64,000 nucleotides of DNA from positions 238,020 through 302,019 of the forward strand of contig JACJYZ010000004.1 of assembly GCA_020635855.1 (NCBI GenBank), in the 5' to 3' direction. The position numbers and the translations under genes are program-made. This document shows positions 1 to 64,000 of the stretch, piece by piece (positions within the stretch are counted from its first letter, which is position 1; each line of letters begins with the position of its first letter). The notes beneath the pieces were generated by a model. The model ran no database searches and was not told where the DNA came from. It was given only the letters and a program-made list of their open reading frames with translations. Source of the stretch: Flavobacteriales bacterium. Lineage in GTDB: Bacteria > Bacteroidota > Bacteroidia > JACJYZ01.

Positions 1-26
1 ATTTTCAACAAGATTTCAATTCATCC

Positions 27-3014
27 ATGAGAAAGTATTGCATGCTTTTAGCCGGCATTCTGCTATGTGCAGGATGGGTTCGGGCACAGGAAACATTCCC
101 ATATAACGGTATTCCCGATCACGACCACAGGTACTATGCATTTACACATGCACGGCTTGTAACGGATCCCTCGAACATAATTGAGGATGGCACCCTGCTG
201 ATCCGGAATGGCAAGGTGGAAAAAACCGGAAAGGATGTGAGCATACCTGCCGGCAGTGTGGTGTACGACCTGAAAGGCAAATCCATCTACCCCTCTTTCA
301 TCGATGCCTACAGCACCTACGGAATGCCGGAAGTGAGCCGCGACCGCAGCGGCAGGGGCACCCAATATGAATCGAACAAAACCGGACCCTTTGCCTGGAA
401 CCAGGCGCTGCAACCCGAAACCGATGCATCGGCCTTGTTCACCCCCGACGAAAAGGAAGCCGGTAAGCTAAGAGCCCAAGGCTTCGGTGCGCTGAACATT
501 TACAACCCCGACGGCATCTCACGGGGCAATTCTTCGCTGGTGAGCCTGGCCGACAAGAACGACAATGAACTGGTGCTATCCGGTAAAGTTGCTGCCATGC
601 TCTCCTTCAACCGGGGATCATCCAGGCAATCATATCCCACCTCGCTGATGGGATGCATCGCCCTGATCCGCCAGACCTACATGGATGCCACCTGGTATAA
701 ACAAAACCCCACCGAATACAACCTTTCGCTGGAAGCATGGAACAACCTGCAAAAGCTGCCCCAGATCTTTGAAGCGGCAAACAAACTGAACGCCTTACGC
801 GCTGACCGTCTCGGCGATGAGTTCGGCCAACAGTACATCATCAAAGGAAACGGCGACGAATACCAACGCATCGATGAGATCAAGAAAACCGGCGCCACCT
901 TCATCATCCCGGTAAAATTTCCGGAAGCATATGATGTGAGCGATCCGTACGACGCCATGATGGTGGACCTCGAAGAACTCGAACATTGGGAAAAAGCCCC
1001 AACCAATGCAGCCCGCCTGGCCAAAGCCGGCGTGCCCTTTGCACTCACCGCATCCGACCTGAAAGATCCGAAAGACTTTCTTCCCAACCTGCGCAAAGCC
1101 ATGATGTTCGGACTCACCGAGCAACAGGCGCTGTCGGCCCTCACCACCACCCCGGCAAAGATTCTCCGTGCAGACCAACTGGTGGGCAGTCTGACACCCG
1201 GTAAACTGGCCAACTTCATCATCACCTCCGGCCCGGTCTTCGATGAGGAAACCACCCTTTACGAAAACTGGACCCTGGGACAACGTCACGTGATCGAAGA
1301 CATGAACCGACCCGACATACGCGGCACTTATGAACTCTCATTCGGAGACAGGAAAAACGAACTGAAGATCTCCGGCCAGCCGGCCAAACCCGAAGGCAAA
1401 CTCATGGTCTCCGATTCCGCTTCCACCAAGGCCGCCGTGAAATTCGACGGGACCCGGATCACGATTTCTTTCCAGGCAGATACATCATCAAAAGACCAGG
1501 TGCGACTGTCGGGTGTGATTGGTGACAGCGTTGTATTCAAAGGGCGCGGACAAACCGAGAACGGCATGTGGGTCTCCTGGCAGGCCATACGTACCAAACC
1601 CTACGAAAACAAAGACCACAAACATCATGATGATGAGCCCGACGAGGCGGCACTCGCACCTTATGTAGTTGCCTTCGGTCGCACCGCCATGCCCACCCAG
1701 GAAACCGTGCTCATTCGCCATGCCACCATCTGGACCAATACAGATAAAGGCATGCTGCTGAATGCCGATATCCTCATCCAGAACGGAAAGGTGGTCAAAG
1801 TAGGCATACTCGGAGACATGCCGGGCATTCACACCATCGATGGTTCCGGCATGCATATTACACCCGGTATCATCGACGAGCATTCACACATCGCCGGAAA
1901 CGGAGGCATCAATGAAGCCGGACAAGCCATCAGCGCCGAGGTGCGCGTGGGTGACATCCTCAACCCGGAAGACATCAACATCTACCGGCAACTTGCCGGT
2001 GGGGTAACCGCCGTTCAGGTGCTGCACGGTTCCGCCAACCCCATCGGGGGCCAGTCGGCACTGATCAAACTGCGTTGGGGCGCATCCGCCGAAGACATGA
2101 AGATCAAGGGAAGTGACGGGTTTATCAAATTCGCTTTGGGTGAGAACGTGAAATGGTCGAACCGCTCACCCGATTACAACGACCGCTATCCGCAAACCCG
2201 CATGGGCGTGGAACAGATCTATTACAAGGCTTTCACCGAAGCACGTGAATACGACAACGCCTGGAAGAAATACCAGGCAGCTAAAAAAGGACCCGCACCC
2301 CGGCGCGACCTCGAGTTGGAAACCCTGGCCGAAATCCTCAACAAGAAACGCTTCATCACCTGTCACTCCTACGTTCAATCGGAAATCAACATGCTGATGC
2401 ACGTGGCCGATTCAATGGGCTTCCGGGTGAACACCTTCACCCACATCCTGGAAGGCTACAAAGTGGCCGACAAGATGAAGGCACACGGTGTGGGTGGTTC
2501 TACCTTCTCCGACTGGTGGGCTTATAAAATGGAAGTAAGAGATGCCATCCCGTATAACGGTCCGCTCATGCACAACGAAGGTGTAACCGTGGCGTACAAT
2601 TCCGATGATGCGGAAATGGCCCGACGCCTGAACCAGGAAGCAGCCAAAGCTGTGATGTACGGCGGCCTTTCTGAAGTGGAAGCGCTGAAGTTCGTCACAC
2701 TCAATCCGGCCAAACTGCTGCACCTCGACAAACGCATGGGCAGCCTGCAGCCGGGCATGGATGCAGACGTGGTACTCTGGACCGGCCACCCCCTCTCCAT
2801 CTATTCAAAAGTTGAAAAAACCTTTGTGGATGGCAGGTGCCTGTTCGACCGCAAGGAAGATGCACAGATGCAGGAAATGATTGCCAAAGAACGCGAACGG
2901 CTCATCCAGAAAATGATGGCTGAAGGCGGCAAGGGTGGCCACAAGCCCGCTATGAAAGGCAAACGATTGTATCATTGCGACACCCTCGAAGACGAACCCT
3001 ACTGGATGGATTGA
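27..3014 (+). CDS. Large periplasmic amidohydrolase-family protein (995 aa) with two metal-dependent hydrolase regions and an N-terminal signal peptide
   Basis: Full-length ORF beginning MRKYCMLLAGILLCAGWVRAQ (signal peptide). Amidohydrolase-type motifs (PGIIDEHSHIAGNGG, HxH metal site) are visible. Translationally coupled neighbour is a second amidohydrolase. Confidence 0.8.
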   Translation: MRKYCMLLAGILLCAGWVRAQETFPYNGIPDHDHRYYAFTHARLVTDPSNIIEDGTLLIRNGKVEKTGKDVSIPAGSVVYDLKGKSIYPSFIDAYSTYGMPEVSRDRSGRGTQYESNKTGPFAWNQALQPETDASALFTPDEKEAGKLRAQGFGALNIYNPDGISRGNSSLVSLADKNDNELVLSGKVAAMLSFNRGSSRQSYPTSLMGCIALIRQTYMDATWYKQNPTEYNLSLEAWNNLQKLPQIFEAANKLNALRADRLGDEFGQQYIIKGNGDEYQRIDEIKKTGATFIIPVKFPEAYDVSDPYDAMMVDLEELEHWEKAPTNAARLAKAGVPFALTASDLKDPKDFLPNLRKAMMFGLTEQQALSALTTTPAKILRADQLVGSLTPGKLANFIITSGPVFDEETTLYENWTLGQRHVIEDMNRPDIRGTYELSFGDRKNELKISGQPAKPEGKLMVSDSASTKAAVKFDGTRITISFQADTSSKDQVRLSGVIGDSVVFKGRGQTENGMWVSWQAIRTKPYENKDHKHHDDEPDEAALAPYVVAFGRTAMPTQETVLIRHATIWTNTDKGMLLNADILIQNGKVVKVGILGDMPGIHTIDGSGMHITPGIIDEHSHIAGNGGINEAGQAISAEVRVGDILNPEDINIYRQLAGGVTAVQVLHGSANPIGGQSALIKLRWGASAEDMKIKGSDGFIKFALGENVKWSNRSPDYNDRYPQTRMGVEQIYYKAFTEAREYDNAWKKYQAAKKGPAPRRDLELETLAEILNKKRFITCHSYVQSEINMLMHVADSMGFRVNTFTHILEGYKVADKMKAHGVGGSTFSDWWAYKMEVRDAIPYNGPLMHNEGVTVAYNSDDAEMARRLNQEAAKAVMYGGLSEVEALKFVTLNPAKLLHLDKRMGSLQPGMDADVVLWTGHPLSIYSKVEKTFVDGRCLFDRKEDAQMQEMIAKERERLIQKMMAEGGKGGHKPAMKGKRLYHCDTLEDEPYWMD

Positions 3015-3047
3015 TCCCATTCTCAGAACATGCTATTTCTTATCAAC

Positions 3048-4361
3048 ATGAACAGACAATATATTTTACTTGCCACTGCCGCTTTGATCGGAATGAACGT
3101 TCCGGTGGAAGCACAAACACCGGCATCCCCGCAAACCACATCCATCCTGATCATGGACGCAACGGTTCACGTGGGCAACGGACAATTCATCCGGGAAGGT
3201 GCGGTTGGCTTCGACAAGGGCAAAATCACATTTGTAGGCAGGGCCTCCGAAGCCGATACCACCGCGTTCGGTGAAGTCATCCACGCCAAAGACAAACACC
3301 TGTACCCGGGACTGATCCTACCGGACAATACACTCGGACTGACAGAGATCGACGCCATCAGGCCCACCCTTGATTTCAATGAAACCGGTAGCATGAACCC
3401 GAACGTTCGTGCCCTGGTTGCATTCAACACCGATTCAAAGATCATCCCTACCCTGCGCGCCAATGGAGTGCTGCTATCCCAGGCCACACCACAGGGCGGA
3501 CTGATATCCGGAACCTCCGCCATCATGCAACTGGATGGCTGGAACTGGGAAGATGCGGTACTGGAACCAGAAGACGGTATTCACATGCACTGGCCCGTGA
3601 CCCGTTACCGGGGCAACCCATGGCGTGGAGAAGAAGGCATCCAGGAAAACAAAAACAAACCCGATGTACTGGAAGAGCTAGGCCTTTTCTTTGACCGGGC
3701 CAACGCTTACGCAAAAGACAAACAACCTGAATCAACCAACATGAAGCTTCACGCCATGCAGGGCTTGTTTGATGGAAGCAAGAACCTGTACATCCATGTG
3801 AACGATGCACGGGAGATCATGGAATCCGTGAAGTTCGCCCAATCCAAAAACGTAAAGAAGATCGTGGTGGTAGGCGCCGCGGATGCCTGGATGGTAACCG
3901 ACTTCCTGAAAGAAAACCACATCCCGGTGATCCTGCGCAGGGCACATGAGTTGCCCTACCGTGCTGATGAGGCGGTGGACCAACCTTACAAAACTGCTGC
4001 CGCACTCTTCCGTGCACAAATTCCCTATTGCCTGGATTATGCCGGTGACATGGAAGCCATGGGCGCCCGCAACCTGCCGTTCGTGGCAGGTACCACCGTG
4101 GCCTATGGTGTACCCAAAGAGGAAGCCCTGGCATCCATCACATTGCATGCAGCAGAGATCTTGGGTATTTCCGACCGCGTGGGCAGTCTGGAAGTTGGCA
4201 AAGACGCCACCCTGTTCCTGTCAACCGGAGATGTGATGGAGATGATGAAGAACCACCTGGAAGTGGCCTACATCGCAGGGAAGAAACTCGACCTGGATAC
4301 CCATCAGAAACAATTGTACCGGGAATACGCGAAGAAGTACGGGCAGGAGATCAAGGAGTAG
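3048..4361 (+). CDS. Amidohydrolase-family protein (second member of a conserved pair), secreted
   Basis: ORF 3030..4361 with the preferred start at ATG 3048 (MNRQYILLATAALIGMNVPVEAQ signal peptide). Amidohydrolase fold motifs are present. It starts about 30 nt after the upstream amidohydrolase. Confidence 0.75.
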   Translation: MNRQYILLATAALIGMNVPVEAQTPASPQTTSILIMDATVHVGNGQFIREGAVGFDKGKITFVGRASEADTTAFGEVIHAKDKHLYPGLILPDNTLGLTEIDAIRPTLDFNETGSMNPNVRALVAFNTDSKIIPTLRANGVLLSQATPQGGLISGTSAIMQLDGWNWEDAVLEPEDGIHMHWPVTRYRGNPWRGEEGIQENKNKPDVLEELGLFFDRANAYAKDKQPESTNMKLHAMQGLFDGSKNLYIHVNDAREIMESVKFAQSKNVKKIVVVGAADAWMVTDFLKENHIPVILRRAHELPYRADEAVDQPYKTAAALFRAQIPYCLDYAGDMEAMGARNLPFVAGTTVAYGVPKEEALASITLHAAEILGISDRVGSLEVGKDATLFLSTGDVMEMMKNHLEVAYIAGKKLDLDTHQKQLYREYAKKYGQEIKE

Positions 4362-4391
4362 CGGATCTGATGATCGGGATGGGTTCCACCC

Positions 4392-4423
4392 AATTCCTAA
4401 TCCCTAATTCCTAATCCCTAATT
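4392..4423. repeat. Tandem 14-mer (aattcctaatccct) x2.3 abutting the trpS stop between convergent genes
   Basis: Direct reading of the sequence at 4392-4423. Confidence 0.5.
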
Positions 4424-4424
4424 A

Positions 4425-5402
4425 TCAATACCCCACTTTCTCCCTCACCCGCTTAATCACCTTGCCGGCGATCAGCTTGGCCCGCAATGCACCTTTGGAC
4501 AACTCATTCTCGATGAGGGCCGGTGTGGCCATCAGCTCTTCGTAAGCGTTGCGCTCTTTTTCAAAACGTTTGCAGATCACCTGGAACAGGGCGTCTTTGG
4601 CATGGCCGTAACCGAAATTGCCCGCCAGGTATTTGGCACGCAGGTCTTCTATTTCCGCTTCCATTGCAAGCAGTTCATACAACCTGAAAACGTTGCATGT
4701 GTCGGGATCTTTGGGCTCTTCCAATGATTTCGCATCAGTGACGATGGTCATCACCTGCTTGCGAAGGGCCTTGTCGTTTTGAAAGATGTCGATGTAGTTG
4801 TTGTAGGATTTGCTCATCTTCTGGCCATCGGTGCCGGGCACCACCATCACCTTCTCATTGATGAGCGCTTCCGGCAGCACCAAGGTTTCTCCGTAGGCAT
4901 GGTTGAAGCTGCCGGCAATGTCCCGGGTGATCTCAAGGTGCTGCTTCTGGTCTTTGCCCACCGGAACAAATTCCGAATCATACAAGAGGATGTCGGCTGC
5001 CATGAGTACCGGATAATCAAACAGACCCACATTGACTTCATTCAGGCGGCTCGACTTATCCTTGAACGAATGCGCATTGGCCAGCATCGGGTAAGGTGTA
5101 AAGCAGTTCAGGTACCAGGTGAGTTCGCACACTTCGGTGACATCACTCTGACGAAACAGGATGCTGTCGTTGGTATCCAAACCGAAAGCCAGCCATGCGG
5201 CGGCTACAGCGAGGGTATTTTCCTTCAGCACCTTCGGGTCTCTCACGGTGGTCAGGGAATGCAGGTCGGCGATAAAATAGATCGCATCGTTCTCATCCCG
5301 GTGCGACAATTCGATCGCGGGCAGGATGGCACCCAGGATATTTCCCAAATGGGGTTTTCCTGTGCTCTGGATGCCGGTTAAAATTCTTGACATGGTATTC
5401 AA
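4425..5402 (-). CDS. trpS: Tryptophan--tRNA ligase
   Basis: Class I aaRS HIGH-type motif (TGKPHLGN) and KMSKS motif are present in the 325-aa translation. Overall TrpRS-like sequence. Confidence 0.9.
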   Translation of the reverse strand: MNTMSRILTGIQSTGKPHLGNILGAILPAIELSHRDENDAIYFIADLHSLTTVRDPKVLKENTLAVAAAWLAFGLDTNDSILFRQSDVTEVCELTWYLNCFTPYPMLANAHSFKDKSSRLNEVNVGLFDYPVLMAADILLYDSEFVPVGKDQKQHLEITRDIAGSFNHAYGETLVLPEALINEKVMVVPGTDGQKMSKSYNNYIDIFQNDKALRKQVMTIVTDAKSLEEPKDPDTCNVFRLYELLAMEAEIEDLRAKYLAGNFGYGHAKDALFQVICKRFEKERNAYEELMATPALIENELSKGALRAKLIAGKVIKRVREKVGY

Positions 5403-5463
5403 TCAATGGCAGTCGGCTGCGCCTACCTGCCGGTTGTTACAGATGAAGCAATCGTGAATTTAT

Positions 5464-6522
5464 CTAAAGAGAGAGCAGCCATGCGGATTGATGTTCGGCG
5501 CGTAACGCCTCCAACCGGGCTTCCGCCGCCTCGCGCGTGGTGAACCCTTCCAGGCTTACCCTGTAGAGACCGCGTTCGTTCTGACCTGCAATACTTGCAT
5601 CATAACCCTGTTTCCGCAATTCTTTCAGTTTCTTCTCGGCATTCCGCTTGCTGCGGAAACATCCTCCGATAAGATGGAAACGGTTCTCCTTGGGAGGCGC
5701 TTGGATGGGCTGGGATTCCACGGGCGCCGGCTGTGCAGGCGGTGCATCTTCTTTCTTCTCATCGCTGACCGCTTCTGCCTGATGATCTTCAACGGGAGCG
5801 GTGGTCACATCACTTTCCGGGGATGAAGTTTGCGGCACAACCGAATCTTCCTGCGGTACGGTCATCTCCAGCGAAGAAAAATCGGTACCAGGTTGGGGTG
5901 AACCGAATTGAGAAATGGTCCAGGCCAGAAAGGCGCCCATCACAATGAAGACGGGAACAACCGCCGCAACTTTCCAATCGCTGATGCGTCGGATCCTGCG
6001 TACCGTGATTTCCTTCTTTTCCGGTTGGGGGGTGATGCTCCGTTCAATGATGTTCACCGCTTTGGTTTCCTGAACAGATGTGATAACGGGTTGGGGGATC
6101 TCCCTGGCTCGTGCCACCGCCACCACAGGTGTGAGTCCGAATGACGACTTCGCAAAATGCACTTCACCCGAAGGTTCAAAAAGAATCTTGCCGGCAGCGT
6201 TCATGTAAAACCGCCCTACCTCATCCACACGGATCCGTTCTCCTTTTTGCAATCGTTCCTTCCAGGAAGTCAATACATCCGCCACCAAACGCTTCGCTTC
6301 GTTATAGGAAACGCCTTCCCCTTGTCTCACGGCATCTGTCAACAATCCATCGTTGTTGCGCAACACCGGGTTGAAAGACAATTGTTTTCCGGGGGGAAGT
6401 AACCGCCGTTGGTGCACCAGCAAGCGAGCACTCGATTCATTCGCCACCAGCCCGCCGAAATCCGGCAGGATCACACAATCATGTGCCCAAAGCAGTTGCT
6501 TGATATATGGTTCGATCGACAT
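5464..6522 (-). CDS. HU-like N-terminal domain / SPOR domain-containing protein (peptidoglycan-binding, cell-division associated)
   Basis: C-terminal sequence FHLIGGCFRSKRNAEKKLKELRKQGYDASIAG...YRVSLEGFTTREAAEARLEALR is a typical SPOR fold signature. There is a central TM segment and a Pro/Glu-rich linker. Confidence 0.65.
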   Translation of the reverse strand: MSIEPYIKQLLWAHDCVILPDFGGLVANESSARLLVHQRRLLPPGKQLSFNPVLRNNDGLLTDAVRQGEGVSYNEAKRLVADVLTSWKERLQKGERIRVDEVGRFYMNAAGKILFEPSGEVHFAKSSFGLTPVVAVARAREIPQPVITSVQETKAVNIIERSITPQPEKKEITVRRIRRISDWKVAAVVPVFIVMGAFLAWTISQFGSPQPGTDFSSLEMTVPQEDSVVPQTSSPESDVTTAPVEDHQAEAVSDEKKEDAPPAQPAPVESQPIQAPPKENRFHLIGGCFRSKRNAEKKLKELRKQGYDASIAGQNERGLYRVSLEGFTTREAAEARLEALRAEHQSAWLLSL

Positions 6523-6569
6523 GTACAGTATGGATACGCCGGCCTAAAAATACATAAAACCACAGGATG

Positions 6570-7316
6570 TCAGTGGCCCGGAGCCTGTAATTTTTTTACA
6601 TCTTCCGGTCTGTCCACCGCTGCACTCTCATACGCGGTGATACCCACCCGGATACGGAATCCGTTCTGCAACCACCGAAGCTGTTCCAATGACTCCGCTT
6701 TTTCAAGTGACGATACAGGCAAGGCGGCGATGGCTTTCAGTGCATCATACCTGAAAGCGTAAACACCCAGGTGCTTTAGGAAAGTATGCTCACCGAGCCA
6801 TTCCGCCGTAGGAAAACCCTTTACATACGGGATGGCCTGACGGCTGAAATAGAGGGCCCATCCTGCGTGGTCGGTCACCACCTTCACCCGGTTGGGGTCA
6901 TGAAGGGTTTCGGCATCCTCTACCTTTTTGGCCAGCGTGGCGATGCGCACCTGTTCATCCCCGAAAAGATCACACAGTTCCCTGATCTGTTCAGGATATA
7001 AATAGGGTTCATCTCCCTGTATGTTGATGAGTACATCATGATCACCGGGTGCGGGATCCATGTGATTGGATGCTTCCCTGCAACGGTCCGTACCACTTGG
7101 ATGATCGGGTGATGTCATCACCACCTTCCCACCGAAGGACGCCACGTGTTCACGGATGCGGTCGTCATCGGTGGCCACCACCAGGTTGTCCAAACCCGCT
7201 TTCGAAGCCTGCTCCCATACCCTCCGGATCATGGTCTTCCCATGGATCATGGCCAATGGCTTTCCCGGGAATCGGGTGGAAGCATAACGGGCCGGAATGA
7301 TACCTATGAATTTCAT
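6570..7316 (-). CDS. kdsB: 3-deoxy-manno-octulosonate cytidylyltransferase (CMP-KDO synthetase)
   Basis: MKFIGIIPARYASTRFPGKPL... is the canonical KdsB N-terminus. The ORF track extends the frame to 7694, but the conserved start is at 7316 (ATG). The extension overlaps dprA. Confidence 0.85.
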   Translation of the reverse strand: MKFIGIIPARYASTRFPGKPLAMIHGKTMIRRVWEQASKAGLDNLVVATDDDRIREHVASFGGKVVMTSPDHPSGTDRCREASNHMDPAPGDHDVLINIQGDEPYLYPEQIRELCDLFGDEQVRIATLAKKVEDAETLHDPNRVKVVTDHAGWALYFSRQAIPYVKGFPTAEWLGEHTFLKHLGVYAFRYDALKAIAALPVSSLEKAESLEQLRWLQNGFRIRVGITAYESAAVDRPEDVKKLQAPGH

Positions 7317-7406
7317 ACGGGAAAATGTGATGTTCGAACTTACGTTTGGCGAGGCCGGGCCCTTCAATCGTTTACTTTTGGCCGCAACAAATGTAACGGA
7401 TTCAGG

Positions 7407-8507
7407 GTGGATGCACAATGGATACATCGCCTCGCGCTCTTGTTCATACCGGGCGTCGGGGTTCAGTCGGCCAAGATCCTGCTGGCATACGCCGGCGGTG
7501 AAGACGCGATTTTTCATATCAGTAAAAAAGAACTCCTGAAAATGCCCGGGCTCTCCACCGCAGCTGCCCGTTCGGTATGGCAACACAAAGATGAGGCCCT
7601 GGATCGCGCGGCTCGGGAATGGAAGTTCATCCGGACCAAAGAAATCCGTCCGGTATTCTTTACCGATGCAGATTTCCCTTCCCGACTCAGGCATACCCCT
7701 GACGGACCCATCCTATTGTTTGTTGAGGGGAATGCAGAACTGAATCCTTCCAAAGCACTCGCAGTGGTGGGAAGCAGAAAGGCCAATGCATACGGGCTTT
7801 CTCTTTGCGAGCAGATCATCACCGATTTGGCGGCACATGATGTATGCATCGTGAGCGGACTGGCATACGGCATGGACATCATGGCTCACCGCACCGCCCT
7901 CGCCACCGGTCTGCCCACCCTCGGGGTGTTGGGTCACGGACTGGATAGGATGTACCCCGGACAACATGCACAGATAGCCGAAAAAATGAAAACCAACGGT
8001 GCCCTCATCACCGAGTTTGCCAGCGGCACCCAACCCGATCGGGAAAATTTCCCGAGACGCAACCGCATCGTTGCCGGCATGGTGGATGCCCTGCTCGTTG
8101 TACAAACCGCCACTTCGGGAGGTTCACTTATCACCGCGTCGCTGGCCATGGATTACAACCGGGATGTGTTCGCCGTGCCAGGCCATGTGCATGACCCCTA
8201 CTCGGCTGGCTGTCATGCGCTGATCAAATCCAACAAAGCCGCATTGGTGGAATCGGCGGAAGACATTATTCATGCCATGAACTGGCAACCGAAGAAACCC
8301 GCATCCATCCAAACCGAATGCTTCCCGGTTTGCACGGATGATGAACAAGCACTGCTTGACATCCTTCGGTCGCACGGTGAACTTCCGATCGACGAACTGG
8401 GTGCCGGGTTGAAATGGACACCCGCCCGCACCTCATCGGTTTTACTTCAACTGGAGTTCAGGGGACTGGTCAAGGCCCTGCCGGGTAAAAGGTACCGCCC
8501 GGGATAA
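7407..8507 (+). CDS. dprA: DNA processing protein DprA (Smf)
   Basis: RLALLFIPGVGVQSAKILL (N-terminal SAM-like motif) and the Rossmann-like DprA core (ALAVVGSRKANAYG, VSGLAYGMD, VFAVPG) are present. I propose the start at GTG 7407 because the ORF-track start (7146) lies inside kdsB. The exact start is uncertain. Confidence 0.75.
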   Translation: MDAQWIHRLALLFIPGVGVQSAKILLAYAGGEDAIFHISKKELLKMPGLSTAAARSVWQHKDEALDRAAREWKFIRTKEIRPVFFTDADFPSRLRHTPDGPILLFVEGNAELNPSKALAVVGSRKANAYGLSLCEQIITDLAAHDVCIVSGLAYGMDIMAHRTALATGLPTLGVLGHGLDRMYPGQHAQIAEKMKTNGALITEFASGTQPDRENFPRRNRIVAGMVDALLVVQTATSGGSLITASLAMDYNRDVFAVPGHVHDPYSAGCHALIKSNKAALVESAEDIIHAMNWQPKKPASIQTECFPVCTDDEQALLDILRSHGELPIDELGAGLKWTPARTSSVLLQLEFRGLVKALPGKRYRPG

Positions 8508-8623
8508 GTTTATACACATCAGGCCGTTCATGTTCCATGGAGGCGCTCCCGGAAATGTGCTTCATTTCTTTTTACATTTCCGGCATAATCTTTGTCAACA
8601 CTGCCATTCAATACTTCTGCCGG

Positions 8624-9157
8624 ATGAAGCGAACGTTATTTTTTCACCTGTTACTGATCTCCACCTTTGTGTTTTTGGCCGGAACTTCCGCCAACGCCCA
8701 ACGCATTCGTCCATGGGGACTGGGACCCGAAGTGATCTACAACTACTCCATCAAGGAGATCGGTCTGGGTGGCCGGGCACATCTTTACATGGGACGGTAC
8801 ATCTTCTTTTCTCCGGAAATCACTTTCTTCCCGGGCTTCAACAAATACAAGGAAATGTATGTCGGTGCCGGTGTACATTACAACACCACACCCGACTACA
8901 AGTGGGGATTCTACGGCATGATGCACCTGGGCTGGAACCGTTGGTTCAACTATGATGAGTTCATCACCGAAAAAGCCAAACCACACAACCTGGCCGTGGA
9001 ACCGGGTATTGGTATGGTGCTCAACCGGGGCTGCCTGCGACCCTTCGGTGAGGCGCGGTACAACTGGAAATGGCACGAGGGTTCACTCCGCATCGGTGTG
9101 ATCTTTCTCTTCAAATACTGCCAGGCACATGAGTTCTGTCCGCCTGCAGCACACTAA
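8624..9157 (+). CDS. Hypothetical outer-membrane beta-barrel-like protein with signal peptide
   Basis: MKRTLFFHLLLISTFVFLAGTSANAQ signal peptide. Alternating aromatic/hydrophobic beta-strand pattern ends ...RIGVIFLF. The start is taken at the internal Met of the ORF-track frame. Confidence 0.45.
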   Translation: MKRTLFFHLLLISTFVFLAGTSANAQRIRPWGLGPEVIYNYSIKEIGLGGRAHLYMGRYIFFSPEITFFPGFNKYKEMYVGAGVHYNTTPDYKWGFYGMMHLGWNRWFNYDEFITEKAKPHNLAVEPGIGMVLNRGCLRPFGEARYNWKWHEGSLRIGVIFLFKYCQAHEFCPPAAH

Positions 9158-9176
9158 CCTGACAACCTGCAAACGC

Positions 9177-10046
9177 ATGAAAAACAAATACGGAATCTGG
9201 ATCCTGCTGATCGCTACACTCTTCGTTGCATGCAAGAGCGTACGCAAAGAACAAGGCGATTCGTTCGAATCCATGGACGAATTCTTCGACGCACACAAAC
9301 AGGAAGAACAAACATTCGTGCTCGACAGCGGTGGCACAGGTCCGATTGTAGGAAAAATGGGCAGCTTGTTATACGGTGACTCTTCCATTTTCATGGATGC
9401 CAACAGCAACGATGTATCCTACCCCATCACCCTGAAACTGATCGAACTTTACACCCGCGGCGATATCATCCTGTACCGCACGCCCACCATCAGCGACAAC
9501 GGTACGGTGCTCAGGTCCGGAGGCGAGATCAAACTCACAGCCTTCAAAGACAGTCAGCCCTTGCAAATCAAACCGGGGAAATATTTCAGGGTGGATATGC
9601 CCTGCTCCGCACCCGAAACAGGCATGACGATGTTTTACAGCAGCCAGGATCCGGCCGAGAACTGGACCTATTCCGCCGATCCCGCCCTTGACGTGGTGGG
9701 CTTTTATCAGACCCGGCCGACGAAATTGGGCTGGATCAACTGCGACAAACTCTACAGCGGCGGAACCAACACCACCATCACCTTCACGGTGGATGGAAGC
9801 GGCACCGAAAACATCAACGTTTTCATTGCCTTTAAGAATTTTCTTTCCGTGCTGAAAGTGTCCGGCCTGGTATCAACCAATGTACCTGAGGGGGAAGACA
9901 TCACCGTGATTGCCATGGCAAAAGACAAGGGTGGAAATTACCGCCTGCATCAATCCAACGAAACCATTGCAGCCGGTATGACCGTTGCCCTGGATATGCA
10001 GGAAGTGACGGAGCAACAATTGGTGGATTTCCTGGGGGGATTGTAG
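9177..10046 (+). CDS. Hypothetical lipoprotein
   Basis: MKNKYGIWILLIATLFVACKS lipobox-type signal (Cys after the hydrophobic core). No recognisable catalytic motifs. Confidence 0.5.
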   Translation: MKNKYGIWILLIATLFVACKSVRKEQGDSFESMDEFFDAHKQEEQTFVLDSGGTGPIVGKMGSLLYGDSSIFMDANSNDVSYPITLKLIELYTRGDIILYRTPTISDNGTVLRSGGEIKLTAFKDSQPLQIKPGKYFRVDMPCSAPETGMTMFYSSQDPAENWTYSADPALDVVGFYQTRPTKLGWINCDKLYSGGTNTTITFTVDGSGTENINVFIAFKNFLSVLKVSGLVSTNVPEGEDITVIAMAKDKGGNYRLHQSNETIAAGMTVALDMQEVTEQQLVDFLGGL

Positions 10047-10241
10047 CGATTTGAGAACTGTTCAAACTGTTTTAAGTTCACAAATACAGCAATGCATATT
10101 GAATGTGATGCTGATGTGTACATTTCTTGCCTGATAGGTAAGGATTGAAAAAGATACTTCTGGTTAAACACTCCTTTATGGTACATTTTAGCATTTTTAG
10201 TGCATTATGTATCTATCAAACGGATGCAAAAATATTTTTAA

Positions 10242-12155
10242 ATGAATGCAAAAGACTTATTTGACCAACTAAATGCAACGGATGAAGTAACGGAAATAGA
10301 AGCTAAGCCAAGCAGAGCTATTACGTCGTCTGTTATGGAAACTGTATGTGCTTTTGCAAATGAACCAGGGCTTGGAGGAGGGTATATTTTGATTGGTGCA
10401 AGGAAGGATCCATCTAGCCTATTTCCCCAATATATCATTGACCCCATTCTGGATCCTGACAAGATTCAATCGGATTTTGCAACTCAATGTGCTAGTTCAT
10501 TCAATATACCAATAAGGTCAGAGATTAGAATTGAAAAAGTGAATGATAAAACCGTTGCGGTAATAAAAGTCCCTGAGCTTCCTAAAGAACAAAAACCTTT
10601 GTATTTCAAATCCAAAGGGCTTCCTGAAGGCGCATACAGGCGTATAGGCCCAACAGACCATCGATGTACAGAGGATGATTTGCCTATTTTTTATTCCGAT
10701 CAAAAAACCTTTGATCAATCACCTCTAGATTATACAAGCATCGCTGATATTGATGAAGTTGCTTTAAAACGTTATCGAGACCTTCGCACAAATATTAATC
10801 CAGCTGCTGAAGAACTGACTTATAGTGATTCTGAATTACTTCAGTCACTTGGTGGGATAGCTATTGATGGGTCTCAACGCATCACAGTGTCAGGAATGTT
10901 GCTGTTTGGAAAACTAACAAGTTTGCGGAGAGTATTTCCTATGATGCGAGTGGATTATATAAGGATTCCTGGTAATGAATGGATTGCAAATCCTGATGAA
11001 AGATTTACAACTGTTGATATGAGAGGGCCCCTGCTAACCCTTGTTTTTCGGATTGTGGATGCAATCTATTCAGATCTTCCAAAGGGATTCCGACTAGAGG
11101 ATAAAGATATTCAAGCTGACACGATTGGTATGCCGGTAAAGGCGCTGAGAGAGGCTGTAACAAATGCTCTAATGCACCGCTCGTACCGTGTCAATTCTCC
11201 TATTCAAGTAATCCGTTACGATAACAGGCTTGAAATTGTTAACCCAGGATTCTCCTTGAAATCTGAAGAACAATTAGGTTCACCTGGATCTGAAACGCGC
11301 AACCCATATATTGCTGCTGTTTTTCATGAAACAAACCTTGCAGAAACAAAAGGTTCTGGAATTAAGGCAATGAGAAAGTTGTTATCTGGTGCCCATCTTG
11401 CGCCACCAACTTTTGAATCTGACAGAGTTCATAACAAATTTACTGCTCGTCTTCTATTGCATCATTTTCTTTCCAAATCTGATTTAGATTGGTTAGCTAA
11501 TTATGGTGACGTTGACCTTAATGATAAGCAAAAACAGGCATTAATATTTGTTAGGGAGGTTGGAGCAATTGACAATAACACATACCGGCAGTTGTCAGAT
11601 ATAGATACTCTCAAGGCAAGCACAGAACTACGCTATCTCAGGGATAACAATTTGTTAAAACAATTAGGAAAAGGCAGGGGAACATACTATGTAGCAGGTG
11701 ATAGGCTGGATATAGAATCCAGTGGTTCCGGTTCGGCATCTGTTGAAATAGCTGCTCCAGGAAGTATGGATATGAATGCTGAATCTAGTAACACAGAAGA
11801 TAGCACGGTAAACACAGAAGGTTTAACAGCTGATAATCATTCAAATAGGACAAACACAGAAGCTAATACTATTAACACAGAGGGTGAAACATTGTGGAAT
11901 GAACTCACACCAACATTACAAACTCAATTGAATTCGCTAAAGAAAAGAGAAAATAATGCAGAAAAGATTAAGAATATCATCGTTGAACTATGCAGTCTAA
12001 GAGAGTATAGATTATCTGAGTTAGCTCTACTAATAGGTAAAGATGAAAATTGGATAAGCAGAACATACATTAAACCACTAATCCAAGACGGTAGACTTTC
12101 TTATACCATTCAAGAAATGATTAGTCATCCCAAACAGGCTTACAAAGCAAAATAA
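10242..12155 (+). CDS. AlbA_2 (divergent AAA, Schlafen-like) + HATPase_c_4 + winged-helix putative DNA-binding ATPase with a long low-complexity T/N/E-rich C-terminal extension
   Basis: N-terminus ...VTEIEAKPSRAI...CAFANEPGLGGGYILIGA matches the AlbA_2 divergent-AAA pattern. ALREAVTNALMHRSYRVNSPIQVIRYDNRLEIVNPG matches the HATPase_c_4 pattern. It is followed by HTH-like segments and a TE/N-rich repeat tail. The gene and its flanks are about 40% GC against about 55% for the surrounding DNA. Confidence 0.7.
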   Translation: MNAKDLFDQLNATDEVTEIEAKPSRAITSSVMETVCAFANEPGLGGGYILIGARKDPSSLFPQYIIDPILDPDKIQSDFATQCASSFNIPIRSEIRIEKVNDKTVAVIKVPELPKEQKPLYFKSKGLPEGAYRRIGPTDHRCTEDDLPIFYSDQKTFDQSPLDYTSIADIDEVALKRYRDLRTNINPAAEELTYSDSELLQSLGGIAIDGSQRITVSGMLLFGKLTSLRRVFPMMRVDYIRIPGNEWIANPDERFTTVDMRGPLLTLVFRIVDAIYSDLPKGFRLEDKDIQADTIGMPVKALREAVTNALMHRSYRVNSPIQVIRYDNRLEIVNPGFSLKSEEQLGSPGSETRNPYIAAVFHETNLAETKGSGIKAMRKLLSGAHLAPPTFESDRVHNKFTARLLLHHFLSKSDLDWLANYGDVDLNDKQKQALIFVREVGAIDNNTYRQLSDIDTLKASTELRYLRDNNLLKQLGKGRGTYYVAGDRLDIESSGSGSASVEIAAPGSMDMNAESSNTEDSTVNTEGLTADNHSNRTNTEANTINTEGETLWNELTPTLQTQLNSLKKRENNAEKIKNIIVELCSLREYRLSELALLIGKDENWISRTYIKPLIQDGRLSYTIQEMISHPKQAYKAK

Positions 12156-12218
12156 TTAAGGACTTCCAGAACCAAATAGCGTTAACAACAAGGAAATACC
12201 TTATTTGTGAAACCCAGC

Positions 12219-13226
12219 CTAATCCTTGATGAACCTGGCCATCTTGCCTCCACGTCCTACGGCCCATCCACCGTCGTCGGTCAGGGTACAAGCGTAGTAA
12301 CCATCGGTACCCAACGAATCCCAGATAACGCCACCGTCGGTTGAATAATCCGAACCTGTTCTTCCTACTGCCACCAGCATGCCGTTGTGGTATGCCACGC
12401 AGGAACGATACCCGCGAGGTGGCCGCTTACCTTCCCGCCAACCTTGTCCGCCATCATCGGTGATGGCGCAGACGCCTTTGGTGTTGGTGGAGTCGGTATA
12501 GCTTCCCCCTACCACAACTCCTTCCATGTCATTCCGGAAGGCCATGGAAAAAATGCCGGCCGCCTCTCCGCTTTGCATATGGGGAATCTCAAAAACCTTC
12601 CATTCGTTCTGATCTGCGGACCACCTGAACACGCGTGCATGTTCACCTCCTCCGGTTCCGATGTACACGGTGTTCTTCATCGCCACAATACCTGTTCCGC
12701 TGGCCGCGAAACCGGCCTCGCCCTTCAGTGGTTTGGGAATAGTGGTTGCGTCCATGGCCTTCCAGGTTTGTCCACCATCCGTGGTGCGGAGCACAAACAT
12801 GTAATGATTCATGGGATCTCCGAATGCATAGCCGGTATCGGAACCATTGAATGCCATGCCATCCAGAAATACAGATGGGTCGGTGTTTTCGTATACTTTC
12901 TCCCAGGATGCACCCCCGTTCTCCGTCAGGAAAATCATACCCGGACTGCCGGCGGTCATCACCAGGGCGCGGTTGGCATCGAATGCCTGGATATCCCGAA
13001 GGTCAAGGCCTTTGGCTGCAGCAATGGTATCTACCCGCCACGTTCTGCCGTCATCCGCACTCTGGATCCAGGTGGCGTTGGTACCGCTTGCCCAGATCAC
13101 ACCGGGAGCCGGGGTTGAAAGTCCGCGGAGACTGGCATCGGTCACAGGTGACACGGGAAGCCATGCAGGTTGTGCAAGACCGGTAAGGGTCGATAGGAAA
13201 AGGCCGATGAGGAAAAAGATCCTCAT
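12219..13226 (-). CDS. Secreted BNR/Asp-box repeat protein (Ycf48-like / sortilin-type beta-propeller)
   Basis: Signal peptide MRIFFLIGLFLSTLTGLAQ. Repeated S/TxDGGxTW Asp-box motifs (SADDGRTW, TENGGASW, TTDGGQTW, TDDGGQGW, STDGGVIW). Confidence 0.6.
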   Translation of the reverse strand: MRIFFLIGLFLSTLTGLAQPAWLPVSPVTDASLRGLSTPAPGVIWASGTNATWIQSADDGRTWRVDTIAAAKGLDLRDIQAFDANRALVMTAGSPGMIFLTENGGASWEKVYENTDPSVFLDGMAFNGSDTGYAFGDPMNHYMFVLRTTDGGQTWKAMDATTIPKPLKGEAGFAASGTGIVAMKNTVYIGTGGGEHARVFRWSADQNEWKVFEIPHMQSGEAAGIFSMAFRNDMEGVVVGGSYTDSTNTKGVCAITDDGGQGWREGKRPPRGYRSCVAYHNGMLVAVGRTGSDYSTDGGVIWDSLGTDGYYACTLTDDGGWAVGRGGKMARFIKD

Positions 13227-13230
13227 GCCA

Positions 13231-14490
13231 TTACAAGTTCAGCAAAAGCTCATCGGCATCTTTGCCACCGGTGAGCATGCGGATGGGATCTTCCAGCATT
13301 TGTTTCACATTCACCAGGAACCCAACGGAGTCTTTGCCGTCGATGATGCGGTGGTCATAGGAAAGTGCCACATACATGATCGGGCGGATTTCCACCTGGC
13401 CGTTCACAGCCACGGGGCGCTCCACAATGTTGTGCATACCCAGGATGCCGCTCTGGGGCGGGTTGATGATGGGTGTAGACAACATTGAACCGAACACGCC
13501 ACCGTTGGTGATGGTGAAGGTACCGCCGGTCATTTCGTCGATGGTGATCTTTCCGTCGCGCGCCTTAACGGCCAGGATGCCGATGTTGCGCTCAATGTCA
13601 GCCAGCGACATTTGTTCGGCATTGCGCAGCACGGGAACCATGAGTCCCTTGGGTGTACTCACGGCGATACCCACATCCGCATAGCGGTGGTGAACGATTT
13701 CTTCGCCATCGATCATGGCGTTCACGTTCGGATAATTTTTCAATGCCTCGGTCACCGCTTTGGTGAAGAACGACATAAAGCCGAGTTTCACACCGTGCGT
13801 TTTCTCGAAGGCATCTTTGTATTTTTTGCGCAAGCTCATGAGGCGACTCATGTCTACTTCATTGAAGGTAGTGAGCATGGCCGTTTCGTTCTTCACGGCT
13901 ACCAGTCGCTGTGAAAGCTTTCTACGCAGGCTCGACAGTTTCTGACGTTCGATCTCTCTACCTCCCCAACCGGGTGCGGCTGCACCGGTGCCATTTGCCA
14001 GGGCGCTGAGCACATCTCCCTTGGTCACCCTGCCGTTCTTTCCTGTGCCTTGCACGGACCCTGAAGACATGCCGTTTTCATCCATCATCTTCTTGGCGGC
14101 CACAGACGGAAGACCGGTGGCGTAGTTGGAAGATGATTGTACCGGAGCTGCTTCGGACTTGGCGGGTTCTGCTGTTTTGGCTGCAGCAGCGGTTTCTTGT
14201 TTCGCCTCCTCTTTCTTAGGTTCAGCTTTTGCTTTCTGGCCCTCCGGTGCTTTGGCTGAAGTATCAATGGTGCAAACCTTGTCGCCGACTTTCACGGTAC
14301 TGCCTGCTTCCACCAGGATCTTAACCTTTCCGGCTGCTTCTGCATTCAACTCGAGGGTGGCTTTATCGGAATCGATCTCGGCCAGCACCTGGTCTTTTTC
14401 CACATAGTCGCCGTCCGCCACCAGCCAATTGGCAATTTCAACTTCGGTGATGGATTCACCGGGACTGGGGATGGTCATTTCAAGGGCCAT
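13231..14490 (-). CDS. sucB: Dihydrolipoyllysine-residue succinyltransferase, E2 component of 2-oxoglutarate dehydrogenase
   Basis: N-terminal lipoyl domain ([11 protein letters not shown]). Ala/Pro-rich linker. C-terminal 2-oxoacid dehydrogenase acyltransferase catalytic motif (DHRIIDG). Located immediately downstream of sucA. Confidence 0.9.
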
Positions 14491-14523
14491 AACTTGAGGG
14501 GTTTTATAACATGCTGACGTGGA

Positions 14524-17271
14524 TTATTCCACGCCCATTTCTAATCCTTTTTTGTGCTTGGCAAACACCTGGTCTATGATGGCCTGGTGTCGTTTCTCAA
14601 ACTTCTTGTAAGATCCGGTTGCGGGCGCTCCGCTGGCCGGCTGGCTGATGCACTGGATCGGCTTTTTGAACATGCGGATCATGAACGGCCATGCGCCCAT
14701 GTTCTCCGGTTCTTCCTGCGCCCATACATAGGAAGTGGCCTTCTTGTATTTCTCCATCAGCGCATTCACCTGTTTCTCAGGGTAAGGATACATCTGTTCG
14801 ATGCGAATGATCGCCACATCCTTTACACCCAGTTTTTCTTTTTGTTCGGAAAGATCATAATAGAACTTGCCTTGGCAGAACACCAGCTTCTTCACCACAT
14901 CTTCGTCGGTTTTCGCGTCATCGATCACCTCCTGGAAACCGCCCTTTGCCAGTTCATCCATGGTGGAAACACAGCTCGGGTAACGCAACAGTTTTTTCGG
15001 GGTAAAGATGACCAGCGGTTTTCTGAACTCACGGTGCAACTGACGTCGCAATGCGTGGAAGAAATTGGCAGGTGTGGTACAGTTCACCACCTGCATGTTG
15101 TTTTCCGCGCACAGCGACAGGAAACGTTCAAGGCGTGCGCTGGAGTGTTCGGCACCCATGCCTTCATATCCGTGCGGCAGGTAAAGCACCAGTCCGTTGT
15201 GCTTCTTCCACTTGTCTTCCGCACTGCTCAGGAACTGGTCGATAATGATCTGTGCACCATTGAAGAAGTCGCCGAACTGAGCTTCCCACACGGTGAGCAC
15301 ATTGGGTGATGCGAGTGCATATCCGTATTCAAATCCCAGCACACCGTATTCCGAGAGCAGGGAATTGTAAATCATGAAGCGGGCCTGCTTGGGGTCGAGG
15401 TTGGCCAGAGGCACATATTGTTCTTCCGAATCTTCCACCCTCACCACAGCGTGGCGGTGGGAGAAAGTTCCGCGTTCCACATCCTGTCCGCTGATACGCA
15501 CCGGATATCCTTCCATGAGCAAACTGCCGTATGCCAGCAGTTCGCACATGCCCCAATCGAGCTTGTTGTTATCGATCATTTCCCTGCGATCGGCCATGAT
15601 GCGCTCGATCTTCTTGAAGAACTTCGTGTTCTTGGGCAGGTGGTTGATCTTATCTGCGATTTTTTTCAGTTGTGTCTTCTTGACTGCAGTCACCGGTGAC
15701 TGATCAAAATCCTCCGGACTTGCCGGACGGATACCCTTCCAGTCGCCTTCGAGGAAACTCAGGCGGTTGCCGCTGGAGGAATGCTTGACTTCATTGAGTT
15801 TTTCTTCGAGGGTCGCCTTGAATTCATCCTGCATCTTTTCAGCGATCCGGGTGTCCTCGATCGCTTTGGACGACATCAGTTTATCGATGTAGATCTTCCG
15901 GGGATCCGGGTGATTGGCGATGGCTTTGTACAGCAAAGGTTGGGTAAACCTGGGTTCGTCGCCTTCGTTGTGGCCGTGTTTGCGGTAGCAAAGCAGGTCG
16001 ATGAACACATCTCCGTGAAAGGTCTGGCGGTATTCCATGGCCAGGTTGATGGTGTATACCAGTGACTCCACATCATCACCGTTCACGTGGAAAACCGGAC
16101 ACAGGGTCACCTTACCCACGTCGGTGCAGTAGGTACTGGAGCGTGCATCAATGTAGTTGGTGGTGAATCCCACCTGGTTGTTGATGACGATGTGGATGGT
16201 TCCACCCGTTCGGTAGCCGCTGAGTTGCGCCATCTGCACCACTTCATATACGATGCCCTGACCTGCGATGGATGCATCTCCGTGAATGAGGATGGGGGCA
16301 ATGCGGTTCTCATCGTTGCCGAAACGCCTGTCGAGCTTGGCACGTGCAATACCCTGCACCACCGGGTCAACCGCCTCGAGGTGGCTGGGGTTCGGAGACA
16401 GGGTCAGGTGAATTTTTTTACCACTGCGGGAGACCACGTCACCGGAGTAACCCATGTGGTACTTCACGTCGCCGTCAAAGAGGCTGTCGTCATCGAATTC
16501 TTTTCCTTCAAACTCGTTGAAGATCTCGCTGTAGGTTTTACCCATTACGTTGGCGAGTACGTTCAGGCGACCGCGGTGGGCCATGCCGATTACATAGTAT
16601 TCGATGCCCAGTTCGGCGCCTTTCTCGATCACCGAATCCAGGGCGGGGATCAGGGTCTCGGCGCCTTCCAGTGAAAACCTCTTCTGTCCTACATACTTGG
16701 TGTGAAGGAAGTTTTCGAAGACCACCGCTTCGTTGAGTTTCTTGAGGATGTGGGTTTTTTCTTCGGCCGAAAGGTTGGGGGTATTCCGCACCGATTCCAT
16801 CTTTTCCCTCAGCCAGGTGGCCACTTCGGGTTTGCGGATGTAGGCAAACTCCACACCGATGGACTGGCAATAGGTTTGTTTGAGGTGCGCAATGATGTCA
16901 TTCAGCGTGGCGGGCCCGATGCCGATCTCGCTGCCTGCCTGGAAAACCGTATCCAGATCGGATGCTTCCAATCCGAAGTTCTCGATATCAAGGGTAGGCG
17001 AATACTTCCGTCGTTCGCGCACCGGATTGGTTTTGGTGAACAGGTGCCCGCGCTGACGGTAGCCGTTGATCAGGTTGATCACACGGAATTCCTTGTCCAT
17101 GATTTCCGGGACGGCTTGTCCCGTGCCTTCGAAAGACGCTTTGGAGAATTCGAATCCCTCAAAGAATTTCCTCCATCCGAAATCAACCGATTCAGGGTCT
17201 TTTCGGTACTGCTGATACAGGGCATCCAGTGCCGCTGCATCCGCATTTCCCAGGTAGGTGCTTTTATCCAT
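14524..17271 (-). CDS. sucA: 2-oxoglutarate dehydrogenase E1 component
   Basis: 915-aa protein with the TPP-dependent E1 (OGDH) architecture. Strongly conserved blocks ([38 protein letters not shown]-like) are visible. Confidence 0.92.
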   Translation of the reverse strand: [915 protein letters not shown]

Positions 17272-17373
17272 CTAAACCTCGCATTTGCCGATCGTGAATC
17301 TTACAAAGTTAAGAGTATTCCGATTAGATAATAATACGGAACCCCATAGACCAGCCAGACATATGAAAATTCG

Positions 17374-17739
17374 TTATTTTTTGAAATGATGCCTGAACCA
17401 TACTTTCTGCAATTCTCTTCCTAATATAAGTTGCGTAATGAGCGCTTCGGTGGATTGTTCCGGGAACATCGCCATGGCACGGTGCAGACGCTGTTCGGGT
17501 ACATCCACCCTGTAAAGAAATGCAAACAGGCTGTTGCGGTCGGATCGCAACCACTTCGCGATCACTTCTTCCACACGCTGCTTGTTGGCTTTATACCCGT
17601 TTTGCAGATCAAGGTCGATATGAATATCCTCCCCGAACAAACCCAGGTCCTTTTCAAGCTGCAACATCACTTCCCGGAACCATTCCGGTTTTGACAGGGT
17701 TTGTACGACTTCCAGGCCGAAGGGGTTATCAAAGTCCAT
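17374..17739 (-). CDS. Hypothetical protein (121 aa), likely co-transcribed downstream of nadE
   Basis: Only substantial ORF covering this interval. No recognisable motif. Confidence 0.4.
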   Translation of the reverse strand: MDFDNPFGLEVVQTLSKPEWFREVMLQLEKDLGLFGEDIHIDLDLQNGYKANKQRVEEVIAKWLRSDRNSLFAFLYRVDVPEQRLHRAMAMFPEQSTEALITQLILGRELQKVWFRHHFKK

Positions 17740-17743
17740 GATT

Positions 17744-19390
17744 TCAGGAAAGATATTTGCCTTCGATGGGCATCCGCCTGCCCATTCCGAATGCCTTGGG
17801 AGACACCCTTAAAACCGGTGGTGACTGAAAACGTTTGTATTCATTGGTATTGACCAGCGACAAGGTGCGTCTGACAATACTTTCATCAAAACCCATGGCC
17901 AGGATCTCACGCGGGCCTTTTCTCAGTTCGATGTATTGATGGAGTATTTTGTCCAGCACATCGTATTCCGGCAGGCTGTCGCTGTCTTTCTGGCCGGGCC
18001 GCAATTCCGCCGATGGCGCCTTGGTGAGGATGTTGGCAGGAATCCGCTCACCGTCACGGTTCAGGTAACGGGCAAGTTCGTACACATCTGTTTTATAGAG
18101 GTCGCCGATCACCGAAAGTCCGCCACACATATCTCCGTACAGTGTGCCGTATCCCACGGCGGCTTCACTTTTGTTGGATGTATTGAGCAGCACCATCCCG
18201 AATTTATTGGCCAATGCCATCAGCACAAGTGCGCGCAACCGCGCCTGGATGTTTTCTTCCGCAACGTTGAACGGCAAGTCGCCGAATACCGGCTGCATGG
18301 TTTGCAAGGCTGTTTCGTACAGGGATGATATGGAGATATGATGCTGGTGGCAACCCAGGTTATGTACCAGCACTTCCGAATCGGTAACAGAATGTTCCGA
18401 GCTGAAAGGAGACGGCATCATGACCGCTGTTACGTTCTCTTTGCCCAATGCATCAACGGCGAGCACCAGGGTAACCGCAGAATCAATGCCTCCGGATAAT
18501 CCAAGCACAGCTTTCGACAAACCCAGCTTGGTAAAATAATCCCTTATTCCGAGCACAAGTGCGTGATGGATCTGCGCCATGCGCGAGCCGTGATCGGTTC
18601 TCCCGCTTCCGCTGGCCTTTCCGCACACGACATCATTGACATCAAATACCCGGAGGTCTTCCTCGAAATAGGCCATTTCCTCCACCACATCCCCCTTGGG
18701 GTCAATCACCAGAGATCCCCCGTCGAAAATAAGTTCGGTTTGCGCACCCACCAGGTTCACATAAAACAGAGGCAGACCGTACCGGGTCGCATTGGTACGC
18801 ATGACCTCCCTTCTGTCCGCCGCGTGGTTGTATGAAAACGGGGAGGCGGAAATATTAATCATCACATCCGGTCTCTGCACCTGAAGTTCCTTCATCGGAG
18901 AAATGGTGTACAGCGGATCCGACTCATCCACGTCCCACAAGTCTTCACAAATGGTCAGCGCAATGCGGTGCCCTTTGAACTCCACCACATCGAAACGGCG
19001 GTTCGGTTCGAAATACCTGTATTCATCAAACACATCATAGTTCGGCAGCAGGCTTTTGTGACGAATGGCGTTCACCTTTCCATCGGCAAGCAGGTAGGCC
19101 GAGTTGTGCAGGTTCTTACCCAGCGGATCGGGGTTGATGGACGGCCCGCCGATGATGGCGGCGATGTCGGTACACCCGGCCGCAATCTCATCCATGGTTT
19201 GGCGGCACTGAGTGATGAAGTCCTCGAATTCCAAAAAGTCCCTGGGAGGATATCCGCAAATGGCCAGTTCCGGAAAAACGACCAGATCGGCTTGCTGCCG
19301 GCGCCCGGCCTGCAGGGCATTTTGTATGGCCCGGCGGTTGGCTTCAAAATCACCAACGCGACAATTGATCTGTGCTAAAGCGATGCGCAT
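17744..19390 (-). CDS. nadE: Glutamine-dependent NAD+ synthetase (nitrilase domain fused to NAD synthetase domain)
   Basis: MRIALAQINCRVGDFEANRR is a CN-hydrolase N-terminus. The C-terminal half has the PP-loop ATP pyrophosphatase motif (GLSGGIDSAV). Confidence 0.9.
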   Translation of the reverse strand: MRIALAQINCRVGDFEANRRAIQNALQAGRRQQADLVVFPELAICGYPPRDFLEFEDFITQCRQTMDEIAAGCTDIAAIIGGPSINPDPLGKNLHNSAYLLADGKVNAIRHKSLLPNYDVFDEYRYFEPNRRFDVVEFKGHRIALTICEDLWDVDESDPLYTISPMKELQVQRPDVMINISASPFSYNHAADRREVMRTNATRYGLPLFYVNLVGAQTELIFDGGSLVIDPKGDVVEEMAYFEEDLRVFDVNDVVCGKASGSGRTDHGSRMAQIHHALVLGIRDYFTKLGLSKAVLGLSGGIDSAVTLVLAVDALGKENVTAVMMPSPFSSEHSVTDSEVLVHNLGCHQHHISISSLYETALQTMQPVFGDLPFNVAEENIQARLRALVLMALANKFGMVLLNTSNKSEAAVGYGTLYGDMCGGLSVIGDLYKTDVYELARYLNRDGERIPANILTKAPSAELRPGQKDSDSLPEYDVLDKILHQYIELRKGPREILAMGFDESIVRRTLSLVNTNEYKRFQSPPVLRVSPKAFGMGRRMPIEGKYLS

Positions 19391-19449
19391 AAAAAAACCC
19401 GCTTGTATGGAAGCGGGTTCAAAGGTAAGAAAGATTGTGTGCCGGGATA

Positions 19450-20193
19450 TCAGAAAAGGACGCCCACGGTAAGGGCAACATAATTGGATACGGCCTTAGT
19501 TTCCAGGGCCGATCCATCTTTCTGTTTCAGCGATTTGCTTTCCTTCCCGAAGGTATTGCTGAAACCGTTGTTGTAGTTTACACCAAGCAACAGGGATGTG
19601 GATCCGGAAAAATTATACTCAACGCCGATACCCAGGTTCATGGCCACCCGCATGAGGTTGATGTCTTTGATCACATCCACATCTTCCTTCTTGACCGTTT
19701 GGGTGGAAGCATAGGTCGTGCCTTCATCTATAGCGCGTGACTTTATATTCAGTCCGAGGTTAAACCCGAATTGTCCGAAATAGGTCATATATCCGATCTC
19801 GTTCGTTTTCATTTTCAGCAGCACAGGCAGGTCTACGTACTGAAGGTCGAACTTTCTTTTGTTCAACTGAAAATACGCCTTGGTAGGATCTCCCGCATCC
19901 GACAGGTAATAGATGGAATCGGTGTAATTGATCTTGCCACCGGCATACGCCACATCCAAGCCCGTGACGAAGCTGTAGTTTTTTGCTACGCGGAACTCCG
20001 TGATCAATCCGTAAGAGAATTTTACCGTGGCACCACCGGACTCGAACAACTTCGAATCAGGTTTCAGCCAGGCCATGGAAGGCGCACCTTTCAAACCGAA
20101 ACGGAACTTGGCACCTTCATCATCCTGGGCATGCACACATGTAGAGGCGCCTACAAGAATCAACAATAAATAAAGGGGACGCAGGTTTTTCAT
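19450..20193 (-). CDS. Outer-membrane beta-barrel protein (PorT/OmpA-like beta-barrel family)
   Basis: Signal peptide MKNLRPLYLLLILVGASTCVHAQ. Amphipathic beta-strand pattern. C-terminal ...VGVLF aromatic terminus typical of OMPs. Confidence 0.6.
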   Translation of the reverse strand: MKNLRPLYLLLILVGASTCVHAQDDEGAKFRFGLKGAPSMAWLKPDSKLFESGGATVKFSYGLITEFRVAKNYSFVTGLDVAYAGGKINYTDSIYYLSDAGDPTKAYFQLNKRKFDLQYVDLPVLLKMKTNEIGYMTYFGQFGFNLGLNIKSRAIDEGTTYASTQTVKKEDVDVIKDINLMRVAMNLGIGVEYNFSGSTSLLLGVNYNNGFSNTFGKESKSLKQKDGSALETKAVSNYVALTVGVLF

Positions 20194-20229
20194 ATGGCGT
20201 GTGTTTGTCTAATTTAGTAGCCGTTTAAT

Positions 20230-21285
20230 TTGATTGACTTGGCAAAAGTACCAAATAATTTTTCCAGCACCCTACGCTTGTTGCGTACCTTCTCTCCGGC
20301 AGGCGTATACCTCTTGATGCTGCTTTTGGTTTCATGTACGCCAGATCGGTTTCATGTTAACGTGGATAACATCGATGTACATGTAAACATAGACAGGTTT
20401 GACAAAGACCTGTTTGATACCCTATCAGACAGCGTCCAGGGAAGAATCTCCTACCTGTCGCACAAATACGGAAGCTTTTTTGACATGTTCAGTTTCCGGA
20501 TCATTGCACCTGCCCGTGGCATTGCAGATCCAGGCTTCTCTTACAACCTTTCTTCGTTCACCACTCATCCCGATATGCGGGAAGCCTACAACCAATGTCA
20601 AAAGGTCTTTCCCGACTTATCCTGGCTGGAGAATGAGATGAGCCTGGCTTTCCGTCATTACAAATATTATTTCCCGGAAAAGAATGTGCCCCGTGTGATC
20701 GCTTTCATGTCTGGCTTTAATTACTCAGTAGCGGTAGACAGTGATTTCGTGGCAATCGGGTTGGAACGCTACCTCGGTCCGGATTGTGTTTTCTATCCTT
20801 CCCTGCAGTACCCGAAGTACATGACCGCCCATATGGACAAGCCCTACATCACACCGGACTGCATGCGTGCCTGGGCTTTGAGTGAATGGCCCCAACAGGG
20901 CAAGAAGAATTTCCTGGGGGAGATCATCTACAATGGCAAGCTGCTGTACTTCTTGCGCTCCATGATGCCGGACCTGCCCGATGCCATTTTGTTCCGCTAC
21001 ACCCCCGAAAAACTGGAATGGTGCAACGATCATGAAGCCTATGTCTGGGCTGAACTCATTGATGAGAAACTGCTATTTATTACCGAGGAGAAAAAAATTG
21101 TGGAATGGACTTCGGAGGCACCGTTCGTGCAAGGATTCACCCGAGAAGCACCAGATCGTGTCGGCAACTGGGTAGGATACCAGATCGTGAGCGCATACAT
21201 GGAACGTGAAAACGTGTCACTTGATCAACTGATGGGTGAACAGGATGCGCAAATGATTCTGGAAAAATCGCACTACAAGCCGTGA
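20230..21285 (+). CDS. gldB: Gliding motility lipoprotein GldB-like
   Basis: Lipoprotein signal (LLMLLLVSC). Conserved IDRFDKDLF motif near the N-terminus and the overall length (about 330-350 aa) are consistent with GldB family members. The assignment is from memory of family features. The exact start is uncertain. Confidence 0.55.
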   Translation: MIDLAKVPNNFSSTLRLLRTFSPAGVYLLMLLLVSCTPDRFHVNVDNIDVHVNIDRFDKDLFDTLSDSVQGRISYLSHKYGSFFDMFSFRIIAPARGIADPGFSYNLSSFTTHPDMREAYNQCQKVFPDLSWLENEMSLAFRHYKYYFPEKNVPRVIAFMSGFNYSVAVDSDFVAIGLERYLGPDCVFYPSLQYPKYMTAHMDKPYITPDCMRAWALSEWPQQGKKNFLGEIIYNGKLLYFLRSMMPDLPDAILFRYTPEKLEWCNDHEAYVWAELIDEKLLFITEEKKIVEWTSEAPFVQGFTREAPDRVGNWVGYQIVSAYMERENVSLDQLMGEQDAQMILEKSHYKP

Positions 21286-21295
21286 TCAGATCACG
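21281..21295. repeat. 15-bp palindrome (cgtgatc-a-gatcacg) containing the abutting stop codons of convergent gldB-like and paaE
   Basis: Direct reading. gldB stop TGA is at 21283-21285. paaE stop (reverse-complement tca) is at 21286-21288. Confidence 0.6.
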
Positions 21296-22374
21296 TCGTA
21301 CGTAATCACAACCTTTTCCGTAGCAGGATGCGACTGGCAGGTCAACACATAGCCTTCCGCTACCTCCCCATCCGATAAAGCGAAGTTCTTTTCCATGGTT
21401 ACCTTGCCCTCCAATACCTGTGCCTTACAGGTACAGCATACGGCACCCTTACACGAAAACGGGGCATCCACACCTGCATCCGATGCGGCGTCCAGGATGG
21501 ACATTCCGTTGGATGACAATTGAAATGAAAACGGCTCGTCATCCATGATCACGGTTACCTCCGATTCTATCACATCACCGGAAGGCTGAGATTCTCCTGC
21601 ACTTTCAGCACGTTTGAGGTCTTCCAACACGGCAGTAAAATACTCGATGTGCACCTTATCGTCAGAAACTCCTTCGGCGGCCAGAGCGGTTTTAATATGG
21701 TCCATCATCGGTCCCGGGCCACAAATGAAATACGCTTCGTTGCCCGAAGGCCTAACCAGATCGTTGAGTATCTGCGTAGCTTTCTCTACGGACATCATTC
21801 CCTGCAACAAGGATGGTGTGCCCGCCGGTGCCTCGTCGTAGACAAAATGAATGTGCAACCGGTCTGCATGCTCGGCAGCCATTTGTTTCAACGCTTCAGC
21901 AAAGATCACTGACGCCTCATCCCGGTTGGCATATACCAATGTAATCCGGCTCCGGGGTTCCTTTGCCAGAGCCGACTTCAATATTGAAAACATGGGCGTG
22001 ATTCCGCTTCCTCCTGCAAACAACACAAAATGACGCTCACGATCGGCTTGCATGGGGGTGTGAAAATTGCCCATCGGGGTCATCACCTCCACCACATCAC
22101 CCACCTTCACCGATTCATTCAGATAACCGGATACCCTTCCTCCCTGCACCCGTTTGGCCGCAATGCGCCATTCATTTTCCGTATCCGGACTGGAACAAAG
22201 AGAATATGACCGGCGCAATTCCTCACCCTTGAAATTGAACTTCAAGGTCAGGTACTGGCCCGGCAAATAAGCATAGGCATCCTTCAGATCCTCCGGTACA
22301 TCAAATGCCACGGAGACACAATCCGGTGTTTCTCTTCTCACGTCACGAACCTTCAGGGTATGAAATTTGGCCAT
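21286..22374 (-). CDS. paaE: Phenylacetyl-CoA 1,2-epoxidase reductase subunit (FNR-like flavin/NAD domain + C-terminal plant-type 2Fe-2S ferredoxin)
   Basis: FAD/NAD-binding ferredoxin reductase motifs (RSYSLCSS, GGSGITP) and a C-terminal 2Fe-2S cluster (CxxGxCxxC...C). Divergent from paaABCD. Confidence 0.85.
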   Translation of the reverse strand: MAKFHTLKVRDVRRETPDCVSVAFDVPEDLKDAYAYLPGQYLTLKFNFKGEELRRSYSLCSSPDTENEWRIAAKRVQGGRVSGYLNESVKVGDVVEVMTPMGNFHTPMQADRERHFVLFAGGSGITPMFSILKSALAKEPRSRITLVYANRDEASVIFAEALKQMAAEHADRLHIHFVYDEAPAGTPSLLQGMMSVEKATQILNDLVRPSGNEAYFICGPGPMMDHIKTALAAEGVSDDKVHIEYFTAVLEDLKRAESAGESQPSGDVIESEVTVIMDDEPFSFQLSSNGMSILDAASDAGVDAPFSCKGAVCCTCKAQVLEGKVTMEKNFALSDGEVAEGYVLTCQSHPATEKVVITYDVI

Positions 22375-22560
22375 AGCAGTATTAAAAATTGATGTGGTTA
22401 TGGGCGATAAAAATAACTTTTACGATGCACATTGAATCCTTTCGGAATCCCTGATGAAAATCATGGGACGGATTCTTATTTAACACATAATTTGCAAATG
22501 ACAAATATACAAAACATTATGCGCAATAATAGCACATAGCAAAGAATTATATATGTCTCT

Positions 22561-22590
22561 TTGAGTTAATAGTAAAATTATATACCTTTG
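22561..22590 (+). promoter_or_regulatory. Candidate Bacteroidetes sigma-A promoter for paaA (-33 TTG at 22561-22563; -7 TAcCTTTG at 22583-22590)
   Basis: Matches the Bacteroidetes consensus TTG-N19-TAnnTTTG about 80 nt upstream of the paaA ATG. It lies in an AT-rich 295-bp divergent intergenic region. Confidence 0.3.
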
Positions 22591-22669
22591 AGACAGGATC
22601 AAAAATGCATCGGAATCCTTAGCTTAGGAGGGTTCGTATCTAAGGTGAATCTGACTTCATATATATACC

Positions 22670-23608
22670 ATGGAAGAGAATAAAAGACTTGAAGCCTTCC
22701 AGGCAAAGATAGACCAGGAAGAAAAAATTGAACCCAAGGACTGGATGCCGGATGAGTACCGCAGGAACCTGATCCGACAGATCTCCCAACACGCGCACTC
22801 CGAGATCATCGGCATGCTGCCGGAGGGCAACTGGCTCTCAAGGGCTCCGAGCCTCCGCAGCAAAGTGGTGTTGCTGGCCAAGATCCAGGACGAGGGCGGT
22901 CATGGTTTGTACCTGTACAGTGCCACCGAAACCCTGGGCATCACCCGGGAGGAAATGATCGAACAGCTTCACACGGGCAAAGCCAAATATTCGAGCATCT
23001 TCAATTATCCTTCGCTGACATGGGCCGATATCGGCGCCATCGGCTGGCTGGTGGACGGTGCCGCCATCGTGAACCAGGTGTCTCTGCAACGTACGTCATA
23101 CGGACCTTATGCACGGGCGATGGTTCGCATCTGCAAGGAGGAAAGTTTTCATCAACGACAAGGCTACGAGATCATGGCCAAAATGGCCCAGGGTACTGCC
23201 GAGCAAAAAGCCATGGCACAAGATGCGCTGAACCGTTGGTGGTGGCCTTCGCTGATGATGTTCGGACCCCACGATGCTGAATCCGCCCACAGCCAGCAAT
23301 CCATCCAATGGAAAATCAAACGGGAGTCCAATGACGAATTGCGCCAGAAGTTCATCGACAAAACCGTGCAGCAGGCGGAAGTGGTCGGCCTCTCCATTCC
23401 CGATCCCAACCTGAAATGGAACGAAGCCCGGGGGCATTATGATTTCGGGGAGATCAACTGGGATGAATTCTGGAACGTGGTAAAAGGCAATGGCCCCTGC
23501 AACAAGGAAAGATTGGCCTCACACCAAAAAGCACATGACGACGGCGCGTGGGTGAGAGAAGCCGCCACCGCATACGCCGATAAAAAGAAAAAGAAGGCGG
23601 CCGCGTAA
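22670..23608 (+). CDS. paaA: 1,2-phenylacetyl-CoA epoxidase catalytic subunit A
   Basis: Di-iron carboxylate protein pattern and a typical PaaA N-terminus ([32 protein letters not shown]). Confidence 0.9.
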
Positions 23609-23642
23609 TCCGGCGGTCCGAACCACATCAACTGAAATTACC

Positions 23643-23936
23643 ATGAGTACACAAGACAACCAATGGCCTCTGTGGGAGGTCTTCATCCAAAGCAAGACCG
23701 GGCTTCCCTACAAACATGCCGGAAGCGTACATGCACCCGACGGGGAAATGGCGCTGCAGAATGCCAGGGATACCTATACCCGACGCATGGAAGGCTCCAG
23801 CATCTGGGTGGTCCCATCCAGCGCAATCGTGGCTTCCACACCGGAAGATGTAGGATCCTTTTTCGACCCTGCCAACGACAAGGTGTACCGTCATCCGACA
23901 TTTTACGTCATGCCCGAGGGCGCACAGCACATTTAA
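23643..23936 (+). CDS. paaB: 1,2-phenylacetyl-CoA epoxidase subunit B
   Basis: 97-aa protein with the PaaB signature (WPLWEVF...GLPYKHAGSVHAPD). Confidence 0.9.
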   Translation: MSTQDNQWPLWEVFIQSKTGLPYKHAGSVHAPDGEMALQNARDTYTRRMEGSSIWVVPSSAIVASTPEDVGSFFDPANDKVYRHPTFYVMPEGAQHI

Positions 23937-23946
23937 TCCGATCGCC

Positions 23947-24708
23947 ATGGATACACAACAAGCTTTGTTCACTTACTGTCTGCGTCTCGCCGACAATTCC
24001 CTGGTACTCGGCAACCGACTGAGTGAATGGTGTGGTCATGCACCCATTCTCGAAGAAGACCTGGCCCTGGCCAACATCGCATTGGATAAGATCGGTCAGG
24101 CAAGAACCCTGTTCCAATATGCCGGAGAAGTGGAAGGCAAAGGCCGATCTGAAGACGACCTGGCCTACCGGAGAAGTGAACGCGAATTCTTCAACACCCT
24201 GCTGGCAGAATTACCCAAAGGCGACTTTGCTTTCACCATCGTGAGGCAATTGCTGAACGATACGTTCGACCAGTTGCTGTACCGCGCCTTGTCAAACAGC
24301 AAAGACGAAACCCTGAAAGCATTTGCCGTGAAATCCCTGAAGGAGGTTGATTACCATGTACGCCACATCAACCAATGGATGCTGCGCCTCGGCGATGGAA
24401 CAGAAGAAAGTCACCGGCGCGTTCAACAGGCATTGGATGACCTATGGCCCTATTCCGGCGAGCTGTTTGAAATGGATGAAGTGGATCGGATCATGATTTC
24501 CGAAGGCATCGGTGTTGACCTGAATGAACTTCGCGCTCCCTGGAACAAAGCCATTCAGGACATACTCACCGAAGCCACCCTGACCCAACCTGAAGACGGA
24601 TGGATGCATACCGGCGGGAAACGGGAAGGAAGGCATTCCGAACACCTCGGCTTTATGCTGGCGGAAATGCAGTTCTTACCCAGGGCCTATCCTGACGCCA
24701 AGTGGTAA
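23947..24708 (+). CDS. paaC: 1,2-phenylacetyl-CoA epoxidase subunit C
   Basis: Ferritin-like PaaC/PaaI-old pattern (LADNSLVLGNRLSEWCGHAPILEEDLALANIALD). Confidence 0.85.
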   Translation: MDTQQALFTYCLRLADNSLVLGNRLSEWCGHAPILEEDLALANIALDKIGQARTLFQYAGEVEGKGRSEDDLAYRRSEREFFNTLLAELPKGDFAFTIVRQLLNDTFDQLLYRALSNSKDETLKAFAVKSLKEVDYHVRHINQWMLRLGDGTEESHRRVQQALDDLWPYSGELFEMDEVDRIMISEGIGVDLNELRAPWNKAIQDILTEATLTQPEDGWMHTGGKREGRHSEHLGFMLAEMQFLPRAYPDAKW

Positions 24709-25193
24709 ACCCAACCCCGGAATTGATCTGGCAAGTACTATCGGAATTGCCCGACCCCGAGATCCCGGTCATCAGCATCGTGGAGCTCGGTATGGTGCGC
24801 GATGTTCAGGTGAATGAAAACGATGTGGTGGTCACCATCACCCCCACCTATTCCGGATGCCCGGCTACCCAGATGATTCGGGACGATATTGAAAGTAAAC
24901 TCAAGGAAATGGGTGTACAAAGCCCCATCATCCGGACCGTGATTTCTCCCGCCTGGACCACCGACTGGATCACAGATGAAGCAAGAAAAAAACTGATGGA
25001 TTATGGGATCAGTCCCCCACCGTATGCCACCGAAGACAAGGGAGCGCTCCTCGGCAAACCGAAACACGTGATATGCCCGCATTGCAAATCCGAACATACC
25101 CATCTCAAAAGCCAGTTCGGATCAACTCCGTGCAAAGCTTTGTATGTTTGTGATGATTGCCGGGAACCGTTCGATTACTTTAAGTGTATTTAA
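24702..25193 (+). CDS. paaD: Phenylacetate-CoA oxygenase subunit PaaD (SufT/DUF59-like)
   Basis: DPEIP...ISIVELGMVRDV is the hallmark DUF59/PaaD motif. GTG start overlaps the paaC stop by 7 nt. Confidence 0.8.
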   Translation: MVNPTPELIWQVLSELPDPEIPVISIVELGMVRDVQVNENDVVVTITPTYSGCPATQMIRDDIESKLKEMGVQSPIIRTVISPAWTTDWITDEARKKLMDYGISPPPYATEDKGALLGKPKHVICPHCKSEHTHLKSQFGSTPCKALYVCDDCREPFDYFKCI

Positions 25194-25200
25194 TGATTGT

Positions 25201-25231
25201 TGGTTATTAGTTGGTAGTTATTGGTTATTGG
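25201..25231. repeat. Left arm of a perfect 31-bp inverted repeat flanking the four-helix-bundle gene (tggttattagttggtagttattggttattgg)
   Basis: Exact reverse-complement match to 25720-25750, verified base by base. Confidence 0.9.
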
Positions 25232-25355
25232 TAACCGGGAAACATCCAAGTTGAAAAATGAATTTATAAGTATAGTCGATTATAAACAATTAAAAACCGG
25301 CTCACACTGGGAGACTACATTAACATTGCAGATTCAGAAACAAACTTCACCTGCT

Positions 25356-25733
25356 ATGGAAAAAGTTTCCTCATACACAGATTTAGAGGTATGGAAAATC
25401 AGCCGATCGCTGGTAAGCGACATTTATGAACTTACAACTGGCTTCCCCTCGTCAGAAATGTTTGGCATAACCAATCAAATGCGCAGGTGTGTGGTTTCAA
25501 TACCCTCTAATATTGCTGAAGGATGCGGCAGACAACAGCCCAAAGATTGCATGCGTTTTTTTTCCATTGCCCGTGGTTCTCTTTATGAACTTGAAACACA
25601 ATTGTACTTATCATTGGATTTAAAGTTTATTTCATCGCAATCCCTGGTATCAACCATGAATAAAGTTATCACTTGCAAACGATTGTTAAACGGGTTCATC
25701 AACTATTACCACCGATTAGCCAATAACCAATAA
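25356..25733 (+). CDS. Four-helix-bundle protein (23S rRNA intervening-sequence protein family, PF05635-like)
   Basis: MEKVSSYTDLEVWKISRSLVSDIYELT...PSNIAEGCGRQQPKD...ARGSLYELETQL is the family signature. The gene is about 42% GC inside an operon of about 57% GC. Its stop codon lies inside the right inverted repeat. Confidence 0.85.
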   Translation: MEKVSSYTDLEVWKISRSLVSDIYELTTGFPSSEMFGITNQMRRCVVSIPSNIAEGCGRQQPKDCMRFFSIARGSLYELETQLYLSLDLKFISSQSLVSTMNKVITCKRLLNGFINYYHRLANNQ

Positions 25734-25750
25734 CTACCAACTAATAACCA
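25720..25750. repeat. Right arm of the 31-bp inverted repeat (ccaataaccaataactaccaactaataacca)
   Basis: Exact reverse complement of 25201-25231. Confidence 0.9.
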
Positions 25751-25772
25751 GTATCCAAAACCACAAACTCAA

Positions 25773-26549
25773 GTGTACCAACATATCCTCTTCGAAACCC
25801 GAAACAACGTCGCCCACCTCACCCTCAACCGCCCTGACGCACTCAATAGTTTTCACACAGGCATGGCAAAGGAGGTGCAGGCCGCACTTGACATATGCGC
25901 ATCCGATCAGGGCATCCGTGCCGTTTGCCTCACCGGAGCCGGACGTGGATTCTGTGCCGGACAGGATCTTGCAGAAGCCATCGAACCCGGAACCGATCTC
26001 GCCGGCATTGTTCGCAACACATACAACCCCATCATCCTGAAAATCCGCCGACTCGAAAAACCAGTGGTATGCGCTGTGAATGGTGTGGCTGCCGGCGCCG
26101 GTGCCAACATCGCTTTTGCATGCGACATCACCCTTGCCGCCGAAAGCGCTCCCTTCATCCAATCTTTCGCCAACATCGGACTCATACCAGATAGTGCCGG
26201 CACCTATTTTTTACCGCGCCTGGTGGGTTTGCAGAAAGCCACTGCCATGGCCATGCTGGCGGAAAAGATCAAAGCGGGGGAAGCGGCAGACCTGGGGCTC
26301 ATTTACAAAGCCGTGCCGGACGATCTGCTGATCAACGAAGCCACTGCCCTTGCCGAAAAACTTGCTGGCATGCCCACACGCGGATTGGGGCTCACGAAAC
26401 GAGCATTCCTGGCCGGCTTTAACAACACACTCGAACAACAACTGGAACTCGAAGAGCAACTGCAGGCGGAAGCCGGAACAACCGCCGATCACAAAGAAGG
26501 TGTACAAGCCTTCCTCGAAAAAAGAAAACCTGCATTCAAAGGTGCATAA
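25773..26549 (+). CDS. paaG: Enoyl-CoA hydratase/isomerase PaaG (1,2-epoxyphenylacetyl-CoA isomerase)
   Basis: Crotonase-fold motifs (AHLTLNRPDALNSF, CLTGAGRGFCAGQDL). Position in the paa cluster. Confidence 0.8.
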   Translation: MYQHILFETRNNVAHLTLNRPDALNSFHTGMAKEVQAALDICASDQGIRAVCLTGAGRGFCAGQDLAEAIEPGTDLAGIVRNTYNPIILKIRRLEKPVVCAVNGVAAGAGANIAFACDITLAAESAPFIQSFANIGLIPDSAGTYFLPRLVGLQKATAMAMLAEKIKAGEAADLGLIYKAVPDDLLINEATALAEKLAGMPTRGLGLTKRAFLAGFNNTLEQQLELEEQLQAEAGTTADHKEGVQAFLEKRKPAFKGA

Positions 26550-26550
26550 C

Positions 26551-27720
26551 ATGAATACAAAAATCCCCGTCGGCGTTATCGGTGCCGGCACCATGGGAAG
26601 CGGCATCGCCCAGGTAGCTGCCACATACGGGCATCCAACCATCCTGTACGACACCCAACCCGAAGCCTTGAAAAAGGCCAGGGAAAGTCTGGATAAAATC
26701 CTGCAACGTCTCGCAGAAAAAGGAAAGATCAGCAGCGATGAGGCCGCTGCCATCTCCGGCCGCATCACCTATGCCAGCGACCTGTCGGCATTCCGGTCCT
26801 GCGGCATGGTGATCGAAGCCATCGTGGAAAAGCTGGAAGTAAAGCAAACCGTGTTCGCCGAACTGGAACAACATACCGGAGAGCGCTGTATCCTCGCCAC
26901 CAATACATCCTCCCTTTCCATCACCTCCATCGCCGGCGGATGCACACACCCCGAGCGGGTGATCGGTGTGCATTTTTTCAACCCGGCCCCGCTGATGCCC
27001 CTGGTTGAAATCATTCCTGCCCTGCAGACCGGAACTGATGTGGTCACTTTCACACGCCAACTGATCGAAGGATGGAAAAAAACCACGGTGCTTGCAAAAG
27101 ACACACCGGGCTTTATCGTGAACCGCATCGCACGCCCTTTTTATGGAGAGTCGATCCGGATCTACGAAGAAGGTCTGGCCGATTTCGTCACCATCGACCA
27201 TGCCCTGAAAGAAGTGGGTGGCTTCCGGATGGGGCCGTTCGAACTGATGGACCTGATCGGCAATGATGTGAACTTCGCCGTGACCGAAACCGTGTTCCGC
27301 GAATTTTTCTTCGACCCGCGTTACCGGCCATCCTTCACACAAAAGCGACTCGTGGAAGCTCGGCGGTTCGGAAGAAAATCCGGACATGGGTACTACGATT
27401 ACCGTGAAGGCGCATCCATGCCCCAACCGGCACAAGACCCTGAACTTGCCAAAACCATCTTTTACCGCGTCGTGGCCATGCTGATCAATGAAGCGACGGA
27501 TGCGCTCTTCCTGAACATCGCCAGCGCTGAAGACATCGACCTGGCCATGACCCGGGGCGTGAACTATCCGAAGGGATTGCTTCGCTGGGCGGATGAACTC
27601 GGAGCAGAGAACGTGCTGAATGTGCTTGAAGATCTCTTCAATATGTATGGTGAGGATCGCTACAGGCCCAGTCCGCTCCTCCGGGTCATGGCGCAACAAC
27701 AAAAAAACTTTTTCGAATGA
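26551..27720 (+). CDS. paaH: 3-hydroxyadipyl-CoA dehydrogenase PaaH (3-hydroxyacyl-CoA dehydrogenase family)
   Basis: NAD-binding GVIGAGTMGSGIA motif. Start ATG at 26551 is immediately after the paaG stop. The ORF-track 5' extension to 26350 overlaps paaG and is rejected. Confidence 0.8.
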   Translation: MNTKIPVGVIGAGTMGSGIAQVAATYGHPTILYDTQPEALKKARESLDKILQRLAEKGKISSDEAAAISGRITYASDLSAFRSCGMVIEAIVEKLEVKQTVFAELEQHTGERCILATNTSSLSITSIAGGCTHPERVIGVHFFNPAPLMPLVEIIPALQTGTDVVTFTRQLIEGWKKTTVLAKDTPGFIVNRIARPFYGESIRIYEEGLADFVTIDHALKEVGGFRMGPFELMDLIGNDVNFAVTETVFREFFFDPRYRPSFTQKRLVEARRFGRKSGHGYYDYREGASMPQPAQDPELAKTIFYRVVAMLINEATDALFLNIASAEDIDLAMTRGVNYPKGLLRWADELGAENVLNVLEDLFNMYGEDRYRPSPLLRVMAQQQKNFFE

Positions 27721-28139
27721 CACAGCAATCGCAAGGAAGTGCCATTGTAAACAGGATGATGAAAGACGATGCCTTCAGCCGATGGCTGGGCATTGAAGTA
27801 ATTGAATCAGGTCCGGGCTTGTCCGTATTGCGCATGAAAGTGCGAGCAGAAATGATGAACGGCTTTGGTGTGGGGCACGGCGGGATCACCTTTTCACTGG
27901 CCGACAGTGCACTTGCATTTGCATCCAACGCACACGGGCGCCTCAGCCTGGCGCTGGAAGTATCCATTTCATTTCCCACACCGGTGCACGAAGGAGACAC
28001 ACTGACCGCCCACGCGGAAGAACTCAGCCTGACCAACCGCACCGGACTTTACCTGATTACCGTTACCAACCAACACGAGGAAAAAGTGGCGGTATTCAAG
28101 GGAACCGTGTATCGCACCAGCAAAGAATGGGAGGTTTGA
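27717..28139 (+). CDS. paaI: Hydroxyphenylacetyl-CoA thioesterase PaaI (hotdog fold)
   Basis: Hotdog thioesterase motif (NGFGVGHGGITFSLADSALAFA). 4-nt overlap with paaH. Confidence 0.8.
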   Translation: MTQQSQGSAIVNRMMKDDAFSRWLGIEVIESGPGLSVLRMKVRAEMMNGFGVGHGGITFSLADSALAFASNAHGRLSLALEVSISFPTPVHEGDTLTAHAEELSLTNRTGLYLITVTNQHEEKVAVFKGTVYRTSKEWEV

Positions 28140-28158
28140 CCGCTCCAAATCAACACAT

Positions 28159-29364
28159 ATGAAAGAAGCATTTATCATTGACGCTGTTCGCACCCCGATC
28201 GGAAATTTCGGAGGCAGCCTTGCACCGGTTCGTGCCGATGACCTGGCCGCCCACGTGATCCGAGAACTGATGAAACGTCATCCCGACCTTCAGGCAAACG
28301 CCATCGACGATGTGATCATGGGATGTGCCAACCAGGCCGGCGAAGACAACCGCAATGTAGCGCGCATGGCCTTGTTGCTTGGCGGACTTCCTTATACCGT
28401 GCCCGGCGAAACGGTGAACCGATTGTGTGCATCCGGCATGTCGGCAGTGATACATGCCAACCGTGCCATCAAAGCGGGAGACGGAGATGTGTTCATTGCC
28501 GGTGGCGTGGAACACATGACGCGCGGCCCCTGGGTGATTTCCAAGGTATCCAAACCGTGGGGGCGTGACGCGGAAATGCATGACTCAAGCTTCGGATGGC
28601 GCTTCGTGAACCCTAAGATGAAAGAAATGTATGGCACCGATGGCATGGGTGAAACCGCCGAAAACCTGTTGGACCTGAAAGCGATTTCCAGGGAAGATCA
28701 GGATCGTTTCGCCTACAGGTCGCATCAAAAGGCCCATGCCGCTCGCACATCCGGAAGGCTGGCAAAAGAGATCGCACCGGTGCCGATTCCGCAACGAAAA
28801 GGAGATCCGGTGATGTTCGCAGAAGATGAATTCATCAAACCCGAAACTACACCGGAAGTACTTGCACAATTGCGCCCGGCATTCCGGAAAGACGGAAGCG
28901 TGACCGCAGGCAATGCCTCCGGTTTGAATGACGGCGCCGCAGCCATGCTGGTTGCGTCGGATGAAGGTGTGAAGCGGTACGGCCTGAAACCGGTTGCGCG
29001 CATCGTGGCATCCGGTGTGGCGGGCGTTGAACCACGAATCATGGGCATCGGTCCGGTGAACGCTTCTGCCATCGCCTTGAAACGGGCCAGCCTTACCCTG
29101 GCTGACATGGACATCCTGGAACTGAATGAAGCTTTCGCCGCACAAGTGTTATCCTGCACCAGAACCTGGGACATTGACGACGAAGATGACAGGTTGAACC
29201 CGAACGGTGGGGCCATCGCAATGGGCCATCCGCTGGGCATGTCGGGCACCCGCATCCTGCAAACCGCTGCACTTCAGCTGCAGGAAACAGGCAAACGCTA
29301 TGCGCTGGTGACCATGTGCATCGGGGTTGGACAAGGCTACGCAACGATCATTGAGCGCTGCTGA
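28159..29364 (+). CDS. paaJ: 3-oxoadipyl-CoA thiolase PaaJ (beta-ketoadipyl-CoA thiolase)
   Basis: Thiolase motifs (NRLCASGMSAV active-site Cys region, C-terminal GGAIAMGHPLGMSGTR, CIGVGQG). Confidence 0.85.
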   Translation: MKEAFIIDAVRTPIGNFGGSLAPVRADDLAAHVIRELMKRHPDLQANAIDDVIMGCANQAGEDNRNVARMALLLGGLPYTVPGETVNRLCASGMSAVIHANRAIKAGDGDVFIAGGVEHMTRGPWVISKVSKPWGRDAEMHDSSFGWRFVNPKMKEMYGTDGMGETAENLLDLKAISREDQDRFAYRSHQKAHAARTSGRLAKEIAPVPIPQRKGDPVMFAEDEFIKPETTPEVLAQLRPAFRKDGSVTAGNASGLNDGAAAMLVASDEGVKRYGLKPVARIVASGVAGVEPRIMGIGPVNASAIALKRASLTLADMDILELNEAFAAQVLSCTRTWDIDDEDDRLNPNGGAIAMGHPLGMSGTRILQTAALQLQETGKRYALVTMCIGVGQGYATIIERC

Positions 29365-30426
29365 TCACATCCACTTCTTGCGTCGGAAATACCAGAGCAT
29401 GCCAAGGGTAATAGCGATCATGGCCGCCCATGCGACGTAGTACCCGTATCGCAGATGAAGTTCCGGCATGTTGTCGAAGTTCATCCCGTAGATCCCTGCT
29501 ATGAAGGTAAGAGGTATGAAGATAGACGCCATGATGGTAAGCACCTTCATGATGTTGTTCATCCGGTTGCTTTGCATGGCGTGATAAAGGTCCTGCAGGG
29601 ATGACAACATTTCCCGGTTGCCTTCCAGTTGATCGATGATTTGAATGGTATGGTCGTACAGATCCCGGAAATACTTCAGGGTGGATTTATCAAGGATGTC
29701 ATCCCCGCACCGTTCGATGTAACCAACGGCTTCGCGCAGGGGGAAGATGGCCTTCCGCAATTCGATAAACTGGGCTTTCAATCGCTGAATCTCCAACAGT
29801 GAATCTGAATCGTCAGCGGTATCCTTCACCAGTTGATCTTCCAGGATTTCCATGCGAAGTGCAATCCTTTCCAGGATTACGAAGTACCTGTCCACCACCG
29901 CATCCAGCAGCAGGTATGCCAGGTAGTCGGCTTTGTACTCACGCACCCTTCCCTTTTTGTTGCGGATCCGGTCACGAACGGGTTCGAAAATATCTCCTGG
30001 CTTTTCCTGGAATGAAACCAGGTAATTCTTCCCCAGCACAATGCTCACCTGCTCGGCATCGATTTCGTCCTGCTCGTTCATATCGATCATCTTCAGGGTG
30101 AAGAAGAGATAACTCTCATACTCCTCGGCCTTGGGTCTGTGATCAATGTTCAACACATCTTCAAGCACCAGCGGGTGGATATCGAATTTTTTTCCCAGGG
30201 CTTCGATTCTTTCCACATCGTGGATGCCATCCATGTTCACCCACAGCACACCGCTGGGCGGGACGGAAGGAATTTCACTCAGATCCCCGGTACGGTTCTC
30301 ACTCAATTGGTCGGGGTCAAACGAAATCCAATGAAGATGCCCTTTGATGTTGGTGTGGGTACCCGTATAGATGAGTGCACCGGGAGGGAGCCCGGGCGCT
30401 TTTTTCTGTCTGCGCCTTTTTGACAT
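29365..30426 (-). CDS. corA: Magnesium/cobalt transporter CorA
   Basis: Two C-terminal TM helices with the YGMNF signature (AGIYGMNFDNMPEL). Confidence 0.9.
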   Translation of the reverse strand: MSKRRRQKKAPGLPPGALIYTGTHTNIKGHLHWISFDPDQLSENRTGDLSEIPSVPPSGVLWVNMDGIHDVERIEALGKKFDIHPLVLEDVLNIDHRPKAEEYESYLFFTLKMIDMNEQDEIDAEQVSIVLGKNYLVSFQEKPGDIFEPVRDRIRNKKGRVREYKADYLAYLLLDAVVDRYFVILERIALRMEILEDQLVKDTADDSDSLLEIQRLKAQFIELRKAIFPLREAVGYIERCGDDILDKSTLKYFRDLYDHTIQIIDQLEGNREMLSSLQDLYHAMQSNRMNNIMKVLTIMASIFIPLTFIAGIYGMNFDNMPELHLRYGYYVAWAAMIAITLGMLWYFRRKKWM

Positions 30427-30497
30427 AATTGATCGGGTGTTGCGAACGAATATAGGAGAAATGTCTTAGTTTTGAATTAGGAAATCATCGCAAGGGC

Positions 30498-31076
30498 ATG
30501 AAACCACATCCCGCTCTCACAGATGAAGCCCTGATCAACGGCATCATACAGGGAGAGAACAAGGATCTTTTCAGTGAAATCTATCGTCGTTACCGGGAGA
30601 AGGTATCTGACAAGTGCTTTGGAATGACACATAATCGTTCCATAGCCGAAGATCTTACGCAGGATATTTTTGTAAAGACCATGGAAAAGCTGACAGGTTT
30701 CCGGAACCAGTCGCAATTTTCCACCTGGCTATACGCCATCACCTATAACCATTGCATTGAGTATTTACGTAAAACCAAACGCATCCGGTTTGACGACTGG
30801 GAGTCGGCGCTGGATATACCCGATGAGGTGGAAGACGTGGATGTAAAGATGGTGCTTGAACTGGCCGAAGAAAGACTCACGTTGCTGCTGGAAATGTTGA
30901 AACCGGAAGACAAAGCGATCATTGTGATGAAGTTCCATGAGAACATGTCCGTGAAGAGCATCCAGGAAATCCTGCACCTGGCTACTGATAGTGCGGCAAA
31001 GATGAAGATCAACCGCGCAAAGAAAAGGCTGGTGGCCCTGTACCAAAAGTTTTATCCTGCACTGAAGGAATCCTGA
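30498..31076 (+). CDS. RNA polymerase sigma-70 factor, ECF subfamily
   Basis: Region 2 (DLTQDIFVKTMEKL, YAITYNHCIEYLR) and region 4 HTH (NMSVKSIQEIL). Confidence 0.85.
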   Translation: MKPHPALTDEALINGIIQGENKDLFSEIYRRYREKVSDKCFGMTHNRSIAEDLTQDIFVKTMEKLTGFRNQSQFSTWLYAITYNHCIEYLRKTKRIRFDDWESALDIPDEVEDVDVKMVLELAEERLTLLLEMLKPEDKAIIVMKFHENMSVKSIQEILHLATDSAAKMKINRAKKRLVALYQKFYPALKES

Positions 31077-31081
31077 CCCGT

Positions 31082-31558
31082 ATGAGACCCGCTTTACACA
31101 TCCACCTCCTGAACAAACGCGCCCTGATCGTTGCCGGTCTGCTCGTGGCAATGCACAGTGTAAGTGCTCAGGAATCCATCCCCACGGAAGTTCGCCAGGA
31201 GGTATTGCACATGTATCCCGCCATGGAAATCGTGGACGCCTTCGAAGAAGGACAGGACCTGGGTGTGGTGCTGCTGGGCGACGGCCAGCAATACAAGATT
31301 GCCTACTTCAATGCAGCGGGGAAGTGGGAATTCACTCGATGGAGCATCGAACGCGACGAAGTGCCGCTGCTGATCCTGGGTGTGCTCGATTCCATCATGC
31401 CCGAATTCCGGATCGAATCCATCAACCGGGAACAGGGATCCGAAGTGGTACGCTATGTATTCAATATGTCCGATGGAGCGAAGAACGAATTGGTGGTGCT
31501 CTCTTCGGAGGGTGATTTGATTAAGAAGGTGGCTTTGGCAGATCTGGACGAAGAGTAG
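31082..31558 (+). CDS. Secreted PepSY-like domain protein, possible ECF-sigma partner
   Basis: Signal peptide ending AQE. Starts 6 nt after the ECF sigma gene. Two PepSY-like beta-rich halves. Confidence 0.45.
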   Translation: MRPALHIHLLNKRALIVAGLLVAMHSVSAQESIPTEVRQEVLHMYPAMEIVDAFEEGQDLGVVLLGDGQQYKIAYFNAAGKWEFTRWSIERDEVPLLILGVLDSIMPEFRIESINREQGSEVVRYVFNMSDGAKNELVVLSSEGDLIKKVALADLDEE

Positions 31559-31622
31559 CGAAAATATTAACATTTCAAATCAAGGATGATTATATTTAGA
31601 TGTAAACTTTGACTGAGAGGTC

Positions 31623-31847
31623 ATGAACGCAAAAGACAAGAAAAGCAAACCCCAGGATGGGGCAGCCCGGAAAAAAGGCCTGAAAGGTCAGACGCCGGGC
31701 AGAAAAGGAGGGTTCCCTAAAAAGTCAAAAGCAGCGGACCCTTTCATGGATGATGAAGATGATGATGATGCGCTTTCACTGGACGTTGACTTCGGGGAAG
31801 ACAATTTTCTGGAACCCGACGACAGTGATGATGATGACTCCTGGTAG
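31623..31847 (+). CDS. Small highly charged, probably disordered protein (lysine-rich N-terminus, poly-Asp/Glu C-terminus)
   Basis: 74-aa ORF MNAKDKKSKPQDGAARKKGLKG...DDEDDDD...DDSDDDDSW in an otherwise unannotated gap. Coding status is uncertain. Confidence 0.3.
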   Translation: MNAKDKKSKPQDGAARKKGLKGQTPGRKGGFPKKSKAADPFMDDEDDDDALSLDVDFGEDNFLEPDDSDDDDSW

Positions 31848-31892
31848 CCTTTCCCCGCCATCGGATCCGGTGGCTCCTAACTTTTTTTTCTC

Positions 31893-32753
31893 ATGAGTTT
31901 GCTGCCGGTTGCCCGACGCATGTTGGCGCTTACTTGCCTGGCAATGCTTGCCTTCGTATGGCCTTCATCACAAGCCTCTGAACCTACCGCGCTGTCTGTG
32001 ATGGAAAGCATGTTCGCCAGGATGGATAGCCTACGGACACTGCAGTTCTACCTTGTCAACTGGGAAAGGATCGAAGGCAAACTCATGTCGGGTGAGCAGC
32101 GGGTATGGCTTCAGACCCGTCCTTTCCAGTGCTACATTTACATGATTGCCCCCCAAAGAGGTGCGGAACTGTTATACGCAGGACCCAAAACGGGAGGAGA
32201 AGCGATTTACAATCCCAAAGGATTTCCATACATGAAGATCAACCTGGATCCCATGGGTGAAACCATTCGCAAGAACAACCACCACACCATCTTCGAACTC
32301 GGATTCCAATACCTGTCGGACATCTTACGTGACCTGAACAACCGTAACATGCTGAATGTGGAACTGGAAGGTGTTCGTGAAGTGGCAGGCAGGAATTGCA
32401 CGGTGATCAAGGCCACCGTTCCGTCTTTCAAAACCGAGAATCATACGGTTGAAAAATGGGAAACGCTCGTTAGCATCGCACGCAAAAAAAATCTCAGTGA
32501 ATACATGCTGATGGAAATGAACCCAGATACCGATGACTATGAGGACGTAGAAGCCGGTCAGGTGATAAGGATCCCCTCCGCCTACGCACAATCGTTTGAA
32601 TTGGCTATAGACAATGAAACACGTGTACCTGTCGAGATATCCGTTTTCGACGCTAAAGGCTTATTCGAAAAATACCTCTACAAAAACGTTCGCATCAATC
32701 CCTTCATCCCACCGGCGACTTTTTCCGAGACCAACCTGGGAAGGATCAAATAA
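31893..32753 (+). CDS. DUF1571-like (LolA-fold) secreted protein with an internal LysM domain
   Basis: Signal peptide. Central LysM-like segment (HTVEKWETLVSIARKKNLSEYMLMEMNPDTDDYEDVEAGQVIRIP). Confidence 0.5.
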   Translation: MSLLPVARRMLALTCLAMLAFVWPSSQASEPTALSVMESMFARMDSLRTLQFYLVNWERIEGKLMSGEQRVWLQTRPFQCYIYMIAPQRGAELLYAGPKTGGEAIYNPKGFPYMKINLDPMGETIRKNNHHTIFELGFQYLSDILRDLNNRNMLNVELEGVREVAGRNCTVIKATVPSFKTENHTVEKWETLVSIARKKNLSEYMLMEMNPDTDDYEDVEAGQVIRIPSAYAQSFELAIDNETRVPVEISVFDAKGLFEKYLYKNVRINPFIPPATFSETNLGRIK

Positions 32754-32756
32754 TAC

Positions 32757-33383
32757 CTATCTGGATACGTGGTGGTGCACACCGTTCTGGGAAGGCAGGC
32801 CATGAAATACCATGTTCTCCACCTTCTTGTAACCCGTACCTTTGGCTGCAAAATCCTGTGCCTGCCTGAGTACTTCCGGGGACAACAAGAACATCAGCGG
32901 CTGCTCCACCTGCGAAAAGTTTTTCATCGCTTTGCGGATGCGCTGGTTCCAGGTCTTACCCATCACGAGGTAGTCATTCGGATCGATGGTTTTCCGGCAG
33001 GCCGGGTCCCCACAATCACATGCCATGGGTTCTTCGATGTTCAGCAGTCCATACTCGCAGGTCAGCTCCTCACCGGGTTGAATGTCCCGAACCGCAATAT
33101 CAAAGCCCCATGCAGTGCTCATGGTTGACGGATTGCAATGGTGATTCACGTATTTGGCATGATCGGCGCTCAGCACCCTCCTGCCCTTTTCATCACGAAA
33201 ACTGTAGCGCTCAACGTAAGCTGCATGCCTGGGATCCATGACAATCGGATTGGTGGGTTCAAGCACTATGTCAAGCGGATCCAAAGCAAATACGATGGTA
33301 CCTGCCGGGATCAAACGGGTGGCCAATACGCCAACTCCAATGTTCTCGCTGATCTGCTTGATTTCGGTATGAGGGTGGATCAT
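32757..33383 (-). CDS. SET-domain protein (putative protein-lysine methyltransferase) with a Cys-rich post-SET-like tail
   Basis: SET signature NHHCNPS and ELTCEYG (ELxxxY) are present. They are followed by CDCGDPAC, and an N-terminal GVGVLATRLIPAGTIV strand is present. Confidence 0.7.
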   Translation of the reverse strand: MIHPHTEIKQISENIGVGVLATRLIPAGTIVFALDPLDIVLEPTNPIVMDPRHAAYVERYSFRDEKGRRVLSADHAKYVNHHCNPSTMSTAWGFDIAVRDIQPGEELTCEYGLLNIEEPMACDCGDPACRKTIDPNDYLVMGKTWNQRIRKAMKNFSQVEQPLMFLLSPEVLRQAQDFAAKGTGYKKVENMVFHGLPSQNGVHHHVSR

Positions 33384-33496
33384 GTGTGTTTTTTGGGTTA
33401 TGTTTTTATTTAGACGGGATAAAGAAAAAAGGTCACAATAGTCCGGCCCTTTTGAAAAAGAAAACCTAATTTAGCGCAGAGCATGCTCACTGTAAC

Positions 33497-34666
33497 ATGG
33501 GAGAATTCCACGAAAAAATTTTGATCGTTGAAGATAACCGCATGAATATTGCGGCAATCAAAGCGAGCTTGAAGGGCCTGAATGAGGATTACATTTTGCT
33601 GGAGGCGGAAACTGCGTCCGAAGGCATTCGCCTGGCTCGACGGGAAAAACCGGCCCTGATTCTTCTGGACATCCGACTGCCCGACATGGACGGCTTCGAA
33701 CTTGCAAAAACATTGAAAGCCGCCAAGCAAACCAAGTACATTCCTATTATCTATATCTCCGGGCTGGACGATATGGATTCCAAACTAACCGCCTTCACCA
33801 CCGGAGGCGTGGATTACATCACCAAGCCTTTCCATCGCCAGGAAGTCATGGCCCGGGTCAATACCCAACTCAAGATCCATCGCCTGCAGAACAACCTGGC
33901 TACCCGGAACAGGGAGATCCAGGAAAGCATCGGCTATGCAAAGCAGATCCAGGAAGCACTGATGCCTTCAGAGTCCCAACTCAAAGAGGACCTCGGGCAA
34001 TACTTCATCTTTTTTCAACCCAAAGACATTCTTTCGGGTGACATGTATTGGGCGCGGGAATACCATGGTGATGTGTTGATCGCCTGCATCGACTGTACCG
34101 GCCACGGCATTCCCGGTGCACTGATCTCACTCGTAGGTCACAACCTGTTGAACCAGGCCACCGGCCTTGAAAAAAACCTCAGTCCGGCAGAAATCCTCCA
34201 GGAAGTGGATCGCAAATTGATCGAAACCCTGAACCAAAGTGGTGTGGAAGGCAAGAACCAGGATGGAATGGACATCGCCCTGTGCCGCATCTCCAAGAAA
34301 AAATCCAAGCTGGTGTTCGCAGGCGCCTATCGACCCATGTATCTTGTACGTAATGGCGTATGTGATGAATGGAAAGGTGATAAACAGCCCGTAGGTGGCA
34401 CACAGGTGAAGAAGAAGGTATTCACCAACCAGGAAATCAGCCTGAAGAAAGGAGACATGGTATACCTCCTTACAGACGGATTTACCGATCAGTTCGGCAG
34501 CGAAGAAGACAAGAAATTCTCCGGAAAACGCTTGCGGAAACTACTCGCTGAGATTGGCGATAAATCTGTAAAAGAGCAGAAAAAAATCCTGCAACAAACA
34601 TTTCAGGATTGGGCTTCCGGACATGAACAGGTGGATGATGTCCTGCTCATCGGTCTGTCCTTCTGA
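33497..34666 (+). CDS. Response regulator receiver fused to PP2C/SpoIIE-type serine phosphatase (RsbU-like)
   Basis: REC domain (ILIVEDN...LLDIRLPDMDGFEL...KPF). PPM phosphatase motifs (SGDMYWA, IDCTGHGIPGA, DGMDIAL, LTDGFTD). Confidence 0.85.
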   Translation: MGEFHEKILIVEDNRMNIAAIKASLKGLNEDYILLEAETASEGIRLARREKPALILLDIRLPDMDGFELAKTLKAAKQTKYIPIIYISGLDDMDSKLTAFTTGGVDYITKPFHRQEVMARVNTQLKIHRLQNNLATRNREIQESIGYAKQIQEALMPSESQLKEDLGQYFIFFQPKDILSGDMYWAREYHGDVLIACIDCTGHGIPGALISLVGHNLLNQATGLEKNLSPAEILQEVDRKLIETLNQSGVEGKNQDGMDIALCRISKKKSKLVFAGAYRPMYLVRNGVCDEWKGDKQPVGGTQVKKKVFTNQEISLKKGDMVYLLTDGFTDQFGSEEDKKFSGKRLRKLLAEIGDKSVKEQKKILQQTFQDWASGHEQVDDVLLIGLSF

Positions 34667-34672
34667 TATCGA

Positions 34673-35029
34673 TCAGCTCTTTAATTTTTCAGCCTCGCCT
34701 TTCAGTTCACCAATGGCTTCCATGCATACCTTTTTCATGGTATCCACCAGTTGTGGGATCTCCTCAAGGTCATTGCGATCTCCCGCATTGCGTTCGATTT
34801 TACGCACAACTTCCTTCAGGTTATCAATGCCCATGTAGTCGATATTGGGCTTGATCGTGTGGGCAATGTCCCTTACTTCCTGCCAGTTCTGGCTCTGCAT
34901 GTTTTGTTCCAGGCTGGATAAATAACCGGGGATTTTATCATTGAACAATTCGATCATTTCGATCACAAACGTTGAGTCCCCACCGGAAAGGTCGTTGAGG
35001 TATGACAGGTTGATAACAGACATATCCAT
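34673..35029 (-). CDS. Hpt (histidine phosphotransfer) domain protein
   Basis: 118-aa all-helical ORF with a conserved His in the AHTIKPNIDYMGI context, typical of Hpt. Immediately downstream of the hybrid kinase. Confidence 0.6.
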   Translation of the reverse strand: MDMSVINLSYLNDLSGGDSTFVIEMIELFNDKIPGYLSSLEQNMQSQNWQEVRDIAHTIKPNIDYMGIDNLKEVVRKIERNAGDRNDLEEIPQLVDTMKKVCMEAIGELKGEAEKLKS

Positions 35030-35131
35030 CTTCTTTTGTGTTTGGAGGTTCCACTTTCAGAATTGATGTCAAGCCTAGTAAATATAGGTAATTTCCCCGT
35101 ATTTTCAAAACCCGCCAGATCGTCTTTTGCG

Positions 35132-37381
35132 TCAACGAAGCAATTCAACCAATTTGCGCCTGAGTAGCTTTTCGTCAAATGGTTTCGAAATATAATCATC
35201 CATTCCCGCTTTCAGGCATTTTTCTCTTTCCTCGGGTGCGGCATGTGCAGTGATGGCCATAATAGGAAGGCTGTTCCATTTCCGCTCTTTATGTGAACGA
35301 ATGGCGGCAGTAGCTTGGTAGCCGTCCATTTCCGGCATTTGAATATCCATCAGCACAGCATCATATTGGTCATCGTCAAGTGCATCCACGCCAAGCCTGC
35401 CGTTGTCGGCAAGGGTCACATCCATGCCCCACTTTGTCAGCACTTTTTTCGCCAGCATCTGGTTGATCTTGTTGTCTTCCACCACAAGTACTTTCTTGCC
35501 TGCCAGCACCTGCATTTCTTCTTCATCACCCACACCGGGGGTTCGATTGCTGCTGCTGGAGGCCACTGCATTGACCCAGATGTTGAACATGAATGTGCTG
35601 CCGATGCCTTCCTTGCTCTCAACATGGATGTCTCCCCCGAAAAGCTGCACCAGTTCCTTCGATATGGATAAACCCAGACCTGTTCCGCCATACTTGCGGG
35701 TGGTGTCGCTGGTGGCCTGCTCAAAACTGGAGAAGATAGACTCCAGTTTACTTTGCGGAATCCCGATACCGGTATCGATCACTTGAAATGCCAGACAATA
35801 CAGGTTATCCCTTTGGTCTTTGACATGGACAGCCAGTGACACGCCGCCTTTCTCAGTGAACTTGATGGCATTGCCGACAAGGTTCATCAAAACCTGGTTG
35901 AGCCGTACCCTGTCACTCAAAATCTGGAGAGGGACCTGTTCGGAACACTCTACGGTGAAATCAAGTCCTTTCTCCCTCGCCAGCACCAGCATGGTCTTCT
36001 CAATGGTATTCAGGAGGTCATCCAACCTGAAGGGGGCTTTCTCAAGCACAACCTTACCCGCTTCGATCTTGGAGAAATCCAATACATCGTTGATGATTGT
36101 CAGCAGGTTTTCCGCCGACACGTTGATGGCCTGCACATATTCTTTCTGTTCCTGATTCAGTGGCGTGTCGCCCAGCAGACGGGACATGCCCATTACACCG
36201 TTCATCGGCGTACGGATCTCATGGCTCATGTTGGCCAGGAATGTTGATTTCGCCTGGGTGGCACTTTCGGCCTGTTCCTTGGCCACCTTGAGGGCTTCCT
36301 CTGCTTTCACGCGTTCGGTGATGTCGCGTGCCACTGCCTGGAATTCCACCACTTTTTTGTTTTCAATGGTGGCTTCCACGTTCTGGCCAATCCAAACATC
36401 CCTTCCATCTTTGGTACGGATCTGAAATTCGAAGTAGGTGGTCGTGGTGAGGGACAACAATTGTTTCTTGTAGAATGCTCCTACCCGTTCCCTCCAATCG
36501 TCGTGGATCAGGTCCAGGTAATTCATTCTCAATAATTCTTTATCTGTATACCCTGTAATGCGTTTTGCGATGGGGTTGAGATAGGTGAAATAACCATTGA
36601 AGTCGGCCCGGTAGATCATGTCGTGCGCATTTTCCACGATCGTCCTGTACCGTTCTTCACTTTCCAGCAACGCTTCGTTACCTCTTTGAACCGCCGTCAT
36701 CATTTCATTAAAGCCTTCCACCAGAATACCTATTTCATCTTCTCCGTCCCTTTCAATGCGAATGGAATAATCCTTTTCCTTGGAAATTTTCCTGGCCACA
36801 TTCGCCAGCCGCAAGATGGGGTGAGAGATCACACTCTGCAGCCGGAGCGATACAAAATACACCACCACAAGTGAAACGGACAGAATTCCAAGGATGATAA
36901 AGAGGGAGCGGCGCAACAGGGCATGCAGTTGCCCCAGGTCTGACTGCAGGTACACGGTTGATACCCATTCATCGGATTCATGGATGGGGATAAACACTTC
37001 CAAAGCATCATCGGTAAAACGGTGCCCCAGGTCTTCCGATTCAGGAAGGTGATCGGGTTCATCAAATCCCGGTTTCACATATTTGCTGAAAACCTTTCCC
37101 GACCTGTCGTAAATAATGGCCAGGCGTATGTTTTCGTCAGCAGCGAGTGTTTTGAGCGATTGGTTACTGATCAGTGAATCGTCAAATAATACCGGTGAAG
37201 TATTGTTCTCTCCGATCACCTGCCCCATGATCATGATCTCACGCACCATTTCTTCCTTGGCACGGCTGTATTCAAACGACAGGTAGGCCGCACAGGAAAG
37301 GATCAAACTCAAACCACTGACCACCATACTGATCAGCAAAAGCTTATTCCGGATCGATATGTTGCGGAAATTAAGAGCCAT
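35132..37381 (-). CDS. Hybrid sensor histidine kinase/response regulator (periplasmic sensor, HAMP, PAS, HisKA, HATPase_c, REC)
   Basis: Two TM segments bracket a periplasmic region of about 140 aa. H-box [15 protein letters not shown] and N/G boxes are present. C-terminal REC has [11 protein letters not shown] and DIQMPEMDG. Confidence 0.9.
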
Positions 37382-37934
37382 AAGGTTTGATGATCTTAGC
37401 CAGCATCAATAGTTTGGAACTGATGCGGATCTTTTTCTGATCCGCCGTGACCTTGTTGATTTGGAAGCCATATTTGGATTGCCTGTTGGAGAAATTAATG
37501 ATGCCCCCCAGCTGACAGAACTCTTCGATTTCATCACCAACCGTCAGCACCGGTTTGTTTTTCACCATGTCCAGGATTTCCCTTATCCTCAGCCGTTCCG
37601 ATCCTGAGACAAAGAGGATGTGACACTCCCCTACATCCCGCCATTGCTGGTAGCGTTTTACCTGCCATGTTCTGCCATTGGTGGTGCGCCCTTTAACAAT
37701 GTTGTCAAGCACCTCTCCGAAAGGGTCATCACCCACCACAGCTATAATAATGGGAGATTCCGGGGTTTCAAAAGCCTTCTCAGGCCAATCCACAAATTTT
37801 CCGAAGTTAAAGAGGAAGGCGGCTTTGACCTCATATTCAGAATAGGTCTGCGCCTGCAAACGCTGGAAGAAAAGCATTCCAAAAAGACTCATCAGCAAGA
37901 TGATCCGCATCCGGTATGTGGTGGTACGTATCAT
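37371..37934 (-). CDS. YfiR-like (DUF4154) periplasmic protein
   Basis: Signal peptide. YEVKAAFLFNFGKFVDWP is the typical DUF4154/YfiR start. It overlaps the kinase start by 11 nt and the upstream OmpA-family gene stop by 4 nt. Confidence 0.7.
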   Translation of the reverse strand: MIRTTTYRMRIILLMSLFGMLFFQRLQAQTYSEYEVKAAFLFNFGKFVDWPEKAFETPESPIIIAVVGDDPFGEVLDNIVKGRTTNGRTWQVKRYQQWRDVGECHILFVSGSERLRIREILDMVKNKPVLTVGDEIEEFCQLGGIINFSNRQSKYGFQINKVTADQKKIRISSKLLMLAKIIKPYGS

Positions 37935-40348
37935 TGCCTGTCCATGGGTTTTGTGGCAACCAGCGATATCACCGTTTTCCGGTTGGCTTCCCTGGCTTTG
38001 CCACTGGATTTGATCTCACCGTGCCAGGCCACCATGATCCGTTCCTTGGGTATTCCCAGATTAACAAGGAATTGCTGAACCGTTACCGATCTTTGGCGCG
38101 ACAGTTCCTGGTTGGCTTCAGGTGTACCCACGTCATCCGTGTAGCCTTCCACCCGAATCAGGAAATCGGGATGGCTGACCACAACCTTCACCAGTTTCTT
38201 GAGATCTTCCCTGTAATGATTGGATATCGTTGCCTGACCGGTTTCATAAAACACCGTGATCCGCGTGAGCCCGTCGTAGCGAACTTCCTCCACGTACCGT
38301 TCCGGATCATCGGCATCGAAAGGTGTGGTATAGATGGTATCCTCACCTATCACATATGGAATCAGCTTGTCGCCATACAGGTACTTGCTGTCAACGGGAT
38401 CTCTCGATACAATTTCATCCACATGCTGCAATGCGATGCTGTCCGTGGTCTCGAAGATCTGGTCGATGGTAGCCAGCAAGGGTGAATAGCGCATGTCCTG
38501 CACATTCACGATGCTGCCGGAATCCTGCACCAATTGATCAACAGCCTCGTCCAGGCTGGAAAGCCCGGTGGAATCAATCTGATTGATGAGTTTCTCCAAA
38601 AGATCCAGCAAAGGGTCATAGTCTTTGCTGTTATAGGTACTGTACTGCACGTCCATCGTGGAGGTATCGGGCAGATGCGTGCGAACATCATAAAAAGTAT
38701 TGCGAATGGAGAGTTGCTCCCCGATGATCGTATCCTGCCGGTTCGGATCATCGGTGGATTTGATATCACTCAGGTGGATCTCCTGGTAAAGCTCATAAAA
38801 GTATTTCTGTTGCGGAACATAGATGTTGATCAGGTGAGGGGTATAGCCTTCGGCCTCCACCACCATGTCGTAGTTTTTCCCTGGCGGGAAGATCATCAGG
38901 TACTTTCCAGTTTTGGGATTCGGGTTGTACACGTAGTGTAGTTTCCTGTTGGTTTCACGATCAATCACGTTGATTTTCGCCGCCACCGGTTTGGCCGGAT
39001 CGCCGGCGGTAATAACACCCCTGATCAGGGTGAGGGGGATTGATTCGGAAGGCATCCTCATGGAATAAAGGTCCAGGTCGCCGAATCCGCTGCGCCGGTT
39101 GGAAGCGAAGTATCCGTTGCGGCCATTGGCAGAAACCACAAAGTAAACATCATCGCCTGTGGAATTGATCGGGTAGCCCAGGTTCACCGGAACCGACCAT
39201 TCGGTGTGCATTTTCTTGGCTTTGAAAACATCGTACCCACCCATTCCCCGATGGCCTTTTGAAGAGAAATACAAAGTCTTTTGATCTGGATGGATGAAGG
39301 GAGCATCCTCGTCTTCGGGTGTATTCACCATCGGGCCCAGGTTGATGGGTTTCGACCACTTGTCGTCTCCCAAACGCTCCACCTTGTAAATGTCTTTGCC
39401 ACCATAACCACCAGGCCTGTTGCTGGAGAAATAGATGGTGTTCTCATCGGGTGTGATGCTGGCACTTCCTTCCCAAAAATTGGAACTGATGTGGTTGATC
39501 TTTTCCGGTGCAGACCAGGTGGAATCCGCCTGTGCCACGCAGAGGTATATATTGCCGGCACGCCTGCTGCCTTTGTAGATCATCAGTTTCTGACCATCGG
39601 CGTACATACCCACGGATCCGAAATTGCCTTTTTCATTCCCATCAAACTGAAGCAGGGAAGGAACCGACCAGGTGGAGTCTTTTCGATATGAAATGTAGAT
39701 CCTTTCGTCTTGTTGTTCCTTGGAAAACTTGTCCATGATGGACTGTCTTTCTGTGGCTGTAAAGATCAGGATACGCTCATCTGCGGAGATCACCGGACTG
39801 TGTTCCGCCCAGGGAGAATTAACCACCAAGCCCAGGTTCTTCACCTCAACAGCCACCGAATCAGCGATCAGATCTATGGCTGCTTCAGTTGTGTTGATGT
39901 GTTTCCAGATGAATTCCTTCTTGCCCTTGTCCGCATCTTCGGGAAGTCCGCTCATGTATGACTGGTAACATTCCATGGCCTTGGAAAACTTCTGCTGGTA
40001 GTGATACAGTTCACCCAGGTACACCCACGCTTCGGCCGGCACATTGTCGCCGATATGTTTCACCGCTTTCTCCAGGTAAGGGATGGCTTTTTCTTTTTCA
40101 AGCTCCGACTTGTTATAACATAGACCTATCTGGTAACAGAAGAGCGGATCGTTCTTGATGGTTTTGTCCTGAATACGCTTGAAGAGCGGGAGCGCTTCCG
40201 CATACTCACCTTTGTCAAAGGCAACCCTGGCATCTTTCAGCAGCTTTTCGTCCTGACCGTTTTGGGCAAAGACAGGAGCACACAGTAACATGCATCCATA
40301 TGCCACTGCCATCAGGCGTAAAAGAAACAACTTGGGATTCGGGGTCAT
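37931..40348 (-). CDS. PorE-like OmpA-family protein: N-terminal TPR, TolB-type beta-propeller repeats, C-terminal OmpA peptidoglycan-binding domain
   Basis: Signal peptide. TPR (AEALPLFKRIQDK...). Repeated propeller blades (TPDENTIYFSSNRPGGYGGKDIY, HPDQKTLYFSSKGHRGMGGYDVF). OmpA_C motif (VEGYTDDVGTPEANQELSRQRSVTV). Confidence 0.8.
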   Translation of the reverse strand: MTPNPKLFLLRLMAVAYGCMLLCAPVFAQNGQDEKLLKDARVAFDKGEYAEALPLFKRIQDKTIKNDPLFCYQIGLCYNKSELEKEKAIPYLEKAVKHIGDNVPAEAWVYLGELYHYQQKFSKAMECYQSYMSGLPEDADKGKKEFIWKHINTTEAAIDLIADSVAVEVKNLGLVVNSPWAEHSPVISADERILIFTATERQSIMDKFSKEQQDERIYISYRKDSTWSVPSLLQFDGNEKGNFGSVGMYADGQKLMIYKGSRRAGNIYLCVAQADSTWSAPEKINHISSNFWEGSASITPDENTIYFSSNRPGGYGGKDIYKVERLGDDKWSKPINLGPMVNTPEDEDAPFIHPDQKTLYFSSKGHRGMGGYDVFKAKKMHTEWSVPVNLGYPINSTGDDVYFVVSANGRNGYFASNRRSGFGDLDLYSMRMPSESIPLTLIRGVITAGDPAKPVAAKINVIDRETNRKLHYVYNPNPKTGKYLMIFPPGKNYDMVVEAEGYTPHLINIYVPQQKYFYELYQEIHLSDIKSTDDPNRQDTIIGEQLSIRNTFYDVRTHLPDTSTMDVQYSTYNSKDYDPLLDLLEKLINQIDSTGLSSLDEAVDQLVQDSGSIVNVQDMRYSPLLATIDQIFETTDSIALQHVDEIVSRDPVDSKYLYGDKLIPYVIGEDTIYTTPFDADDPERYVEEVRYDGLTRITVFYETGQATISNHYREDLKKLVKVVVSHPDFLIRVEGYTDDVGTPEANQELSRQRSVTVQQFLVNLGIPKERIMVAWHGEIKSSGKAREANRKTVISLVATKPMDRQ

Positions 40349-40368
40349 GCAGAGGGTGGGATGGGGCT

Positions 40369-41718
40369 TTAGTGCTGGGATGATTTTTCAGCCTGTAACA
40401 TACGATACAGGGTTGATTTACCAATGTCCAGTTTTTTGGCTACAAGCAATACATTTTGATCATAGCGTTCAAGGTAATGCTTTATGATCATTTCCGTGTA
40501 TTGCTTAAGCGTCATATTATCTTCCAATAATGATTTCGGAGAACGCATGGCATCCAGGTTCAGGTCCGATGCTTCCAGTACATCTCCATTGCTCATGACC
40601 GCAGCCAATTCAACGGAAGCCTTTAATTCACGGATGTTACCCGGGAACCCGTATGCCATTAGTTTTTGTTGTGCTTCCGGAGAAATGGTCATTTTCTTCA
40701 GGTTGTTTTCCTTGCAAAAGGTATCCAGGTAATGGCGCGCGATCAATATGATATCATTTCCCCTATCCCGCAAAGGAGGTAACTGAACGGGTAAGCCCAG
40801 AAGCCGGTAAAACAAATCTTCCCGGAAGCGCCCTGCCTTCACCTCTTCGAGCAGGTTCCGGTGGGTGGCCACCAGCACACGTACATCCACTTTCACTACT
40901 TCATTGCCACCTATGCGTGTGATCTCTTTTTCCTGGAGTACCCTCAACAACTTCGCCTGCATGTTCAGGTCCATCTCTCCGATCTCATCCAGGAAGATGG
41001 TACCCTGATGGGCTTCTTCAAATTTACCGATCCGCCTGGTATGTGCACCTGTAAAGGAGCCTTTCTCATGGCCGAACAATTCGCTTTCCATCAGATCCGC
41101 GGGGATTGCGGTCACATTCACCGCAACAAACGGTTTCTTTTTGCGGGAAGAATTATAGTGGATGGCTTTTGCAACCAATTCCTTTCCCGTTCCGGTTTCG
41201 CCGGTGATGGAAACCGTGATGTTGGTTTCCGCAGCTTTCTTAATCAATTGATGGATTTTGTGAATGGCGTCGCTGTCGCCAATGATGTTCTTATCCGCCA
41301 CATATTTCTTCTCCACCTCTTCCTGAAGGTGATGTACCTGTTCCAATAATTCCTGCTTTTGGGAAATGTTGGATAACGTGATCCACAAACGATCCTTGGT
41401 GGAATCATCTTTCACCACATAATCAAACGCCCCGCTTCTCAGCAGTGAAACAGCGGTTGAAATATCTTCCTGGGCGGATACGATCACCACATCCGTTTCC
41501 GGGCTGGTAGAACGAATACGTTCAAGGATCTGTGCACCTGTGGTACCGGGCAGGTTATAATCAAGCGTGACCACCTCAGGTTTTTTCGGAAGTGCCTTAT
41601 ATAAGGAAGGCGCGTCATGAAAGATCGTTACCTCATGATCGGGATTCAGCAGAATCAAATGCTGAAGGAACCGTGCGTAGACGGGATCGTCTTCTACAAT
41701 GAAAATTCTCATAACCAA
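40369..41718 (-). CDS. Sigma-54-dependent response regulator (NtrC family: REC + AAA+ sigma54 activator + Fis-type HTH)
   Basis: REC (IVEDDPVYARFL). Walker A GETGTGKE and GAFTGA (GSFTGA) motif. C-terminal HTH. Confidence 0.9.
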   Translation of the reverse strand: MVMRIFIVEDDPVYARFLQHLILLNPDHEVTIFHDAPSLYKALPKKPEVVTLDYNLPGTTGAQILERIRSTSPETDVVIVSAQEDISTAVSLLRSGAFDYVVKDDSTKDRLWITLSNISQKQELLEQVHHLQEEVEKKYVADKNIIGDSDAIHKIHQLIKKAAETNITVSITGETGTGKELVAKAIHYNSSRKKKPFVAVNVTAIPADLMESELFGHEKGSFTGAHTRRIGKFEEAHQGTIFLDEIGEMDLNMQAKLLRVLQEKEITRIGGNEVVKVDVRVLVATHRNLLEEVKAGRFREDLFYRLLGLPVQLPPLRDRGNDIILIARHYLDTFCKENNLKKMTISPEAQQKLMAYGFPGNIRELKASVELAAVMSNGDVLEASDLNLDAMRSPKSLLEDNMTLKQYTEMIIKHYLERYDQNVLLVAKKLDIGKSTLYRMLQAEKSSQH

Positions 41719-41945
41719 AAATGAAATGGTTCGGGAGTAGCCCTTGCCCTTTGTCCATTTCTACGCAAAAAGGGCATCCGGGTTTCCCATACCGGTAAAA
41801 TGCGTCCCAATTTGGGAAATATTTTCAACCGTGCCAAAATTTTTACCATTGATTTTCAGATAGTTACAACCTTTTTCGGGGCTTGGCATCATTCTTCGCT
41901 ATGGGTATGGCACACAGCGATAACAACCTAAAAAAATATACGATC

Positions 41946-42155
41946 ATGAGCCACAAACAAATCATACTGAAAGTCCTGATGCGCTACCAGAACCTGCTTC
42001 ATGAAAGCACCATCCAAAAGACACTTGTAGATGTTTTAAAGGATAAAGGACTCAGAGAATCTTTCGCAGAAGACCTCTGCCACGAGATCAGCATCAACAT
42101 GGAATCTGAACAAAGGCAAGTTGTTTCGACGGTAAACAGAATCTGCCTGAACTAG
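41946..42155 (+). CDS. Hypothetical small protein
   Basis: Short ORF (MSHKQIILKVL...) in a 580-bp gap. Start chosen at the internal Met. Weak support. Confidence 0.25.
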   Translation: MSHKQIILKVLMRYQNLLHESTIQKTLVDVLKDKGLRESFAEDLCHEISINMESEQRQVVSTVNRICLN

Positions 42156-42323
42156 AAAACGTTCTCCCAGTGCCCGGCTACAGCTAGTCCCAATGACCTT
42201 CCTTAACCATGCCCAAGCTCGCCGGGCACTTACCTCTTACTTTGCTCCAGTTCTCCCGGGCCCATCCTCACGGATGGGCCTCTCCTTTTATGGTCCTTGG
42301 CGAGTTTGTGTACTTTTGCACAC

Positions 42324-43493
42324 ATGGCCGGAGTCAATCCGATATACCTCGACTACAACGCAACCACACCGGTGGCACCGGAAGTACTGGATGCCATGCT
42401 TCCGTTTTTCACCGATACATTCGGGAATGCCGCCAGCAGAACCCATCGTTGGGGATGGGTGGCTGAGAAAGCGGTTGAAGAAGCCCGCACACAAGTTGCC
42501 ACCATGCTGAACTGCGAACCGCAGGAAATCATCTTTACATCGGGCGCCACCGAATCACTCAACCTCGCCATCCAGGGGGTTGTTCGTGCCTATGCATCCA
42601 AAGGTAACCACCTGGTGGTTCTGACCACCGAACATGCTGCCGTACTGGACACATGCAGGTTCCTTGAATCCACCGGTTTTGAAATCACCTGGTTGCCTGT
42701 GAACAGAAACGGACAGGCGGACCTGCAACTATTGGAGGAATCCATCCGCCCGGATACCGTACTCGTTTGTGCCATGCATGCCAACAATGAAACCGGTGTG
42801 ATATCAGATATTTCTTCAATTGCCCGCATTGTTCACGAAAAAGGTAGTTTGCTGTGTTCGGATACCACCCAGTCTGTGGGAAAGATTCCTTTGGATGTGA
42901 AGGCAAACGGTATGGACCTGGCTACAATCTCCGCACATAAAATATATGGGCCAAAAGGGATCGGTGCCCTCTACATCGGTAGGAAAAACCCCAGGGTAAC
43001 ACTCAAACCACTGTTACACGGAGGAGGCCATGAACGCGGTTTGCGATCCGGAACATTGAATGTACCTGGTATCATCGGATTGGGGAAAGCATGCCAGCTT
43101 GCGACGGACTTTATGCAAACAAATGGAACCCGGCTGAGGATGATGCGCGACCGATTGGAAAATGAACTGCTCTCCCTCGGAATTGTTTCCATCAACGGAA
43201 AACGTGCCGACAGACTGCCGCAGGTATCCAACTTTGCGGTGGAAGGTCTCCAGGCTGATCGGTTGATCAAGGCGCTGCCTCATATCGGCATGGCTACCGG
43301 TTCGGCATGTACATCCGCTTCACCCAAACCTTCACATGTGCTAACAGCCATGGGAATGAATGAAAGGGAGGCCCGATCGTCAGTAAGGATCAGCCTGGGA
43401 AATCCCACCACCGAAGCCGAACTTGAAATTGTTATCCGCGATCTGAAATCCACCCTTCTGAAACTCACCAACCATGAAAACCCGATCGGATAA
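42324..43493 (+). CDS. Cysteine desulfurase (class V aminotransferase, IscS/NifS family)
   Basis: IYLDYNATTPV, PLP-binding SAHKIYGPKGIGALY and active-site loop ATGSACTS. The start may be 42297 or 42324. Confidence 0.85.
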   Translation: MAGVNPIYLDYNATTPVAPEVLDAMLPFFTDTFGNAASRTHRWGWVAEKAVEEARTQVATMLNCEPQEIIFTSGATESLNLAIQGVVRAYASKGNHLVVLTTEHAAVLDTCRFLESTGFEITWLPVNRNGQADLQLLEESIRPDTVLVCAMHANNETGVISDISSIARIVHEKGSLLCSDTTQSVGKIPLDVKANGMDLATISAHKIYGPKGIGALYIGRKNPRVTLKPLLHGGGHERGLRSGTLNVPGIIGLGKACQLATDFMQTNGTRLRMMRDRLENELLSLGIVSINGKRADRLPQVSNFAVEGLQADRLIKALPHIGMATGSACTSASPKPSHVLTAMGMNEREARSSVRISLGNPTTEAELEIVIRDLKSTLLKLTNHENPIG

Positions 43494-44100
43494 TAAAGAA
43501 GTGATCAGGGAGGTGGCTTTTGTGAAAAGCAGCAGCCACGTAAATCAGTGTCCGGACACACATCAACCTGAATTTGCTTTCATCGGAAGATCCAACGTTG
43601 GGAAATCATCATTGATCAATATGATCTGCGGGAGAAAGAACCTGGCCAAAACCTCAGGGAAACCGGGAAAGACCAAACTGATCAATCACTTTCTCATCAA
43701 CAACGAATGGTTCCTGGTAGACCTTCCTGGATACGGGTATGCCAGCGTAAGCAAAAAAGAACGTAACGCCTGGCCGGTTATGATCAACAAATACCTGGGC
43801 GAACGCGAAAACCTTTGCAACCTTTTCGTGCTGATTGATTCACGCATATCTCCGCAAGCCATCGACCTTGAATTCATTCATTCGGTGGGAGAAGCCGGTA
43901 TTCCCATGTCGTTGGTATTTACCAAGGCGGATAAACTCAAACCGGCAGAACTCAAGCGCAATGTGCACACCTTCCTGCAAACGATGAAGCAGACCTGGGA
44001 ACAGCTACCACCGCATTTCATCACCTCTTCCCAAAACGGGACAGGCCGGAATGAACTGCTCACGTATGTAGACAGCGTGGTGCAGGATATGGCCGGATAA
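43474..44100 (+). CDS. engB: Ribosome biogenesis GTP-binding protein YihA/EngB
   Basis: PEFAFIGRSNVGKSSLIN (G1), DLPGYG (G3), TKADK (G4). 20-nt overlap with the upstream gene, so the exact start is uncertain. Confidence 0.85.
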   Translation: MKTRSDNKEVIREVAFVKSSSHVNQCPDTHQPEFAFIGRSNVGKSSLINMICGRKNLAKTSGKPGKTKLINHFLINNEWFLVDLPGYGYASVSKKERNAWPVMINKYLGERENLCNLFVLIDSRISPQAIDLEFIHSVGEAGIPMSLVFTKADKLKPAELKRNVHTFLQTMKQTWEQLPPHFITSSQNGTGRNELLTYVDSVVQDMAG

Positions 44101-44112
44101 CCCCCCGGCCAT
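44089..44112 (+). terminator. Hairpin (atggccgg/ccggccat, 8-bp stem) spanning the engB stop codon; weak U-tract
   Basis: Direct reading. Only TT follows the stem. Confidence 0.3.
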
Positions 44113-44177
44113 TTGATATGTAACCCGGTATTTCTACATTTACAACATCAAGTTGTGTATCTCTGTATTCCTGACCC

Positions 44178-46277
44178 ATGAAAAGATTCTTACCCCAGGT
44201 TCTGGCGTTGTGCCTATTAATTATGCATCCGGTTGTCGCGCAAGAGTATTATCCATGTGGGACATGGGAGGCCGTGCGAAAATCATTGACTGAACATCCC
44301 GAGTTGGCGCAAATGCAGGAACAATTGGAAGCCTTCACAGCCGATTGGGTGAAAGCACATCCTCCTTCATCCAAGCGCTCCAACGGCACACCCCTGTACA
44401 TCATTCCGGTGGTGATTCACATCATTCACAACTACGGCACCGAGAACTTTCCCGACGCACAGGTGTATGATGCCATCCGGATCATCAACGAAGATTTCCA
44501 GAAAAGGAATTACGACACAACCTCGGTCAGTCCCAGCTTTAAGAACCTGATCGCCGATGTTCAGGTAGCGTTCAGGCTGGCGCAGATTGATCCGAACGGA
44601 AACTGTACCAACGGCATTACACGCACCGCATCGGTCATCACCTACAATGCCGACAATGACGTTGCCATCAAATCGCTGGTGGTATGGAACACGAGCATGT
44701 ACCTCAACGTTTGGGTGGTTAACAACATACCGGGTGCCGGCGGATATGCCTACTATCCCGGCACTACCCAACCGTCCAGGGAAGGAATCGTGATCCGGAA
44801 TACGCAGTTCGGAAGCATTCTCACCAGCCTCAGCGGAAACCTGTCTGCGCGATCCCTCACACATGAAGTCGGTCACTATTTCAACCTCCGGCACACATGG
44901 GGAGATTCGAATACACCGGGCGAGGCCGGTAACTGTAACACCGATGACCTGGTAGACGACACACCGAATACCATGGGTGCGAACTTAACCTGCGATCTCA
45001 ATGAGGTTACATGCGGCAGTCTCGACAATGTGAACAATTACATGGATTATTCAGGATGCGGCAGAATGTACACGGAAGGACAAAAAACCAGGATGGATGC
45101 GGCCCTCAACAGCACCGTTGGCTCCAGAAGCAATTTGTGGAGCAATACCAACCTGATTGCCACCGGTACAAACGACGGGTATGTGGGTTCTGTTTGCGCA
45201 CCCATAGCTGATTTCCGGCCTACGGTTCGTTTCCTTTGCGCGGGTGACTCCATTTCATTCAGCCACACGTCATGGAATGCCACAGCCGATAGCATCACCA
45301 CCGAATGGACATTTCAGGGGGGCACCCCCGGCAGCAGCCAGCTTGAAAATCCTTTTGTGCTTTACAACACACCCGGCGTATACGATGTCAAAGTGAAGGT
45401 ATCCACATCAGGTGGGGCAGACAGCATCCTGTCAACAGGCATTGTGCATGTGATGGAGGATACCGCCCAGATGAAAGCGCCGGCGGCCCAGGACTTCCAA
45501 TCGATTTCTTTTCCCGACGCGAACTGGTTCAACCTGAGCGAAAGTGTTTCTGCCAATGAATGGACACTGACAACGGCTGCATCCGTCAGCGGAGACAAGA
45601 GTATTCGCATCGACAACTACAACAAGGGAAGCGAAGCCGAAGAGTCGTCATTTGTGACGCCTACTTTCGATATCAGCGGCCTGACATTACCCAACCTGAC
45701 ATTCCAGCTGGCTTATGCCCAACGCACATCTTCCGATGGAGACAAATTGCAGGTATATGCCAGCACAGATTGTGGCAAAACCTGGAAGCTGCGGTACACG
45801 AAATCCGGTTCGCTCCTGAACACGGCCTCCGGAGTCAAAGCGAGTAGCTTCGTTCCCAATGCCAGCGAGTGGCGGGAGGAAACCATCAGCCTGAACTATG
45901 CGGTAGGTGCCTCCAGCATCCGTTTCAAATTCGCCTTCACCAGCAACCTGGGTAACAACATCTATATCGACGATATCAACGTAGATGGAGTCAACGGCAT
46001 CAATGATGCATTCGAACGTTCACTGGGATTGCAACTCTACCCGAATCCTACAGGAGATGCTTCCTATCTTTCATTCAAACTGGAAGGTAACCGGGAAGTA
46101 GAGATATGGACCACGGACCTTACCGGAAAGCGGGTTGCATTGAATATGCCATCAACAAATATGGCCTCCGGTATACATGGAATGTGGCTTGCCAATGAAG
46201 GCACCGGCGGTGTGTACCTGATCCACGTAAGGGTAGACCACCGTGTGGTTGTGCGGAAATGGATGAAGATTTATTGA
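44178..46277 (+). CDS. Secreted M43-family (cytophagalysin/pappalysin-like) zinc metalloprotease with a T9SS type-A C-terminal sorting domain
   Basis: Signal peptide. HEVGHYFNLRHTWGD zinc-binding motif. C-terminal LYPNPTGD... Por-secretion tail. Confidence 0.8.
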   Translation: MKRFLPQVLALCLLIMHPVVAQEYYPCGTWEAVRKSLTEHPELAQMQEQLEAFTADWVKAHPPSSKRSNGTPLYIIPVVIHIIHNYGTENFPDAQVYDAIRIINEDFQKRNYDTTSVSPSFKNLIADVQVAFRLAQIDPNGNCTNGITRTASVITYNADNDVAIKSLVVWNTSMYLNVWVVNNIPGAGGYAYYPGTTQPSREGIVIRNTQFGSILTSLSGNLSARSLTHEVGHYFNLRHTWGDSNTPGEAGNCNTDDLVDDTPNTMGANLTCDLNEVTCGSLDNVNNYMDYSGCGRMYTEGQKTRMDAALNSTVGSRSNLWSNTNLIATGTNDGYVGSVCAPIADFRPTVRFLCAGDSISFSHTSWNATADSITTEWTFQGGTPGSSQLENPFVLYNTPGVYDVKVKVSTSGGADSILSTGIVHVMEDTAQMKAPAAQDFQSISFPDANWFNLSESVSANEWTLTTAASVSGDKSIRIDNYNKGSEAEESSFVTPTFDISGLTLPNLTFQLAYAQRTSSDGDKLQVYASTDCGKTWKLRYTKSGSLLNTASGVKASSFVPNASEWREETISLNYAVGASSIRFKFAFTSNLGNNIYIDDINVDGVNGINDAFERSLGLQLYPNPTGDASYLSFKLEGNREVEIWTTDLTGKRVALNMPSTNMASGIHGMWLANEGTGGVYLIHVRVDHRVVVRKWMKIY

Positions 46278-46621
46278 GCATCCTCCGGCTTCGAGAAACC
46301 GCTCTTGTCAGCAAAGTGTGCGCAATAATCGCGCAGGTCTTCTGCCAGATTTCTCTCACCCGTCGCTTTTTCCAGGGTATCGGCAAGTGAAAGCAAGGTC
46401 TGGAACATGAACACCTTCATGTCATCCACCAACATATCTTTCGTCCACAGATCTATTCTCATGGCATTGCCATCCTGAGGGTCCCACATGGACATGATCA
46501 TGGCTTTGGCGCTTTGCTCGTTCTCCATATCGGCATCCGTTGCTTGCCAGCTAATGGTATCCGGCACCTGGTTTTCATCCAGTCCAACTTTAACAGTGAT
46601 CTGTGACTCTTTCTTCTTCAT
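46271..46621 (-). CDS. gldC: Gliding motility protein GldC-like
   Basis: 116-aa protein with the pattern LDENQVPD...WQATD...AKAMIMSMWD...MRIDLWTKDMLVDDMK, recalled as characteristic of GldC. Assignment from memory. Confidence 0.6.
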   Translation of the reverse strand: MKKKESQITVKVGLDENQVPDTISWQATDADMENEQSAKAMIMSMWDPQDGNAMRIDLWTKDMLVDDMKVFMFQTLLSLADTLEKATGERNLAEDLRDYCAHFADKSGFSKPEDAQ

Positions 46622-46687
46622 GGCGCAAATGTAAAAAGAAACGGCCGGGCAGATGCCGGCCGTTCGGATTTCTTCGCGGGAAATGTT

Positions 46688-48880
46688 TTAGTATTTGGTT
46701 TCTCCGATCACCTTTTGTTGCTGATCCGTTACCTTGAATGCCGTGCGGCGGTTTTTCTGGTGTTCCTCCTCAGTGGTGGCATTCTGAATCAGCAGTCTGG
46801 TTTCACCATAGCCATGTGGTTTCAGACGTTCTTTGGGTATTCCTTTATCGATAAGATAGTGCACCACCGAATTCGCACGACCCTGAGACAACTTCAGGTT
46901 GTATGAATCACTTCCACGGGCATCGGTGTGAGAACCAATTTCCACGGTGATGTCATCATTCAACTGAAGGAAGTCAAACAGGTCATCCAGTACTTTTTTC
47001 GACGCCGGGCGAAGGGTGGTATCATTGTAATCATATTCGATACCTGGAATTTCGATGTCATCCGGCGGGATGGGTTCCAGGTAGAAGTCATGGGTGAATT
47101 CCGTTGACTTTGTAATGTTCTCGGTAGAAAGGGAAAAGGCATCTGCAAAGAATTTTACCTTCTGTGCTTTCGAGAAATATTGAATGTCTTCAATCAGCGT
47201 GGTGTTGTACTGACCCTCTTCATTGGTGATGATGAAAATGGGCTGAATGCCTTCCTTCACATCGGTGATCTGCACCAGGGTATTGGGCATCTTCTCCTGC
47301 GTATTGCGGTTGAAAACCGTTCCTTTCATGGTGATGAGGAGTGGTTCGGCCTGCACCTGGTAGATCTTGTAACAAAACAGGTCTTTGTTGTCTTTACAGC
47401 TTTCACAACTGTCGCGGTCGGAAGTCATGAAGCCGGTGCGGCCTTCCATGCGATCCACCACAAAGAACAGATCATCCTTGCCGGAATTGAAAGGACGACC
47501 CATGTTGATGGGACGCAACCACGTGCTATCCTGCCCATATGACCTGAACACATCCAATCCTCCCAGGCCGGTATGACCATCAGAACTGAAGTACAGCGTA
47601 TTGTTGATATGATGCAGGTACGGGGTTACCTCGTTTTCGCTGGTGTTGATCACCGACCCCAGGTTCTTGGCTTCGCCGGCATTGCCGAATTCATCAATCG
47701 GTGATACCCAGATATCCATTTTCCCGTATCCTCCCGGGCGATCGCTGGCAAAGAACAGGCGGTCTTCTTCAGGTGACAGGGCAGGATATTTGGAGGAATA
47801 TCCCTGTTGGTTGATGTTTTCGTTCAACTTCATTGGCAGCAACCACTTTCCGTTCAGGAAGCGGCTGAGATAGATGGCACATTCCCCTTTGCCATCGCAT
47901 CTGGTGAAGTAAAAGTGTGAGCGGTCAATGGAAATCACGCCGGCACCTTCATTGCCTTCGGTGTTCACCGGTCGACGCATGTTCTTGGGTGTTTGCCAAT
48001 TTCCGCCTTCCTGATCGGTCAGATAAAGATCACTGGTGATGGTCGGGTCATCGTTTTTCTCATCGAGCACCACGTTGTCTTTGCGTCCACTGGCAAAAAT
48101 GATCACGCCTTCATCGTTATAAAAATTGGCACCGAAACTGGATGTACCGCCGTTGATCACCGTATCCATGAGGTTTACTTCAGCCTTGGGCCTAGGTTTC
48201 TGATGCGATTCTGCAAATGCCACATTGAACAACTTCTTCTGGGCCAGTTGCACGATGGTGTTATCGGTTCCGTCGTAGGTTTCTATGAACTTCTCCAGCT
48301 GAGCCTGGGATTCGGGATACTTCTCGTTGTTCATTAACACCATGGCATAATTGTACCGTGCGAACGGATGCCGTTTGGATTCGTTCTGCACAGCCTTTGC
48401 ATACCACTGTTCGGCTTTTTTATACTGATAAGAAAGTCGGAAACAATCTGCAATCTGGTGAACCACATATTGATATTTGCCATAAACGAGGTTGCCGCCT
48501 TCGGCGTCGATAGGCTGATCACCGGTTGTCGGGTTGGCTGCATCGGGTTGAGGTGGCACGGTGTCACCCTGCTGTCGCATGAGGCTATCGAGCTGGGTAC
48601 TGTCGGGTGCTTCGGTGGCTGCAGCCGGTTTGTTTTCTTCCTTATCGGGTTTGATGTACGCCACAACTTCGTATGGATACACGGTACTTTCTTCATCCAG
48701 TGTACCCTCGTCCAGCACTTTCAGGTAGAACTTGGCAGCGGAGGCATAATCACCTTTCTTATAAGCTTCATCGCCGTAATAAAGCCATTCACGCTTGCTT
48801 TGTGCCTGGCTTTGCAGTGCACTGAAACAAAACAGTGTGGCAAACAGATATAGCAGGGAAATTCTCACAGTCGCGGGCAA
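46688..48880 (-). CDS. PorE-like OmpA-family protein (TPR + TolB-type beta-propeller + OmpA_C), paralog of 37931..40348
   Basis: Signal peptide. TPR (YYGDEAYKKGDYASAAKFYLKVLD). Propeller blades (LSPEEDRLFFASDRPGGYGKMDIW, NNTLYFSSDGHTGLGGLDVF). OmpA_C (EIGSHTDARGSDSYNLKLSQGRANSV). Start overlaps the PorP/SprF stop by 16 nt. Confidence 0.8.
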   Translation of the reverse strand: MPATVRISLLYLFATLFCFSALQSQAQSKREWLYYGDEAYKKGDYASAAKFYLKVLDEGTLDEESTVYPYEVVAYIKPDKEENKPAAATEAPDSTQLDSLMRQQGDTVPPQPDAANPTTGDQPIDAEGGNLVYGKYQYVVHQIADCFRLSYQYKKAEQWYAKAVQNESKRHPFARYNYAMVLMNNEKYPESQAQLEKFIETYDGTDNTIVQLAQKKLFNVAFAESHQKPRPKAEVNLMDTVINGGTSSFGANFYNDEGVIIFASGRKDNVVLDEKNDDPTITSDLYLTDQEGGNWQTPKNMRRPVNTEGNEGAGVISIDRSHFYFTRCDGKGECAIYLSRFLNGKWLLPMKLNENINQQGYSSKYPALSPEEDRLFFASDRPGGYGKMDIWVSPIDEFGNAGEAKNLGSVINTSENEVTPYLHHINNTLYFSSDGHTGLGGLDVFRSYGQDSTWLRPINMGRPFNSGKDDLFFVVDRMEGRTGFMTSDRDSCESCKDNKDLFCYKIYQVQAEPLLITMKGTVFNRNTQEKMPNTLVQITDVKEGIQPIFIITNEEGQYNTTLIEDIQYFSKAQKVKFFADAFSLSTENITKSTEFTHDFYLEPIPPDDIEIPGIEYDYNDTTLRPASKKVLDDLFDFLQLNDDITVEIGSHTDARGSDSYNLKLSQGRANSVVHYLIDKGIPKERLKPHGYGETRLLIQNATTEEEHQKNRRTAFKVTDQQQKVIGETKY

Positions 48881-49890
48881 TTGGGTGCGGGATCAGGTCT
48901 TTTCTTCTCCTGGATCCAGGTTAATGAAATCTCGAAACCACCCCTTCCGGTTGTTGCTGCTTTCAGGGGGGAAGTATTAATGTCATAGCTTACCCGCACG
49001 ATGTAATCATCGTACTTCATACCAAGTTCCATGATCGCAGCATCGTCTTTTCTCCAGGTAGGCGCCACGATCAGGTAAGCATTTTGTTCCGACAGGTAGT
49101 AATGCATGACCAGGGTCGTGGTCAGTTCATTGTCGTTGGTCTGGTTCTGCATCCAGGCCTTCGGCGTGAGTTGCACTTTCTCGCTTAGGTTGAGTTTCAC
49201 ACCACCATGGACCACATGCCGCATGGGAAGGAAATTGGAACCGTTGAAGAATGTTTCTTTGGGTTGGTTCAGGTGAAAACCTGCATAACCTATGAACGGA
49301 TTGATCCGCTTGCTTTCCCCACTGATGAAGTACACCACACCCACACTCACATCCATCATGTTGATGGAAGAAGAACCCAGGTTTTCTCCCATGGATACCG
49401 TAGGGTCAAACCCACCTTCATTGCCGGTAATCCGGTACTGTTCATCAAAGGTAAGCTTTGAAATGTCAAAACTCTTTTGGATAAATCCCAGCTGTGCACC
49501 TACGGAAAGGCGTCCGCCCGCACGTTTGGTTCCGGTGATCAGGTCATATGCTCCGGATACGTTAAAGCGGAACTCATTGAAATTACCTGCTCCGGCCCGC
49601 TGGTTCATGATTTGGGCTCCCAGTGAGAATCCATCCTTCATTTGTCTGTCACCTGATAACAGGGTGGTGACATAGGGATTGTCTGCAATGGCCTTCCACT
49701 GTGTACGGTAATGCCCGTGGATGCGCATTCTTCCATTGAATTTACCCGTAAGGGCGGGATTCAGATACATGGGAGGTGCATCGTATTGTGACAAGTGAAT
49801 ATCCTGAGCATTTACAGACAAGGATGCCGTCACAAACAGAGACACCAATACCGTTCCGGCTAAAAGCCTGATGTGATTAAATTGACGCAT
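48865..49890 (-). CDS. Type IX secretion system membrane protein, PorP/SprF family
   Basis: N-terminal AQDIHLSQYDAPPMYLNPALTG is the PorP/SprF hallmark. Immediately downstream of a type-B-CTD cargo gene. Confidence 0.85.
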   Translation of the reverse strand: MRQFNHIRLLAGTVLVSLFVTASLSVNAQDIHLSQYDAPPMYLNPALTGKFNGRMRIHGHYRTQWKAIADNPYVTTLLSGDRQMKDGFSLGAQIMNQRAGAGNFNEFRFNVSGAYDLITGTKRAGGRLSVGAQLGFIQKSFDISKLTFDEQYRITGNEGGFDPTVSMGENLGSSSINMMDVSVGVVYFISGESKRINPFIGYAGFHLNQPKETFFNGSNFLPMRHVVHGGVKLNLSEKVQLTPKAWMQNQTNDNELTTTLVMHYYLSEQNAYLIVAPTWRKDDAAIMELGMKYDDYIVRVSYDINTSPLKAATTGRGGFEISLTWIQEKKRPDPAPNCPRL

Positions 49891-49899
49891 GGTAAGTCT

Positions 49900-52800
49900 T
49901 TAACGCAACAAGGTCAGATCTCCTTTCAACTCGTACCGCTGACCATCTTCCGATACAACTTCGGCGATATATACGTAAACGCCCATAGGTTGTTCGATTC
50001 CATCCCTTGTTCCATCCCATCCATTCTCCTTACCCTGCATGGTTGTAAGGAAAATCAGCTCTCCCCAGTTGTTGTAGATCCGCAGTTCGTGGGACTTAAA
50101 CGGTCCCCCGCGGATGTAAAACTTGTCATTCACACCATTGTTGTTCGGCGTAAATGCATTGGGAATTGCCGGAGGCATGAAGACCTCGAGAGTTTTGATG
50201 ATGGTATCTTTACAACCATTCGCATCTGTTACGATGAGGGTAACGCTGTATACGCCTATCTCATCATAGTTATAAGAGGGGTTTTGAACGCTGGATGTGC
50301 CGGTAGAATCACCGAAATCCCAGAACCAGGATACAATCCCGCCCGTTGAGAGATCAGTGAACTGAATGGATTCACTTCCTTTCAGCAATGTTTTATCTGT
50401 CTGGAAATCCGCATGCGGAGGAGCCAGTACGGTCACACTGCTTGTTACAGTGTCTTTGCAACCCACATTGGTGGTCACAATCAACTCAACCGGATAGCCG
50501 CCGTTGGTCGGATACACATGAATCGGATCACGCAATGAAGACGTATCCCCGTCGCCGAACTGCCAGTACCAGGCAACCACCGAATCACCTCCCATGACAA
50601 GGGTCGTATCGATGAATGTGACGGGTTCACCCAAACAACCGGGACTTACAATGAAGTCGCCCTGCGGCAGCGGGTGGATGTATATGTCTTTGGAAATGGT
50701 GTCCTTACATCCCTTGGAATCCGTGGTGATCAGGATCACGTTATAGGTCGACTGCACCTCATACGTGTGCGTCGGGTTCTGTTGGGTGCTTGTATAACTG
50801 TCACCAAAATTCCAACTCCAGTCGGTGATGTTGCCAAGTCCGTTGGTAGAGAGATCCGTAAAGAATGATGTATCCTTTTCGCACGCTTCATTGGAAGTGA
50901 AATCCGCTGTCGGTCCCTGAATCAGCACAATGTGTGCTGTATCCATAACTGACCTACAGTATCCGTTATCCGACGAATGGAAGATCAGTTCCACAAATCC
51001 CAAACCATCATCTGCCGCACTTGGGCAGTAGAACGGATTGTTCACAGTGTTGTTCGGAACGAAACTGCCGGTGCCAGCTGTGGTCCAGTAACCACTGCCC
51101 GTGGTTGTATTCACGGCCAGCGGGATGCATACACCCTCGCACGATGAATCGGCGGAGGTGATGTTCACCACCGGTTTATCCAATAATTCCAAGTATACGG
51201 AATCGGAAACCGACAAACATCCGTCGTTATGCGTGGTCATTACATACAACCATACACTGTTTCCGTTGAGGTCATTCGTGCCGGGAATGTATTTAACGAA
51301 TACAGCAGAATCGTTCGGATCAAATGTTCCGTCTCCACTGGTCAACCACTGCACGCCTCCTGCTACTGAAAATGTTGCGAAGAAATCAATGCCCGACGTG
51401 TCCTTACATGCGACCATGCTATCCGGACCAGCATCTACGGTGGGTGCCGGAGTGAAATTGATCCGGATGGAATCCGTGTCTGCCGGACAGTAAATTGTAG
51501 ATGGAGCAATCAGGATCACATCTGCAAAACCATTGGTGATCTCCGTTGATGTAGGTGAGTACACCGGGTTCATTATTGTGTTGCTGGGAGAGAACAAGCC
51601 TGATCCATTCCAGAAACCGCCCGTTGTGTTGATAACGGTACCTGTCAGTTGAACATCGGCATTGTTGCTGCAGGATGAAGTATCCGCTCCGGCATATGCA
51701 TCGGGTCCGCTGACCAGCGTGATGTACATGGAATCCGTTACAGCTTTACAAAGGCCGTTGTTATCGCTGGTAAATACAAGCGTTACAAATCCGTTGGCAT
51801 TGTCGCCGGGGCCGGGCCAGTAATCAGGGTTGTTCACACCGGCGTTTGGTTTGAACACACCATCACCCAAGGTAGACCAAAGCCCACTTCCCGTTGAAAT
51901 GTTCACACTCACCGGAAATTCGATGCCGGCACACGTTGTATCGGATCCGATGATTTCCACTACAGGTATATTGATATACCGCACACGCATGCTGTCCACA
52001 GCCGGATTACAATCTCCGTTACCGGTGGTGGTCAGGTAGAACATGATGCTGTCCAACGCCAGGTCTGCCGAATCTGGAATATAGCATACAGTCAGGGAAT
52101 CCGGGTCAGGATTGAAGGTGCCGCTTCCGGTGGTGGTCCAGTGCCCGCCTGTGGCAACGCCGACAAGCCCGGAAAGACAAATCATGGAAGTATCTTTACA
52201 AACTGCCATCGTATCATCACCCGCATCAGCGATCGGGCTTGGCGTAAAGGTGATATGAACCGTATCCGTATCTGCCGGACACAGGCCATTCCCCGTTGAA
52301 ATCAAGAACACATCGGTGGACCCATTGCTGATTTCCGCCGGTGTGGGTGTGTATGTGGTGGGCAAACTGGTGGATGTATTGAAAGTTCCTGCCCCGCTCC
52401 ACATTCCGCCGGTGGCAAACATGATGGTGCCATTCAGCCAGGTATCCGCATTGTTTGAACAGGCGTTGGTATCCGCACCGTTTGCTATGGGGTAAGGCTG
52501 GGCATAAATCACCTTTGTAACCGTATCCTGACAACCGAATCCCGATGTGGCTATCAGTGAAACCGTATAGCTTCCGCTATCGGCGTAGAGGTGATACGGA
52601 TTCTGGATGTTGTCCGTACCTCCATCTCCGAAATCCCAATCCCACATCACGATGGAATCGTTGGGAGATGTGGTTGAATTGTCATTGAACTGAATGGGAA
52701 CACCCACACATGCTGAATCCACGGTTGATGTGAAATCTGCAGAAACAGTTCCGAAATTGATGGTTTCATAGGCAGTATCCGCACAAGCTGTTCCGGGTTG

Positions 52801-53883
52801 AATGATCAGTCGGGCTGTGTATGGACCCAGGCCGGGATAGGTGTAAGCCGGCGGGTTCCGAACAGATGAAACATCTGTGGTGGATGTCGGGTCTCCGAAA
52901 TCCCATTGATATCCCTGTGCAAATGTATCGCTGAGGTTGATGAGGGTAACGGGTTGAGAAGAACATGGGTCAACCGGGCCGATATCGGCTTTCGCCAGCG
53001 GTGGACAATCGACTACATTGAACTGAAAATCGCGAACGATGTAACCGAGCCTGACCCCGTTGCGGTATTCGGTACATTTTACACCAACCACGTATTGACC
53101 TGCATCGGGCGGGATGCCATCCAGAAATCCGTTGGCATCAATGGTTAATCCACCTCCACCCATCGGGTTGCTGGCATTATAGCCGCCGCTCCACGTAACC
53201 GAATTGAAGGACGCAGTTGTGCCGGAAATGGTCGGATAGTTTTGCGGACAATCAGGACCAGCCACCTGTTGCGGTGTATTGGCACATCCAAGGTAAGGTG
53301 AGTAAAAACTGTACACCAGAGAGTCTCCATCCTTGTCACTGGCAAGGTGCGGAAACTGGATGGGTTCATTCCGGCAGACAAAGATCGGGGGGAAATTCAC
53401 GAACTGCGGACTGCTATTGGTCAGGATCGACGCATTGTTCGGTATGTATGTGTAAAAGGTTTCCCCCGCCTGATCGGGATTATTAATGTTATTAATCGAA
53501 GCGTTCCGGCAACAACGCTGGTAAAAAATATGATACCCACCCGTTCTCGGTGGCAGGTTGTTCACCACTTTGGTGTAAATCCCTTCCTCCACGCAGAGAT
53601 TGGGTTTGGTCACGCAGGTATCCACAAACGGATCCAGCACCGTAGCTGATACAAACGGGATGCTGATGTTCATTACATCGCCCCCGGAAGAATTGAGCAC
53701 CTCCACAATGGCCGGGTCATCAAAGGCCGCCTGACCTGCCAAACAATCGCGATACAATTTCAGGGTAATGCGGTAAGATGATCCCCCCAAATGCTCATAT
53801 GTCAACGATCCGCCAACAATGTGAGTCGCAAATACCCCCGCAGGGATAATCAAGATTAACAATCCCAGAATTAATTTTCGCAT
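49900..53883 (-). CDS. Giant (1327 aa) T9SS type-B cargo: repeat-rich cell-surface adhesin with PKD domains and SprB-type C-terminal sorting domain
   Basis: Signal peptide. Multiple PKD-like units (WDFGDG...NP.H.Y...G.Y.V.L). Many Cys-containing Ig-like repeats. C-terminus PNAFTPNNNGVNDKFYI...NNWGELIF...GWDGT...G.YVY matches the gliding-motility-associated (type B) CTD. Confidence 0.85.
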   Translation of the reverse strand: MRKLILGLLILIIPAGVFATHIVGGSLTYEHLGGSSYRITLKLYRDCLAGQAAFDDPAIVEVLNSSGGDVMNISIPFVSATVLDPFVDTCVTKPNLCVEEGIYTKVVNNLPPRTGGYHIFYQRCCRNASINNINNPDQAGETFYTYIPNNASILTNSSPQFVNFPPIFVCRNEPIQFPHLASDKDGDSLVYSFYSPYLGCANTPQQVAGPDCPQNYPTISGTTASFNSVTWSGGYNASNPMGGGGLTIDANGFLDGIPPDAGQYVVGVKCTEYRNGVRLGYIVRDFQFNVVDCPPLAKADIGPVDPCSSQPVTLINLSDTFAQGYQWDFGDPTSTTDVSSVRNPPAYTYPGLGPYTARLIIQPGTACADTAYETINFGTVSADFTSTVDSACVGVPIQFNDNSTTSPNDSIVMWDWDFGDGGTDNIQNPYHLYADSGSYTVSLIATSGFGCQDTVTKVIYAQPYPIANGADTNACSNNADTWLNGTIMFATGGMWSGAGTFNTSTSLPTTYTPTPAEISNGSTDVFLISTGNGLCPADTDTVHITFTPSPIADAGDDTMAVCKDTSMICLSGLVGVATGGHWTTTGSGTFNPDPDSLTVCYIPDSADLALDSIMFYLTTTGNGDCNPAVDSMRVRYINIPVVEIIGSDTTCAGIEFPVSVNISTGSGLWSTLGDGVFKPNAGVNNPDYWPGPGDNANGFVTLVFTSDNNGLCKAVTDSMYITLVSGPDAYAGADTSSCSNNADVQLTGTVINTTGGFWNGSGLFSPSNTIMNPVYSPTSTEITNGFADVILIAPSTIYCPADTDSIRINFTPAPTVDAGPDSMVACKDTSGIDFFATFSVAGGVQWLTSGDGTFDPNDSAVFVKYIPGTNDLNGNSVWLYVMTTHNDGCLSVSDSVYLELLDKPVVNITSADSSCEGVCIPLAVNTTTGSGYWTTAGTGSFVPNNTVNNPFYCPSAADDGLGFVELIFHSSDNGYCRSVMDTAHIVLIQGPTADFTSNEACEKDTSFFTDLSTNGLGNITDWSWNFGDSYTSTQQNPTHTYEVQSTYNVILITTDSKGCKDTISKDIYIHPLPQGDFIVSPGCLGEPVTFIDTTLVMGGDSVVAWYWQFGDGDTSSLRDPIHVYPTNGGYPVELIVTTNVGCKDTVTSSVTVLAPPHADFQTDKTLLKGSESIQFTDLSTGGIVSWFWDFGDSTGTSSVQNPSYNYDEIGVYSVTLIVTDANGCKDTIIKTLEVFMPPAIPNAFTPNNNGVNDKFYIRGGPFKSHELRIYNNWGELIFLTTMQGKENGWDGTRDGIEQPMGVYVYIAEVVSEDGQRYELKGDLTLLR

Positions 53884-53969
53884 AACCTTTTTGGTACGTC
53901 CGCTGTAAATATTGATGCAAATTAGAAAAAAACCAAATATAAAGATAGTGATTTTTACTTCGGTTTCAT

Positions 53970-53977
53970 TACTTTTG
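53970..53977 (+). promoter_or_regulatory. Candidate -7 element (TActTTTG) for the 1380-aa type-B cargo gene within a 159-bp AT-rich divergent intergenic region
   Basis: Matches the Bacteroidetes -7 consensus TAnnTTTG about 65 nt upstream of the ATG. No clean -33 TTG was found. Confidence 0.25.
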
Positions 53978-54042
53978 GTAAATTGTAGGTACCGTGTTTA
54001 CTATACTTTCTCGTATTACAAAACTTACTAATTAACACTTCT

Positions 54043-57000
54043 TTGCTGAAAACCATGAGCCTATTCAGACTCCTCCTTACGTTAGTTTTGTCAATTGTGT
54101 TCGGTTCTGTTGCCATTTCGCAAACCGAATTGAAGTGGGCCACACGCTATGCCGGCTCAGGAGCTGCGGTGGATCGCGCCGCAGACATGGTCATTGATGC
54201 CAGCGGCAATGTGTACGTAACAGGTACGGCCACGGGTTCGGGTTCGCCTAGCAGCTTGGACTACCTGACGGTCAAGTACAACAATGCGGGTGTACAACAA
54301 TGGGCCAAGTACTACAACGGCAGTGGGAATGGTCTTGACGAAGCCAGATCGATTGCAGTGGATGCCAGCGGCAATGTCTATGTGACCGGAATGAGTTATG
54401 GCTCAGGCACAGATTATGACATCGTAACCATTAAGTACAACAGCGCCGGCACCCAGCAATGGTCGGCCCGCTACAACACAATCTCTGCCAATTTGAAGGA
54501 TGAAGGGTACGATGTGAAAGTGGATGGAAGCGGAAATGTTTACGTAACAGGCGCAGCCGTTCCATTTGCCCAAACAGAGACCGATGTTGTCACCATCAAA
54601 TACAACAGTTCAGGAACACAGCAATGGGCCACCACCTACGATGGCAATGGCAACGGAACCGGGGATGACGGCGGTTATGCGCTCGCCCTGGATGCAAGCG
54701 GTAATGTGTATGTAACCGGATTCAGTTACTGGAACGGTGCACAAGACTACAATGTGGTTACCCTCAAGTACAACAGTTCCGGTGCTCAGCAGTGGGCCTC
54801 GCAATACAACGGACCGGGCAGCGCCTACGACGCCGGTTTCGCCATCACCCTGGATGGAAGCAACAATGTGTACGTGGCGGCTCAGGCCCTGAAAGACGGT
54901 GTGATCAATTTCGATATCACCACCATCAAATACAACAATGCAGGCACCCAACAATGGGTGAAGCAGTTCGGCGGTGATGCTTCCGACATTGACAAACCCA
55001 ATGACATCAAGGTGGATGCCAGCAACAACGTCTACGTAGTAGGAAAAGCGATCGGTACAGGTACCGGGGAAGATTACGCCACACTGAAGTACACCTCCGC
55101 AGGTACCCTGAGCTGGAGCTCCATCTACAATGGCAGCGGCAACGGTTACGATGAAGCAAAGATGTTACAGATCGATCCGAATGACGGAACCGTATATGTG
55201 ACAGGTTACAGCAACAACGGTGCTTCTTCTGCAGATTATGTTACCTTGAAATATGATAATACCGACGGTAAGCAGCTCTGGAAAGTGGCCTATAACGGCC
55301 CTGACAATCTCTCCGACCAAGCTGTGGCACTTGCTGTGGACAATACCTACAACGTGTACGTTTCCGGATATAGTTTCGGCACCAACACGACCACCAAAGA
55401 AGATTACGCCACGCTGAAATATTGCCAGTACAGCAGCAACATTTCAGGAAACGATACCATTTGTGCCGGTGACACCACCCAACTGAGTGCTTCCGGAGGA
55501 ACAACCTATAGCTGGAGTCCGAGCACCGGGCTGAGCGACCCAAACATCGCCAACCCCAAAGCGTTCCCCAGCGTGACCACCACCTATGTGCTCACCGCTT
55601 CCAACAGCTACAATTGCACGGACATCGATTCCGTAACCATTTACGTAAACCCACTGCCCCAACCTACCATTACAGCCAGTGGCGACAGCAGCCTTTGCCA
55701 GGGTGAGCAACTCACACTAAGCACACAAAGCTTCGCATCTTACCTGTGGAGTTCCGGGAACACCACGTCATCCATTATCTCTGATACCACAGGGACCTTT
55801 ACTGTGACCGTGGTTGATACCAACGGATGCACCAATACTTCCGCATCCTACAGCATGATCGTTCATCCGCTGCCGACGGTAAGCGCAGGTACCGATACCT
55901 CCCTCTGTATCGGCGATACCATTCAGTTGAATGCATCGGGGGCCACGAATTACGCATGGACACCTTCCACGGGTTTGAGCAGCACCACCATTGCAAACCC
56001 GTTGGCACATCCTGTCAGCACCATCAAGTATTATCTGACCGGCACCGATTCGGTTACCACATGTTTAAGCAAAGACACGATTATGGTAACCGTAAATGCA
56101 CTGCCGGTGATCACCGCCAGCAACGACACCAGCATTTGTCCGGGTGATACCGCCCAGTTACACGCCACCGGCGGTACCCAATACCTGTGGACACCTTCAG
56201 GAACCTTAGATGACAACACCAGCTCCGATCCCAAGGCCGGGCCTGCGGCAACAACCACGTACTACCTGACCGTTACCGACAACAACCAGTGTTCGCGTAC
56301 AGAGAACGTGAAAGTAACCGTGTATCAAAAACCGGCACCGGTGATTTCACCCGCAGGTCCCATCGACAAATGCGAAGGAGAAAGCGTAACCCTTACATGC
56401 AACACATTCCCCAATTATCTTTGGAGCAACGGATCCACGTCCAAATCCATTACAACCGACAGCTCCGGCACATACAATGTAACCGTTACCGATAGCAAAA
56501 CCTGCTCGAATACTTCCTCGAACGTGGTTGTAACCATCCACCCCTTACCGGTTGTGGATGCAGGCATGAACGATACCATTTGCAAAGGTGACAGCATTCA
56601 ACTGAATGCCACCGGTGCCGACAGTTACTCCTGGTCGCCCGGCACAGGACTGAGCAGCACCAAAATCAGCAACCCGAAAACCAGCCCGCCCAGCACCATC
56701 ACCTACACGGTCACCGGTTCCGTTATGTTCGGTAGCCTGACATGCAAGAATACCGATCAGGTTTCGGTGAAAGTGAATAACCTGCCGACTGTTGCAACAA
56801 GCAATGACACGGCGGTCTGCCTGGGAGAATCCGCCAACCTGAATGCTTCGGGTGGAGTCAATTTCTCCTGGTCGCCAACCGGTTCCCTTGACAATCCCAA
56901 TATCAGCAACCCGGTTGCCACACCCACCGCTACCACCACCTACACGGTGACAGTGCAAGACACAAATTCATGTGCGAATACCGGAACCGTAAAAGTGACC

Positions 57001-58185
57001 ATTTACCCGCTGCCGACCCTTAATGTGGGTTCGGATATCGACTTTTGTGAGGGTGATTCCGCTAAGCTGACCGTAACCAACGGTGCATCATATCTATGGA
57101 GTACTGGTGCAACCACGCAATCCATTACGGTAAAAACAACCGGCACATACAGTGTAACGGTTACCGATAACCACAGCTGCAGCAACTCCGCTTCGGTGAA
57201 TGTTACCGTACACCCGAACCCGGTGGCCGATGCCGGTACGGACCAGAAAATCTGCCGTGGAACCAGCACACAACTCACTGCCACGGGAGGAGATCAGTAC
57301 CTGTGGTATCCTTCCGATGTGTTGGATAATGCCAATATTGCCAGCCCAACAGCAACACCCACGAAAGCAATCACCCTTTTTATCGTTACCGTCACAAACT
57401 CAACAACCGGATGCAGCAGCACCGATACCGTGAGCATCACAGCCAATACCCTTACGGGTGCAGATGCCGGACCGAATAAAAGCATTTGCCCGGGAGACAG
57501 TACACAGCTGAATGCATCAGGTGGAGACGTGTATTCCTGGACACCGGTTGCCGGATTGGATGATCCCAACGCCTCAAACCCAAAGGCATCACCTGCAAGC
57601 ACCACCTGGTACTATGTATTGGTAACCAACAGCACCACGGCAGGATGTAAAACCGATTCAGCAAAGATCACCGTGTATCCCACGCCATCCATAGATGCCG
57701 GTTCTACTACAACGGTTATCAAGGGAGACAGCACCCAACTGCAACTGATGGGTGATCTGACTGGAGCCACCATTCTCTGGACACCCTCCACATGGTTGAG
57801 TGCAGTGGACATTGCAGACCCCTGGTCGAAACCAACCGAAACCATTACCTACCATGTTAGCGTAATAAGTGCAAATGGATGTCCGGCATCTGACAGCGTG
57901 ACCATCGAGATCACGATTCCGAAACTTGTGCCGGAGGGAATTTCACCCAACCAGGATGGCAAGAATGACACATGGAAACTTGATTTCGTACAAACCCTTT
58001 ACCCCAATGCAATTGTCGAAGTATACGACAGATGGGGACTCCGTGTCTTCTATTCCAAAGGATACCCCAAAGAATGGGACGGCACTTATGAAGAAAAACC
58101 CCTGCCGAGCGGCACATATTACTATATCATCAATCTTGGAGATGGTTCAGAACCCATGACCGGACCGCTCACCATCATTAGATAG
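54043..58185 (+). CDS. Giant (1380 aa) T9SS type-B cargo: N-terminal SBBP beta-propeller repeats, about 30 tandem Cys-containing Ig-like (SprB-repeat-like) domains, type-B CTD
   Basis: Signal peptide. Repeated ASGNVYVTG...DY.T.KYN..G.QQW units (SBBP). Tandem units with C.GD..QL.A.GG..Y.W.P..GL (about 55420-57910). C-terminus PEGISPNQDGKNDTWKL...YDRWG..VF...WDGT...G.YYY is a type-B CTD. Confidence 0.85.
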   Translation: MLKTMSLFRLLLTLVLSIVFGSVAISQTELKWATRYAGSGAAVDRAADMVIDASGNVYVTGTATGSGSPSSLDYLTVKYNNAGVQQWAKYYNGSGNGLDEARSIAVDASGNVYVTGMSYGSGTDYDIVTIKYNSAGTQQWSARYNTISANLKDEGYDVKVDGSGNVYVTGAAVPFAQTETDVVTIKYNSSGTQQWATTYDGNGNGTGDDGGYALALDASGNVYVTGFSYWNGAQDYNVVTLKYNSSGAQQWASQYNGPGSAYDAGFAITLDGSNNVYVAAQALKDGVINFDITTIKYNNAGTQQWVKQFGGDASDIDKPNDIKVDASNNVYVVGKAIGTGTGEDYATLKYTSAGTLSWSSIYNGSGNGYDEAKMLQIDPNDGTVYVTGYSNNGASSADYVTLKYDNTDGKQLWKVAYNGPDNLSDQAVALAVDNTYNVYVSGYSFGTNTTTKEDYATLKYCQYSSNISGNDTICAGDTTQLSASGGTTYSWSPSTGLSDPNIANPKAFPSVTTTYVLTASNSYNCTDIDSVTIYVNPLPQPTITASGDSSLCQGEQLTLSTQSFASYLWSSGNTTSSIISDTTGTFTVTVVDTNGCTNTSASYSMIVHPLPTVSAGTDTSLCIGDTIQLNASGATNYAWTPSTGLSSTTIANPLAHPVSTIKYYLTGTDSVTTCLSKDTIMVTVNALPVITASNDTSICPGDTAQLHATGGTQYLWTPSGTLDDNTSSDPKAGPAATTTYYLTVTDNNQCSRTENVKVTVYQKPAPVISPAGPIDKCEGESVTLTCNTFPNYLWSNGSTSKSITTDSSGTYNVTVTDSKTCSNTSSNVVVTIHPLPVVDAGMNDTICKGDSIQLNATGADSYSWSPGTGLSSTKISNPKTSPPSTITYTVTGSVMFGSLTCKNTDQVSVKVNNLPTVATSNDTAVCLGESANLNASGGVNFSWSPTGSLDNPNISNPVATPTATTTYTVTVQDTNSCANTGTVKVTIYPLPTLNVGSDIDFCEGDSAKLTVTNGASYLWSTGATTQSITVKTTGTYSVTVTDNHSCSNSASVNVTVHPNPVADAGTDQKICRGTSTQLTATGGDQYLWYPSDVLDNANIASPTATPTKAITLFIVTVTNSTTGCSSTDTVSITANTLTGADAGPNKSICPGDSTQLNASGGDVYSWTPVAGLDDPNASNPKASPASTTWYYVLVTNSTTAGCKTDSAKITVYPTPSIDAGSTTTVIKGDSTQLQLMGDLTGATILWTPSTWLSAVDIADPWSKPTETITYHVSVISANGCPASDSVTIEITIPKLVPEGISPNQDGKNDTWKLDFVQTLYPNAIVEVYDRWGLRVFYSKGYPKEWDGTYEEKPLPSGTYYYIINLGDGSEPMTGPLTIIR

Positions 58186-58197
58186 AGACAGCAAAGT

Positions 58198-59115
58198 ATG
58201 AAGGCACTTAGATATTTGATACCGGCGGTGGTGGCATTTGGTTTGGCCGTCCCGGCTACAGCACAGCAATTGGGAAGCTACACCCAATACATGCTCAATC
58301 CTTACTCCATCAACCCAGGCGCAGCCGGATCCAAAGATTATTACCAACTCAGGCTGCATTACCGCAATCAATGGGTGGGTATCACCGACTCCCCGAAAAC
58401 ATATTCATTAAGCTATTTCGGGAGAAAGCCAAAAAATGAAAGGACCGGCCTGGGTGTAACCGTGTTCAGCGATAAAACAGGCCCCAGCAGCCGAACCGGA
58501 TTTCAAGGCACGTATACCCACCACCTCAAACTGGGTGAGAACCTGAAGCTCGGACTCGGACTCGGACTTGGCATGGTGAACTACAGCATCAACACCGGCG
58601 ATATCTACGTGAAGGACAAGGACGACCTGGTCTTTACCAACGGCAAACTCACAACCACTCAACCCGACGGGTCTTTCGGTGCATACATGTACAGCCAGAA
58701 ATTCTACCTGGGCTTTTCCGTACAACAACTGCTGGCAAGTAAACTCAACTGGGCCTATACCAACAGCAAAATGGCGGGTCACCAATTCATCATGGCCGGT
58801 TATAAGTTCAAGGTGAAGGATAAAATGATTATCGAGCCCTCCGTACTTGTGCGTCACGTGAAGCCGGTACCCATGCAGTTGGATATGGGCATCACCTTCG
58901 ACTACATGGACCGTGTGAAGTTCGGCGCCCAATACAGAACCAAAGATGCGGTTGCCATTATCGTCGGATACAACCTGAAACGCAAATTGTATTTCGGGTA
59001 TTCATACGACATGATCAACTCGGCACTGAAGTCGTATACCTCAGGCACCCATGAGATCATGCTCAGCTATCGGCTGGTTAAGATTGAAGAGGAAGAGTCG
59101 CAAATGACCTATTAG
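58198..59115 (+). CDS. Type IX secretion system membrane protein, PorP/SprF family (cognate of the upstream cargo)
   Basis: AQQLGSYTQYMLNPYSINPGAAG N-terminal hallmark. Starts 13 nt after the cargo stop. Confidence 0.85.
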   Translation: MKALRYLIPAVVAFGLAVPATAQQLGSYTQYMLNPYSINPGAAGSKDYYQLRLHYRNQWVGITDSPKTYSLSYFGRKPKNERTGLGVTVFSDKTGPSSRTGFQGTYTHHLKLGENLKLGLGLGLGMVNYSINTGDIYVKDKDDLVFTNGKLTTTQPDGSFGAYMYSQKFYLGFSVQQLLASKLNWAYTNSKMAGHQFIMAGYKFKVKDKMIIEPSVLVRHVKPVPMQLDMGITFDYMDRVKFGAQYRTKDAVAIIVGYNLKRKLYFGYSYDMINSALKSYTSGTHEIMLSYRLVKIEEEESQMTY

Positions 59116-59116
59116 C

Positions 59117-59150
59117 GAAACAACCTGTTTCAGTTCTATTTTTTCCCGTA
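59117..59150 (+). terminator. Possible intrinsic terminator after PorP/SprF (gaaac-aacct-gtttc hairpin, then T-run)
   Basis: Direct reading. The short 5-bp stem and a 6-nt gap before the T tract make it weak. Confidence 0.3.
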
Positions 59151-59234
59151 ACTTTGCGCTCCTGCAGCGTTTTCTGCAGGGACAACCAAACAGCCTAGTA
59201 CGTGCGTGATCCGCACACCTTATTTCTATAATAC

Positions 59235-61076
59235 ATGAGCAAGAGCCCTGCCACCGAACTTGAAAGGGTTGTCATTCGCTTCGCGGGTGATTCAGGCGAT
59301 GGAATGCAACTCACCGGTTCCCAGTTTTCATTCACCTCTGCGCTGATCGGGAACGACCTGGCCACATTCCCCGACTTTCCAGCGGAAATCCGCGCTCCAC
59401 AGGGAACCGTGGAAGGCGTATCCGGCTTTCAGGTACAGATCGGTAAGGTGGATGTACTCACCCCGGGAGATGAAGCGGATGTACTCGTAGCCATGAACCC
59501 GGCTGCCCTGAAATCAAACCTCAAATGGGTGCGCAAAGGCGGTAACATCATCGTGGATGTAGATGCCTTTGAAACACGCAACATCGAGAAAGCCGGTTTT
59601 AAGGAAAACCCCCTCACCGGTACCCTCCTCAGTGAATATCACGTGATTGAAGCCCCCATCACCACCCTCACCAAAAGCGCCCTGGAAGGAGCCGGTCTCG
59701 ACAACAAGAGCGTGGTAAGATGTAAGAACATGTTTGCCCTGGGCATCATGTACTGGCTGTTCAGCCGGTCCATGGACCAGACCATCCACTTCCTGGAAAC
59801 CAAGTTCAAAAAGAAACCCGAACTCGCCGAAGCCAACGTGAAAGTGCTTCGCGCAGGTTACTATTATGCCGAAACGGTGGAAGCACTCGCCTCCACCTTC
59901 GATGTACCCTCAGCTGAAATCGAACCCGGCATCTACCGGCACATTTCCGGAAATACCGCTACGGCTTGGGGACTGATGGCCGCTGCCGAGAAAATGAACC
60001 GGCAGTTGTTCCTCGGTTCTTACCCTATCACACCCGCTTCGGATATCCTCCATGAATTGGCCAAGCACAAACAACTGAACGTGCTGACCGTGCAGGCCGA
60101 AGACGAAATCGCCGCCGTATGTTCGGCCATCGGAGCCACTTATGCAGGCAGCATCGGCGTAACCACCTCCGCAGGCCCGGGCATCGCCCTGAAAGGCGAA
60201 GCCATCGGTCTGGCAGGTATCACCGAACTGCCCCTGGTAGTTGTGGATGTACAACGCGGTGGCCCTTCTACCGGACTTCCGACCAAAACCGAACAAGCCG
60301 ACCTGAACATGGCCCTTTACGGCCGCAACAGCGACAACCCCATCATTATCGTGGCTCCGTGCACACCATCCGATTGCTTCACTATGGGATATGAAGCCGT
60401 TCGCCTGGCACACGAGCATGCCACACCCGCCATGATCCTGTCCGACGGCTACCTCGCCAACGGATCCGAACCCTGGAAGTTCCCTGCCATGAAAGACCTG
60501 GCAGACATCACTCCCATGGTGGCAAAAGACAACGGAGGCGAATACCTACCCTACCTGCGTGACCCCGAAAAGCTGGCCCGGTACCTGGCATTCCCCGGTA
60601 CACCCGGCATGGAACACCGCATCGGCGGACTCGAAAAACAAGACGTGACCGGTCATGTATCATACGATCCGGAAAACCACGAGAAAATGGTGAAGCTGCG
60701 TTGCGAGAAGGTAGCACGCGTAGCCAATTACATTCCGTTGCAGGAAGTGAGCGGCGCCGACAAGGGCGATGTGCTGGTGGTCGGATGGGGTGGAACATAC
60801 GGCTCCCTCCAAACCGCCGTGGAAAGATTGCAGGCCGCAGGCAAGTCGGTCAGTCATACCCATTTCAGATACATCAACCCGCTTCCACGCAATACCAAAG
60901 AGATACTGGGTGCTTTCAAATCCATCCTGGTATGCGAACTCAACATGGGGCAATTCGCCAATTACCTGCGCACCCTTTTCCCGGAACTTCCGGTGAGAAG
61001 CTATACCAAAATCCAGGGCCTCCCCTTCACCGTTTCCGAAGTACAGGGAGCCATCGAACAAGAGTTATCACGCTAA
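59235..61076 (+). CDS. korA: 2-oxoglutarate/2-oxoacid:ferredoxin oxidoreductase, alpha subunit (fused gamma-alpha type)
   Basis: N-terminal pyruvate/2-oxoacid oxidoreductase gamma-like region (FAGDSGDGMQLTG) followed by an alpha (transketolase-like) domain. Adjacent to the TPP-binding beta subunit. Confidence 0.85.
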   Translation: MSKSPATELERVVIRFAGDSGDGMQLTGSQFSFTSALIGNDLATFPDFPAEIRAPQGTVEGVSGFQVQIGKVDVLTPGDEADVLVAMNPAALKSNLKWVRKGGNIIVDVDAFETRNIEKAGFKENPLTGTLLSEYHVIEAPITTLTKSALEGAGLDNKSVVRCKNMFALGIMYWLFSRSMDQTIHFLETKFKKKPELAEANVKVLRAGYYYAETVEALASTFDVPSAEIEPGIYRHISGNTATAWGLMAAAEKMNRQLFLGSYPITPASDILHELAKHKQLNVLTVQAEDEIAAVCSAIGATYAGSIGVTTSAGPGIALKGEAIGLAGITELPLVVVDVQRGGPSTGLPTKTEQADLNMALYGRNSDNPIIIVAPCTPSDCFTMGYEAVRLAHEHATPAMILSDGYLANGSEPWKFPAMKDLADITPMVAKDNGGEYLPYLRDPEKLARYLAFPGTPGMEHRIGGLEKQDVTGHVSYDPENHEKMVKLRCEKVARVANYIPLQEVSGADKGDVLVVGWGGTYGSLQTAVERLQAAGKSVSHTHFRYINPLPRNTKEILGAFKSILVCELNMGQFANYLRTLFPELPVRSYTKIQGLPFTVSEVQGAIEQELSR

Positions 61077-61086
61077 GCATACATCC

Positions 61087-62118
61087 ATGCCAGACCCGAT
61101 CGTAGATACCCCCGTAACCCTCACCAAGAAGGATTTTGCCAGTGACCAGTTGGTAAGATGGTGCCCCGGTTGCGGCGACTATGCCATCCTATCAGCGGTG
61201 CAGGCCGCCCTGCCCGAACTGGGACAGAAAAAGGAAGATCTCGTTTTCGTTTCAGGTATCGGTTGCTCTTCGCGATTCCCATACTACATGAGCACATATG
61301 GGTTTCACAGCATCCACGGCCGTGCACCCGCCATCGCCATGGGCGTGAAACTCGCCAATCCGGAACTCTCCGTTTGGGAGATCACCGGCGACGGTGATGC
61401 CATGGCCATCGGCGGCAACCATTTCATCCATGCCCTGCGCCGCAACATCGACATCAACATCCTGCTCTTTAACAACGAAATTTACGGTCTCACAAAAGGA
61501 CAGTATAGTCCGACCTCACAAACCGGGCTCGTCACCAAATCAACCCCGTACGGCGCGGTGGAAACGCCTTTTCTTGTTGGTGAATTGGCCCTCGGCGCCA
61601 AAGCGAGCTTCTTTGCCCGCACCATTGACACCAACCCCAAGCTGATGACGAAGATCTTCGTGGAGTCGGCCAGGTTCAAGGGCACTTCGCTCATTGAGAT
61701 CCTGCAAAACTGCGTGATCTTCAACGACAAGGTGCATGGCCTCATCACCAACCGCGAAACAGCCGACGACATGCAGCTGCACCTGGAACATGGACAACCC
61801 ATGATCTTCGGAAAAGACAAGAACAAAGGCATCCGCCTGAACGGACTGAAACTTGAAGTGGTGACCATCGGCGAGAACGGCATCACGGAAAATGATATCC
61901 TTGTACACGACGCGAAAGAAGCCGATCCCACCCTGCACCTGATGCTCGTTCGCATGGCGCCCCCGGTATTCCCGATGGCGCTGGGCATCATACGCGCGGT
62001 GGAAACCACCACTTTCGGAGAACGCCTGCAAATACAGAAAGAAGAAGCCGTGAAGAAAGCGAAGATCCGCAACATGGATGAGCTCCTCAACAGCGGCGAG
62101 ACCTGGGAGATTAAGTAA
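61087..62118 (+). CDS. korB: 2-oxoglutarate/2-oxoacid:ferredoxin oxidoreductase, beta subunit (TPP-binding)
   Basis: WCPGCGDYAIL and TPP motif GDGDAMAIGGNHFIHALRRN. Confidence 0.9.
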   Translation: MPDPIVDTPVTLTKKDFASDQLVRWCPGCGDYAILSAVQAALPELGQKKEDLVFVSGIGCSSRFPYYMSTYGFHSIHGRAPAIAMGVKLANPELSVWEITGDGDAMAIGGNHFIHALRRNIDINILLFNNEIYGLTKGQYSPTSQTGLVTKSTPYGAVETPFLVGELALGAKASFFARTIDTNPKLMTKIFVESARFKGTSLIEILQNCVIFNDKVHGLITNRETADDMQLHLEHGQPMIFGKDKNKGIRLNGLKLEVVTIGENGITENDILVHDAKEADPTLHLMLVRMAPPVFPMALGIIRAVETTTFGERLQIQKEEAVKKAKIRNMDELLNSGETWEIK

Positions 62119-62145
62119 CACACAACGTTACTTTTTTGCATGCCC

Positions 62146-62177
62146 GCGGTGTTTCCGGACACCGCCGAATTTTTTCT
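62146..62177 (+). terminator. Rho-independent terminator downstream of korB (7-bp stem gcggtgt/acaccgc, 6-nt loop, TTTTTT)
   Basis: Direct reading: gcggtgtttccggacaccgccgaattttttc, about 28 nt after the korB stop. Confidence 0.6.
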
Positions 62178-62189
62178 TTACTTGCAGTC

Positions 62190-63560
62190 ATGGACAACCC
62201 CACCCATCAACCCCTTCACTGCGTAGCCATCGTAGGTGGTGCCGTATCCGGCGCAGAAGCAGCTCATCAACTTTCACAACGCGGTATTGAGGTGGTGGTG
62301 TTTGACCAGGCCACACTGCCCTACGGTAAAATCGAAGACGGACTTCCGAAGTGGCATGTGAAGTTGCGCGACAAGGAAGAGGCGGCCATCAACGAAAAGA
62401 TCGGCCACCCCCTGGTGCGCTTCGTGCCCAACACAAGGCTCGGACAAGACATCGGCTTCACAGACCTGGTACAAAACTGGGGCTTCAGCGCCGTGCTGCT
62501 TGCCAACGGCGCCTGGAAAGACCGCCCCCTCCAGATCCCCGGCATCGAACGTTTCGACGGTACCGGTCTCTACTACCAGAACGCACTCAGCCATTGGTTC
62601 AACCACTACCATGAGCCGGGCTACAACGGCAAAACGTTTGAGATCCGCGACAACGCCGTGATCATCGGTGGCGGACTCGCCAGCATCGATATGGCCAAGC
62701 TGGTGATGATGGAACTGGTACAGAAAGCCCTTGCCGAACGTTCCATCAAAACCGATACACTGGAACTGGAACGCGGCATCGACAAGGTGCTGGAAAAACA
62801 TGACCTGAAGTTCGAAGACCTCGGCCTGAAAGGTTGCACCCTCTTCTACAGGAGGCGCAAAATAGACATGCCGCTCACACCCTCTCCTACCGATACCCCG
62901 GAACAACTGGAGAAAGCGCAGTCGGTAAGGGTGAAGGTCCTGGAAAATGCACGCAGCAAGTTTTTCTTTCATTTCAGGGAATGTTGTGTTCCGGTTGGAT
63001 TAACGGAAGACAACGGACACCTCACCGGCATCGTCTTCCGCGAAACAAAACCAGACGGCGACCGCGTGGTGGAGTTAGAAGGATCCGATTTTACTTTCCC
63101 TACCTCACTCGTGATCTCTTCCATCGGCAGCATCCCCGAGCCGATTCCGGGTGTGCCCATGGACGGACAAACCTATCGCATCGCCGACCCGCAGTGCTGC
63201 CGCATCGACGGCTTTGAGCACGTGTTCGCTCTGGGTAATGCGGTCACAGGTCGCGGCAACATCAAGGAATCTTTCCAGCATGGGCGCCAGATCAGCCTGC
63301 GCGTGATGGACGATTTCCTCGCAGGGTCATCCGACGACTACGAAGATGTGTTCCGCATCAAATCCAACCAGGCCAACATCGGTGTGGACCACCTGATCTC
63401 TTTTCTGGATACATCCACCGCCATCTCCCCGGAAGCCTACCAGGCACTTTCCGAAAAGGTGAAAGTCCGCCAGCAAAGTGTAGGCTATCACGGCAACTAC
63501 AACCAATGGGTGGAAGAACACCTGCCTGTACGTTTGGAAAAACTGACGGGGCACGAATAG
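62190..63560 (+). CDS. FAD/NAD(P)-binding oxidoreductase (adrenodoxin-reductase / glutamate-synthase-small-subunit-like), candidate ferredoxin:NAD(P) oxidoreductase
   Basis: VAIVGGAVSGAEAA dinucleotide-binding motif at the N-terminus. Second Rossmann motif IIGGGLASIDMA. Start at ATG 62190 (the ORF-track start 62136 gives an implausible leader). Confidence 0.65.
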   Translation: MDNPTHQPLHCVAIVGGAVSGAEAAHQLSQRGIEVVVFDQATLPYGKIEDGLPKWHVKLRDKEEAAINEKIGHPLVRFVPNTRLGQDIGFTDLVQNWGFSAVLLANGAWKDRPLQIPGIERFDGTGLYYQNALSHWFNHYHEPGYNGKTFEIRDNAVIIGGGLASIDMAKLVMMELVQKALAERSIKTDTLELERGIDKVLEKHDLKFEDLGLKGCTLFYRRRKIDMPLTPSPTDTPEQLEKAQSVRVKVLENARSKFFFHFRECCVPVGLTEDNGHLTGIVFRETKPDGDRVVELEGSDFTFPTSLVISSIGSIPEPIPGVPMDGQTYRIADPQCCRIDGFEHVFALGNAVTGRGNIKESFQHGRQISLRVMDDFLAGSSDDYEDVFRIKSNQANIGVDHLISFLDTSTAISPEAYQALSEKVKVRQQSVGYHGNYNQWVEEHLPVRLEKLTGHE

Positions 63561-63563
63561 ATC

Positions 63564-64000
63564 TCAGCCGGTCAGGTGGCTTTCAGCCCATCCCTTTAAC
63601 ACGTCCGCATCCACTTTGTGCGCCCCCGAAAACCGGTGCAGGCGATAGGGAATCTCATGGGTTTCAAAGAAACGCTGTTGTTGTTCAATGGCACTTTCCG
63701 GAAAGAAGGGATCCTCATCACCCACGAAAAAATGCGGCCGCAGGCGATCCAGCAGCTCCCTGCTTTCCTCCATGGGCAGGTCCGGTGGAAACACACCGGC
63801 CCATAACAGCAGATGGTCGATAGGGCTGGATTGGTTAGCCAGCCAGCGGCAAACCGTTGACGCTCCCTGCGAGAAGCCCAGCGCCACCACTTGTGTATCC
63901 GGCTGCACCTGCGCCATCACATGTGCGTAGATGCTGTTCAACAGATGTACATAGTTGGCAATGTCGGTGAGGCGATCTTCACGCGTCATCCAGGAAGCCA
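63564..64000 (-). CDS. Alpha/beta-hydrolase (phospholipase/carboxylesterase family), 5'-truncated by the window edge
   Basis: GFSQGA nucleophile-elbow motif and C-terminal ...GAHKV... His region. The nucleophile lies too close to the apparent N-terminus, so the gene must continue beyond position 64000. Confidence 0.5.
   Translation of the reverse strand, partial: ASWMTREDRLTDIANYVHLLNSIYAHVMAQVQPDTQVVALGFSQGASTVCRWLANQSSPIDHLLLWAGVFPPDLPMEESRELLDRLRPHFFVGDEDPFFPESAIEQQQRFFETHEIPYRLHRFSGAHKVDADVLKGWAESHLTG

Follow-up and report, generated by a model that had tools for sequence, protein, structure and literature searches.

Closest described systems

According to the accessible text of one preprint, 60,692 of 103,533 prokaryotic SLFN proteins are Schlatpases, most of them small and with or without a C-terminal HTH; Schlatpase modules are also found in fusion with type I restriction-modification subunits or in exchange for them (Kuzmenko 2026, bioRxiv 10.64898/2026.05.29.728809). 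In the accessible part of a second study, the HisKinase-HTH class makes up 19.2% of pSlfn proteins, and a known defense gene is located within ±10 kb of 69.6% of pSlfn genes, leaving 30.4% for which this is not the case (Taboada 2026, PMC13056530). The same part reports on seven tested systems including HisKinase fusions; E. coli was protected by none of these but the DUF262 and Ig-like fusions, and hence by no HisKinase fusion in that published screen. The accessible texts of both papers define Ex4ExK, i.e. E-x4-(D/E)-x-K, and the SAFAN Schlafen box as catalytic motifs. A third paper describes a large Schlafen cluster associated with restriction-modification systems. For RzAgo, the SLFN-pAgo of Runella zeae, ATP drives the formation of tetramers and the SLFN domain cleaves tRNA; as far as the accessible text of the preprint goes, RzAgo is the sole member of the Schlatpase group for which ATP-driven oligomerization and tRNA cleavage were demonstrated (Kuzmenko 2026, bioRxiv 10.64898/2026.05.29.728809). 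In the literature before 2026 on COG2865 or on restriction-modification-embedded Schlafens, nothing functional was found.

The window analyzed here, a stretch of 64,000 nucleotides, harbors a gene for a 637-aa protein. Judged by its domains, this protein fits the Schlatpase supradomain of Kuzmenko (2026) and, in the scheme of Taboada (2026), the HisKinase-HTH class of pSlfn proteins. It has in common with them the SLFN_AlbA_2 domain, the PF13749 GHKL domain, an HTH, the Ex4ExK motif and the Schlafen box; furthermore, a patchy, horizontally transferred distribution and homologs in restriction-modification or defense islands. Nothing distinguishes the protein from this class, within which it belongs to a subfamily with two winged helices around a heptad-repeat linker, mostly from Bacteroidota where the source is named. 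The accessible parts of the two papers contain no description of such a linker.

The N-terminal Schlatpase module of RzAgo is homologous to the 637-aa protein, as indicated by a match of the PADLOC pAgo profile to aa 15-343 (E 5.7e-14). An identity as SLFN-pAgo (PADLOC PDLC02394) was rejected: the match covers only positions 41-361 of the 1121 in the profile, and the protein ends at aa 637 in winged helices. PAZ, MID and PIWI of RzAgo are absent, with two winged helices instead; lacking this core, the protein possesses no guide-RNA sensor. A PADLOC run, proposed as a check in the original prediction, yielded partial domain matches only (pAgo, and Aga_SIR2-PNTD1-PNTD2 at aa 153-337) and called no known defense system. 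Neither PADLOC nor NCBIfam provided a model spanning the whole protein, and NCBIfam gave no match.

Mammalian SLFN11 and SLFN13 share PF04326 and Ex4ExK with the 637-aa protein, and antiviral tRNA cleavage is the mechanism in mammals. [quoted passage not shown] An identity of the eukaryotic SLFN11/13 type was rejected, as neither the bilobed SLFN core (N- and C-lobe) nor the SF1 helicase of group III was found, and no solved mammalian SLFN is among the structural matches listed for the protein.

A single-gene AT-rich island

An island of about 40% GC within DNA of about 55% GC had been proposed. The GC content of the island (10047-12218) is 38.0%, compared with 51.2 ± 2.2% (sd) for all windows of 2,172 bp elsewhere in the 64 kb, the lowest of which has 0.464; the island thus lies about 6 sd from their mean. 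The estimate for the surroundings was too high: the whole window has about 51% GC and only the immediate flanks reach 52-56%. In 400-bp windows, GC is 0.34-0.43 throughout ~9,900-12,250 and 0.50-0.58 on either side. In 100-bp windows, it drops from 0.52 to 0.34 across 9,950-10,050 at the stop of the lipoprotein gene (10046) and rises from 0.39 to 0.54 across 12,150-12,200 at the stop of the BNR gene (12219). The boundaries are thus sharp, just as had been described. GC3 of the 637-aa gene is 0.274, compared with 0.589-0.672 for seven neighboring genes; GC1 and GC2 resemble those of the neighbors. The contrast therefore survives proper windowed calculation (0.380 vs 0.512; GC3 0.274 vs 0.59-0.67), and the description as a compositionally foreign insertion of a single gene stands. 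Positions of all features are given in Table 1.

Table 1. Features of the AT-rich island and of the encoded 637-aa protein
Feature	Position (nt)	Position (aa)	Strand	Evidence or remark
5' intergenic part of the island	10047..10241		.	GC 0.31
Schlafen nuclease + GHKL ATPase ('Schlatpase') gene, two winged helices	10242..12155	637 aa	+	ORF, Pfam, GC3
SLFN_AlbA_2 nuclease-like domain	10284..10667	15-142	+	Pfam E 7.8e-11, 43.0 bits vs cutoff 25.3
E15-x4-E20-x-K22 motif (EVTEIEAK)	10284-10307	15-22	+	within SLFN_AlbA_2
CAFAN Schlafen box	10347-10361	36-40	+	within SLFN_AlbA_2; C replaces S of SAFAN
GGGYILIGARKD	10374-10409		+	within SLFN_AlbA_2
Middle alpha/beta domain joining SLFN and ATPase domains	10719..11111	~160-290	+	AlphaFold2 pLDDT 80-93
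GHKL (Bergerat-fold) ATPase domain	11127..11456	~296-405	+	Pfam, Foldseek, invariant residues
N-box REAVTNALMHR	11148-11180		+	GHKL ATPase domain
NPG	11241-11249		+	GHKL ATPase domain, G1 box
G2 ETKGSGI	11343-11363		+	GHKL ATPase domain
First winged helix-turn-helix	11523..11696	428-485	+	AlphaFold2 H-E-H-H-E-E topology, pLDDT 84-93
Disordered linker ending in five degenerate heptads	11718..11894		+	pLDDT 27-43 at aa 493-547
Heptads NTEDSTV, NTEGLTA, DNHSNRT, NTEANTI, NTEGETL	11790-11894	517-551	+	end of linker
Second winged helix-turn-helix	11907..12152	556-637	+	AlphaFold2; ends in family motif HPxQAY
3' intergenic part of the island	12156..12218		.	GC 0.38; abuts stop of convergent BNR/Ycf48-like gene

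The claim of one 637-aa gene was correct, with a single ORF; a further credible ORF, tRNA, Rfam RNA or hidden small gene was not found within the island. The 5' intergenic part presumably carries the promoter. It contains neither an exact Bacteroidota -7 box (TAnnTTTG) nor a sigma-70-like site; only near matches to the -7 box occur (10119, 10182 and 10233), hence the promoter consensus is not informative. An intrinsic terminator was not found in the 3' intergenic part.

The surrounding genes encode amidohydrolases, TrpRS, HU-SPOR, KdsB, DprA, an OMP, the lipoprotein, the BNR protein, SucB, SucA, NadE and GldB. Judged from its sequence, the island is best explained as a single gene gained by horizontal transfer and located among housekeeping genes of a Flavobacteriales genome; the proposed recent date of acquisition is read from composition only. 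Insertion traces such as a flanking direct repeat, a target-site duplication, a tRNA, an integrase or a transposase were not found at the island, nor was a terminal inverted repeat beyond chance level. The best homolog is just 65-67% identical, so that no donor of the gene was found. A search for sister loci with the BNR protein gave only relatives of 31-39% identity in genome contigs and at most 44% in metagenome contigs, and a close relative genome for a presence/absence comparison at the site was found in neither.

The source is apparently a metagenome-assembled genome, and an AT-rich fragment of another organism might have been joined into the contig during assembly or binning. Exact matches were found neither for the SLFN protein nor for the lipoprotein (taken from its internal Met). 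An exact look-up of the BNR protein returned two short contigs only, L010 and L011, both identical to the window; they reproduce 11577-13468 and 11577-13228, respectively, at 100% identity, including the right junction base for base. Hence, the junction of the AT-rich gene with the BNR gene is real. Both contigs end at ~11577 inside the gene, as might be the case for a chimera; however, the ORF runs without interruption and can be aligned with its homologs from one end to the other, and the left and right flanks of the island are equal in GC and GC3. We thus consider a chimera extremely improbable.

Domains and conservation of the protein

The original assignment of AlbA_2 and HATPase_c_4 was confirmed by Pfam, with PF04326 and PF13749 both above the gathering score; the latter covers aa 319-396 (E 1.1e-17, 64.3 bits vs cutoff 26) and is located C-terminal to the SLFN domain. 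Structure 2KYY matches the SLFN domain with E 4.7e-38. The Schlafen box is followed by a Gly/hydrophobic stretch, GGGYILIG, at aa 45-52. In the ATPase domain, which Foldseek matched to the histidine-kinase catalytic domains 3A0Y, 7ZP0 and 8DWZ, the G1 box is NPG as compared to the classic DxGxG, and AlphaFold2 predicts a flexible ATP lid at aa 348-371 with low pLDDT. Both the wHTH and the second wHTH-like segment of the original prediction are present in the AlphaFold2 model; their structural matches are of the MarR/ArsR/Fic-C type, with the first being of the MarR/ArsR type and also giving a weak Pfam match to DIP2311-like_C (aa 426-483). 3LMM (DIP2311) aligns with aa 185-393. It is, as 2KYY (NE1496-type 'RecG-related' N-terminal domain), a structural-genomics entry; 3LMM is about 15% identical to the 637-aa protein, and the heptad linker and second winged helix are not seen in it.

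More than 100 homologs align with 95-100% of the query at 53-67% identity, mostly from Bacteroidota where the source is named. They share a common plan of first winged helix, heptad-repeat linker and second winged helix; among 64 aligned members, the linker followed by the C-terminal domain is present in all. The tail, which had been regarded as unusual and novel, is thus a regular part of this family. A search with the C-terminal domain alone returned 617 cluster representatives. In three homologs this domain scores as Fic-like_C (PF21247), above the Pfam threshold in two; the second winged helix of the 637-aa protein is homologous to the domain so scored. Across the 64 homologs, the Ex4ExK motif, the CAFAN box, the N-box and G2 are all conserved; invariant residues are E15, E20, K22, N40 and G47, E304 and N308 (N-box), N334 and G336, as well as T369, K370, G371 and G373 (G2).

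The older COG2865 view suggests a transcriptional regulator that binds DNA, or a protein of the chromatin type; it would have no immune role, and its Schlafen domain would serve nucleic-acid binding only. This would agree with the two MarR/ArsR-type winged helices, with DIP2311 as the closest full-length structure, the C-terminal domain of which is a Pfam transcriptional-regulator domain, and with the names given by the sources, which call it a DNA-binding or RNA-binding protein; P0001, whose sequence is identical, bears the name 'putative DNA binding domain-containing protein [Flavobacteriales bacterium]'. Furthermore, the 30.4% of pSlfn genes away from defense genes in the accessible part of the survey (Taboada 2026, PMC13056530) are in line with such a role. 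However, the nuclease and ATP-binding motifs are invariant family-wide and would be superfluous for a pure DNA binder. A conserved target operon is absent, with neighborhoods differing in all nine homolog loci analyzed and in the window. The patchy horizontal distribution and the embedding in restriction-modification operons also suit a conflict system better, and a purely regulatory function seems unlikely.

Genomic context

The original prediction had linked the family to defense and restriction-modification islands, which agrees with the 2026 papers and with the neighborhoods of the homologs. Four out of nine lie within restriction-modification operons of type I or III: two homologs (P0100 and P0048) between hsdS and hsdR of type I operons, and two between mod and res of type III systems, with Kiwa following one of these operons. 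One further homolog adjoins Vsr and a C5 methylase (Dcm). Two of the nine neighborhoods are plain housekeeping, i.e. solo copies recur.

The window copy is an orphan without a partner gene or visible mobility gene. The defense gene within ±10 kb that is typical of the pSlfn HisKinase-HTH class is absent, since no known defense gene was found within ~10 kb, and the 64-kb window contains no homologs of restriction-modification genes (hsdM, hsdS and hsdR included), Fic or Vsr. A weak second-copy match at 39.2 kb was rejected as an unrelated TPR-PD40-OmpA protein.

In the EcoprrI locus, prrC sits between hsdS and hsdR. PrrC/RloC can serve as a working analogy, i.e. an NTPase-regulated tRNA nuclease at the position also taken by P0100 and P0048, although PrrC combines an ABC-type ATPase with a different nuclease domain and shows no relation in sequence or fold to the 637-aa protein. 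An identity of the PrrC/RloC type was rejected, with Pfam giving SLFN_AlbA_2 and HATPase_c_4 only and the window lacking a type I operon. By analogy, the protein could be a restriction-modification accessory which is silenced by, or cooperates with, a type I or III complex and fires when a phage disables restriction; the window copy would then have lost its partner and be inert, or work with a restriction-modification system elsewhere in the genome. The positions of the homologs between mod and res, the restriction-modification association of the large Schlafen cluster, and the type I fusions and exchanges of Schlatpase modules in the accessible text of Kuzmenko (2026) would be explained. On the other hand, such a system is missing from the 64 kb around the gene, solo copies recur among the homologs, and the gene is fully intact with all invariant residues kept, unlike what would be expected of a decaying remnant. 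The diversity of partner types (type I, type III, Dcm/Vsr, Fic) also speaks against a single obligatory partner. We regard a PrrC-like guardian as possible but rather unlikely.

Homolog genes have 35-43% GC regardless of the GC of the host, and a second single-gene AT-rich insertion is found at L024 in a host genome of ~50% GC. A lone foreign gene that is extreme in GC3, is flanked by convergent housekeeping genes and has relatives in contexts varying among genomes might also be a selfish, toxin-like passenger kept by addiction or frequent transfer without benefit to the host. Distant relatives do occur on plasmids (22-28% identity) and in phage records, namely Streptococcus satellite phages (~26%) and one unannotated fecal contig (47%). 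However, the best plasmid match stays below 28%, and from these identities there is no clear sign that plasmids or phages carry the close subfamily. Neither an antitoxin-like small ORF nor an integrase, transposase or flanking repeat is present at the island. Additionally, 53-67% identity across Bacteroidota indicates purifying selection, and a mere passenger appears very unlikely.

Proposed function

With moderate confidence, we favor an acquired Schlatpase gene that would serve abortive-infection defense by ATP-gated tRNA cleavage, as reasoned from the characterized relatives. The protein would comprise, from N- to C-terminus, a Schlafen (AlbA_2) metal-dependent RNase domain, a linker domain, the GHKL ATPase, a winged helix, the disordered heptad-repeat linker and a winged helix of the Fic-like_C type. 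ATP bound by the GHKL domain may lead to oligomerization, which would pair the Schlafen domains as an active nuclease. The tRNA would then be cut and translation would stop, with the infection being aborted by the infected cell. A role as nucleic-acid-binding sensor or tether may fall to the two winged helices. RNase activity, ATP gating, trigger and defense phenotype of the 637-aa protein are all drawn here by analogy; for the HisKinase-HTH class, defense by ATP-gated tRNA cleavage is plausible, and a stand-alone sensor/effector role in defense is a reasonable assumption for the 637-aa protein.

Taken alone, the locus is one more orphan copy in a family of tens of thousands. It is also a clean natural example of a complete Schlafen-ATPase-HTH gene that stands by itself in housekeeping surroundings and has an upstream region of its own. 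Hence, it offers a convenient minimal construct for asking whether the commonest, still uncharacterized prokaryotic Schlafen architectures act without partners. Most deserving of specialists' attention are the heptad linker and the recurrence of homologs within type I and III restriction-modification operons, both being traits of the family and not of the window.

The heptad linker

The peptide quoted in the original prediction, NTEDSTVNTEGLTADNHSNRTNTEANTINTEGETL, corresponds to aa 517-551. A period of seven residues is the best linker repeat in 60 of the 64 aligned family members; linker length varies from 29 to 145 aa and the copy number of heptads varies as well. Two homologs, P0086 and P0104, are identical across 556 residues and differ by exactly four heptads, a difference that may also reflect repeat collapse in assembly.

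The linker might be a fast-evolving spacer that sets the reach or spacing of a nucleic-acid sensor, in a subfamily of PrrC-like guardians which plug into type I and III systems and the orphans of which sense the same signal and cleave tRNA. Examples of such a signal would be DNA that is foreign or unmodified, or the activity of an anti-restriction factor. The four-heptad difference is the one direct hint; as a whole, this idea is speculative and we consider it doubtful.

At the DNA level, Tandem Repeats Finder detected no array in the linker; a degenerate 39-nt direct repeat is located at 11790-11828 and 11853-11891, 63 nt apart.

Composition of the island and its junctions

GC content dropped to 0.34-0.43 across approximately 9,900-12,250 as compared to 0.50-0.58 on either side (400-bp windows). 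The interval 10047-12218 contains 38.0% GC; all other 2,172-bp windows of the 64 kb have a mean of 51.2% (sd 2.2, minimum 46.4). Its edges lie at most about 50 bp from the stop codons of the lipoprotein gene (10046) and the BNR gene (12219), which confirmed the compositional island with sharp edges of the original prediction. The island also proved to carry a single gene as proposed: neither a second credible ORF nor a tRNA or Rfam RNA was found within 10047-12218. GC3 is 0.274 in this gene and 0.589-0.672 in seven neighbours; GC1 and GC2 are similar, hence the contrast sits in synonymous positions.

Features of the island (nucleotides) and of the encoded protein (amino acids)
Feature	Position	Strand	Length	Basis
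Sole ORF of the island	10242-12155	+	637 aa	
SLFN_AlbA_2	aa 15-142			Pfam, well over gathering threshold
HATPase_c_4	aa 319-396			Pfam, well over gathering threshold
GHKL ATPase lid	aa 348-371			AlphaFold2 model, low confidence
First winged helix	aa 428-485			AlphaFold2 model
Disordered stretch	aa 493-547			AlphaFold2 model
Second winged helix	aa 556-637			AlphaFold2 model

The base composition argues for horizontal acquisition from a lower-GC donor, probably a member of the Bacteroidota; at 65-67% identity, even the closest homologue is too distant to point to that donor. Homologous genes have 35-43% GC in hosts of either 35% or 50% GC, and in one homologue locus (L024) a lone AT-rich gene again lies in a genome with about 50% GC. 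This gene (P0015, L024 10001-11908; GC 0.41, flanks about 0.50) resembles the window locus in its solo position, with a two-component system on one side and an RND efflux operon on the other. The case for transfer is further limited in that the island showed no insertion scars (flanking repeats, a tRNA gene, an integrase or a transposase) and that a search for sister genomes with the BNR protein in genome and metagenome collections returned only relatives with 31-44% identity.

The right-hand junction was reproduced exactly in two other public assemblies. Contigs L010 (Logan SRR12358676) and L011 (ENA ERZ28655346) cover the BNR gene along with the 3' portion of the Schlafen gene at 100% identity, matching window positions 11577-13468 and 11578-13228, respectively. 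They argue against a chimera at this junction, and an assembly artefact is a less likely explanation of the island; they add no evolutionary depth because the source samples may be related. Both contigs stop within 1 bp of position 11577, inside the gene in the conserved REVGAIDN region, possibly because AT-rich DNA was poorly covered, because the assembly graph tangled with other homologues in the community, or because the samples are related.

A second single-gene AT-rich insertion was observed at 25194-25772 (GC 0.38 vs 0.51-0.56 on either side). Its small gene encodes a 23S_rRNA_IVP protein (PF05635, E 1.9e-36) and lies in a phenylacetate (paa) operon, with a paaD-like gene on one side and an enoyl-CoA hydratase gene on the other.

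Domain architecture and relation to known Schlafen proteins

An AlphaFold2 model built with 64 homologues as input (mean pLDDT 75.8) predicted five folded units: Schlafen domain, middle domain, GHKL ATPase and two winged helices. Structural searches returned histidine-kinase catalytic domains as well as MarR/ArsR-type and Fic-C-terminal winged helices. The latter would suit a purely regulatory DNA-binding role, which is less likely; the protein contains EVTEIEAK (E-x4-E-x-K) followed by CAFAN and GGGYILIG, together with a GHKL N-box (E304, N308) and G2 box (TKGSG), and key residues of the nuclease, CAFAN, N-box and G2 motifs are invariant or at least 90% conserved among the 64 homologues. Prokaryotic as well as mammalian Schlafen RNases are reported to share a catalytic signature made up of E-x4-(D/E)-x-K and the SAFAN box (Kuzmenko et al. 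2026; Taboada et al. 2026, PMC13056530).

The pair of SLFN and PF13749 was named the "Schlatpase" supradomain by Kuzmenko et al. (2026; bioRxiv, May 2026), who report it in 60,692 of 103,533 prokaryotic SLFN proteins, most of them small with nothing else or a short C-terminal HTH. Among 5,930 prokaryotic Schlafens classified by Taboada et al. (Nat Microbiol 2026), HisKinase fusions account for 34.0% and HisKinase-HTH fusions for 19.2%; of seven systems reported as tested there, only one DUF262 and one Ig-like fusion protected E. coli. By its domains, the window protein is therefore an ordinary representative of the architecture that ranks second in frequency (HisKinase-HTH), the function of which is putative, and the gene is one more case of a known, very abundant kind.

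The heptad linker and C-terminal domain

More than 4,800 relatives were found in the protein database. The best 120 of these have 585-723 aa, 95-100% query coverage and 53-65% identity by the search measure (up to 67% in a MAFFT alignment); those with a named source belong mainly to the Bacteroidota (Lunatimonas, Echinicola, Chitinophagaceae, Bacteroidales, Flavobacteriales). Every aligned member shows the same order of winged helix, repeat linker and conserved C-terminal domain with an HPxQAY end, and the linker repeat has its best period at seven residues in 60 of 64 members. The tail, originally regarded as unusual and novel, is thus a family trait; the domain calls, foreign origin and defence link of that interpretation remain reasonable, so that it is supported in part.

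Linker length ranges from 29 to 145 aa across the 64 members. The window protein has five degenerate heptads (NTEDSTV, NTEGLTA, DNHSNRT, NTEANTI, NTEGETL), and examples from homologues are LSAPPQE, LSTPPQD, LNTDGRA, TNTHGDV and ELTTEDH. Homologues P0086 and P0104 show 100% identity across the 556 residues that lie outside the linker, and their LSAPPQE linkers of 57 and 29 aa differ by exactly four heptads (alignment A2); either the copy number changes rapidly or 21-nt repeats collapsed in short-read assemblies. P0053 and P0070, 94-96% identical to this pair outside the linker, also carry LSAPPQE repeats, in linkers of 50 and 57 aa.

Fic-like_C is the Pfam match of the C-terminal domain in three homologues, exceeding the Pfam threshold in two. 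As sole query against 1.84 billion library proteins, the domain retrieved 617 cluster representatives. Of ten mid-length matches scanned for domains, six had HATPase_c_4, Fic-like_C or both, and two consisted of Fic-like_C repeats. Two hits to this domain, P0238 and P0215, carry several such repeats without a Schlafen or ATPase domain. In P0022 (709 aa) the tail module is doubled, with an extra linker-like stretch and a second C-terminal winged-helix copy after the first (alignment A1, columns 745-858). The role of heptad linker and second winged helix is one part of the family-level question most worth pursuing.

Proposed mechanism and genomic neighbourhoods

RzAgo, an Argonaute-fused Schlatpase, binds and hydrolyses ATP and tetramerizes in an ATP-driven manner; its SLFN domain cleaves tRNA, and phage protection was shown (Kuzmenko et al. 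2026). In the window protein, PADLOC's pAgo profile aligns with precisely the Schlatpase module (aa 15-343, E 5.7e-14). An ATP-gated Schlafen RNase is the best-supported reading, its activity, trigger and phenotype being proposed by analogy with RzAgo, RorSlfn5 and Cash proteins; the sequence and fold features are the part of this mechanism seen directly. [quoted passage not shown] The two winged helices, spaced by the flexible heptad linker, may serve as nucleic-acid sensor or tether. A selfish toxin is a less likely reading.

Nine homologue loci were surveyed. Two are type I RM operons (in the order hsdM, hsdS, any small genes, the gene, hsdR). Two place the gene between mod and res of type III-like systems; Kiwa and a second Schlatpase come after one of these. 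Three others adjoin, respectively, Vsr and a C5 methylase, a Fic gene, and, where the contig ends, an HTH gene plus small genes of unknown identity. The remaining two have housekeeping genes around them. A third paper ties a large Schlafen cluster to RM systems. The main rival to the ATP-gated RNase reading is that the family is an RM accessory, PrrC-like and firing when restriction is blocked.

In the prrC locus, PrrC lies between hsdS and hsdR. The window gene is an orphan: its neighbours are KdsB, DprA, OMP and lipoprotein genes on one side and BNR/Ycf48-like, SucB, SucA, NadE and GldB genes on the other, and no relatives of the RM, Vsr, Dcm and Fic proteins of the homologue loci were found anywhere in the 64-kb window. 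As an RM accessory, this copy might depend on a partner encoded elsewhere. Why family members are housed in RM operons of types I and III is the other part of the family-level question most worth pursuing.

Locus L026 harbors a compact defence island (4841-18100) comprising type III res, the Schlafen-ATPase P0016, type III mod, a 23S_rRNA_IVP gene (12199-12561) and Kiwa KwaA/KwaB, continuing with another Schlafen-ATPase, shorter at 550 aa and bearing Fic-like_C, and then an SNF2 helicase. In L020 from Lunatimonas lonarensis, a small SLFN_AlbA_2-only gene (1508-1954, 148 aa) is located 8 kb upstream of P0105, a homologue embedded in type III RM.

Follow-up and report, generated by a model that had tools for sequence, protein, structure and literature searches.

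Why is a gene of a protein family known from the intervening sequences (IVSs) of rRNA found in the middle of a paa operon, enclosed by a perfect inverted repeat? The locus lies in the window analyzed here, a stretch of 64,000 nucleotides from a Flavobacteriales bacterium, and it bears on the origin, mobility and function of rRNA IVSs, which have been a standing question since 1990. The reading preferred below, with slightly better than even confidence, is that the locus holds one copy of a widespread guest cassette of the rRNA IVS type, i.e. a gene in a hairpin whose stem would be cut by RNase III and bound by the encoded four-helix-bundle (4HB) protein.

The cassette between paaD and paaG

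The features of the locus, in the coordinates of the window, are:

24702 to 25193, + strand: paaD, 1,2-phenylacetyl-CoA epoxidase subunit D, upstream host cistron (TIGR02159 at 201 bits against a cut-off of 108; PF23451, PF01883)
25201 to 25231, + strand: left (5') arm, G/T-rich, four heptads and a final G (inverted repeat, lag-7 identity, fold)
25232 to 25355, + strand: leader within the loop, from left arm to start codon, 124 nt (sequence)
25356 to 25733, + strand: 4HB gene, 23S rRNA IVS protein / Avd-like, 125 aa (PF05635, TIGR02436)
25720 to 25750, + strand: right (3') arm, C/A-rich, exact reverse complement of the left arm (inverted repeat)
25751 to 25772, + strand: residual spacer up to the paaG start codon, A/C-rich, 22 nt (sequence)
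25773 to 26549, + strand: paaG-type enoyl-CoA hydratase/isomerase, downstream host cistron (TIGR02280; PF00378, E 1e-67)

The left arm (25201-25231) reads TGGTTATTAGTTGGTAGTTATTGGTTATTGG; the right arm (25720-25750) is its reverse complement over all 31 nt, and 488 nt separate the two; when up to three mismatches are allowed just these two matches occur in the 64-kb window, and none in 100 shuffles. The perfect repeat, the IVS-protein gene between paaD and paaG, and the stop codon inside the right arm (TAA at 25731-25733, preceded there by the last four 4HB codons) all stand as the first-pass annotation had described them. The triplicated repeat that it had seen within the arm does not, since TTGGTTATT occurs twice per arm and the real regularity is a 7-nt period: GTT recurs at 25203, 25210, 25217 and 25224 in the left-arm heptads GTTATTA GTTGGTA GTTATTG GTTATTG, which have a lag-7 identity of 0.75 and fit the family consensus GTTRWYR. 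C-terminal tails of the ...TNNQ type are the ends of ORFs that run into the arms.

ORFs within ~4 kb on either side of the cassette are paaE/A/B/C/D and paaG/H/I/J-type genes, the paaG product scoring 328.7 bits with TIGR02280, below the equivalog cut-off of 345. The paaD stop codon is 7 nt from the left arm, and the sequence outside the arms (25194-25200 plus 25751-25772) adds up to 29 nt, approximately the size of an uninterrupted paaD-paaG spacer. The cassette is most likely transcribed within the paa polycistron, because it is in the sense orientation and a promoter and terminator scan of the + strand of the leader (25232-25355) found no promoter-like or terminator-like site; an Rfam scan of the leader gave no match. 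The predicted RNA fold (-151.7 kcal/mol, z = -5.1) has a continuous closing stem of ~33 bp, in which G-U pairs lengthen the stem past the 31-mer, to ~25199-25233. No Rfam rRNA match occurs at 24500-26500, and the insertion site is not an rRNA helix. No direct repeat that could be a target-site duplication abuts the arms, and neighboring ORFs include no recombinase or integrase.

Syntenic relatives that lack the insert, as had been anticipated, have paaD-paaG spacers of 56 nt (L081, with the gene order of the window) and 78 nt (L086), and a 4HB gene is found at 0 of 111 other paaD 3' junctions. One of these 111 (L096) carries an empty heptad hairpin at paaD|paaG, and a divergent PF05635 cassette with heptad arms is found one gene further on, at paaG|paaH, in L103. 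Comparison of these junctions shows the window cassette to be a derived insertion into a short paaD-paaG spacer; an empty site at the nucleotide level was not obtained, the closest database PaaD being 72% identical.

The 125-aa product matches PF05635 (E 1e-36, 125.8 bits with a cut-off of 33.8) and TIGR02436 (E 4e-35), both above curated cut-offs, and covers positions 2-106 of the 106 in the PF05635 profile; the bAvd model PF22296 is not among its Pfam matches. The core motif RxxxSxxxNxxEG is present, with R44, S48, N52, E55 and G56 invariant in the family alignment, and 30 of 30 invariant family residues are retained. By sequence the window protein is similar to the crystallized family member XCC0516 (PDB 2GSC, an entry with five chains; E 2e-22), and it may accordingly have the 4HB fold and form a homopentameric ring. 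The family is large (20,676 cluster representatives at E up to 0.001), and as judged from dN/dS values of 0.03-0.13 in the closest homologue pairs, and from internal stops in 0 of 81 genes, the 4HB protein is under strong purifying selection.

Heptad arms and genomic settings of 4HB genes

The heptad arm layout surrounds most of 80 homologous genes of Bacteroidota and Ignavibacteria, with degenerate GTTRWYR units upstream of the gene, their reverse complement downstream, and 3-5 units per array. Heptad arrays were found upstream at 52 of 78 loci and downstream at 56 of 78, whereas among 311 control windows 9 had one; the occurrence of arms around other copies of the gene had been set beforehand as a test of the cassette reading, and arms are present at most family members. 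Mean arm complementarity is 15.2 within the same locus, 10.2 across loci (p = 2e-16) and 7.9 at random positions with the same geometry. At orthologous junctions, classified by the downstream gene only, complementarity within loci again exceeds that across loci, at 16.9 vs 12.7 (p = 1e-4) and 15.4 vs 9.1 (p = 5e-8). By these sequence comparisons the arms are shown to differ among loci and to match inside one locus, i.e. to co-evolve within the locus.

The arms of two cassettes in one genome likewise differ, and the 31-mer has no further copy elsewhere in the window or in the JGI metagenomes; the exact 31-mer is accordingly not a dispersed repeat family. Paralogues of one genome that are 47-67% identical carry different heptad units, which fits protein-specific recognition of the units and is no proof of it, since an effect of host lineage cannot be told apart from one of protein phylogeny. 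One arm (L026) contains units of the TAACTGA type. A blind scan of 1.4 Mb found that long-range inverted repeats with heptad arms scoring at least 16 nearly all enclose a 4HB gene, and it turned up cassettes beyond those looked for.

That the gene is an ordinary accessory gene beside a coincidental repeat, an assembly chimera, or a gene with a paa-specific function could be argued from its position inside the paa operon and its low GC content. All three versions are refuted: the repeat appears in no shuffle; two contigs of other metagenome assemblies (L087, L088) have arms and gene identical to those of the window, and the cassette is therefore not an assembly artefact of the metagenome-assembled genome; more than 50 loci share the architecture; the host operons are unrelated in function; and the gene is found at none of the 111 other paaD junctions. 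The probability left to this explanation is vanishingly small. The GC contrast itself was right in direction in the first-pass annotation and wrong in its figures (42% against ~57%), the values being 39% for the 4HB gene, 37.5% for the whole 579-nt spacer, 51% for paaD and 55% for paaG. Low GC as a sign of recent foreign origin was rejected; at 81 of 81 loci the flanks are richer in GC than the 4HB gene, whose own GC follows that of the host (r = 0.92), so that low GC is a family trait.

In Bacteroidota 74 of 77 4HB genes are co-oriented with both neighbors (baseline 56%, p = 1e-15), and the host operons are functionally unrelated (met, ilv/leu, trp, nrd, cas, cmr, miaB), a distribution that fits the earlier suggestion of a guest cassette in transcribed regions. 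The 23S_rRNA_IVP genes inside cas operons have been scored as "CRISPR-associated". Two fixed junctions of the met operon hold 48 of the 80 closest homologues across whole orders, which looks like long-term residence and not frequent mobility; a SAM riboswitch lies upstream of the met-operon copies. Empty heptad hairpins are also found in operon spacers (L055, L065, L053, L096), ending just upstream of start codons. A strict census of heptad hairpins with short loops, run over 1.4 Mb with a minimum score of 14, counted only 8; since imperfections are common among empty hairpins, the number is too low for statistical treatment. Rfam searches of the window cassette, of a filled metH|metF cassette (L015) and of the empty hairpins L055 and L065 identified no family, the only hits being chance matches to miRNA-precursor models.

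Homologues with heptad arms also reside on plasmids of Calothrix, Pseudanabaena, Nostoc, Picosynechococcus, Geminocystis and Riemerella, and two cassettes on cyanobacterial plasmids (L209, L211) are antisense to the operon that they interrupt. Relatives with heptad arms occur on nine IMG/VR-listed contigs; among GenBank phages no relative was found at E up to 1e-8. A true 23S rRNA helix-45 IVS is represented by L214, on plasmid AZO_p2 of Azospirillum lipoferum, which has a PF05635 ORF and heptamer arms (GAGGACG GATGACA GAGGACG GAGGACA).

Pairing, residence and movement of the cassette

If the cassette acts as an IVS in mRNA, the G/U-rich 5' arm would pair with the C/A-rich 3' arm of the transcript to give a ~33-bp duplex from which the guest gene is looped out. 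By analogy with the heptamer stems of rRNA IVSs this duplex is probably cleaved by RNase III; cleavage would part paaABCD, the guest mRNA and paaGHIJ from one another, so that paaG would start behind a C/A-rich unstructured leader. The pentameric 4HB protein may in turn bind the heptad stem, as its homologue Avd binds an RNA stem-loop. Since the end of the ORF lies in the right arm, a given mRNA molecule could either form the stem or have its guest ORF translated, not both. New spacers might be reached by entry into pre-existing heptad hairpins or by recombination between them. Several observations sit uneasily with this scheme: ribosomes translating the guest gene have to open the right arm; ~500 nt of transcription lie between the arms; and the antisense cassettes, as well as the fixed residence at two met-operon junctions, have to be accommodated.

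Arm mismatches also count against it. In the operon cassettes of Bacteroidota they are mostly A(5')-C(3') (32) and C-A (10), the G-U compatible G-T (13) and T-G (9) being fewer, and at 50 of 76 loci RNAduplex gives the better energy to the antisense strand (p = 0.012). G-U wobble as proof of selection at the RNA level was therefore given up, the bias in operon cassettes being opposite and counted against sense-RNA pairing. In the true rRNA IVS of L214, by contrast, G-U compatible mismatches are what the arm sequences show, and RNAduplex favors the sense strand by 21 kcal/mol. The order of the arms, with the G/T arm first, was likewise dropped as a marker of the transcribed strand; an inverted repeat reads alike on both strands, and the polarity thus belongs to the hairpin itself, so that only ORF orientation is informative.

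A rather unlikely alternative takes the cassette to be an element of DNA, whose arms serve as cruciform, hairpin or recombination substrates and pair in RNA only incidentally. Arm identity would then be kept by intrastrand template switching (quasipalindrome correction) together with 7-nt slippage, and cassettes would move through recombination of heptad arrays or by entering the loops of hairpins. In agreement with this, neither the mismatch spectrum nor the duplex energies carry a sign of sense-RNA selection, and the 31/31 match of the window arms exceeds what RNA pairing needs and could be explained by DNA-level templating. Some arms are moreover perfect tandem arrays, (GTTGTCG)n or (TAGGGAG)n, implying recent slippage that is matched in both arms. 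Some layouts may also reflect movement: L063 is arranged as [GT][CA]-gene-[GT][CA], and through its direct arrays a circle could be taken up or released, with an empty hairpin staying behind; metH|metF has an empty hairpin in some genomes where others carry the cassette; and in Flavobacterium closely related 4HB genes occupy both met-operon junctions. A purely DNA-based mechanism does not, however, predict the strong co-orientation with host operons, and no target-site duplication or linked recombinase was found at the window cassette. For the homologous stems of rRNA IVSs a role as RNA substrate is proven, with G-U compatible arm mismatches seen in L214, and at fixed orthologous sites the arms have kept their pairing through long divergence, which needs either selection or continuous templating.

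A different possibility, considered improbable, is that the cassette is a domesticated operon regulator and not a selfish guest. The 4HB pentamer would bind its own and empty heptad stems and thereby tune the stability of neighboring cistrons or their translational coupling, and the C/A-rich 3' arm would provide the next gene with a translation leader free of a Shine-Dalgarno sequence. Consistent with such a role are the purifying selection on the protein and its residence at the two met junctions throughout Flavobacteriia and Sphingobacteriia. The composition of the 3' arm (A 0.51, C 0.32, T 0.11) is purer in C/A than complementarity demands, and from its end to the start codon that follows there are 0-22 nt in the window, L055, L065, L063, L096 and L103. 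The G/T arm comes first in all hairpins; arrays have 3-5 heptads and the protein is pentameric; an RNA stem-loop is bound by Avd; and TAACTGA heptamers lie just 5' of start codons in other phyla (PMC4679880). A regulator is, however, hard to reconcile with the sporadic spread over unrelated operons and with nearly all paa operons doing without the gene; copies within rRNA have no cistron to regulate, the Coxiella copy is decaying and untranslated, and the precedent for binding is limited to Avd, a member of the diversity-generating retroelements.

The guest cassette of the rRNA IVS type is the preferred reading. It may be part of a wider arrangement, to which a low probability is given, in which heptamer hairpins and the pentameric 4HB protein form one self-recognizing system, with one protomer per heptad, that colonizes or recombines transcribed hairpins; at one protomer per heptad a ring would span ~5 heptads, or 35 nt. 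Vioque is said to have reported, in 1997, STRR heptamer insertions in the RNase P RNA of cyanobacteria. Were this arrangement true, rRNA IVSs, STRR with these RNase P insertions, the TAACTGA and GGGAATC arrays and the "CRISPR-associated" 23S_rRNA_IVP genes would be one multi-phylum class of element. If IVSs are the rRNA-resident minority of a larger class of operon cassettes, they could be studied in cultivable Flavobacteria and cyanobacteria with flanking-gene expression as an easy readout, and the large uncharacterized 4HB family would gain a candidate ligand, its own heptad stem. Heptamer arrays in cyanobacteria, Xanthomonas, Beggiatoaceae and Bacteroidota and the IVP genes counted with CRISPR would then share one explanation. 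For annotation, cassettes are expected to split operons, to lengthen ORFs into the arms and to break assemblies.

Comparison with known systems

The RNase III hairpins of phage T7 early mRNA and the enterobacterial REP/BIME elements are intercistronic and set mRNA ends and differential stability; REPs are in addition dispersed and mobile, being mobilized by RAYT transposases. They differ from the cassette in having neither a gene in the loop nor heptamer periodicity, and no RAYT gene is linked to the cassette. Integron cassettes and MITEs resemble it as small promoterless co-oriented guests with structured repeats whose sequence varies and whose structure is kept. Unlike an integron cassette, the window ORF is flanked by arms on both sides, with no single 3' site of the attC type, no integrase and no array; unlike a MITE or a terminal-inverted-repeat transposon, the cassette has no target-site duplication and no terminal repeat common to its copies.

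Heptamer arrays (STRR; TAACTGA, PMC4679880; GGGAATC and GGGGAYT, PMC4692102) share with the cassette tandem 7-nt intergenic units, often placed inside operons just before start codons, as is the window arm at 22 nt before paaG, and they share the phyla Cyanobacteria and Bacteroidetes, and also Xanthomonas. In these studies the arrays were taken for G-quadruplex formers or for sites bound by regulators, and the units of the window differ from them in sequence; neither PMC4679880 nor PMC4692102 links the arrays to PF05635 genes or IVSs. In Xanthomonas campestris there are 70 inverted pairs of heptamer arrays (PMC4692102), and in Xanthomonas a GGGAATC array adjoins XCC0516, a 4HB gene (supplement of PMC4692102).

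The Avd protein of diversity-generating retroelements (bAvd, PDB 4DWL) is a homologous 4HB protein that forms a positively charged pentameric barrel, and in the Avd pentamer an RNA stem-loop is held by every one of the five protomers via flipped-out bases (bioRxiv 10.1101/2023.10.23.563531). The window gene differs from such a retroelement in that neither a reverse transcriptase nor a template/variable repeat pair is found near it. The rRNA IVSs that have no ORF (Salmonella, Yersinia, Campylobacter and others) are RNase III-cleaved, extended stem-loops in the place of a small loop of a transcribed RNA. The empty heptad hairpins L055, L065, L053 and L096 are the corresponding ORF-less state, with the difference that they sit in mRNA spacers, just before start codons.

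The closest counterparts are the IVSs with an S23p/IVP ORF (Leptospira, Coxiella, Azospirillum), and the likeness to rRNA IVS architecture proposed at first was upheld: a PF05635 ORF in the loop, an enclosing stem of ~28-33 bp, a GC content below that of the host, a sporadic distribution, and membership in the host transcript. Tandem heptamer arms, which lie outside the classical definition of an IVS, are seen in those of Coxiella (GACAGAT) and Azospirillum (GAGGACR). The Coxiella IVS has GACAGAT repeats in a 28-bp stem that RNase III cuts mid-stem, at the start of the first repeat (PMC4990558). The window cassette differs in its place, an intercistronic spacer of a protein-coding operon instead of rRNA helix 9, 25 or 45, and in its heptamer unit, GTTRWYR. 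In the window the reading frame is intact and evolves under purifying selection; in Coxiella it is decaying and goes untranslated. The arm mismatches of operon copies have no G-U bias. Excision by RNase III has been demonstrated for rRNA IVSs and is inferred by analogy for the window cassette. The gene-in-a-hairpin design is known from rRNA IVSs; here it is also found in ordinary operons of several phyla.

The paaD-paaG cassette

A four-helix-bundle (4HB) gene lies between paaD and paaG of the phenylacetate operon, and the first-pass annotation's reading of it as enclosed by an exact 31-bp inverted repeat, with its stop codon inside the right arm, holds on both counts.

24702-25193: paaD, upstream flank; stop 7 nt before the left arm
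25201-25231: left arm, perfect 31-nt inverted repeat with 25720-25750
25356-25733, + strand: 4HB ORF, 125 aa; PF05635 (23S_rRNA_IVP) E 1e-36, TIGR02436 (four helix bundle protein) E 4e-35
25720-25750: right arm, containing the 4HB stop codon
25773-26549: paaG-type isomerase, downstream flank

With up to three mismatches allowed the two arms are the sole matches to the repeat in 64 kb, and none arose in 100 shuffles. The supposed triplication within the arm is actually a 7-nt period (left arm GTTATTA GTTGGTA GTTATTG GTTATTG), and RNA folding gives a continuous closing stem of ~33 bp (z = -5.1). The gene is poorer in GC than its flanks as had been claimed, though at 39% (spacer 37.5%), with paaD at 51% and paaG at 55%, instead of 42% and 57%. 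The nearest solved structure to the protein is XCC0516 (PDB 2GSC, E 2e-22). The cassette stands in sense orientation in the operon and has no promoter or terminator signals of its own, a scan of the + strand of the region yielding no promoter-like or terminator-like site; no Rfam family matched it. Elsewhere in the window a solitary array of ~5 CCTAATY heptads (4388-4424) lies ~25 nt past a + strand stop, with no inverted partner seen nearby.

Identical gene and arms recur on two further metagenome contigs (L087 and L088, ENA), so an assembly error in this genome is ruled out. Both contigs terminate 17-74 nt beyond the 4HB stop, at the right arm or slightly beyond it; the inverted repeat disrupts short-read assemblies, as in these two.

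The cassette, carried by a Flavobacteriales MAG, is an insertion. The proposed comparison with paa operons of relatives gives cassette-free paaD-paaG spacers of 56 nt in the closest syntenic operon (L081, PaaD 72% identical, gene order shared) and 78 nt in a second (L086), and excision of 25201-25750 would leave a 29-nt gap. A 4HB gene is found at 0 of 111 surveyed metagenomic paaD 3' junctions, where spacers are mostly 0-50 nt. An unrelated metagenome contig (L096) carries an empty hairpin, i.e. heptad arms without the ORF, (AAGTTGT...)/(...CAACTCA), precisely at this junction in a 92-nt spacer after paaD, and in another metagenomic paa operon (L103) the following junction, paaG-paaH, is occupied by a divergent PF05635 gene (1656-2130, - strand) whose arms are (GATTRAM)n, the right one running up to the paaH start codon.

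Heptad arms across the protein family

The protein family comprises 20,676 cluster representatives at E <=0.001 and 7,138 at E <=1e-10, and was sampled through the 80 genomic loci of Bacteroidota and Ignavibacteria coding the closest homologues. The suggested search for other 4HB genes with flanking inverted repeats was productive: of 78 loci, 52 have an array of 7-nt period upstream of the gene and 56 have one downstream, compared with 9 among 311 control windows. Arrays comprise 3-5 units, which read GTTRWYR upstream and as its reverse complement downstream; the prevailing layout puts a G/T array before the gene and a C/A array after it, and the opposite order was found in none of the family loci. 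This heptad stem is family-wide, and its arms are locus-specific in sequence yet complementary inside each locus, with mean complementarity of 15.2 within loci, falling to 10.2 between them (p = 2e-16) and to 7.9 at random positions of the same geometry. Because the arms match better within than across loci even at orthologous junctions (16.9 vs 12.7, p = 1e-4; 15.4 vs 9.1, p = 5e-8), the two arms evolve in concert. In a blind scan of 1.4 Mb, heptad-armed long-range inverted repeats scoring at least 16 nearly all enclosed a 4HB gene; second cassettes in L001, L022, L041 and L052, and the L103 cassette, were first revealed by it.

The gene has the orientation of both neighbours in 74 of 77 Bacteroidota loci, where the baseline is 56% (p = 1e-15). 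The protein is under constraint, with dN/dS of 0.03-0.13 among closest pairs and no internal stops in the copies checked. Low GC is a trait of the family and no evidence of recent transfer: in each of 81 loci the gene is GC-poorer than its flanks, and its GC follows that of the host (r = 0.92). Host operons are functionally unrelated (cysteine-synthase-like PLP enzyme-metH, metH-metF, ilvC-leuC, miaB-sigma-54 activator, trp); chance, assembly artefact and a paa-specific function are excluded by the data.

Some operons (trp, ilv/leu, others) hold two 4HB cassettes in consecutive spacers, with unlike heptad units and proteins 47-67% identical:

L052: 2995-3348 and 4064-4321 (second copy truncated, 85 aa, with a (TTAATGG)n array of ~14 units)
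L001: 3001-3399 and 4829-5239
L022 and L041: ~1240-1600 and 2992-3357

Many homologues in the alignment (A1) have C-terminal tails ...TNNQ or ...TTNNQKQTTNNQ, which are translated arm heptads, so that annotated ORF ends often extend into the 3' arm. One record titled as a Bifidobacterium breve MAG (L042) contains a Flavobacterium-like met operon with (GTTGTCG)n arms near those of L065 (dS 0.5) and is probably mis-binned.

Relatives are also encoded on 28 plasmids, chiefly cyanobacterial, and nine IMG/VR contigs have the heptad-armed gene with GGCNTTC-type units.

Heptad inverted arms around the gene on these plasmids
Calothrix: TTAGCTG
Pseudanabaena (L210): cas6-cas4 junction
Nostoc edaphicum plasmid (L211): nrdB-nrdA junction, (TAGGGAG)n/(CTCCCTA)n, score 31
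Picosynechococcus (L212): cmr2-cmr3 junction
Geminocystis; Riemerella

23S_rRNA_IVP genes have been published as CRISPR-associated (PMC3936711, PMC10910872); the 4HB genes within the cas operons of L210 and L212 are heptad-armed like the rest, and the association may just be one of guest cassettes in operons. For Xanthomonas, a GGGAATC heptamer array in a published table adjoins XCC0516, the crystallised 4HB family member, beside accB, and 70 inverted pairs are reported for X. campestris (PMC4692102).

Empty hairpins and possible movement

Empty hairpins in operon spacers begin with a 5' G/T array, have a ~3-10 nt loop and finish in a 3' C/A array, which stops a few nt before the next start codon, e.g. 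at metH-metF in L053, L055 and L065, a junction filled by a complete cassette in 22 other genomes. Two met-operon junctions account for 48 of the 80 closest homologues, and of 47 cases 42 have their nearest tree neighbour at the same met junction; some cassettes have therefore long been resident. In Flavobacterium, copies from both junctions are intermixed on a rough neighbour-joining tree, and in checked genomes with the metH-metF cassette the sequence before metH carries neither cassette nor heptad hairpin, which suggests relocation between adjacent spacers. At L063 (2896-3428) the gene lies between two complete hairpins, in the order G/T, C/A, gene, G/T, C/A, metF, a layout that permits local or long-range pairing; conjecturally, recombination of the direct arrays could remove the gene or bring it in, with an empty hairpin left behind. 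Flavo-1 RNA (RF01705) matches above gathering score occur at L065 (1787-1864, - strand) and L055 (1822-1889, - strand), on the opposite strand, in the interval that separates the SAM riboswitch from the first gene of the cassette-bearing met operon.

Predicted processing and relation to rRNA intervening sequences

The cassette is likely co-transcribed with paaABCD and paaGHIJ, whereupon its arms would pair and loop out the guest gene, and by analogy with homologous rRNA intervening sequences (IVSs) the duplex is probably cut by RNase III, which would uncouple the operon halves and leave paaG with a C/A-rich leader. Since the ORF terminates within the right arm, and paaD 7 nt ahead of the left one, stem formation would have to compete with translation. 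Several features count against pairing as RNA: arm mismatches in Bacteroidota operon copies are mostly A-C, not G-U compatible; by duplex energy 50 of 76 loci prefer the antisense strand (p = 0.012), whereas a true IVS, the Azospirillum lipoferum plasmid copy (L214), prefers the sense strand by 21 kcal/mol; and two cyanobacterial plasmid cassettes (L209, Calothrix; L211) are antisense to both flanking genes of the interrupted operon. A DNA-level mechanism, in which template switching homogenises the arms and recombination acts at the hairpins, is considered unlikely. The A-C excess accompanies a 3' arm purer in C/A than pairing demands, as would suit an arm that also serves as an unstructured leader in Shine-Dalgarno-free translation.

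A pentameric 4HB protein may bind the stem; in the Avd pentamer each of five protomers touches an RNA stem-loop (bioRxiv 10.1101/2023.10.23.563531). That the cassette is a domesticated regulator binding the stems, as protein constraint and long residence might allow, seems rather improbable. Neither the regulator nor the DNA-level mechanism excludes the favoured reading of an IVS-type guest cassette transcribed with its operon and probably cut by RNase III.

None of the searchable papers connects heptamer arrays with PF05635 genes or reports IVS-type cassettes in mRNA operons, and as far as that literature shows the large class containing the window cassette is undescribed. Assignment as a DGR, MITE or integron cassette was rejected. 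L214 is a genuine IVS because it lies at helix 45 within a 23S rRNA gene, and its arms are likewise heptads (GAGGACG GATGACA GAGGACG GAGGACA and the reverse complement). The Coxiella IVS has tandem GACAGAT heptamers in its 5' part and is cleaved by RNase III in the middle of a 28-bp stem, where the first repeat begins (PMC4990558). The window cassette matches an IVS with its encoded protein in every feature tested but the defining rRNA location, lying at paaD-paaG instead, and for this reason is classed as a cassette of IVS type that occupies the spacer of an mRNA operon, with predicted RNase III excision.

Follow-up and report, generated by a model that had tools for sequence, protein, structure and literature searches.

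Does a run of adjacent regulatory genes constitute one signaling pathway, and if so where does its signal end? The question is raised by a 64,000-nucleotide stretch of a Flavobacteriales contig (here called the window), in which genes for a sigma54 activator, a large OmpA-type protein, a YfiR-like protein, a hybrid histidine kinase (HK) and a phosphotransfer (Hpt) protein follow one another on one strand and converge upon a gene for a response regulator phosphatase (REC-PP2C). A first-pass annotation had read them as a single envelope-sensing unit patterned on the Yfi system of Pseudomonas, with a PorE-like protein in the position of YfiB and a phosphorelay running through the HK and Hpt to REC-PP2C, and had taken this wiring to be undescribed. 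On balance, we somewhat favor the view that the region is a Bacteroidota-specific variant of a widespread module comprising an outer-membrane partner, a YfiR-like protein and a CHASE8 kinase, here equipped with a PorE-like partner and a phosphorelay output.

Gene organization

The six ORFs and the overlaps claimed for them were all confirmed in the sequence (Table 1). The OmpA-type and YfiR-like genes overlap by 4 nt and the YfiR-like and HK genes by 11 nt; the convergent REC-PP2C and hpt genes are separated by 6 nt, as had been noted, and ntrC lies 20 nt from the OmpA-type gene, rather than the 21 bp originally given. The ntrC, PorE-like, yfiR-like and hybrid HK genes make up a single apparent operon, and hpt follows after a gap of 102 nt. 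The start listed for ntrC is a TTG, and the ATG at 41712, two codons further in, is the likelier start. Domain assignments were borne out throughout by Pfam and NCBIfam profiles, with catalytic and phospho-acceptor residues intact. The gap between the HK and hpt genes may alternatively be read as containing a Bacteroidetes-type TTTG-N19-TAtaTTTa; promoter-like sites are not enriched in the region (9 found, 11 expected), and scans for terminators and sigma70 promoters likewise did not rise above shuffled sequence. An Rfam scan of the window gave no match.

Table 1. Features of the region, in window coordinates.
Feature	Coordinates	Strand	Description
REC-PP2C	33497-34666	+	SpoIIE/RsbU-type response regulator phosphatase, 389 aa; Pfam Response_reg 84 bits, SpoIIE 85 bits
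Hpt, stand-alone phosphotransfer protein	34673-35029	-	Pfam Hpt 40.2 bits; H57
HK-hpt intergenic gap, 102 nt	35030-35131	-	promoter-like TTGAAA-N16-TATATT (consensus match only)
Hybrid sensor HK	35132-37381	-	TM, CHASE8 (periplasmic), TM, HAMP, PAS, HisKA (H387), HATPase, REC (D679); Pfam
YfiR-like periplasmic protein, TOL_0243 family	37371-37934	-	DUF4154 150 bits; NF053591 157.3 bits (cutoff 125)
PorE-like 805-aa OmpA-type protein, exported	37931-40348	-	Pfam TPR, PD40, OmpA
NtrC-type sigma54 enhancer-binding response regulator	40369-41718	-	REC, AAA+, C-terminal HTH; Sigma54_activat 239 bits, Response_reg 68 bits, AAA lid

A YfiR-like protein and CHASE8 kinase form the shared core

The YfiR-like protein passes the TOL_0243 model (NF053591) and fails the true YfiR equivalog model (NF053586, 34.7 bits against a cutoff of 85), the two having only the DUF4154 superfamily in common. 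A single-sequence search of PDB with this protein returned no match, and a profile of its family was needed to recover YfiR itself (4yn7, E=2.9e-7); on these comparisons it is only remotely homologous to YfiR. The kinase has hydrophobic segments at about residues 10-35 and 150-180, retains H387 and D679, and narrowly passes the model "sensor histidine kinase, YfiR-like protein-associated" (NF053592) through its N-terminal sensor (194.5 bits against 194). Pfam assigns that sensor to CHASE8, the class of the YfiN periplasmic domain (PMC8085984). The YfiR-like protein has a signal peptide, as does the PorE-like protein.

Loci encoding YfiR-like proteins were fetched to the number of 162, twelve of which end at a contig edge and 150 of which are informative. 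A CHASE8-HAMP protein is encoded directly downstream of the YfiR-like gene in 139 of the 162 (139 of the 150 informative), a linkage that, by its recurrence, is far beyond chance. Upstream, the usual partner is a TonB-dependent receptor of the TOL_0244 type (102 loci); in the wider family, 31 of 82 loci encode GGDEF(-EAL) response regulators downstream. The curated TOL_0244/TOL_0243/kinase trio (NF053590, NF053591, NF053592) is arranged like the window genes, with the outer partner first, then the YfiR-like protein and the CHASE8 kinase. The window departs from that trio at both ends: the receptor is replaced by a periplasmic TPR/propeller/OmpA_C protein, and the frequent REC-GGDEF(-EAL) regulators by Hpt with REC-PP2C, NtrC or STAS proteins. 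By way of comparison, the receptors of loci L002 and L055 reach 657 and 765 where the TOL_0244 family cutoff is 645; at this position the window has its TPR/PD40/OmpA gene instead. The pairing of YfiR-like protein and kinase cannot therefore be called undescribed, being already curated in NCBIfam and predicted in 2012 by Malone et al., who put forward a modular YfiR/YfiN-sensor core and foresaw kinase and Hpt outputs (PMC3375315). In the literature consulted we found no paper describing the trio experimentally.

The outer partner is a dedicated PorE paralog

The 805-aa protein consists, in order, of a signal peptide, TPR, a TolB-like beta-propeller, a beta-sandwich, a helical linker predicted at low confidence, and OmpA_C. 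Its AF2 model (pLDDT 79.9) finds TolB, Pal/OmpA domains and the PorE C-terminal domain (6top) as top Foldseek matches, and a CRD-like identity is suggested for residues 440-553 by the predicted beta-sandwich and a reading of motifs. The D738/R753 motif of OmpA_C is intact, and the domain is of the generic, peptidoglycan-binding type. Assignment to PorE (NF052230, 244.1 bits against 600) or to YfiB (NF053585, 38.1 bits against 128) was rejected, both being wide misses, and the CHU_0125 model likewise falls short of its cutoff (241 bits against 620). The protein is thus no true PorE, and its likeness to YfiB goes no further than the generic OmpA_C domain; in the wider family the position given to YfiB belongs to a TonB-dependent receptor.

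PorE (PG1058), of the PorE/CHU_0125 family of Bacteroidota, has four domains: TPR, WD40/PD40 propeller, CRD and OmpA_C-like (PMC12773672). The window protein has a matching architecture, with its beta-sandwich in the CRD position. PorE is a lipoprotein, whereas the window protein lacks a canonical lipobox and has a conserved A-Q site of the signal peptidase I type; it also has an additional low-confidence linker of about 100 aa, and its gene is flanked by ntrC and the yfiR-like gene rather than by porP. Another PorE-like paralog, encoded at 46688-48880, does adjoin PorP/SprF and falls in a separate clade. The 805-aa protein is a PorE paralog dedicated to the module, and neither PorE itself nor YfiB.

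Conservation in Bacteroidota

The gene order OmpA-YfiR-HK-Hpt recurs in 16 distinct Bacteroidota loci, and among the YfiR-like loci fetched the TPR/PD40/OmpA protein is the upstream neighbor in 13, all of them Bacteroidota. The OmpA-linked YfiR-like proteins are monophyletic (12/12), as are the YfiR-linked OmpA proteins relative to neighboring PorE-like paralogs, and sampling from the OmpA side gave the same picture, four of four homologs of about 820-830 aa being followed by DUF4154, CHASE8 HK and Hpt. The OmpA gene is always immediately upstream (gap of -4 to +39 nt), even in lineages whose YfiR-like proteins are no more than about 40% identical. Hpt accompanies the kinase in all 13 OmpA-linked loci with coverage, fused in eight and separate in five; the window Hpt aligns over its whole length with the Hpt domain that is fused to the C terminus of the L008 kinase ortholog (31% identity, E=3e-18), and also with the separate Hpt of L169. 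In L169 and L171 the gene after Hpt encodes a MORN-repeat protein, which is uninformative.

The swap of partner has a counterpart in the YfiR-like protein, in which Y31, E35, R83, W90, C140 and S153 are specific to the clade with an OmpA-type partner, each occurring in at most 15% (most in 0-3%) of receptor-linked members; C104, by comparison, is found family-wide. Overall, these findings establish the four-gene core of OmpA-type protein, YfiR-like protein, hybrid HK and Hpt as a conserved unit, monophyletic and present in several Bacteroidota orders. This Bacteroidota clade of 16 loci, with the receptor replaced by a PorE-like protein of about 800 aa, is the distinctive feature of the module.

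Output of the phosphorelay

The expected conservation of the gene neighborhood holds for this core and does not extend to the REC-PP2C and NtrC genes, which accompany the module in only three Flavobacteriales MAGs, all of them closely related and fully syntenic. These closest relatives (L081, L082 and L174) keep NtrC, Hpt and REC-PP2C together with SET, CorA and aminotransferase flanks; adjacency of REC-PP2C and Hpt is kept only in L081 and L174, and NtrC orthologs occupy the same position in L081 and, at 65% identity, in L082. As the housekeeping flanks are syntenic too, the three were rejected as independent evidence of functional linkage, and a metagenome scan, in which no relative was closer than 48% identity, gave no help on the linkage of either gene.

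REC-PP2C has D58 and the PP2C Asp motifs intact, its PP2C part resembling SiaA (NCBIfam), and H57 of Hpt is likewise intact. REC-PP2C is encoded on the strand opposite to the module, and its homologs at 37-45% identity occur in unrelated contexts, where they pair with other hybrid kinases or stand as orphans; no YfiR module was present in the homolog contexts examined. Since its linkage is confined to three related syntenic MAGs, and more distant homologs lie elsewhere, the proposal that REC-PP2C is the terminal acceptor is not established. It is a candidate for that role, and the co-operonic NtrC-type regulator, which the first-pass annotation had left unconsidered, is an equally good one.

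On the other hand, the broader suggestion that the PP2C domain implies a partner-switching output is independently supported by relatives of the module, since a STAS anti-sigma antagonist with the DSSG motif is encoded directly downstream of the kinase in seven related loci (and 2.3 kb away in one). A partner-switching output is thus plausible from gene context. No such partner was found nearby: a STAS HMM search of all six frames of the 64-kb window gave no match, and a gene for an RsbW-type kinase is also absent from the window.

Nor is the sequence of hybrid HK, Hpt, REC-PP2C and STAS new, for it follows the logic of the HptB-HsbR-HsbA system, in which hybrid kinase(s) feed a stand-alone Hpt, a PP2C response regulator and a phosphorylatable STAS antagonist (PMC6482189). 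HptB-HsbR-HsbA of P. aeruginosa and CrsR-CrsA of Shewanella share with the window a hybrid kinase and stand-alone Hpt, and in relatives of the window module a STAS gene stands beside the orthologous kinase. They differ in that the window has a YfiR-like/CHASE8 input, that its REC-PP2C lacks (there being no HATPase) the C-terminal kinase/anti-sigma domain of HsbR and CrsR, and that the window has no STAS gene. YfiBNR (TpbB/HmsCDE; Pseudomonas, E. coli, Yersinia) shares instead the three tiers of input, namely a peptidoglycan-binding OmpA_C protein, a DUF4154 protein and a CHASE8-HAMP sensor. Its output is GGDEF, in contrast to the PAS-HisKA-HATPase-REC without GGDEF found here; YfiB is a small Pal-like outer-membrane lipoprotein, whereas the window protein is large, multidomain and without a lipobox; and yfiB is last in yfiRNB, whereas the OmpA gene comes first among the corresponding genes of the window.

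Alternative readings

A possible, though less favored, ending of the relay is the co-operonic NtrC-type sigma54 activator, the convergent REC-PP2C being an unrelated neighbor served by another kinase, as the pairings of its homologs elsewhere would allow. The ntrC gene shares a strand with the PorE-like gene and ends 20 nt short of it, and regulators transcribed together with a kinase are usually that kinase's partners. The regulator has D53, Walker A (GETGTGKE), GSFTGA and the HTH segment KLDIGKSTLYRML. Such an arrangement would resemble LuxQ/LuxN-LuxU-LuxO of Vibrio, which combines a hybrid kinase, an Hpt and an NtrC-type sigma54 activator with a different sensing module; LuxQ, LuxU and LuxO are the best or near-best NCBIfam similarities of the HK (406 bits), Hpt (23 bits) and regulator (350 bits), all far below the equivalog cutoffs. 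Against this, none of the 13 OmpA-linked loci outside the clade of the window has NtrC in the module, and a STAS gene is often present in those loci, speaking for a PP2C/partner-switch output. Moreover, no convincing sigma54 promoter was found in the 64-kb window: a search for TGGCAC-N5-TTGC with up to two mismatches found 69 sites against 76 expected, and no target could be assigned. One weak sigma54-type site lies upstream of ntrC, at 41795-41809.

The input side admits two further readings, both of which we think improbable. In one, the PorE-like protein has a role in the architecture of the envelope or T9SS and is only co-expressed with the module, while the kinase is modulated by the YfiR-like protein alone, by way of redox-sensitive folding or a small ligand, for instance. 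Membership of the 805-aa protein in the PorE/CHU_0125 superfamily would fit, as would the presence 6 kb from the module of PorE-like paralogs and T9SS genes (PorP/SprF, type-B CTD cargo, GldC-like); C104 and C140 would permit a redox-sensitive disulfide, and the Yfi systems of Salmonella and Dickeya lack YfiB (PMC3375315). This is difficult to reconcile with a dedicated orthologous clade of OmpA proteins always encoded immediately upstream, and with the six clade-specific residues of the YfiR-like protein that changed together with the partner swap. The other reading makes the YfiR-like protein a positive transducer that activates the kinase in the style of cell-surface signaling, rather than a sequestered repressor. 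Most of the family has a TonB-dependent receptor as its partner, a class of receptor with inward signaling in Fec-type systems, and the protein is only remotely akin to YfiR; its only studied homologs, YfiR and HmsC, are nevertheless repressors (PMC3375315, PMC8085984).

Proposed mechanism

Returning to the favored reading of a PorE-like partner, YfiR-like protein and CHASE8 kinase acting as one module, the YfiR-like protein would, by analogy with YfiR and YfiN, bind the CHASE8 domain and hold the kinase in one signaling state. Standing where other phyla have a TonB-dependent receptor, the peptidoglycan-anchored PorE-like protein may report the state of the envelope or cell wall by capturing or releasing the YfiR-like protein. 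The freed kinase would autophosphorylate H387, the phosphoryl group moving to D679 and then to H57 of Hpt. Hpt could in turn phosphorylate REC-PP2C, whose substrate would be a STAS anti-sigma antagonist with its gene outside the window; the NtrC-type activator may be a further acceptor for Hpt, or take the place of REC-PP2C. As the input module usually feeds REC-GGDEF(-EAL) regulators in other phyla, the Bacteroidota clade would have swapped both its outer partner and its output. A more speculative extension, which we consider rather doubtful, is that YfiR-like proteins are general periplasmic adaptors linking a protein of the outer envelope (a TonB-dependent receptor in most phyla, a peptidoglycan-anchored, TolB/Pal-like PorE paralog in Bacteroidota) to a CHASE8 sensor in the inner membrane, and that the Bacteroidota PorE-like partner senses the status of the cell wall, outer membrane or T9SS, sequesters the YfiR-like protein and so drives a partner-switching (STAS/PP2C) and sigma54 response.

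Implications

Envelope-stress signaling in Bacteroidota is poorly understood, and the Rcs, Cpx and c-di-GMP circuits familiar from work on Proteobacteria are, to our knowledge, largely missing from the phylum. The components of the module are themselves all familiar. A conserved cassette linking a peptidoglycan-binding PorE paralog, a YfiR-like/CHASE8 kinase and a partner-switching output provides a concrete candidate pathway; if the adaptor reading is true, it would be an uncharacterized envelope-stress pathway of Bacteroidota, standing in place of the c-di-GMP output used elsewhere. The module may also be useful for studying how signaling is rewired, because one input core appears to have been re-plugged on both sides in the course of evolution, a PorE-like protein taking over from a TonB-dependent receptor as the outer partner, and STAS, PP2C or NtrC proteins from GGDEF regulators as the output.

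Composition of the module and its surroundings

All six ORFs placed by the first-pass annotation were borne out at exactly the same coordinates, and each domain claimed for them was recovered in HMM searches with Pfam (see table). The 4-nt overlap of the OmpA-type and YfiR-like genes, the 11-nt overlap of the latter with the kinase gene, and the 6 nt between the convergent REC-PP2C and Hpt genes also held, while the gap between the NtrC-type and OmpA-type genes is 20 nt, not 21; the kinase and Hpt genes are 102 nt apart. An ATG at 41712 is a likelier start for the NtrC-type regulator than the listed TTG. The phosphorylation sites of the kinase, H387 (in SHEIRTP) and D679, are intact, and H57 is present in the Hpt protein, as are D58 and all four PP2C Asp motifs in REC-PP2C, D53, Walker A, GSFTGA and a C-terminal HTH in the NtrC-type regulator, and the peptidoglycan-binding motif D738/R753 in the OmpA_C domain of the 805-aa protein.

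Features of the module, of the 805-aa protein and of the T9SS-type operon
Feature	Position	Strand	Remarks
REC-PP2C gene	33497-34666	+	Pfam REC + SpoIIE/PP2C
Hpt gene	34673-35029	-	Pfam Hpt domain
Hybrid kinase gene	35132-37381	-	Pfam CHASE8-HAMP-PAS-HisKA-HATPase-REC
YfiR-like gene	37371-37934	-	Pfam DUF4154, 150 bits
OmpA-type gene, 805 aa	37931-40348	-	Pfam TPR, PD40, OmpA
NtrC-type regulator gene	40369-41718	-	Pfam REC + Sigma54_activat + AAA lid
Signal peptide	N-terminal, before TPR		805-aa protein, AlphaFold2 model
TPR helices	residues 31-162		805-aa protein, AlphaFold2 model
Beta-propeller	residues 168-431		805-aa protein, AlphaFold2 model
Beta-sandwich	residues 440-553		805-aa protein, AlphaFold2 model
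Low-confidence helical linker	residues 558-640		805-aa protein, AlphaFold2 model
OmpA_C domain	residues 696-798		805-aa protein, AlphaFold2 model
GldC-like protein	46271-46621	-	T9SS-type operon
730-aa PorE/CHU_0125-like TPR/PD40/OmpA protein	46688-48880	-	350/620 and 319/600, under both cutoffs
PorP/SprF	48865-49890	-	T9SS-type operon
1327-aa PKD protein with CHU_C type-B secretion signal	49900-53883	-	T9SS-type operon

Elsewhere in the window, the sole low-GC stretch (10242-12155, + strand; 38.7% against about 52%) encodes a 637-aa Schlafen AlbA_2/HATPase_c_4 protein and was probably acquired horizontally. Genes for phenylacetate and fatty-acid-type catabolism are clustered at 22670-29364 (PaaA/PaaC-like, 3-hydroxyacyl-CoA dehydrogenase, thiolase); they represent ordinary metabolism and have no relation to the module.

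A catalogued core with an exchanged outer partner

In NCBIfam the YfiR-like protein scores 157 bits against a cutoff of 125 for the 'TOL_0243 family YfiR-like periplasmic protein', and the N-terminus of the kinase scores 194.5 bits against 194 for 'sensor histidine kinase, YfiR-like protein-associated'. A YfiR-like profile yielded 80 genome and 80 metagenome loci with a few mutual duplicates; with L081 and L082, added from contig look-ups, these gave 162 related loci that were mapped with the domains of the window. A CHASE8-HAMP protein is encoded directly 3' of the YfiR-like gene in 139 of them (a contig edge intervenes in 12 more), and by Pfam a TonB-dependent receptor is the immediate upstream gene in 102, so that the general unit comprises receptor, YfiR-like protein and CHASE8 kinase. 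This trio is curated in NCBIfam, where the receptors of L002 and L055 reach 657 and 765 bits against the 645 required for 'TOL_0244 family TonB-dependent receptor'. YfiR and YfiN belong to an envelope-stress module of Pseudomonas. Malone et al. recognized in 2012 that the YfiR/YfiN-sensor core is a modular one that can lead to a sensor kinase, a hybrid kinase or Hpt, and that yfiB is missing from most operons of this kind (PMC3375315); the periplasmic domain of YfiN is currently classed as CHASE8 (PMC8085984). The proposal that this wiring had not been described as a unit is thus not upheld for the YfiR-like/kinase core, and both this core and the two candidate output logics discussed below are of known kinds.

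What distinguishes the window is the gene in the receptor position. In 13/162 loci, all from Bacteroidota, it encodes a TPR/PD40/OmpA protein some 800 residues long. Sampling from the OmpA side recovered homologs of about 820-830 aa followed by DUF4154, CHASE8 hybrid kinase and Hpt in four of four loci (L169, L171, L172, L173), while two homologs of about 760-780 aa (Fulvivirga, Thermonemataceae) stand alone. Including the window, OmpA-linked loci total 16 distinct examples, from MAGs labeled Flavobacteriales, Marinilabiliales, Salinivirgaceae, Bacteroidales, Bacteroidia or just Bacteroidetes. Conservation of the neighborhood extends across these 16 loci for the OmpA-type, YfiR-like and kinase genes and across the 13 with sequence coverage for Hpt, and is confined to close Flavobacteriales for the REC-PP2C and NtrC linkages.

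A neighbor-joining tree places the OmpA-linked YfiR-like proteins (12/12) in a single monophyletic clade that contains no receptor-linked member, and the OmpA proteins linked to them form a clade of their own, separate from the PorE-like paralogs nearby in the same loci. The distance from OmpA stop to YfiR-like start is -4 to +39 nt in every OmpA-linked locus compared, and the YfiR-like proteins carry signature residues (Y31, E35, R83, W90, C140, S153) each found in at most 15%, and mostly 0-3%, of 100 receptor-linked members. These features together indicate a single swap of the outer partner in a common ancestor, with co-evolution afterwards. C104 is shared by 98% of the family, whereas C140 occurs in 12/12 OmpA-linked and 0/100 receptor-linked members, which could allow a disulfide or redox switch specific to this clade.

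The PorE-like protein

The 805-aa protein falls far below the NCBIfam cutoffs for PorE (244/600), CHU_0125 (241/620) and YfiB (38/128), and assignment to PorE or YfiB was rejected. Its AlphaFold2 model (mean pLDDT 79.9) has as top Foldseek matches TolB, Pal/OmpA peptidoglycan-binding domains and the PorE C-terminal domain 6TOP, and its predicted domain order corresponds to the four-domain plan of PorE (PMC12773672). Unlike PorE, this paralog has no lipobox, having instead a conserved A-Q signal-peptidase-I-type site, and its gene does not adjoin porP; it is the 730-aa paralog that adjoins the PorP/SprF gene. PorE-like paralogs lie near the module in the other OmpA-linked loci too, and local duplication is therefore a possible origin of the 805-aa gene.

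The operon holding the 730-aa paralog (minus strand) lies 6 kb upstream of the module, and its PorP/SprF, OmpA-type, GldC-like gene order recurs in L081. A second large T9SS cargo candidate (54043-58185, + strand; 1380 aa) has SBBP beta-propeller repeats, an Ig_7 domain and a CHU_C secretion signal.

Candidate outputs of the relay

Hpt accompanies the kinase in 13/13 OmpA-linked loci with sequence coverage, as a C-terminal fusion (L001, L004, L008, L009, L020, L028, L098, L173) or a separate gene (the window, L081, L169, L171, L172). The Hpt of the window can be aligned over its whole length to residues 647-751 in the kinase of L008 (31% identity, E=3e-18), and therefore belongs to the window kinase. 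In seven loci the next gene encodes a STAS protein of about 112 aa, an anti-sigma factor antagonist (TIGR00377, 63.6 against 53.45) with a phosphorylatable DSSG motif; in L172 the STAS gene is 2.3 kb off. These genes lend independent support to the partner-switching output first suggested from the PP2C domain. A well-described counterpart in Pseudomonas and Shewanella runs from hybrid kinases through HptB and HsbR (REC-PP2C-kinase) to HsbA (STAS) (PMC6482189), although the REC-PP2C of the window, unlike HsbR, has no kinase domain. No STAS gene was found within the 64-kb window. In two Bacteroidia MAGs the stand-alone hpt is followed by a gene for a MORN-repeat protein of about 240-250 aa (L169 12419-13180, L171 14444-15154).

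The relay was originally drawn as ending in REC-PP2C. That adjacency is real, but outside the window REC-PP2C and NtrC both adjoin the module in just two Flavobacteriales genomes, one represented by L081 and the other by L082 and L174, short contigs from one sample and probably one organism. In these genomes synteny extends to the flanking SET, CorA, ECF-sigma and aminotransferase genes, and the adjacency may therefore reflect simple shared ancestry; homologs of REC-PP2C (37-45% identity) are either orphans or encoded downstream of a GAF hybrid kinase. Judged by operon structure, the NtrC-type regulator is at least as good a candidate acceptor, being on the same strand after a 20-nt gap whereas REC-PP2C is on the opposite strand, and the arrangement of hybrid kinase, Hpt and NtrC-type regulator resembles LuxQ-LuxU-LuxO. 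An NtrC gene was found in the module in none of the other OmpA-linked loci, and a search for sigma54 promoters gave no enrichment and a single weak site, upstream of ntrC. We therefore treat the relay as possibly branched between these two candidate acceptors.

Five nucleotides downstream of an ECF sigma factor gene (30498-31076, + strand) begins a 158-aa ORF without Pfam match, possibly an anti-sigma factor, and then comes a DUF1571/LysM protein gene (31893-32753, + strand). The sigma factor and DUF1571/LysM genes, at 1-3 kb from REC-PP2C, are kept in L081, and they might conceivably be connected with the PP2C output.

Across the wider family, the genes behind the kinase often code for one REC protein and a REC-(PAS)-GGDEF(-EAL) regulator. 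GGDEF proteins follow the kinase in 31/82 loci with at least 5 kb of downstream sequence, and many members thus still end in c-di-GMP, by a two-step route that parallels the direct output of YfiN. This arrangement, with a CHASE8 hybrid kinase in the trio and a single-domain REC, is common in Acidobacteriota, Verrucomicrobiota and other phyla (loci L002-L080 and L083-L162; for example L019 6310-10839 and L014 4238-9039), and GGDEF and STAS are both present in two of these loci.

Proposed mechanism and significance

The analysis shows which domains and export signals are present, that the key residues are intact and that the genes are co-conserved. In the mechanism that we infer, the PorE-like protein would be anchored to peptidoglycan and would signal the state of the envelope through capture or release of the YfiR-like protein in the periplasm, and the latter would control the CHASE8 kinase. 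Phosphoryl groups would then flow from H387 to D679 and to H57 of Hpt, and onward to REC-PP2C, to NtrC, or to both; REC-PP2C would act on a phospho-STAS protein whose gene lies elsewhere. Within the literature and libraries searched, what is new is a conserved Bacteroidota variant of the unit, in which the TonB-dependent receptor has given way to a dedicated PorE paralog and the predicted output runs through Hpt/STAS/PP2C or NtrC instead of c-di-GMP.

Follow-up and report, generated by a model that had tools for sequence, protein, structure and literature searches.

Do four minus-strand genes lying close together in the 64,000-nt stretch of DNA analysed here (the window) form a single transcription unit, and is GldC a functional part of what that unit encodes? 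The first-pass annotation had answered yes to both, reading a type B adhesin, its PorP/SprF, a PorE-like OmpA protein and a GldC-like protein as one self-contained secretion-and-anchoring module. Our analysis points to another division of the locus: most probably, a three-gene operon of known type encodes a static wall-anchored adhesin, and gldC is a relocated neighbour with its own promoter. The ORF list agrees with the earlier description of the four genes and of their spacing, with 9 nt between the cargo stop and the start of the porP/sprF gene immediately downstream, and 66 nt between the PorE-like gene and gldC:

49900-53883, minus strand, type B CTD cargo gene, 1327 aa (ORF list and Pfam/NCBIfam matches)
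48865-49890, minus strand, gene of a PorP/SprF-family outer-membrane protein, 341 aa (TIGR03519, PF11751)
46688-48868, minus strand, gene of a PorE-like periplasmic protein, 726 aa from GTG 48868 (Pfam/NCBIfam matches, AF2 model)
46271-46621, minus strand, gldC, 116 aa (TIGR03515)

The identities proposed for the four products were confirmed by domain searches. The cargo, described as PKD-rich with a type B CTD, matches both CHU_C (PF13585, 58.5 bits for a cutoff of 27) and the TIGR04131 type B sorting domain (43.1 bits for a cutoff of 35), the CTD occupying residues 1240-1327 (bases 49903-50166). Its signal peptide is cut after AGVFA, and residues 20-300 form an uncharacterised cadherin-like head domain followed by PKD domains, six Ig-like repeats of about 90 aa each, four C-terminal PKD domains and the type B CTD; PKD_4 was found in five stretches (2.4e-71, Pfam). 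The next product belongs to the PorP/SprF family, as judged by TIGR03519 (176.5 bits, cutoff 90.55) and PF11751 (134 bits), and is presumed to act as cognate shuttle/anchor of the cargo's type B CTD. Finally, the gldC-like gene encodes a GldC proper, with 130 bits for TIGR03515 against a curated equivalog cutoff of 102.15 and 118.9 bits for PF19937.

The PorE-like gene had been reported to overlap porP by 16 nt, which requires the first TTG (48880) to be the start; the ORF would then run over 46688-48880 on the minus strand and encode 730 aa. From GTG 48868, start and stop codons overlap by 4 nt (GTGA), the N-terminus agrees with those of the orthologues (signal peptide end ...AQ/SKREW), and the product has the same length, 726 aa, as the public record P0121. 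Pfam detects TPR_2, PD40 and OmpA in this protein, and its layout comprises a Sec signal peptide, a TPR part, a beta-propeller (residues 230-506), a CRD-like beta-sandwich (512-599) and an OmpA_C peptidoglycan-binding domain (605-716, bases 46721-47056). The four domains are visible in the AF2 model (pLDDT 84.1), and homologues carry PF13620 CarboxypepD_reg. The top PDB match in Foldseek is PorE's C-terminal domain (6TOP, 39% identity), and TolB propellers are also among the matches. In OmpA-like domains, a conserved Asp and a conserved Arg are the peptidoglycan-binding residues. The stretch SHTDARGSDSYNLKLSQGRA of the PorE-like OmpA_C aligns to SHADRKGPDAYNLGLSDRRA of PorE, and D649 and R664 are invariant among 49 homologues, indicating that the Asp and Arg for predicted peptidoglycan binding are retained. 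Read by eye, the N-terminus MRISLLYLFATLFCFSALQSQAQ/SKREW contains no lipobox; its Cys lies outside a lipobox context and is missing from orthologues (e.g. ...VSTFAQ/SKREW), so that this PorE-like subfamily is apparently not lipidated.

Neither of the two internal junctions, cargo/porP and porP/porE-like, shows a terminator-like or promoter-box feature. The window and the related locus L001 share about 90 nt almost unchanged upstream of the cargo gene, against a protein identity of only about 65%. This region holds a Bacteroidota -7 box; beyond it lies a divergent second cargo gene with its own PorP/SprF gene:

53925-54015, minus strand, conserved region upstream of the cargo gene, in near-identity with L001
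53934-53941, minus strand, Bacteroidota -7 box TATATTTG, 50 nt before the cargo ATG
54043-58185, plus strand, divergent gene of a second type B cargo (cargo2) with SBBP, Ig_7 and CHU_C (Pfam)
58198-59115, plus strand, gene of the PorP/SprF of cargo2 (PorP2; Pfam)

The motif TAnnTTTG is enriched by position upstream of the genes of the window, where 11 of its 30 matches lie and 1.7 would be expected (P = 4e-7), but its total is at chance level (30 against 29 expected), which makes a single 8-mer match weak alone. Such boxes precede the cargo gene, cargo2 and gldC, and none precedes porP or the PorE-like gene. No PorE-like gene accompanies the cargo2-PorP2 pair. L001, L166/L167 and eight metagenome loci likewise have an SBBP/Ig_7 orthologue in divergent orientation to the cargo gene; these eight include L091, L092, L094, L095, L097, L102 and L148.

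At least 14 loci in which the orthologues are full-length keep the order cargo-PorP-PorE-like, their PorE-like proteins being 40-46% identical to that of the window; PorP is partly visible in five further, shorter contigs. The orthologous loci lie on metagenome contigs and in MAGs that bear the label Flavobacteriales or Bacteroidia. In 12 more loci a PorP2-like gene lies directly upstream of an about 30%-identical PorE-like paralogue. The 9-nt gap, the 4-nt overlap, the single upstream promoter region, the terminator at the 3' end (see below) and the kept order are all consistent with co-transcription of the three genes. Thus cargo, porP/sprF and PorE-like gene appear to make up one compact conserved operon that plausibly secretes the cargo and anchors it to the wall, and to this extent the proposed secretion-and-anchoring unit stands; its extension to GldC does not.

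We considered whether the PorE-like protein could instead be a general envelope component of the PorE/CHU_0125 type, serving the whole T9SS or outer-membrane integrity and lying here by chance. Its top NCBIfam matches are indeed CHU_0125_OmpA and T9SS_PorE, which share its four-domain architecture, and in P. gingivalis one PorE serves the T9SS and the sole type B cargo alike (PMC9143113). However, both scores are far under the curated cutoffs (349.9 against 620 bits for CHU_0125_OmpA, NF053607; 319.2 against 600 bits for T9SS_PorE, NF052230), and PorE is a lipoprotein (PMC9143113) whereas the PorE-like protein carries no lipoprotein signal. Moreover, full-length PorE-like orthologues always stand directly behind a cargo-porP pair, while about 40 distant loci (about 30% identical), likely true PorE/CHU_0125 types, have no adjacent porP. 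A further paralogue is also present in the window:

37931-40348, TPR/PD40/OmpA paralogue of the PorE-like protein

We therefore regard a general role of the PorE-like protein as unlikely, and a dedicated partner of the adjacent cargo-PorP pair as the better reading.

The spacer between the PorE-like gene and gldC differs from the junctions within the operon, as it contains two features that the first-pass annotation had not seen:

46630-46665, minus strand, intrinsic terminator (terminator scan and fold energy; hairpin 46665-46639)
46626-46633, minus strand, promoter-like box of the Bacteroidota -7 type, TACATTTG, at 4 nt upstream of the gldC ATG

The terminator starts 23 nt past the PorE-like stop and consists of a 10-bp stem (7 G-C pairs), a 7-nt loop and the interrupted T-tract TTTCTTTTT; it folds with -24 kcal/mol (z = -3.45), a value equalled by none of 200 shuffles. 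Perfect hairpins with T-runs occur at the same place in five orthologous loci (L089, L091, L148, L166 and L167). The box has no clear -33 TTG partner. In L001/L002 it reads TACCTTTG at the same 4-nt offset, while the rest of the spacer is unalignable, and none of 54 gldB-gldC loci has a -7 box within 12 nt of the gldC ATG. With the box at 4 nt from the ATG, the gldC mRNA would be leaderless or nearly so.

The genomic distribution of gldC was then compared with that of the PorE-like gene. Directly behind gldB in 51 of 80 species genomes, gldC is absent from that place in the window. Here gldB lies 25 kb from gldC and keeps its usual neighbours, and the gene that comes after it is a reductase gene on the opposite strand:

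20230-21285, plus strand, gldB, with the usual neighbours NadE and OMP_b-brl_2

In two Sphingobacteriales-type loci checked by Pfam (L041 and L036), gldC lies behind a DEAD-box helicase gene, indicating that its unlinking from gldB is not unique to the lineage studied here. The adjacency to a PorE-like gene was found only in the window and in L001/L002, which represent a single genome lineage. Outside this immediate lineage, gldC was not found within 6-9 kb of the PorE-like gene in any of 81 loci examined, and a PorE-like gene precedes gldC in none of 80 gldC loci of other species. Since synteny between the window and its close relative extends for about 20 kb to either side of the pair, retention by descent suffices to explain the adjacency.

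These results weigh against all four genes forming one transcription unit with GldC as a functional part of the module, for which we see little probability. The genes do share a strand, the gap is only 66 nt, and the adjacency is kept in a relative with about 65% identical proteins; the 54-nt spacer of L001, which has the same gene order, contains no hairpin, making co-transcription of gldC more plausible there. Intrinsic terminators are often leaky, and the one described here may allow read-through into gldC. On the other hand, the two genes are set apart in the window by the strong terminator and the conserved -7 box, and the adjacency is absent from the other loci and species compared. GldC has no signal peptide, its N-terminus having been read directly, whereas the periplasm and the cell surface are where the module works, so a structural role of GldC in the anchoring complex is unlikely. 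The separate terminator and promoter that the first-pass annotation had named as grounds for giving up the single unit are present, at the sequence level, as an intrinsic terminator and a promoter-like box in this spacer, and the claim that GldC belongs to the same transcription unit is not supported. We conclude that gldC is probably an adjacent gene, transcribed independently and outside the three-gene module.

The relocation of gldC to a place 3' of a static-adhesin operon could also have been adaptive, with read-through coupling GldC dosage to adhesin expression. Coupling would proceed by partial read-through of the terminator, or by absence of the terminator as in the relative. If true, this would hint at a part for cytoplasmic GldC in deciding whether cells adhere statically or glide, but we give this idea a very low probability. 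In another very unlikely reading, the hairpin would be an mRNA-stabilising or processing element, with gldC expressed by read-through or processing and TACATTTG a chance match, as the chance-level number of TAnnTTTG motifs, the lack of a clear -33 element and the interrupted T-tract would allow; against it, the box keeps its offset in an otherwise fully diverged spacer, occurs in no gldB-linked gldC, and hairpins with T-runs also close orthologous operons where unrelated genes come next.

The mechanism that we propose for the three-gene operon with an independent gldC is modelled on Fjoh_3952-3951-3950 of F. johnsoniae and on the PG1035-PorP-PorE complex of P. gingivalis. Transcription would probably run from the conserved TATATTTG region before the cargo gene to the hairpin after the PorE-like gene. 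The cargo, with its cadherin-like, PKD and Ig-like domains, would be exported by Sec and would cross the outer membrane after recognition of its type B CTD by the T9SS; the cognate PorP/SprF beta-barrel would then receive it and retain it on the cell surface. By analogy with the two models, the soluble periplasmic PorE-like protein would bind the PorP-like protein by its TPR/propeller part and peptidoglycan by its OmpA_C domain. The predicted outcome is an adhesin held statically on the wall and not one moving on the gliding track. Gene content, domain architecture, spacing, motifs and the distribution of synteny are direct observations, while the ends of the transcript, the protein complex and the static anchoring are predictions. 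As for gldC, it would have left its place behind gldB in the common ancestor of the window genome and GCA_020435415.1, and then landed downstream of the cargo-porP-porE-like operon. There, the -7 box in front of this cytoplasmic gliding accessory gene most likely drives its expression, giving an mRNA with little or no leader.

The importance of the locus is limited, as it adds one more conserved cargo-PorP-PorE-like example outside the model organisms. Its clearly delimited predicted transcript architecture and its apparently non-lipidated PorE-like subfamily could make it useful for tests of static versus mobile cargo. What the analysis offers above all is a negative result: annotation of gldC as a module member should be avoided, and its position here gives no basis for inferring GldC function.

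Operons of this kind are already described, as is the static-anchoring model. Five to six cargo-PorP-PorE-like operons are known in F. johnsoniae, and it was proposed that their type B cargo is held statically on peptidoglycan, the presence of a porE-like gene being thought to separate static from mobile type B cargo; pull-downs and microscopy exist for the homologues of P. gingivalis and F. johnsoniae (PMC9143113, PMC12618676). The closest parallel is Fjoh_3952-Fjoh_3951-Fjoh_3950, with the same tight order of type B cargo, porP/sprF-like and porE-like genes. Compared with the F. johnsoniae operons, the window cargo differs by its cadherin-like head with PKD and Ig-like repeats, the PorE-like protein is apparently non-lipidated, and the host is an uncultured Flavobacteriales lineage. 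In P. gingivalis, the same three protein classes form the PG1035-PorP-PorE complex (PMC9143113), and the window OmpA_C keeps the conserved Asp and Arg of OmpA-like domains and is 39% identical to that of PorE (6TOP). However, PorE and PorP of P. gingivalis are single-copy core T9SS components required by all cargo, whereas the window PorE-like protein falls short of the PorE cutoff, belongs to a set of several paralogues and has its gene beside that of its cargo. SprB-SprF likewise consists of a type B CTD cargo followed by the gene of its cognate PorP/SprF, a two-gene form reproduced exactly by the cargo2-PorP2 pair; in contrast to the three-gene operon, a porE-like gene is missing next to sprB-sprF, and SprB travels along the cell. 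Finally, with regard to the canonical gldB-gldC operon of Flavobacteriia, the window GldC is a bona fide family member and gldB retains its usual neighbours, but gldC follows an operon to which it is unrelated and has a promoter-like box of its own.

The first-pass annotation had claimed four consecutive minus-strand ORFs in this Flavobacteriales MAG, and these were found at exactly the following coordinates:

49900-53883, minus strand, cargo gene, 1327 aa
48865-49890, minus strand, PorP/SprF gene, 341 aa (TIGR03519, 176.5 bits, cutoff 90.55)
46688-48880 (from the first TTG), minus strand, PorE-like gene with TPR, PD40 and OmpA domains
46271-46621, minus strand, gldC, 116 aa (TIGR03515, 130 bits, cutoff 102.15)

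Profile searches place PKD_4 in five stretches of the cargo, which also carries a CHU_C domain (58.5 bits, cutoff 27) and, at residues 1240-1327, the TIGR04131 type B sorting domain (43.1 bits, cutoff 35). The annotated gaps of 9 nt and 66 nt were confirmed, while the 16-nt overlap of porP and the porE-like gene is true for the first TTG only. Taking the GTG at 48868 as the start of the PorE-like protein leads to a classic GTGA overlap of 4 nt and to a product of 726 aa, the length of the public record of this protein (P0121), and the N-termini of orthologues fit the same start. The predicted PorE-like start codon is corrected here from TTG to GTG 48868.

Neither a terminator-like nor a promoter-box feature was found at the cargo/porP and porP/porE-like junctions. 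A hairpin (46665-46630) lies 23 nt past the PorE-like stop, with a 10-bp stem including 7 G-C pairs, followed by TTTCTTTTT; its energy is -24 kcal/mol (z = -3.45), a value reached by 0 of 200 shuffles. Directly after it, 4 nt 5' of the gldC ATG, stands TACATTTG, which fits the Bacteroidota -7 consensus TAnnTTTG. Since the total of TAnnTTTG across the window is at chance level (30 for 29 expected), only the positional analysis carries weight: 11 of the 30 sites are correctly oriented and at most 150 nt ahead of a gene start, for 1.7 expected (binomial P = 4e-7). Such sites precede the cargo gene (TATATTTG, 50 nt), the divergent gene of a second type B cargo, cargo2 (65 nt), and gldC (4 nt), and none of the gene-upstream sites in the window scan belongs to porP or the porE-like gene. 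A scan with the sigma-70 consensus returned 3 sites for 11 expected; this consensus is uninformative for Bacteroidota, and TAnnTTTG was used instead. From these signals we infer a probable three-gene transcript, without internal signals and with a putative terminator after the PorE-like gene.

Exact-protein look-up led to the nearest relative, L001 (GCA_020435415.1), and an ENA contig (L002) is the same as L001 across the junction shown. The proteins of L001 are ~65% identical to those of the window, the order of the four genes is the same, and synteny extends ~20 kb on either side. Common to L001 and the window are:

divergent SBBP/Ig_7/CHU_C gene
GTPase gene and class V aminotransferase gene
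sigma-54 response regulator gene
second PD40/OmpA gene
DUF4154 gene and hybrid kinase gene

The L001 spacer between the PorE-like gene and gldC is unalignable to that of the window and the hairpin is absent from it; TACCTTTG is retained at the identical 4-nt offset before gldC. The two genomes share, almost unchanged, a block of ~90 nt 5' of the cargo gene that includes TATATTTG. This block is non-coding (about 53925-54015 in the window, about 2650-2735 in L001), the proteins being only ~65% identical, and it also holds a conserved ACAATTTACCAAAAGTAAT element that could be a regulator binding site. On its 3' side, gldC converges on a gene for a PKD-containing M43 metallopeptidase (44178-46277, plus strand; weak C-terminal Por_Secre_tail-like match, 24 bits, cutoff 27), the stop codons overlapping by 7 nt; because this gene is absent there in the syntenic L001, it is a recent insertion beside gldC. 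Further along the minus strand, at 35132-41718, genes for a YfiR-like DUF4154 protein, a CHASE8/HAMP/PAS hybrid histidine kinase and a sigma-54 response regulator are grouped with a second TPR/PD40/OmpA paralogue (37931-40348); the same set is found in L001 and perhaps forms a module for envelope signalling with no link to T9SS. At 10001-12155 the GC falls to 0.39, from about 0.52 in the flanks; this stretch encodes a 637-aa Schlafen AlbA_2 / HATPase_c_4 protein and is a candidate for horizontal acquisition.

Querying metagenomes with the PorE-like protein gave 79 loci. At least 12 of them contain a full-length orthologue (40-46% identical) with cargo and PorP orthologues before it and, in most cases, the divergent SBBP/Ig_7 gene as well; a partial PorP lies immediately 5' of the PorE-like gene in five shorter contigs, and a PorP2-like gene immediately 5' of a ~30%-identical PorE-like paralogue in twelve further loci. 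Two further loci with Pfam-annotated genes, L166 and L167, agree with this picture. The genes 3' of the PorE-like gene vary by locus, and a GldC match was found in none of the 79, many of which have 6 kb of downstream sequence. A perfect hairpin and T-run follow the PorE-like stop in L089, L091, L148, L166 and L167. The idea that the GTPase and aminotransferase genes are the ancestral 3' neighbours, gldC having been inserted, found no support, since what lies downstream in distant orthologous loci is unrelated.

We then considered gldC in 80 species-representative genomes among the matches listed, a set that includes neither the source genome nor its nearest relative. Among these matches, gldB is immediately upstream of gldC in 51 of the 80 genomes and a PorE-like gene precedes it in none; a DEAD-box helicase gene does so in both Sphingobacteriales-type loci checked by Pfam. 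No TAnnTTTG was found within 12 nt of the ATG in the gldB-linked gldC genes examined. The window has its own gldB:

20230-21285, plus strand, gldB (PF25594, 337 bits)

The usual neighbours on its canonical upstream side, NadE and OMP_b-brl_2, are present, and gldC does not follow it. In this region (17744-22374), an opposite-strand ferredoxin-reductase-like gene takes the place of gldC, indicating that gldC has left gldB in the lineage of the window. The adjacency of gldC to the PorE-like gene would be best explained as a local rearrangement, kept by descent in two syntenic genomes.

The best NCBIfam matches of the PorE-like protein, CHU_0125_OmpA (349.9 bits, cutoff 620) and T9SS_PorE (319.2 bits, cutoff 600), are both under cutoff and the protein thus belongs to neither curated family. 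Its AlphaFold2 model (49 homologues as input, pLDDT 84.1) consists of TPR helices with a disordered insert (residues 59-128), a beta-propeller (230-506), a beta-sandwich (512-599) and an OmpA_C domain (605-716), and the top PDB matches are 6TOP, the PorE C-terminal domain (39% identity), and TolB propellers. Its D649 and R664, which correspond to the characteristic Asp and Arg of OmpA-like domains that bind peptidoglycan, do not vary among the 49 homologues. No lipobox is present in the signal peptide (…SQAQ/SKREW), and the Cys is wholly missing in orthologues; this subfamily therefore seems not to be lipidated, unlike PorE. GldC, in which no signal peptide was found, is taken to be a cytoplasmic, accessory protein.

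The head domain of the cargo (residues 20-300; 52984-53826, minus strand) starts with THIVGG and has the motifs CCRN and DxDGDSLxY. Neither this domain nor the middle repeats matched Pfam even at E = 1, and PKD domains were the sole PDB matches of the cargo sequence. The head also occurs in proteins of ~460-490 aa, joined directly to a type B or type A CTD, and seems to represent a widespread, as yet uncharacterised domain of T9SS cargo proteins, cadherin-like in fold. The cargo2 locus (54043-59115, plus strand) encodes a 1380-aa type B cargo (SBBP, Ig_7, CHU_C) together with a PorP/SprF of its own, and lacks a PorE-like gene. Distant orthologues of this cargo (L166, 2173-4650; L167, 2138-4648) are ~830 aa long, with a type A CTD (Por_Secre_tail) and no PorP, which suggests that the CTD class, and with it the route of secretion and anchoring, was exchanged between orthologues.

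The first-pass annotation had interpreted the four genes as one self-contained secretion-and-anchoring module. The three-gene part is real, though already known; the membership of gldC is not supported, given the predicted spacer terminator, the promoter-like box and the lack of GldC in the 79 metagenome loci. Judged from sequence, cargo, PorP and PorE-like protein form a predicted conserved functional unit, and gldC is a putative neighbour particular to this lineage, carrying a promoter-like element of its own and divided from the operon by a predicted terminator in the genome of the window. Read-through into gldC may occur, more so in the hairpin-less relative. In a known case, Fjoh_3952 is apparently static and its anchoring by Fjoh_3950 was proposed (PMC12618676). 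Since the cargo-porP-porE-like arrangement has already been described for known operons, the locus is a further case of this operon type, and the adjacency of gldC is its only unusual element.
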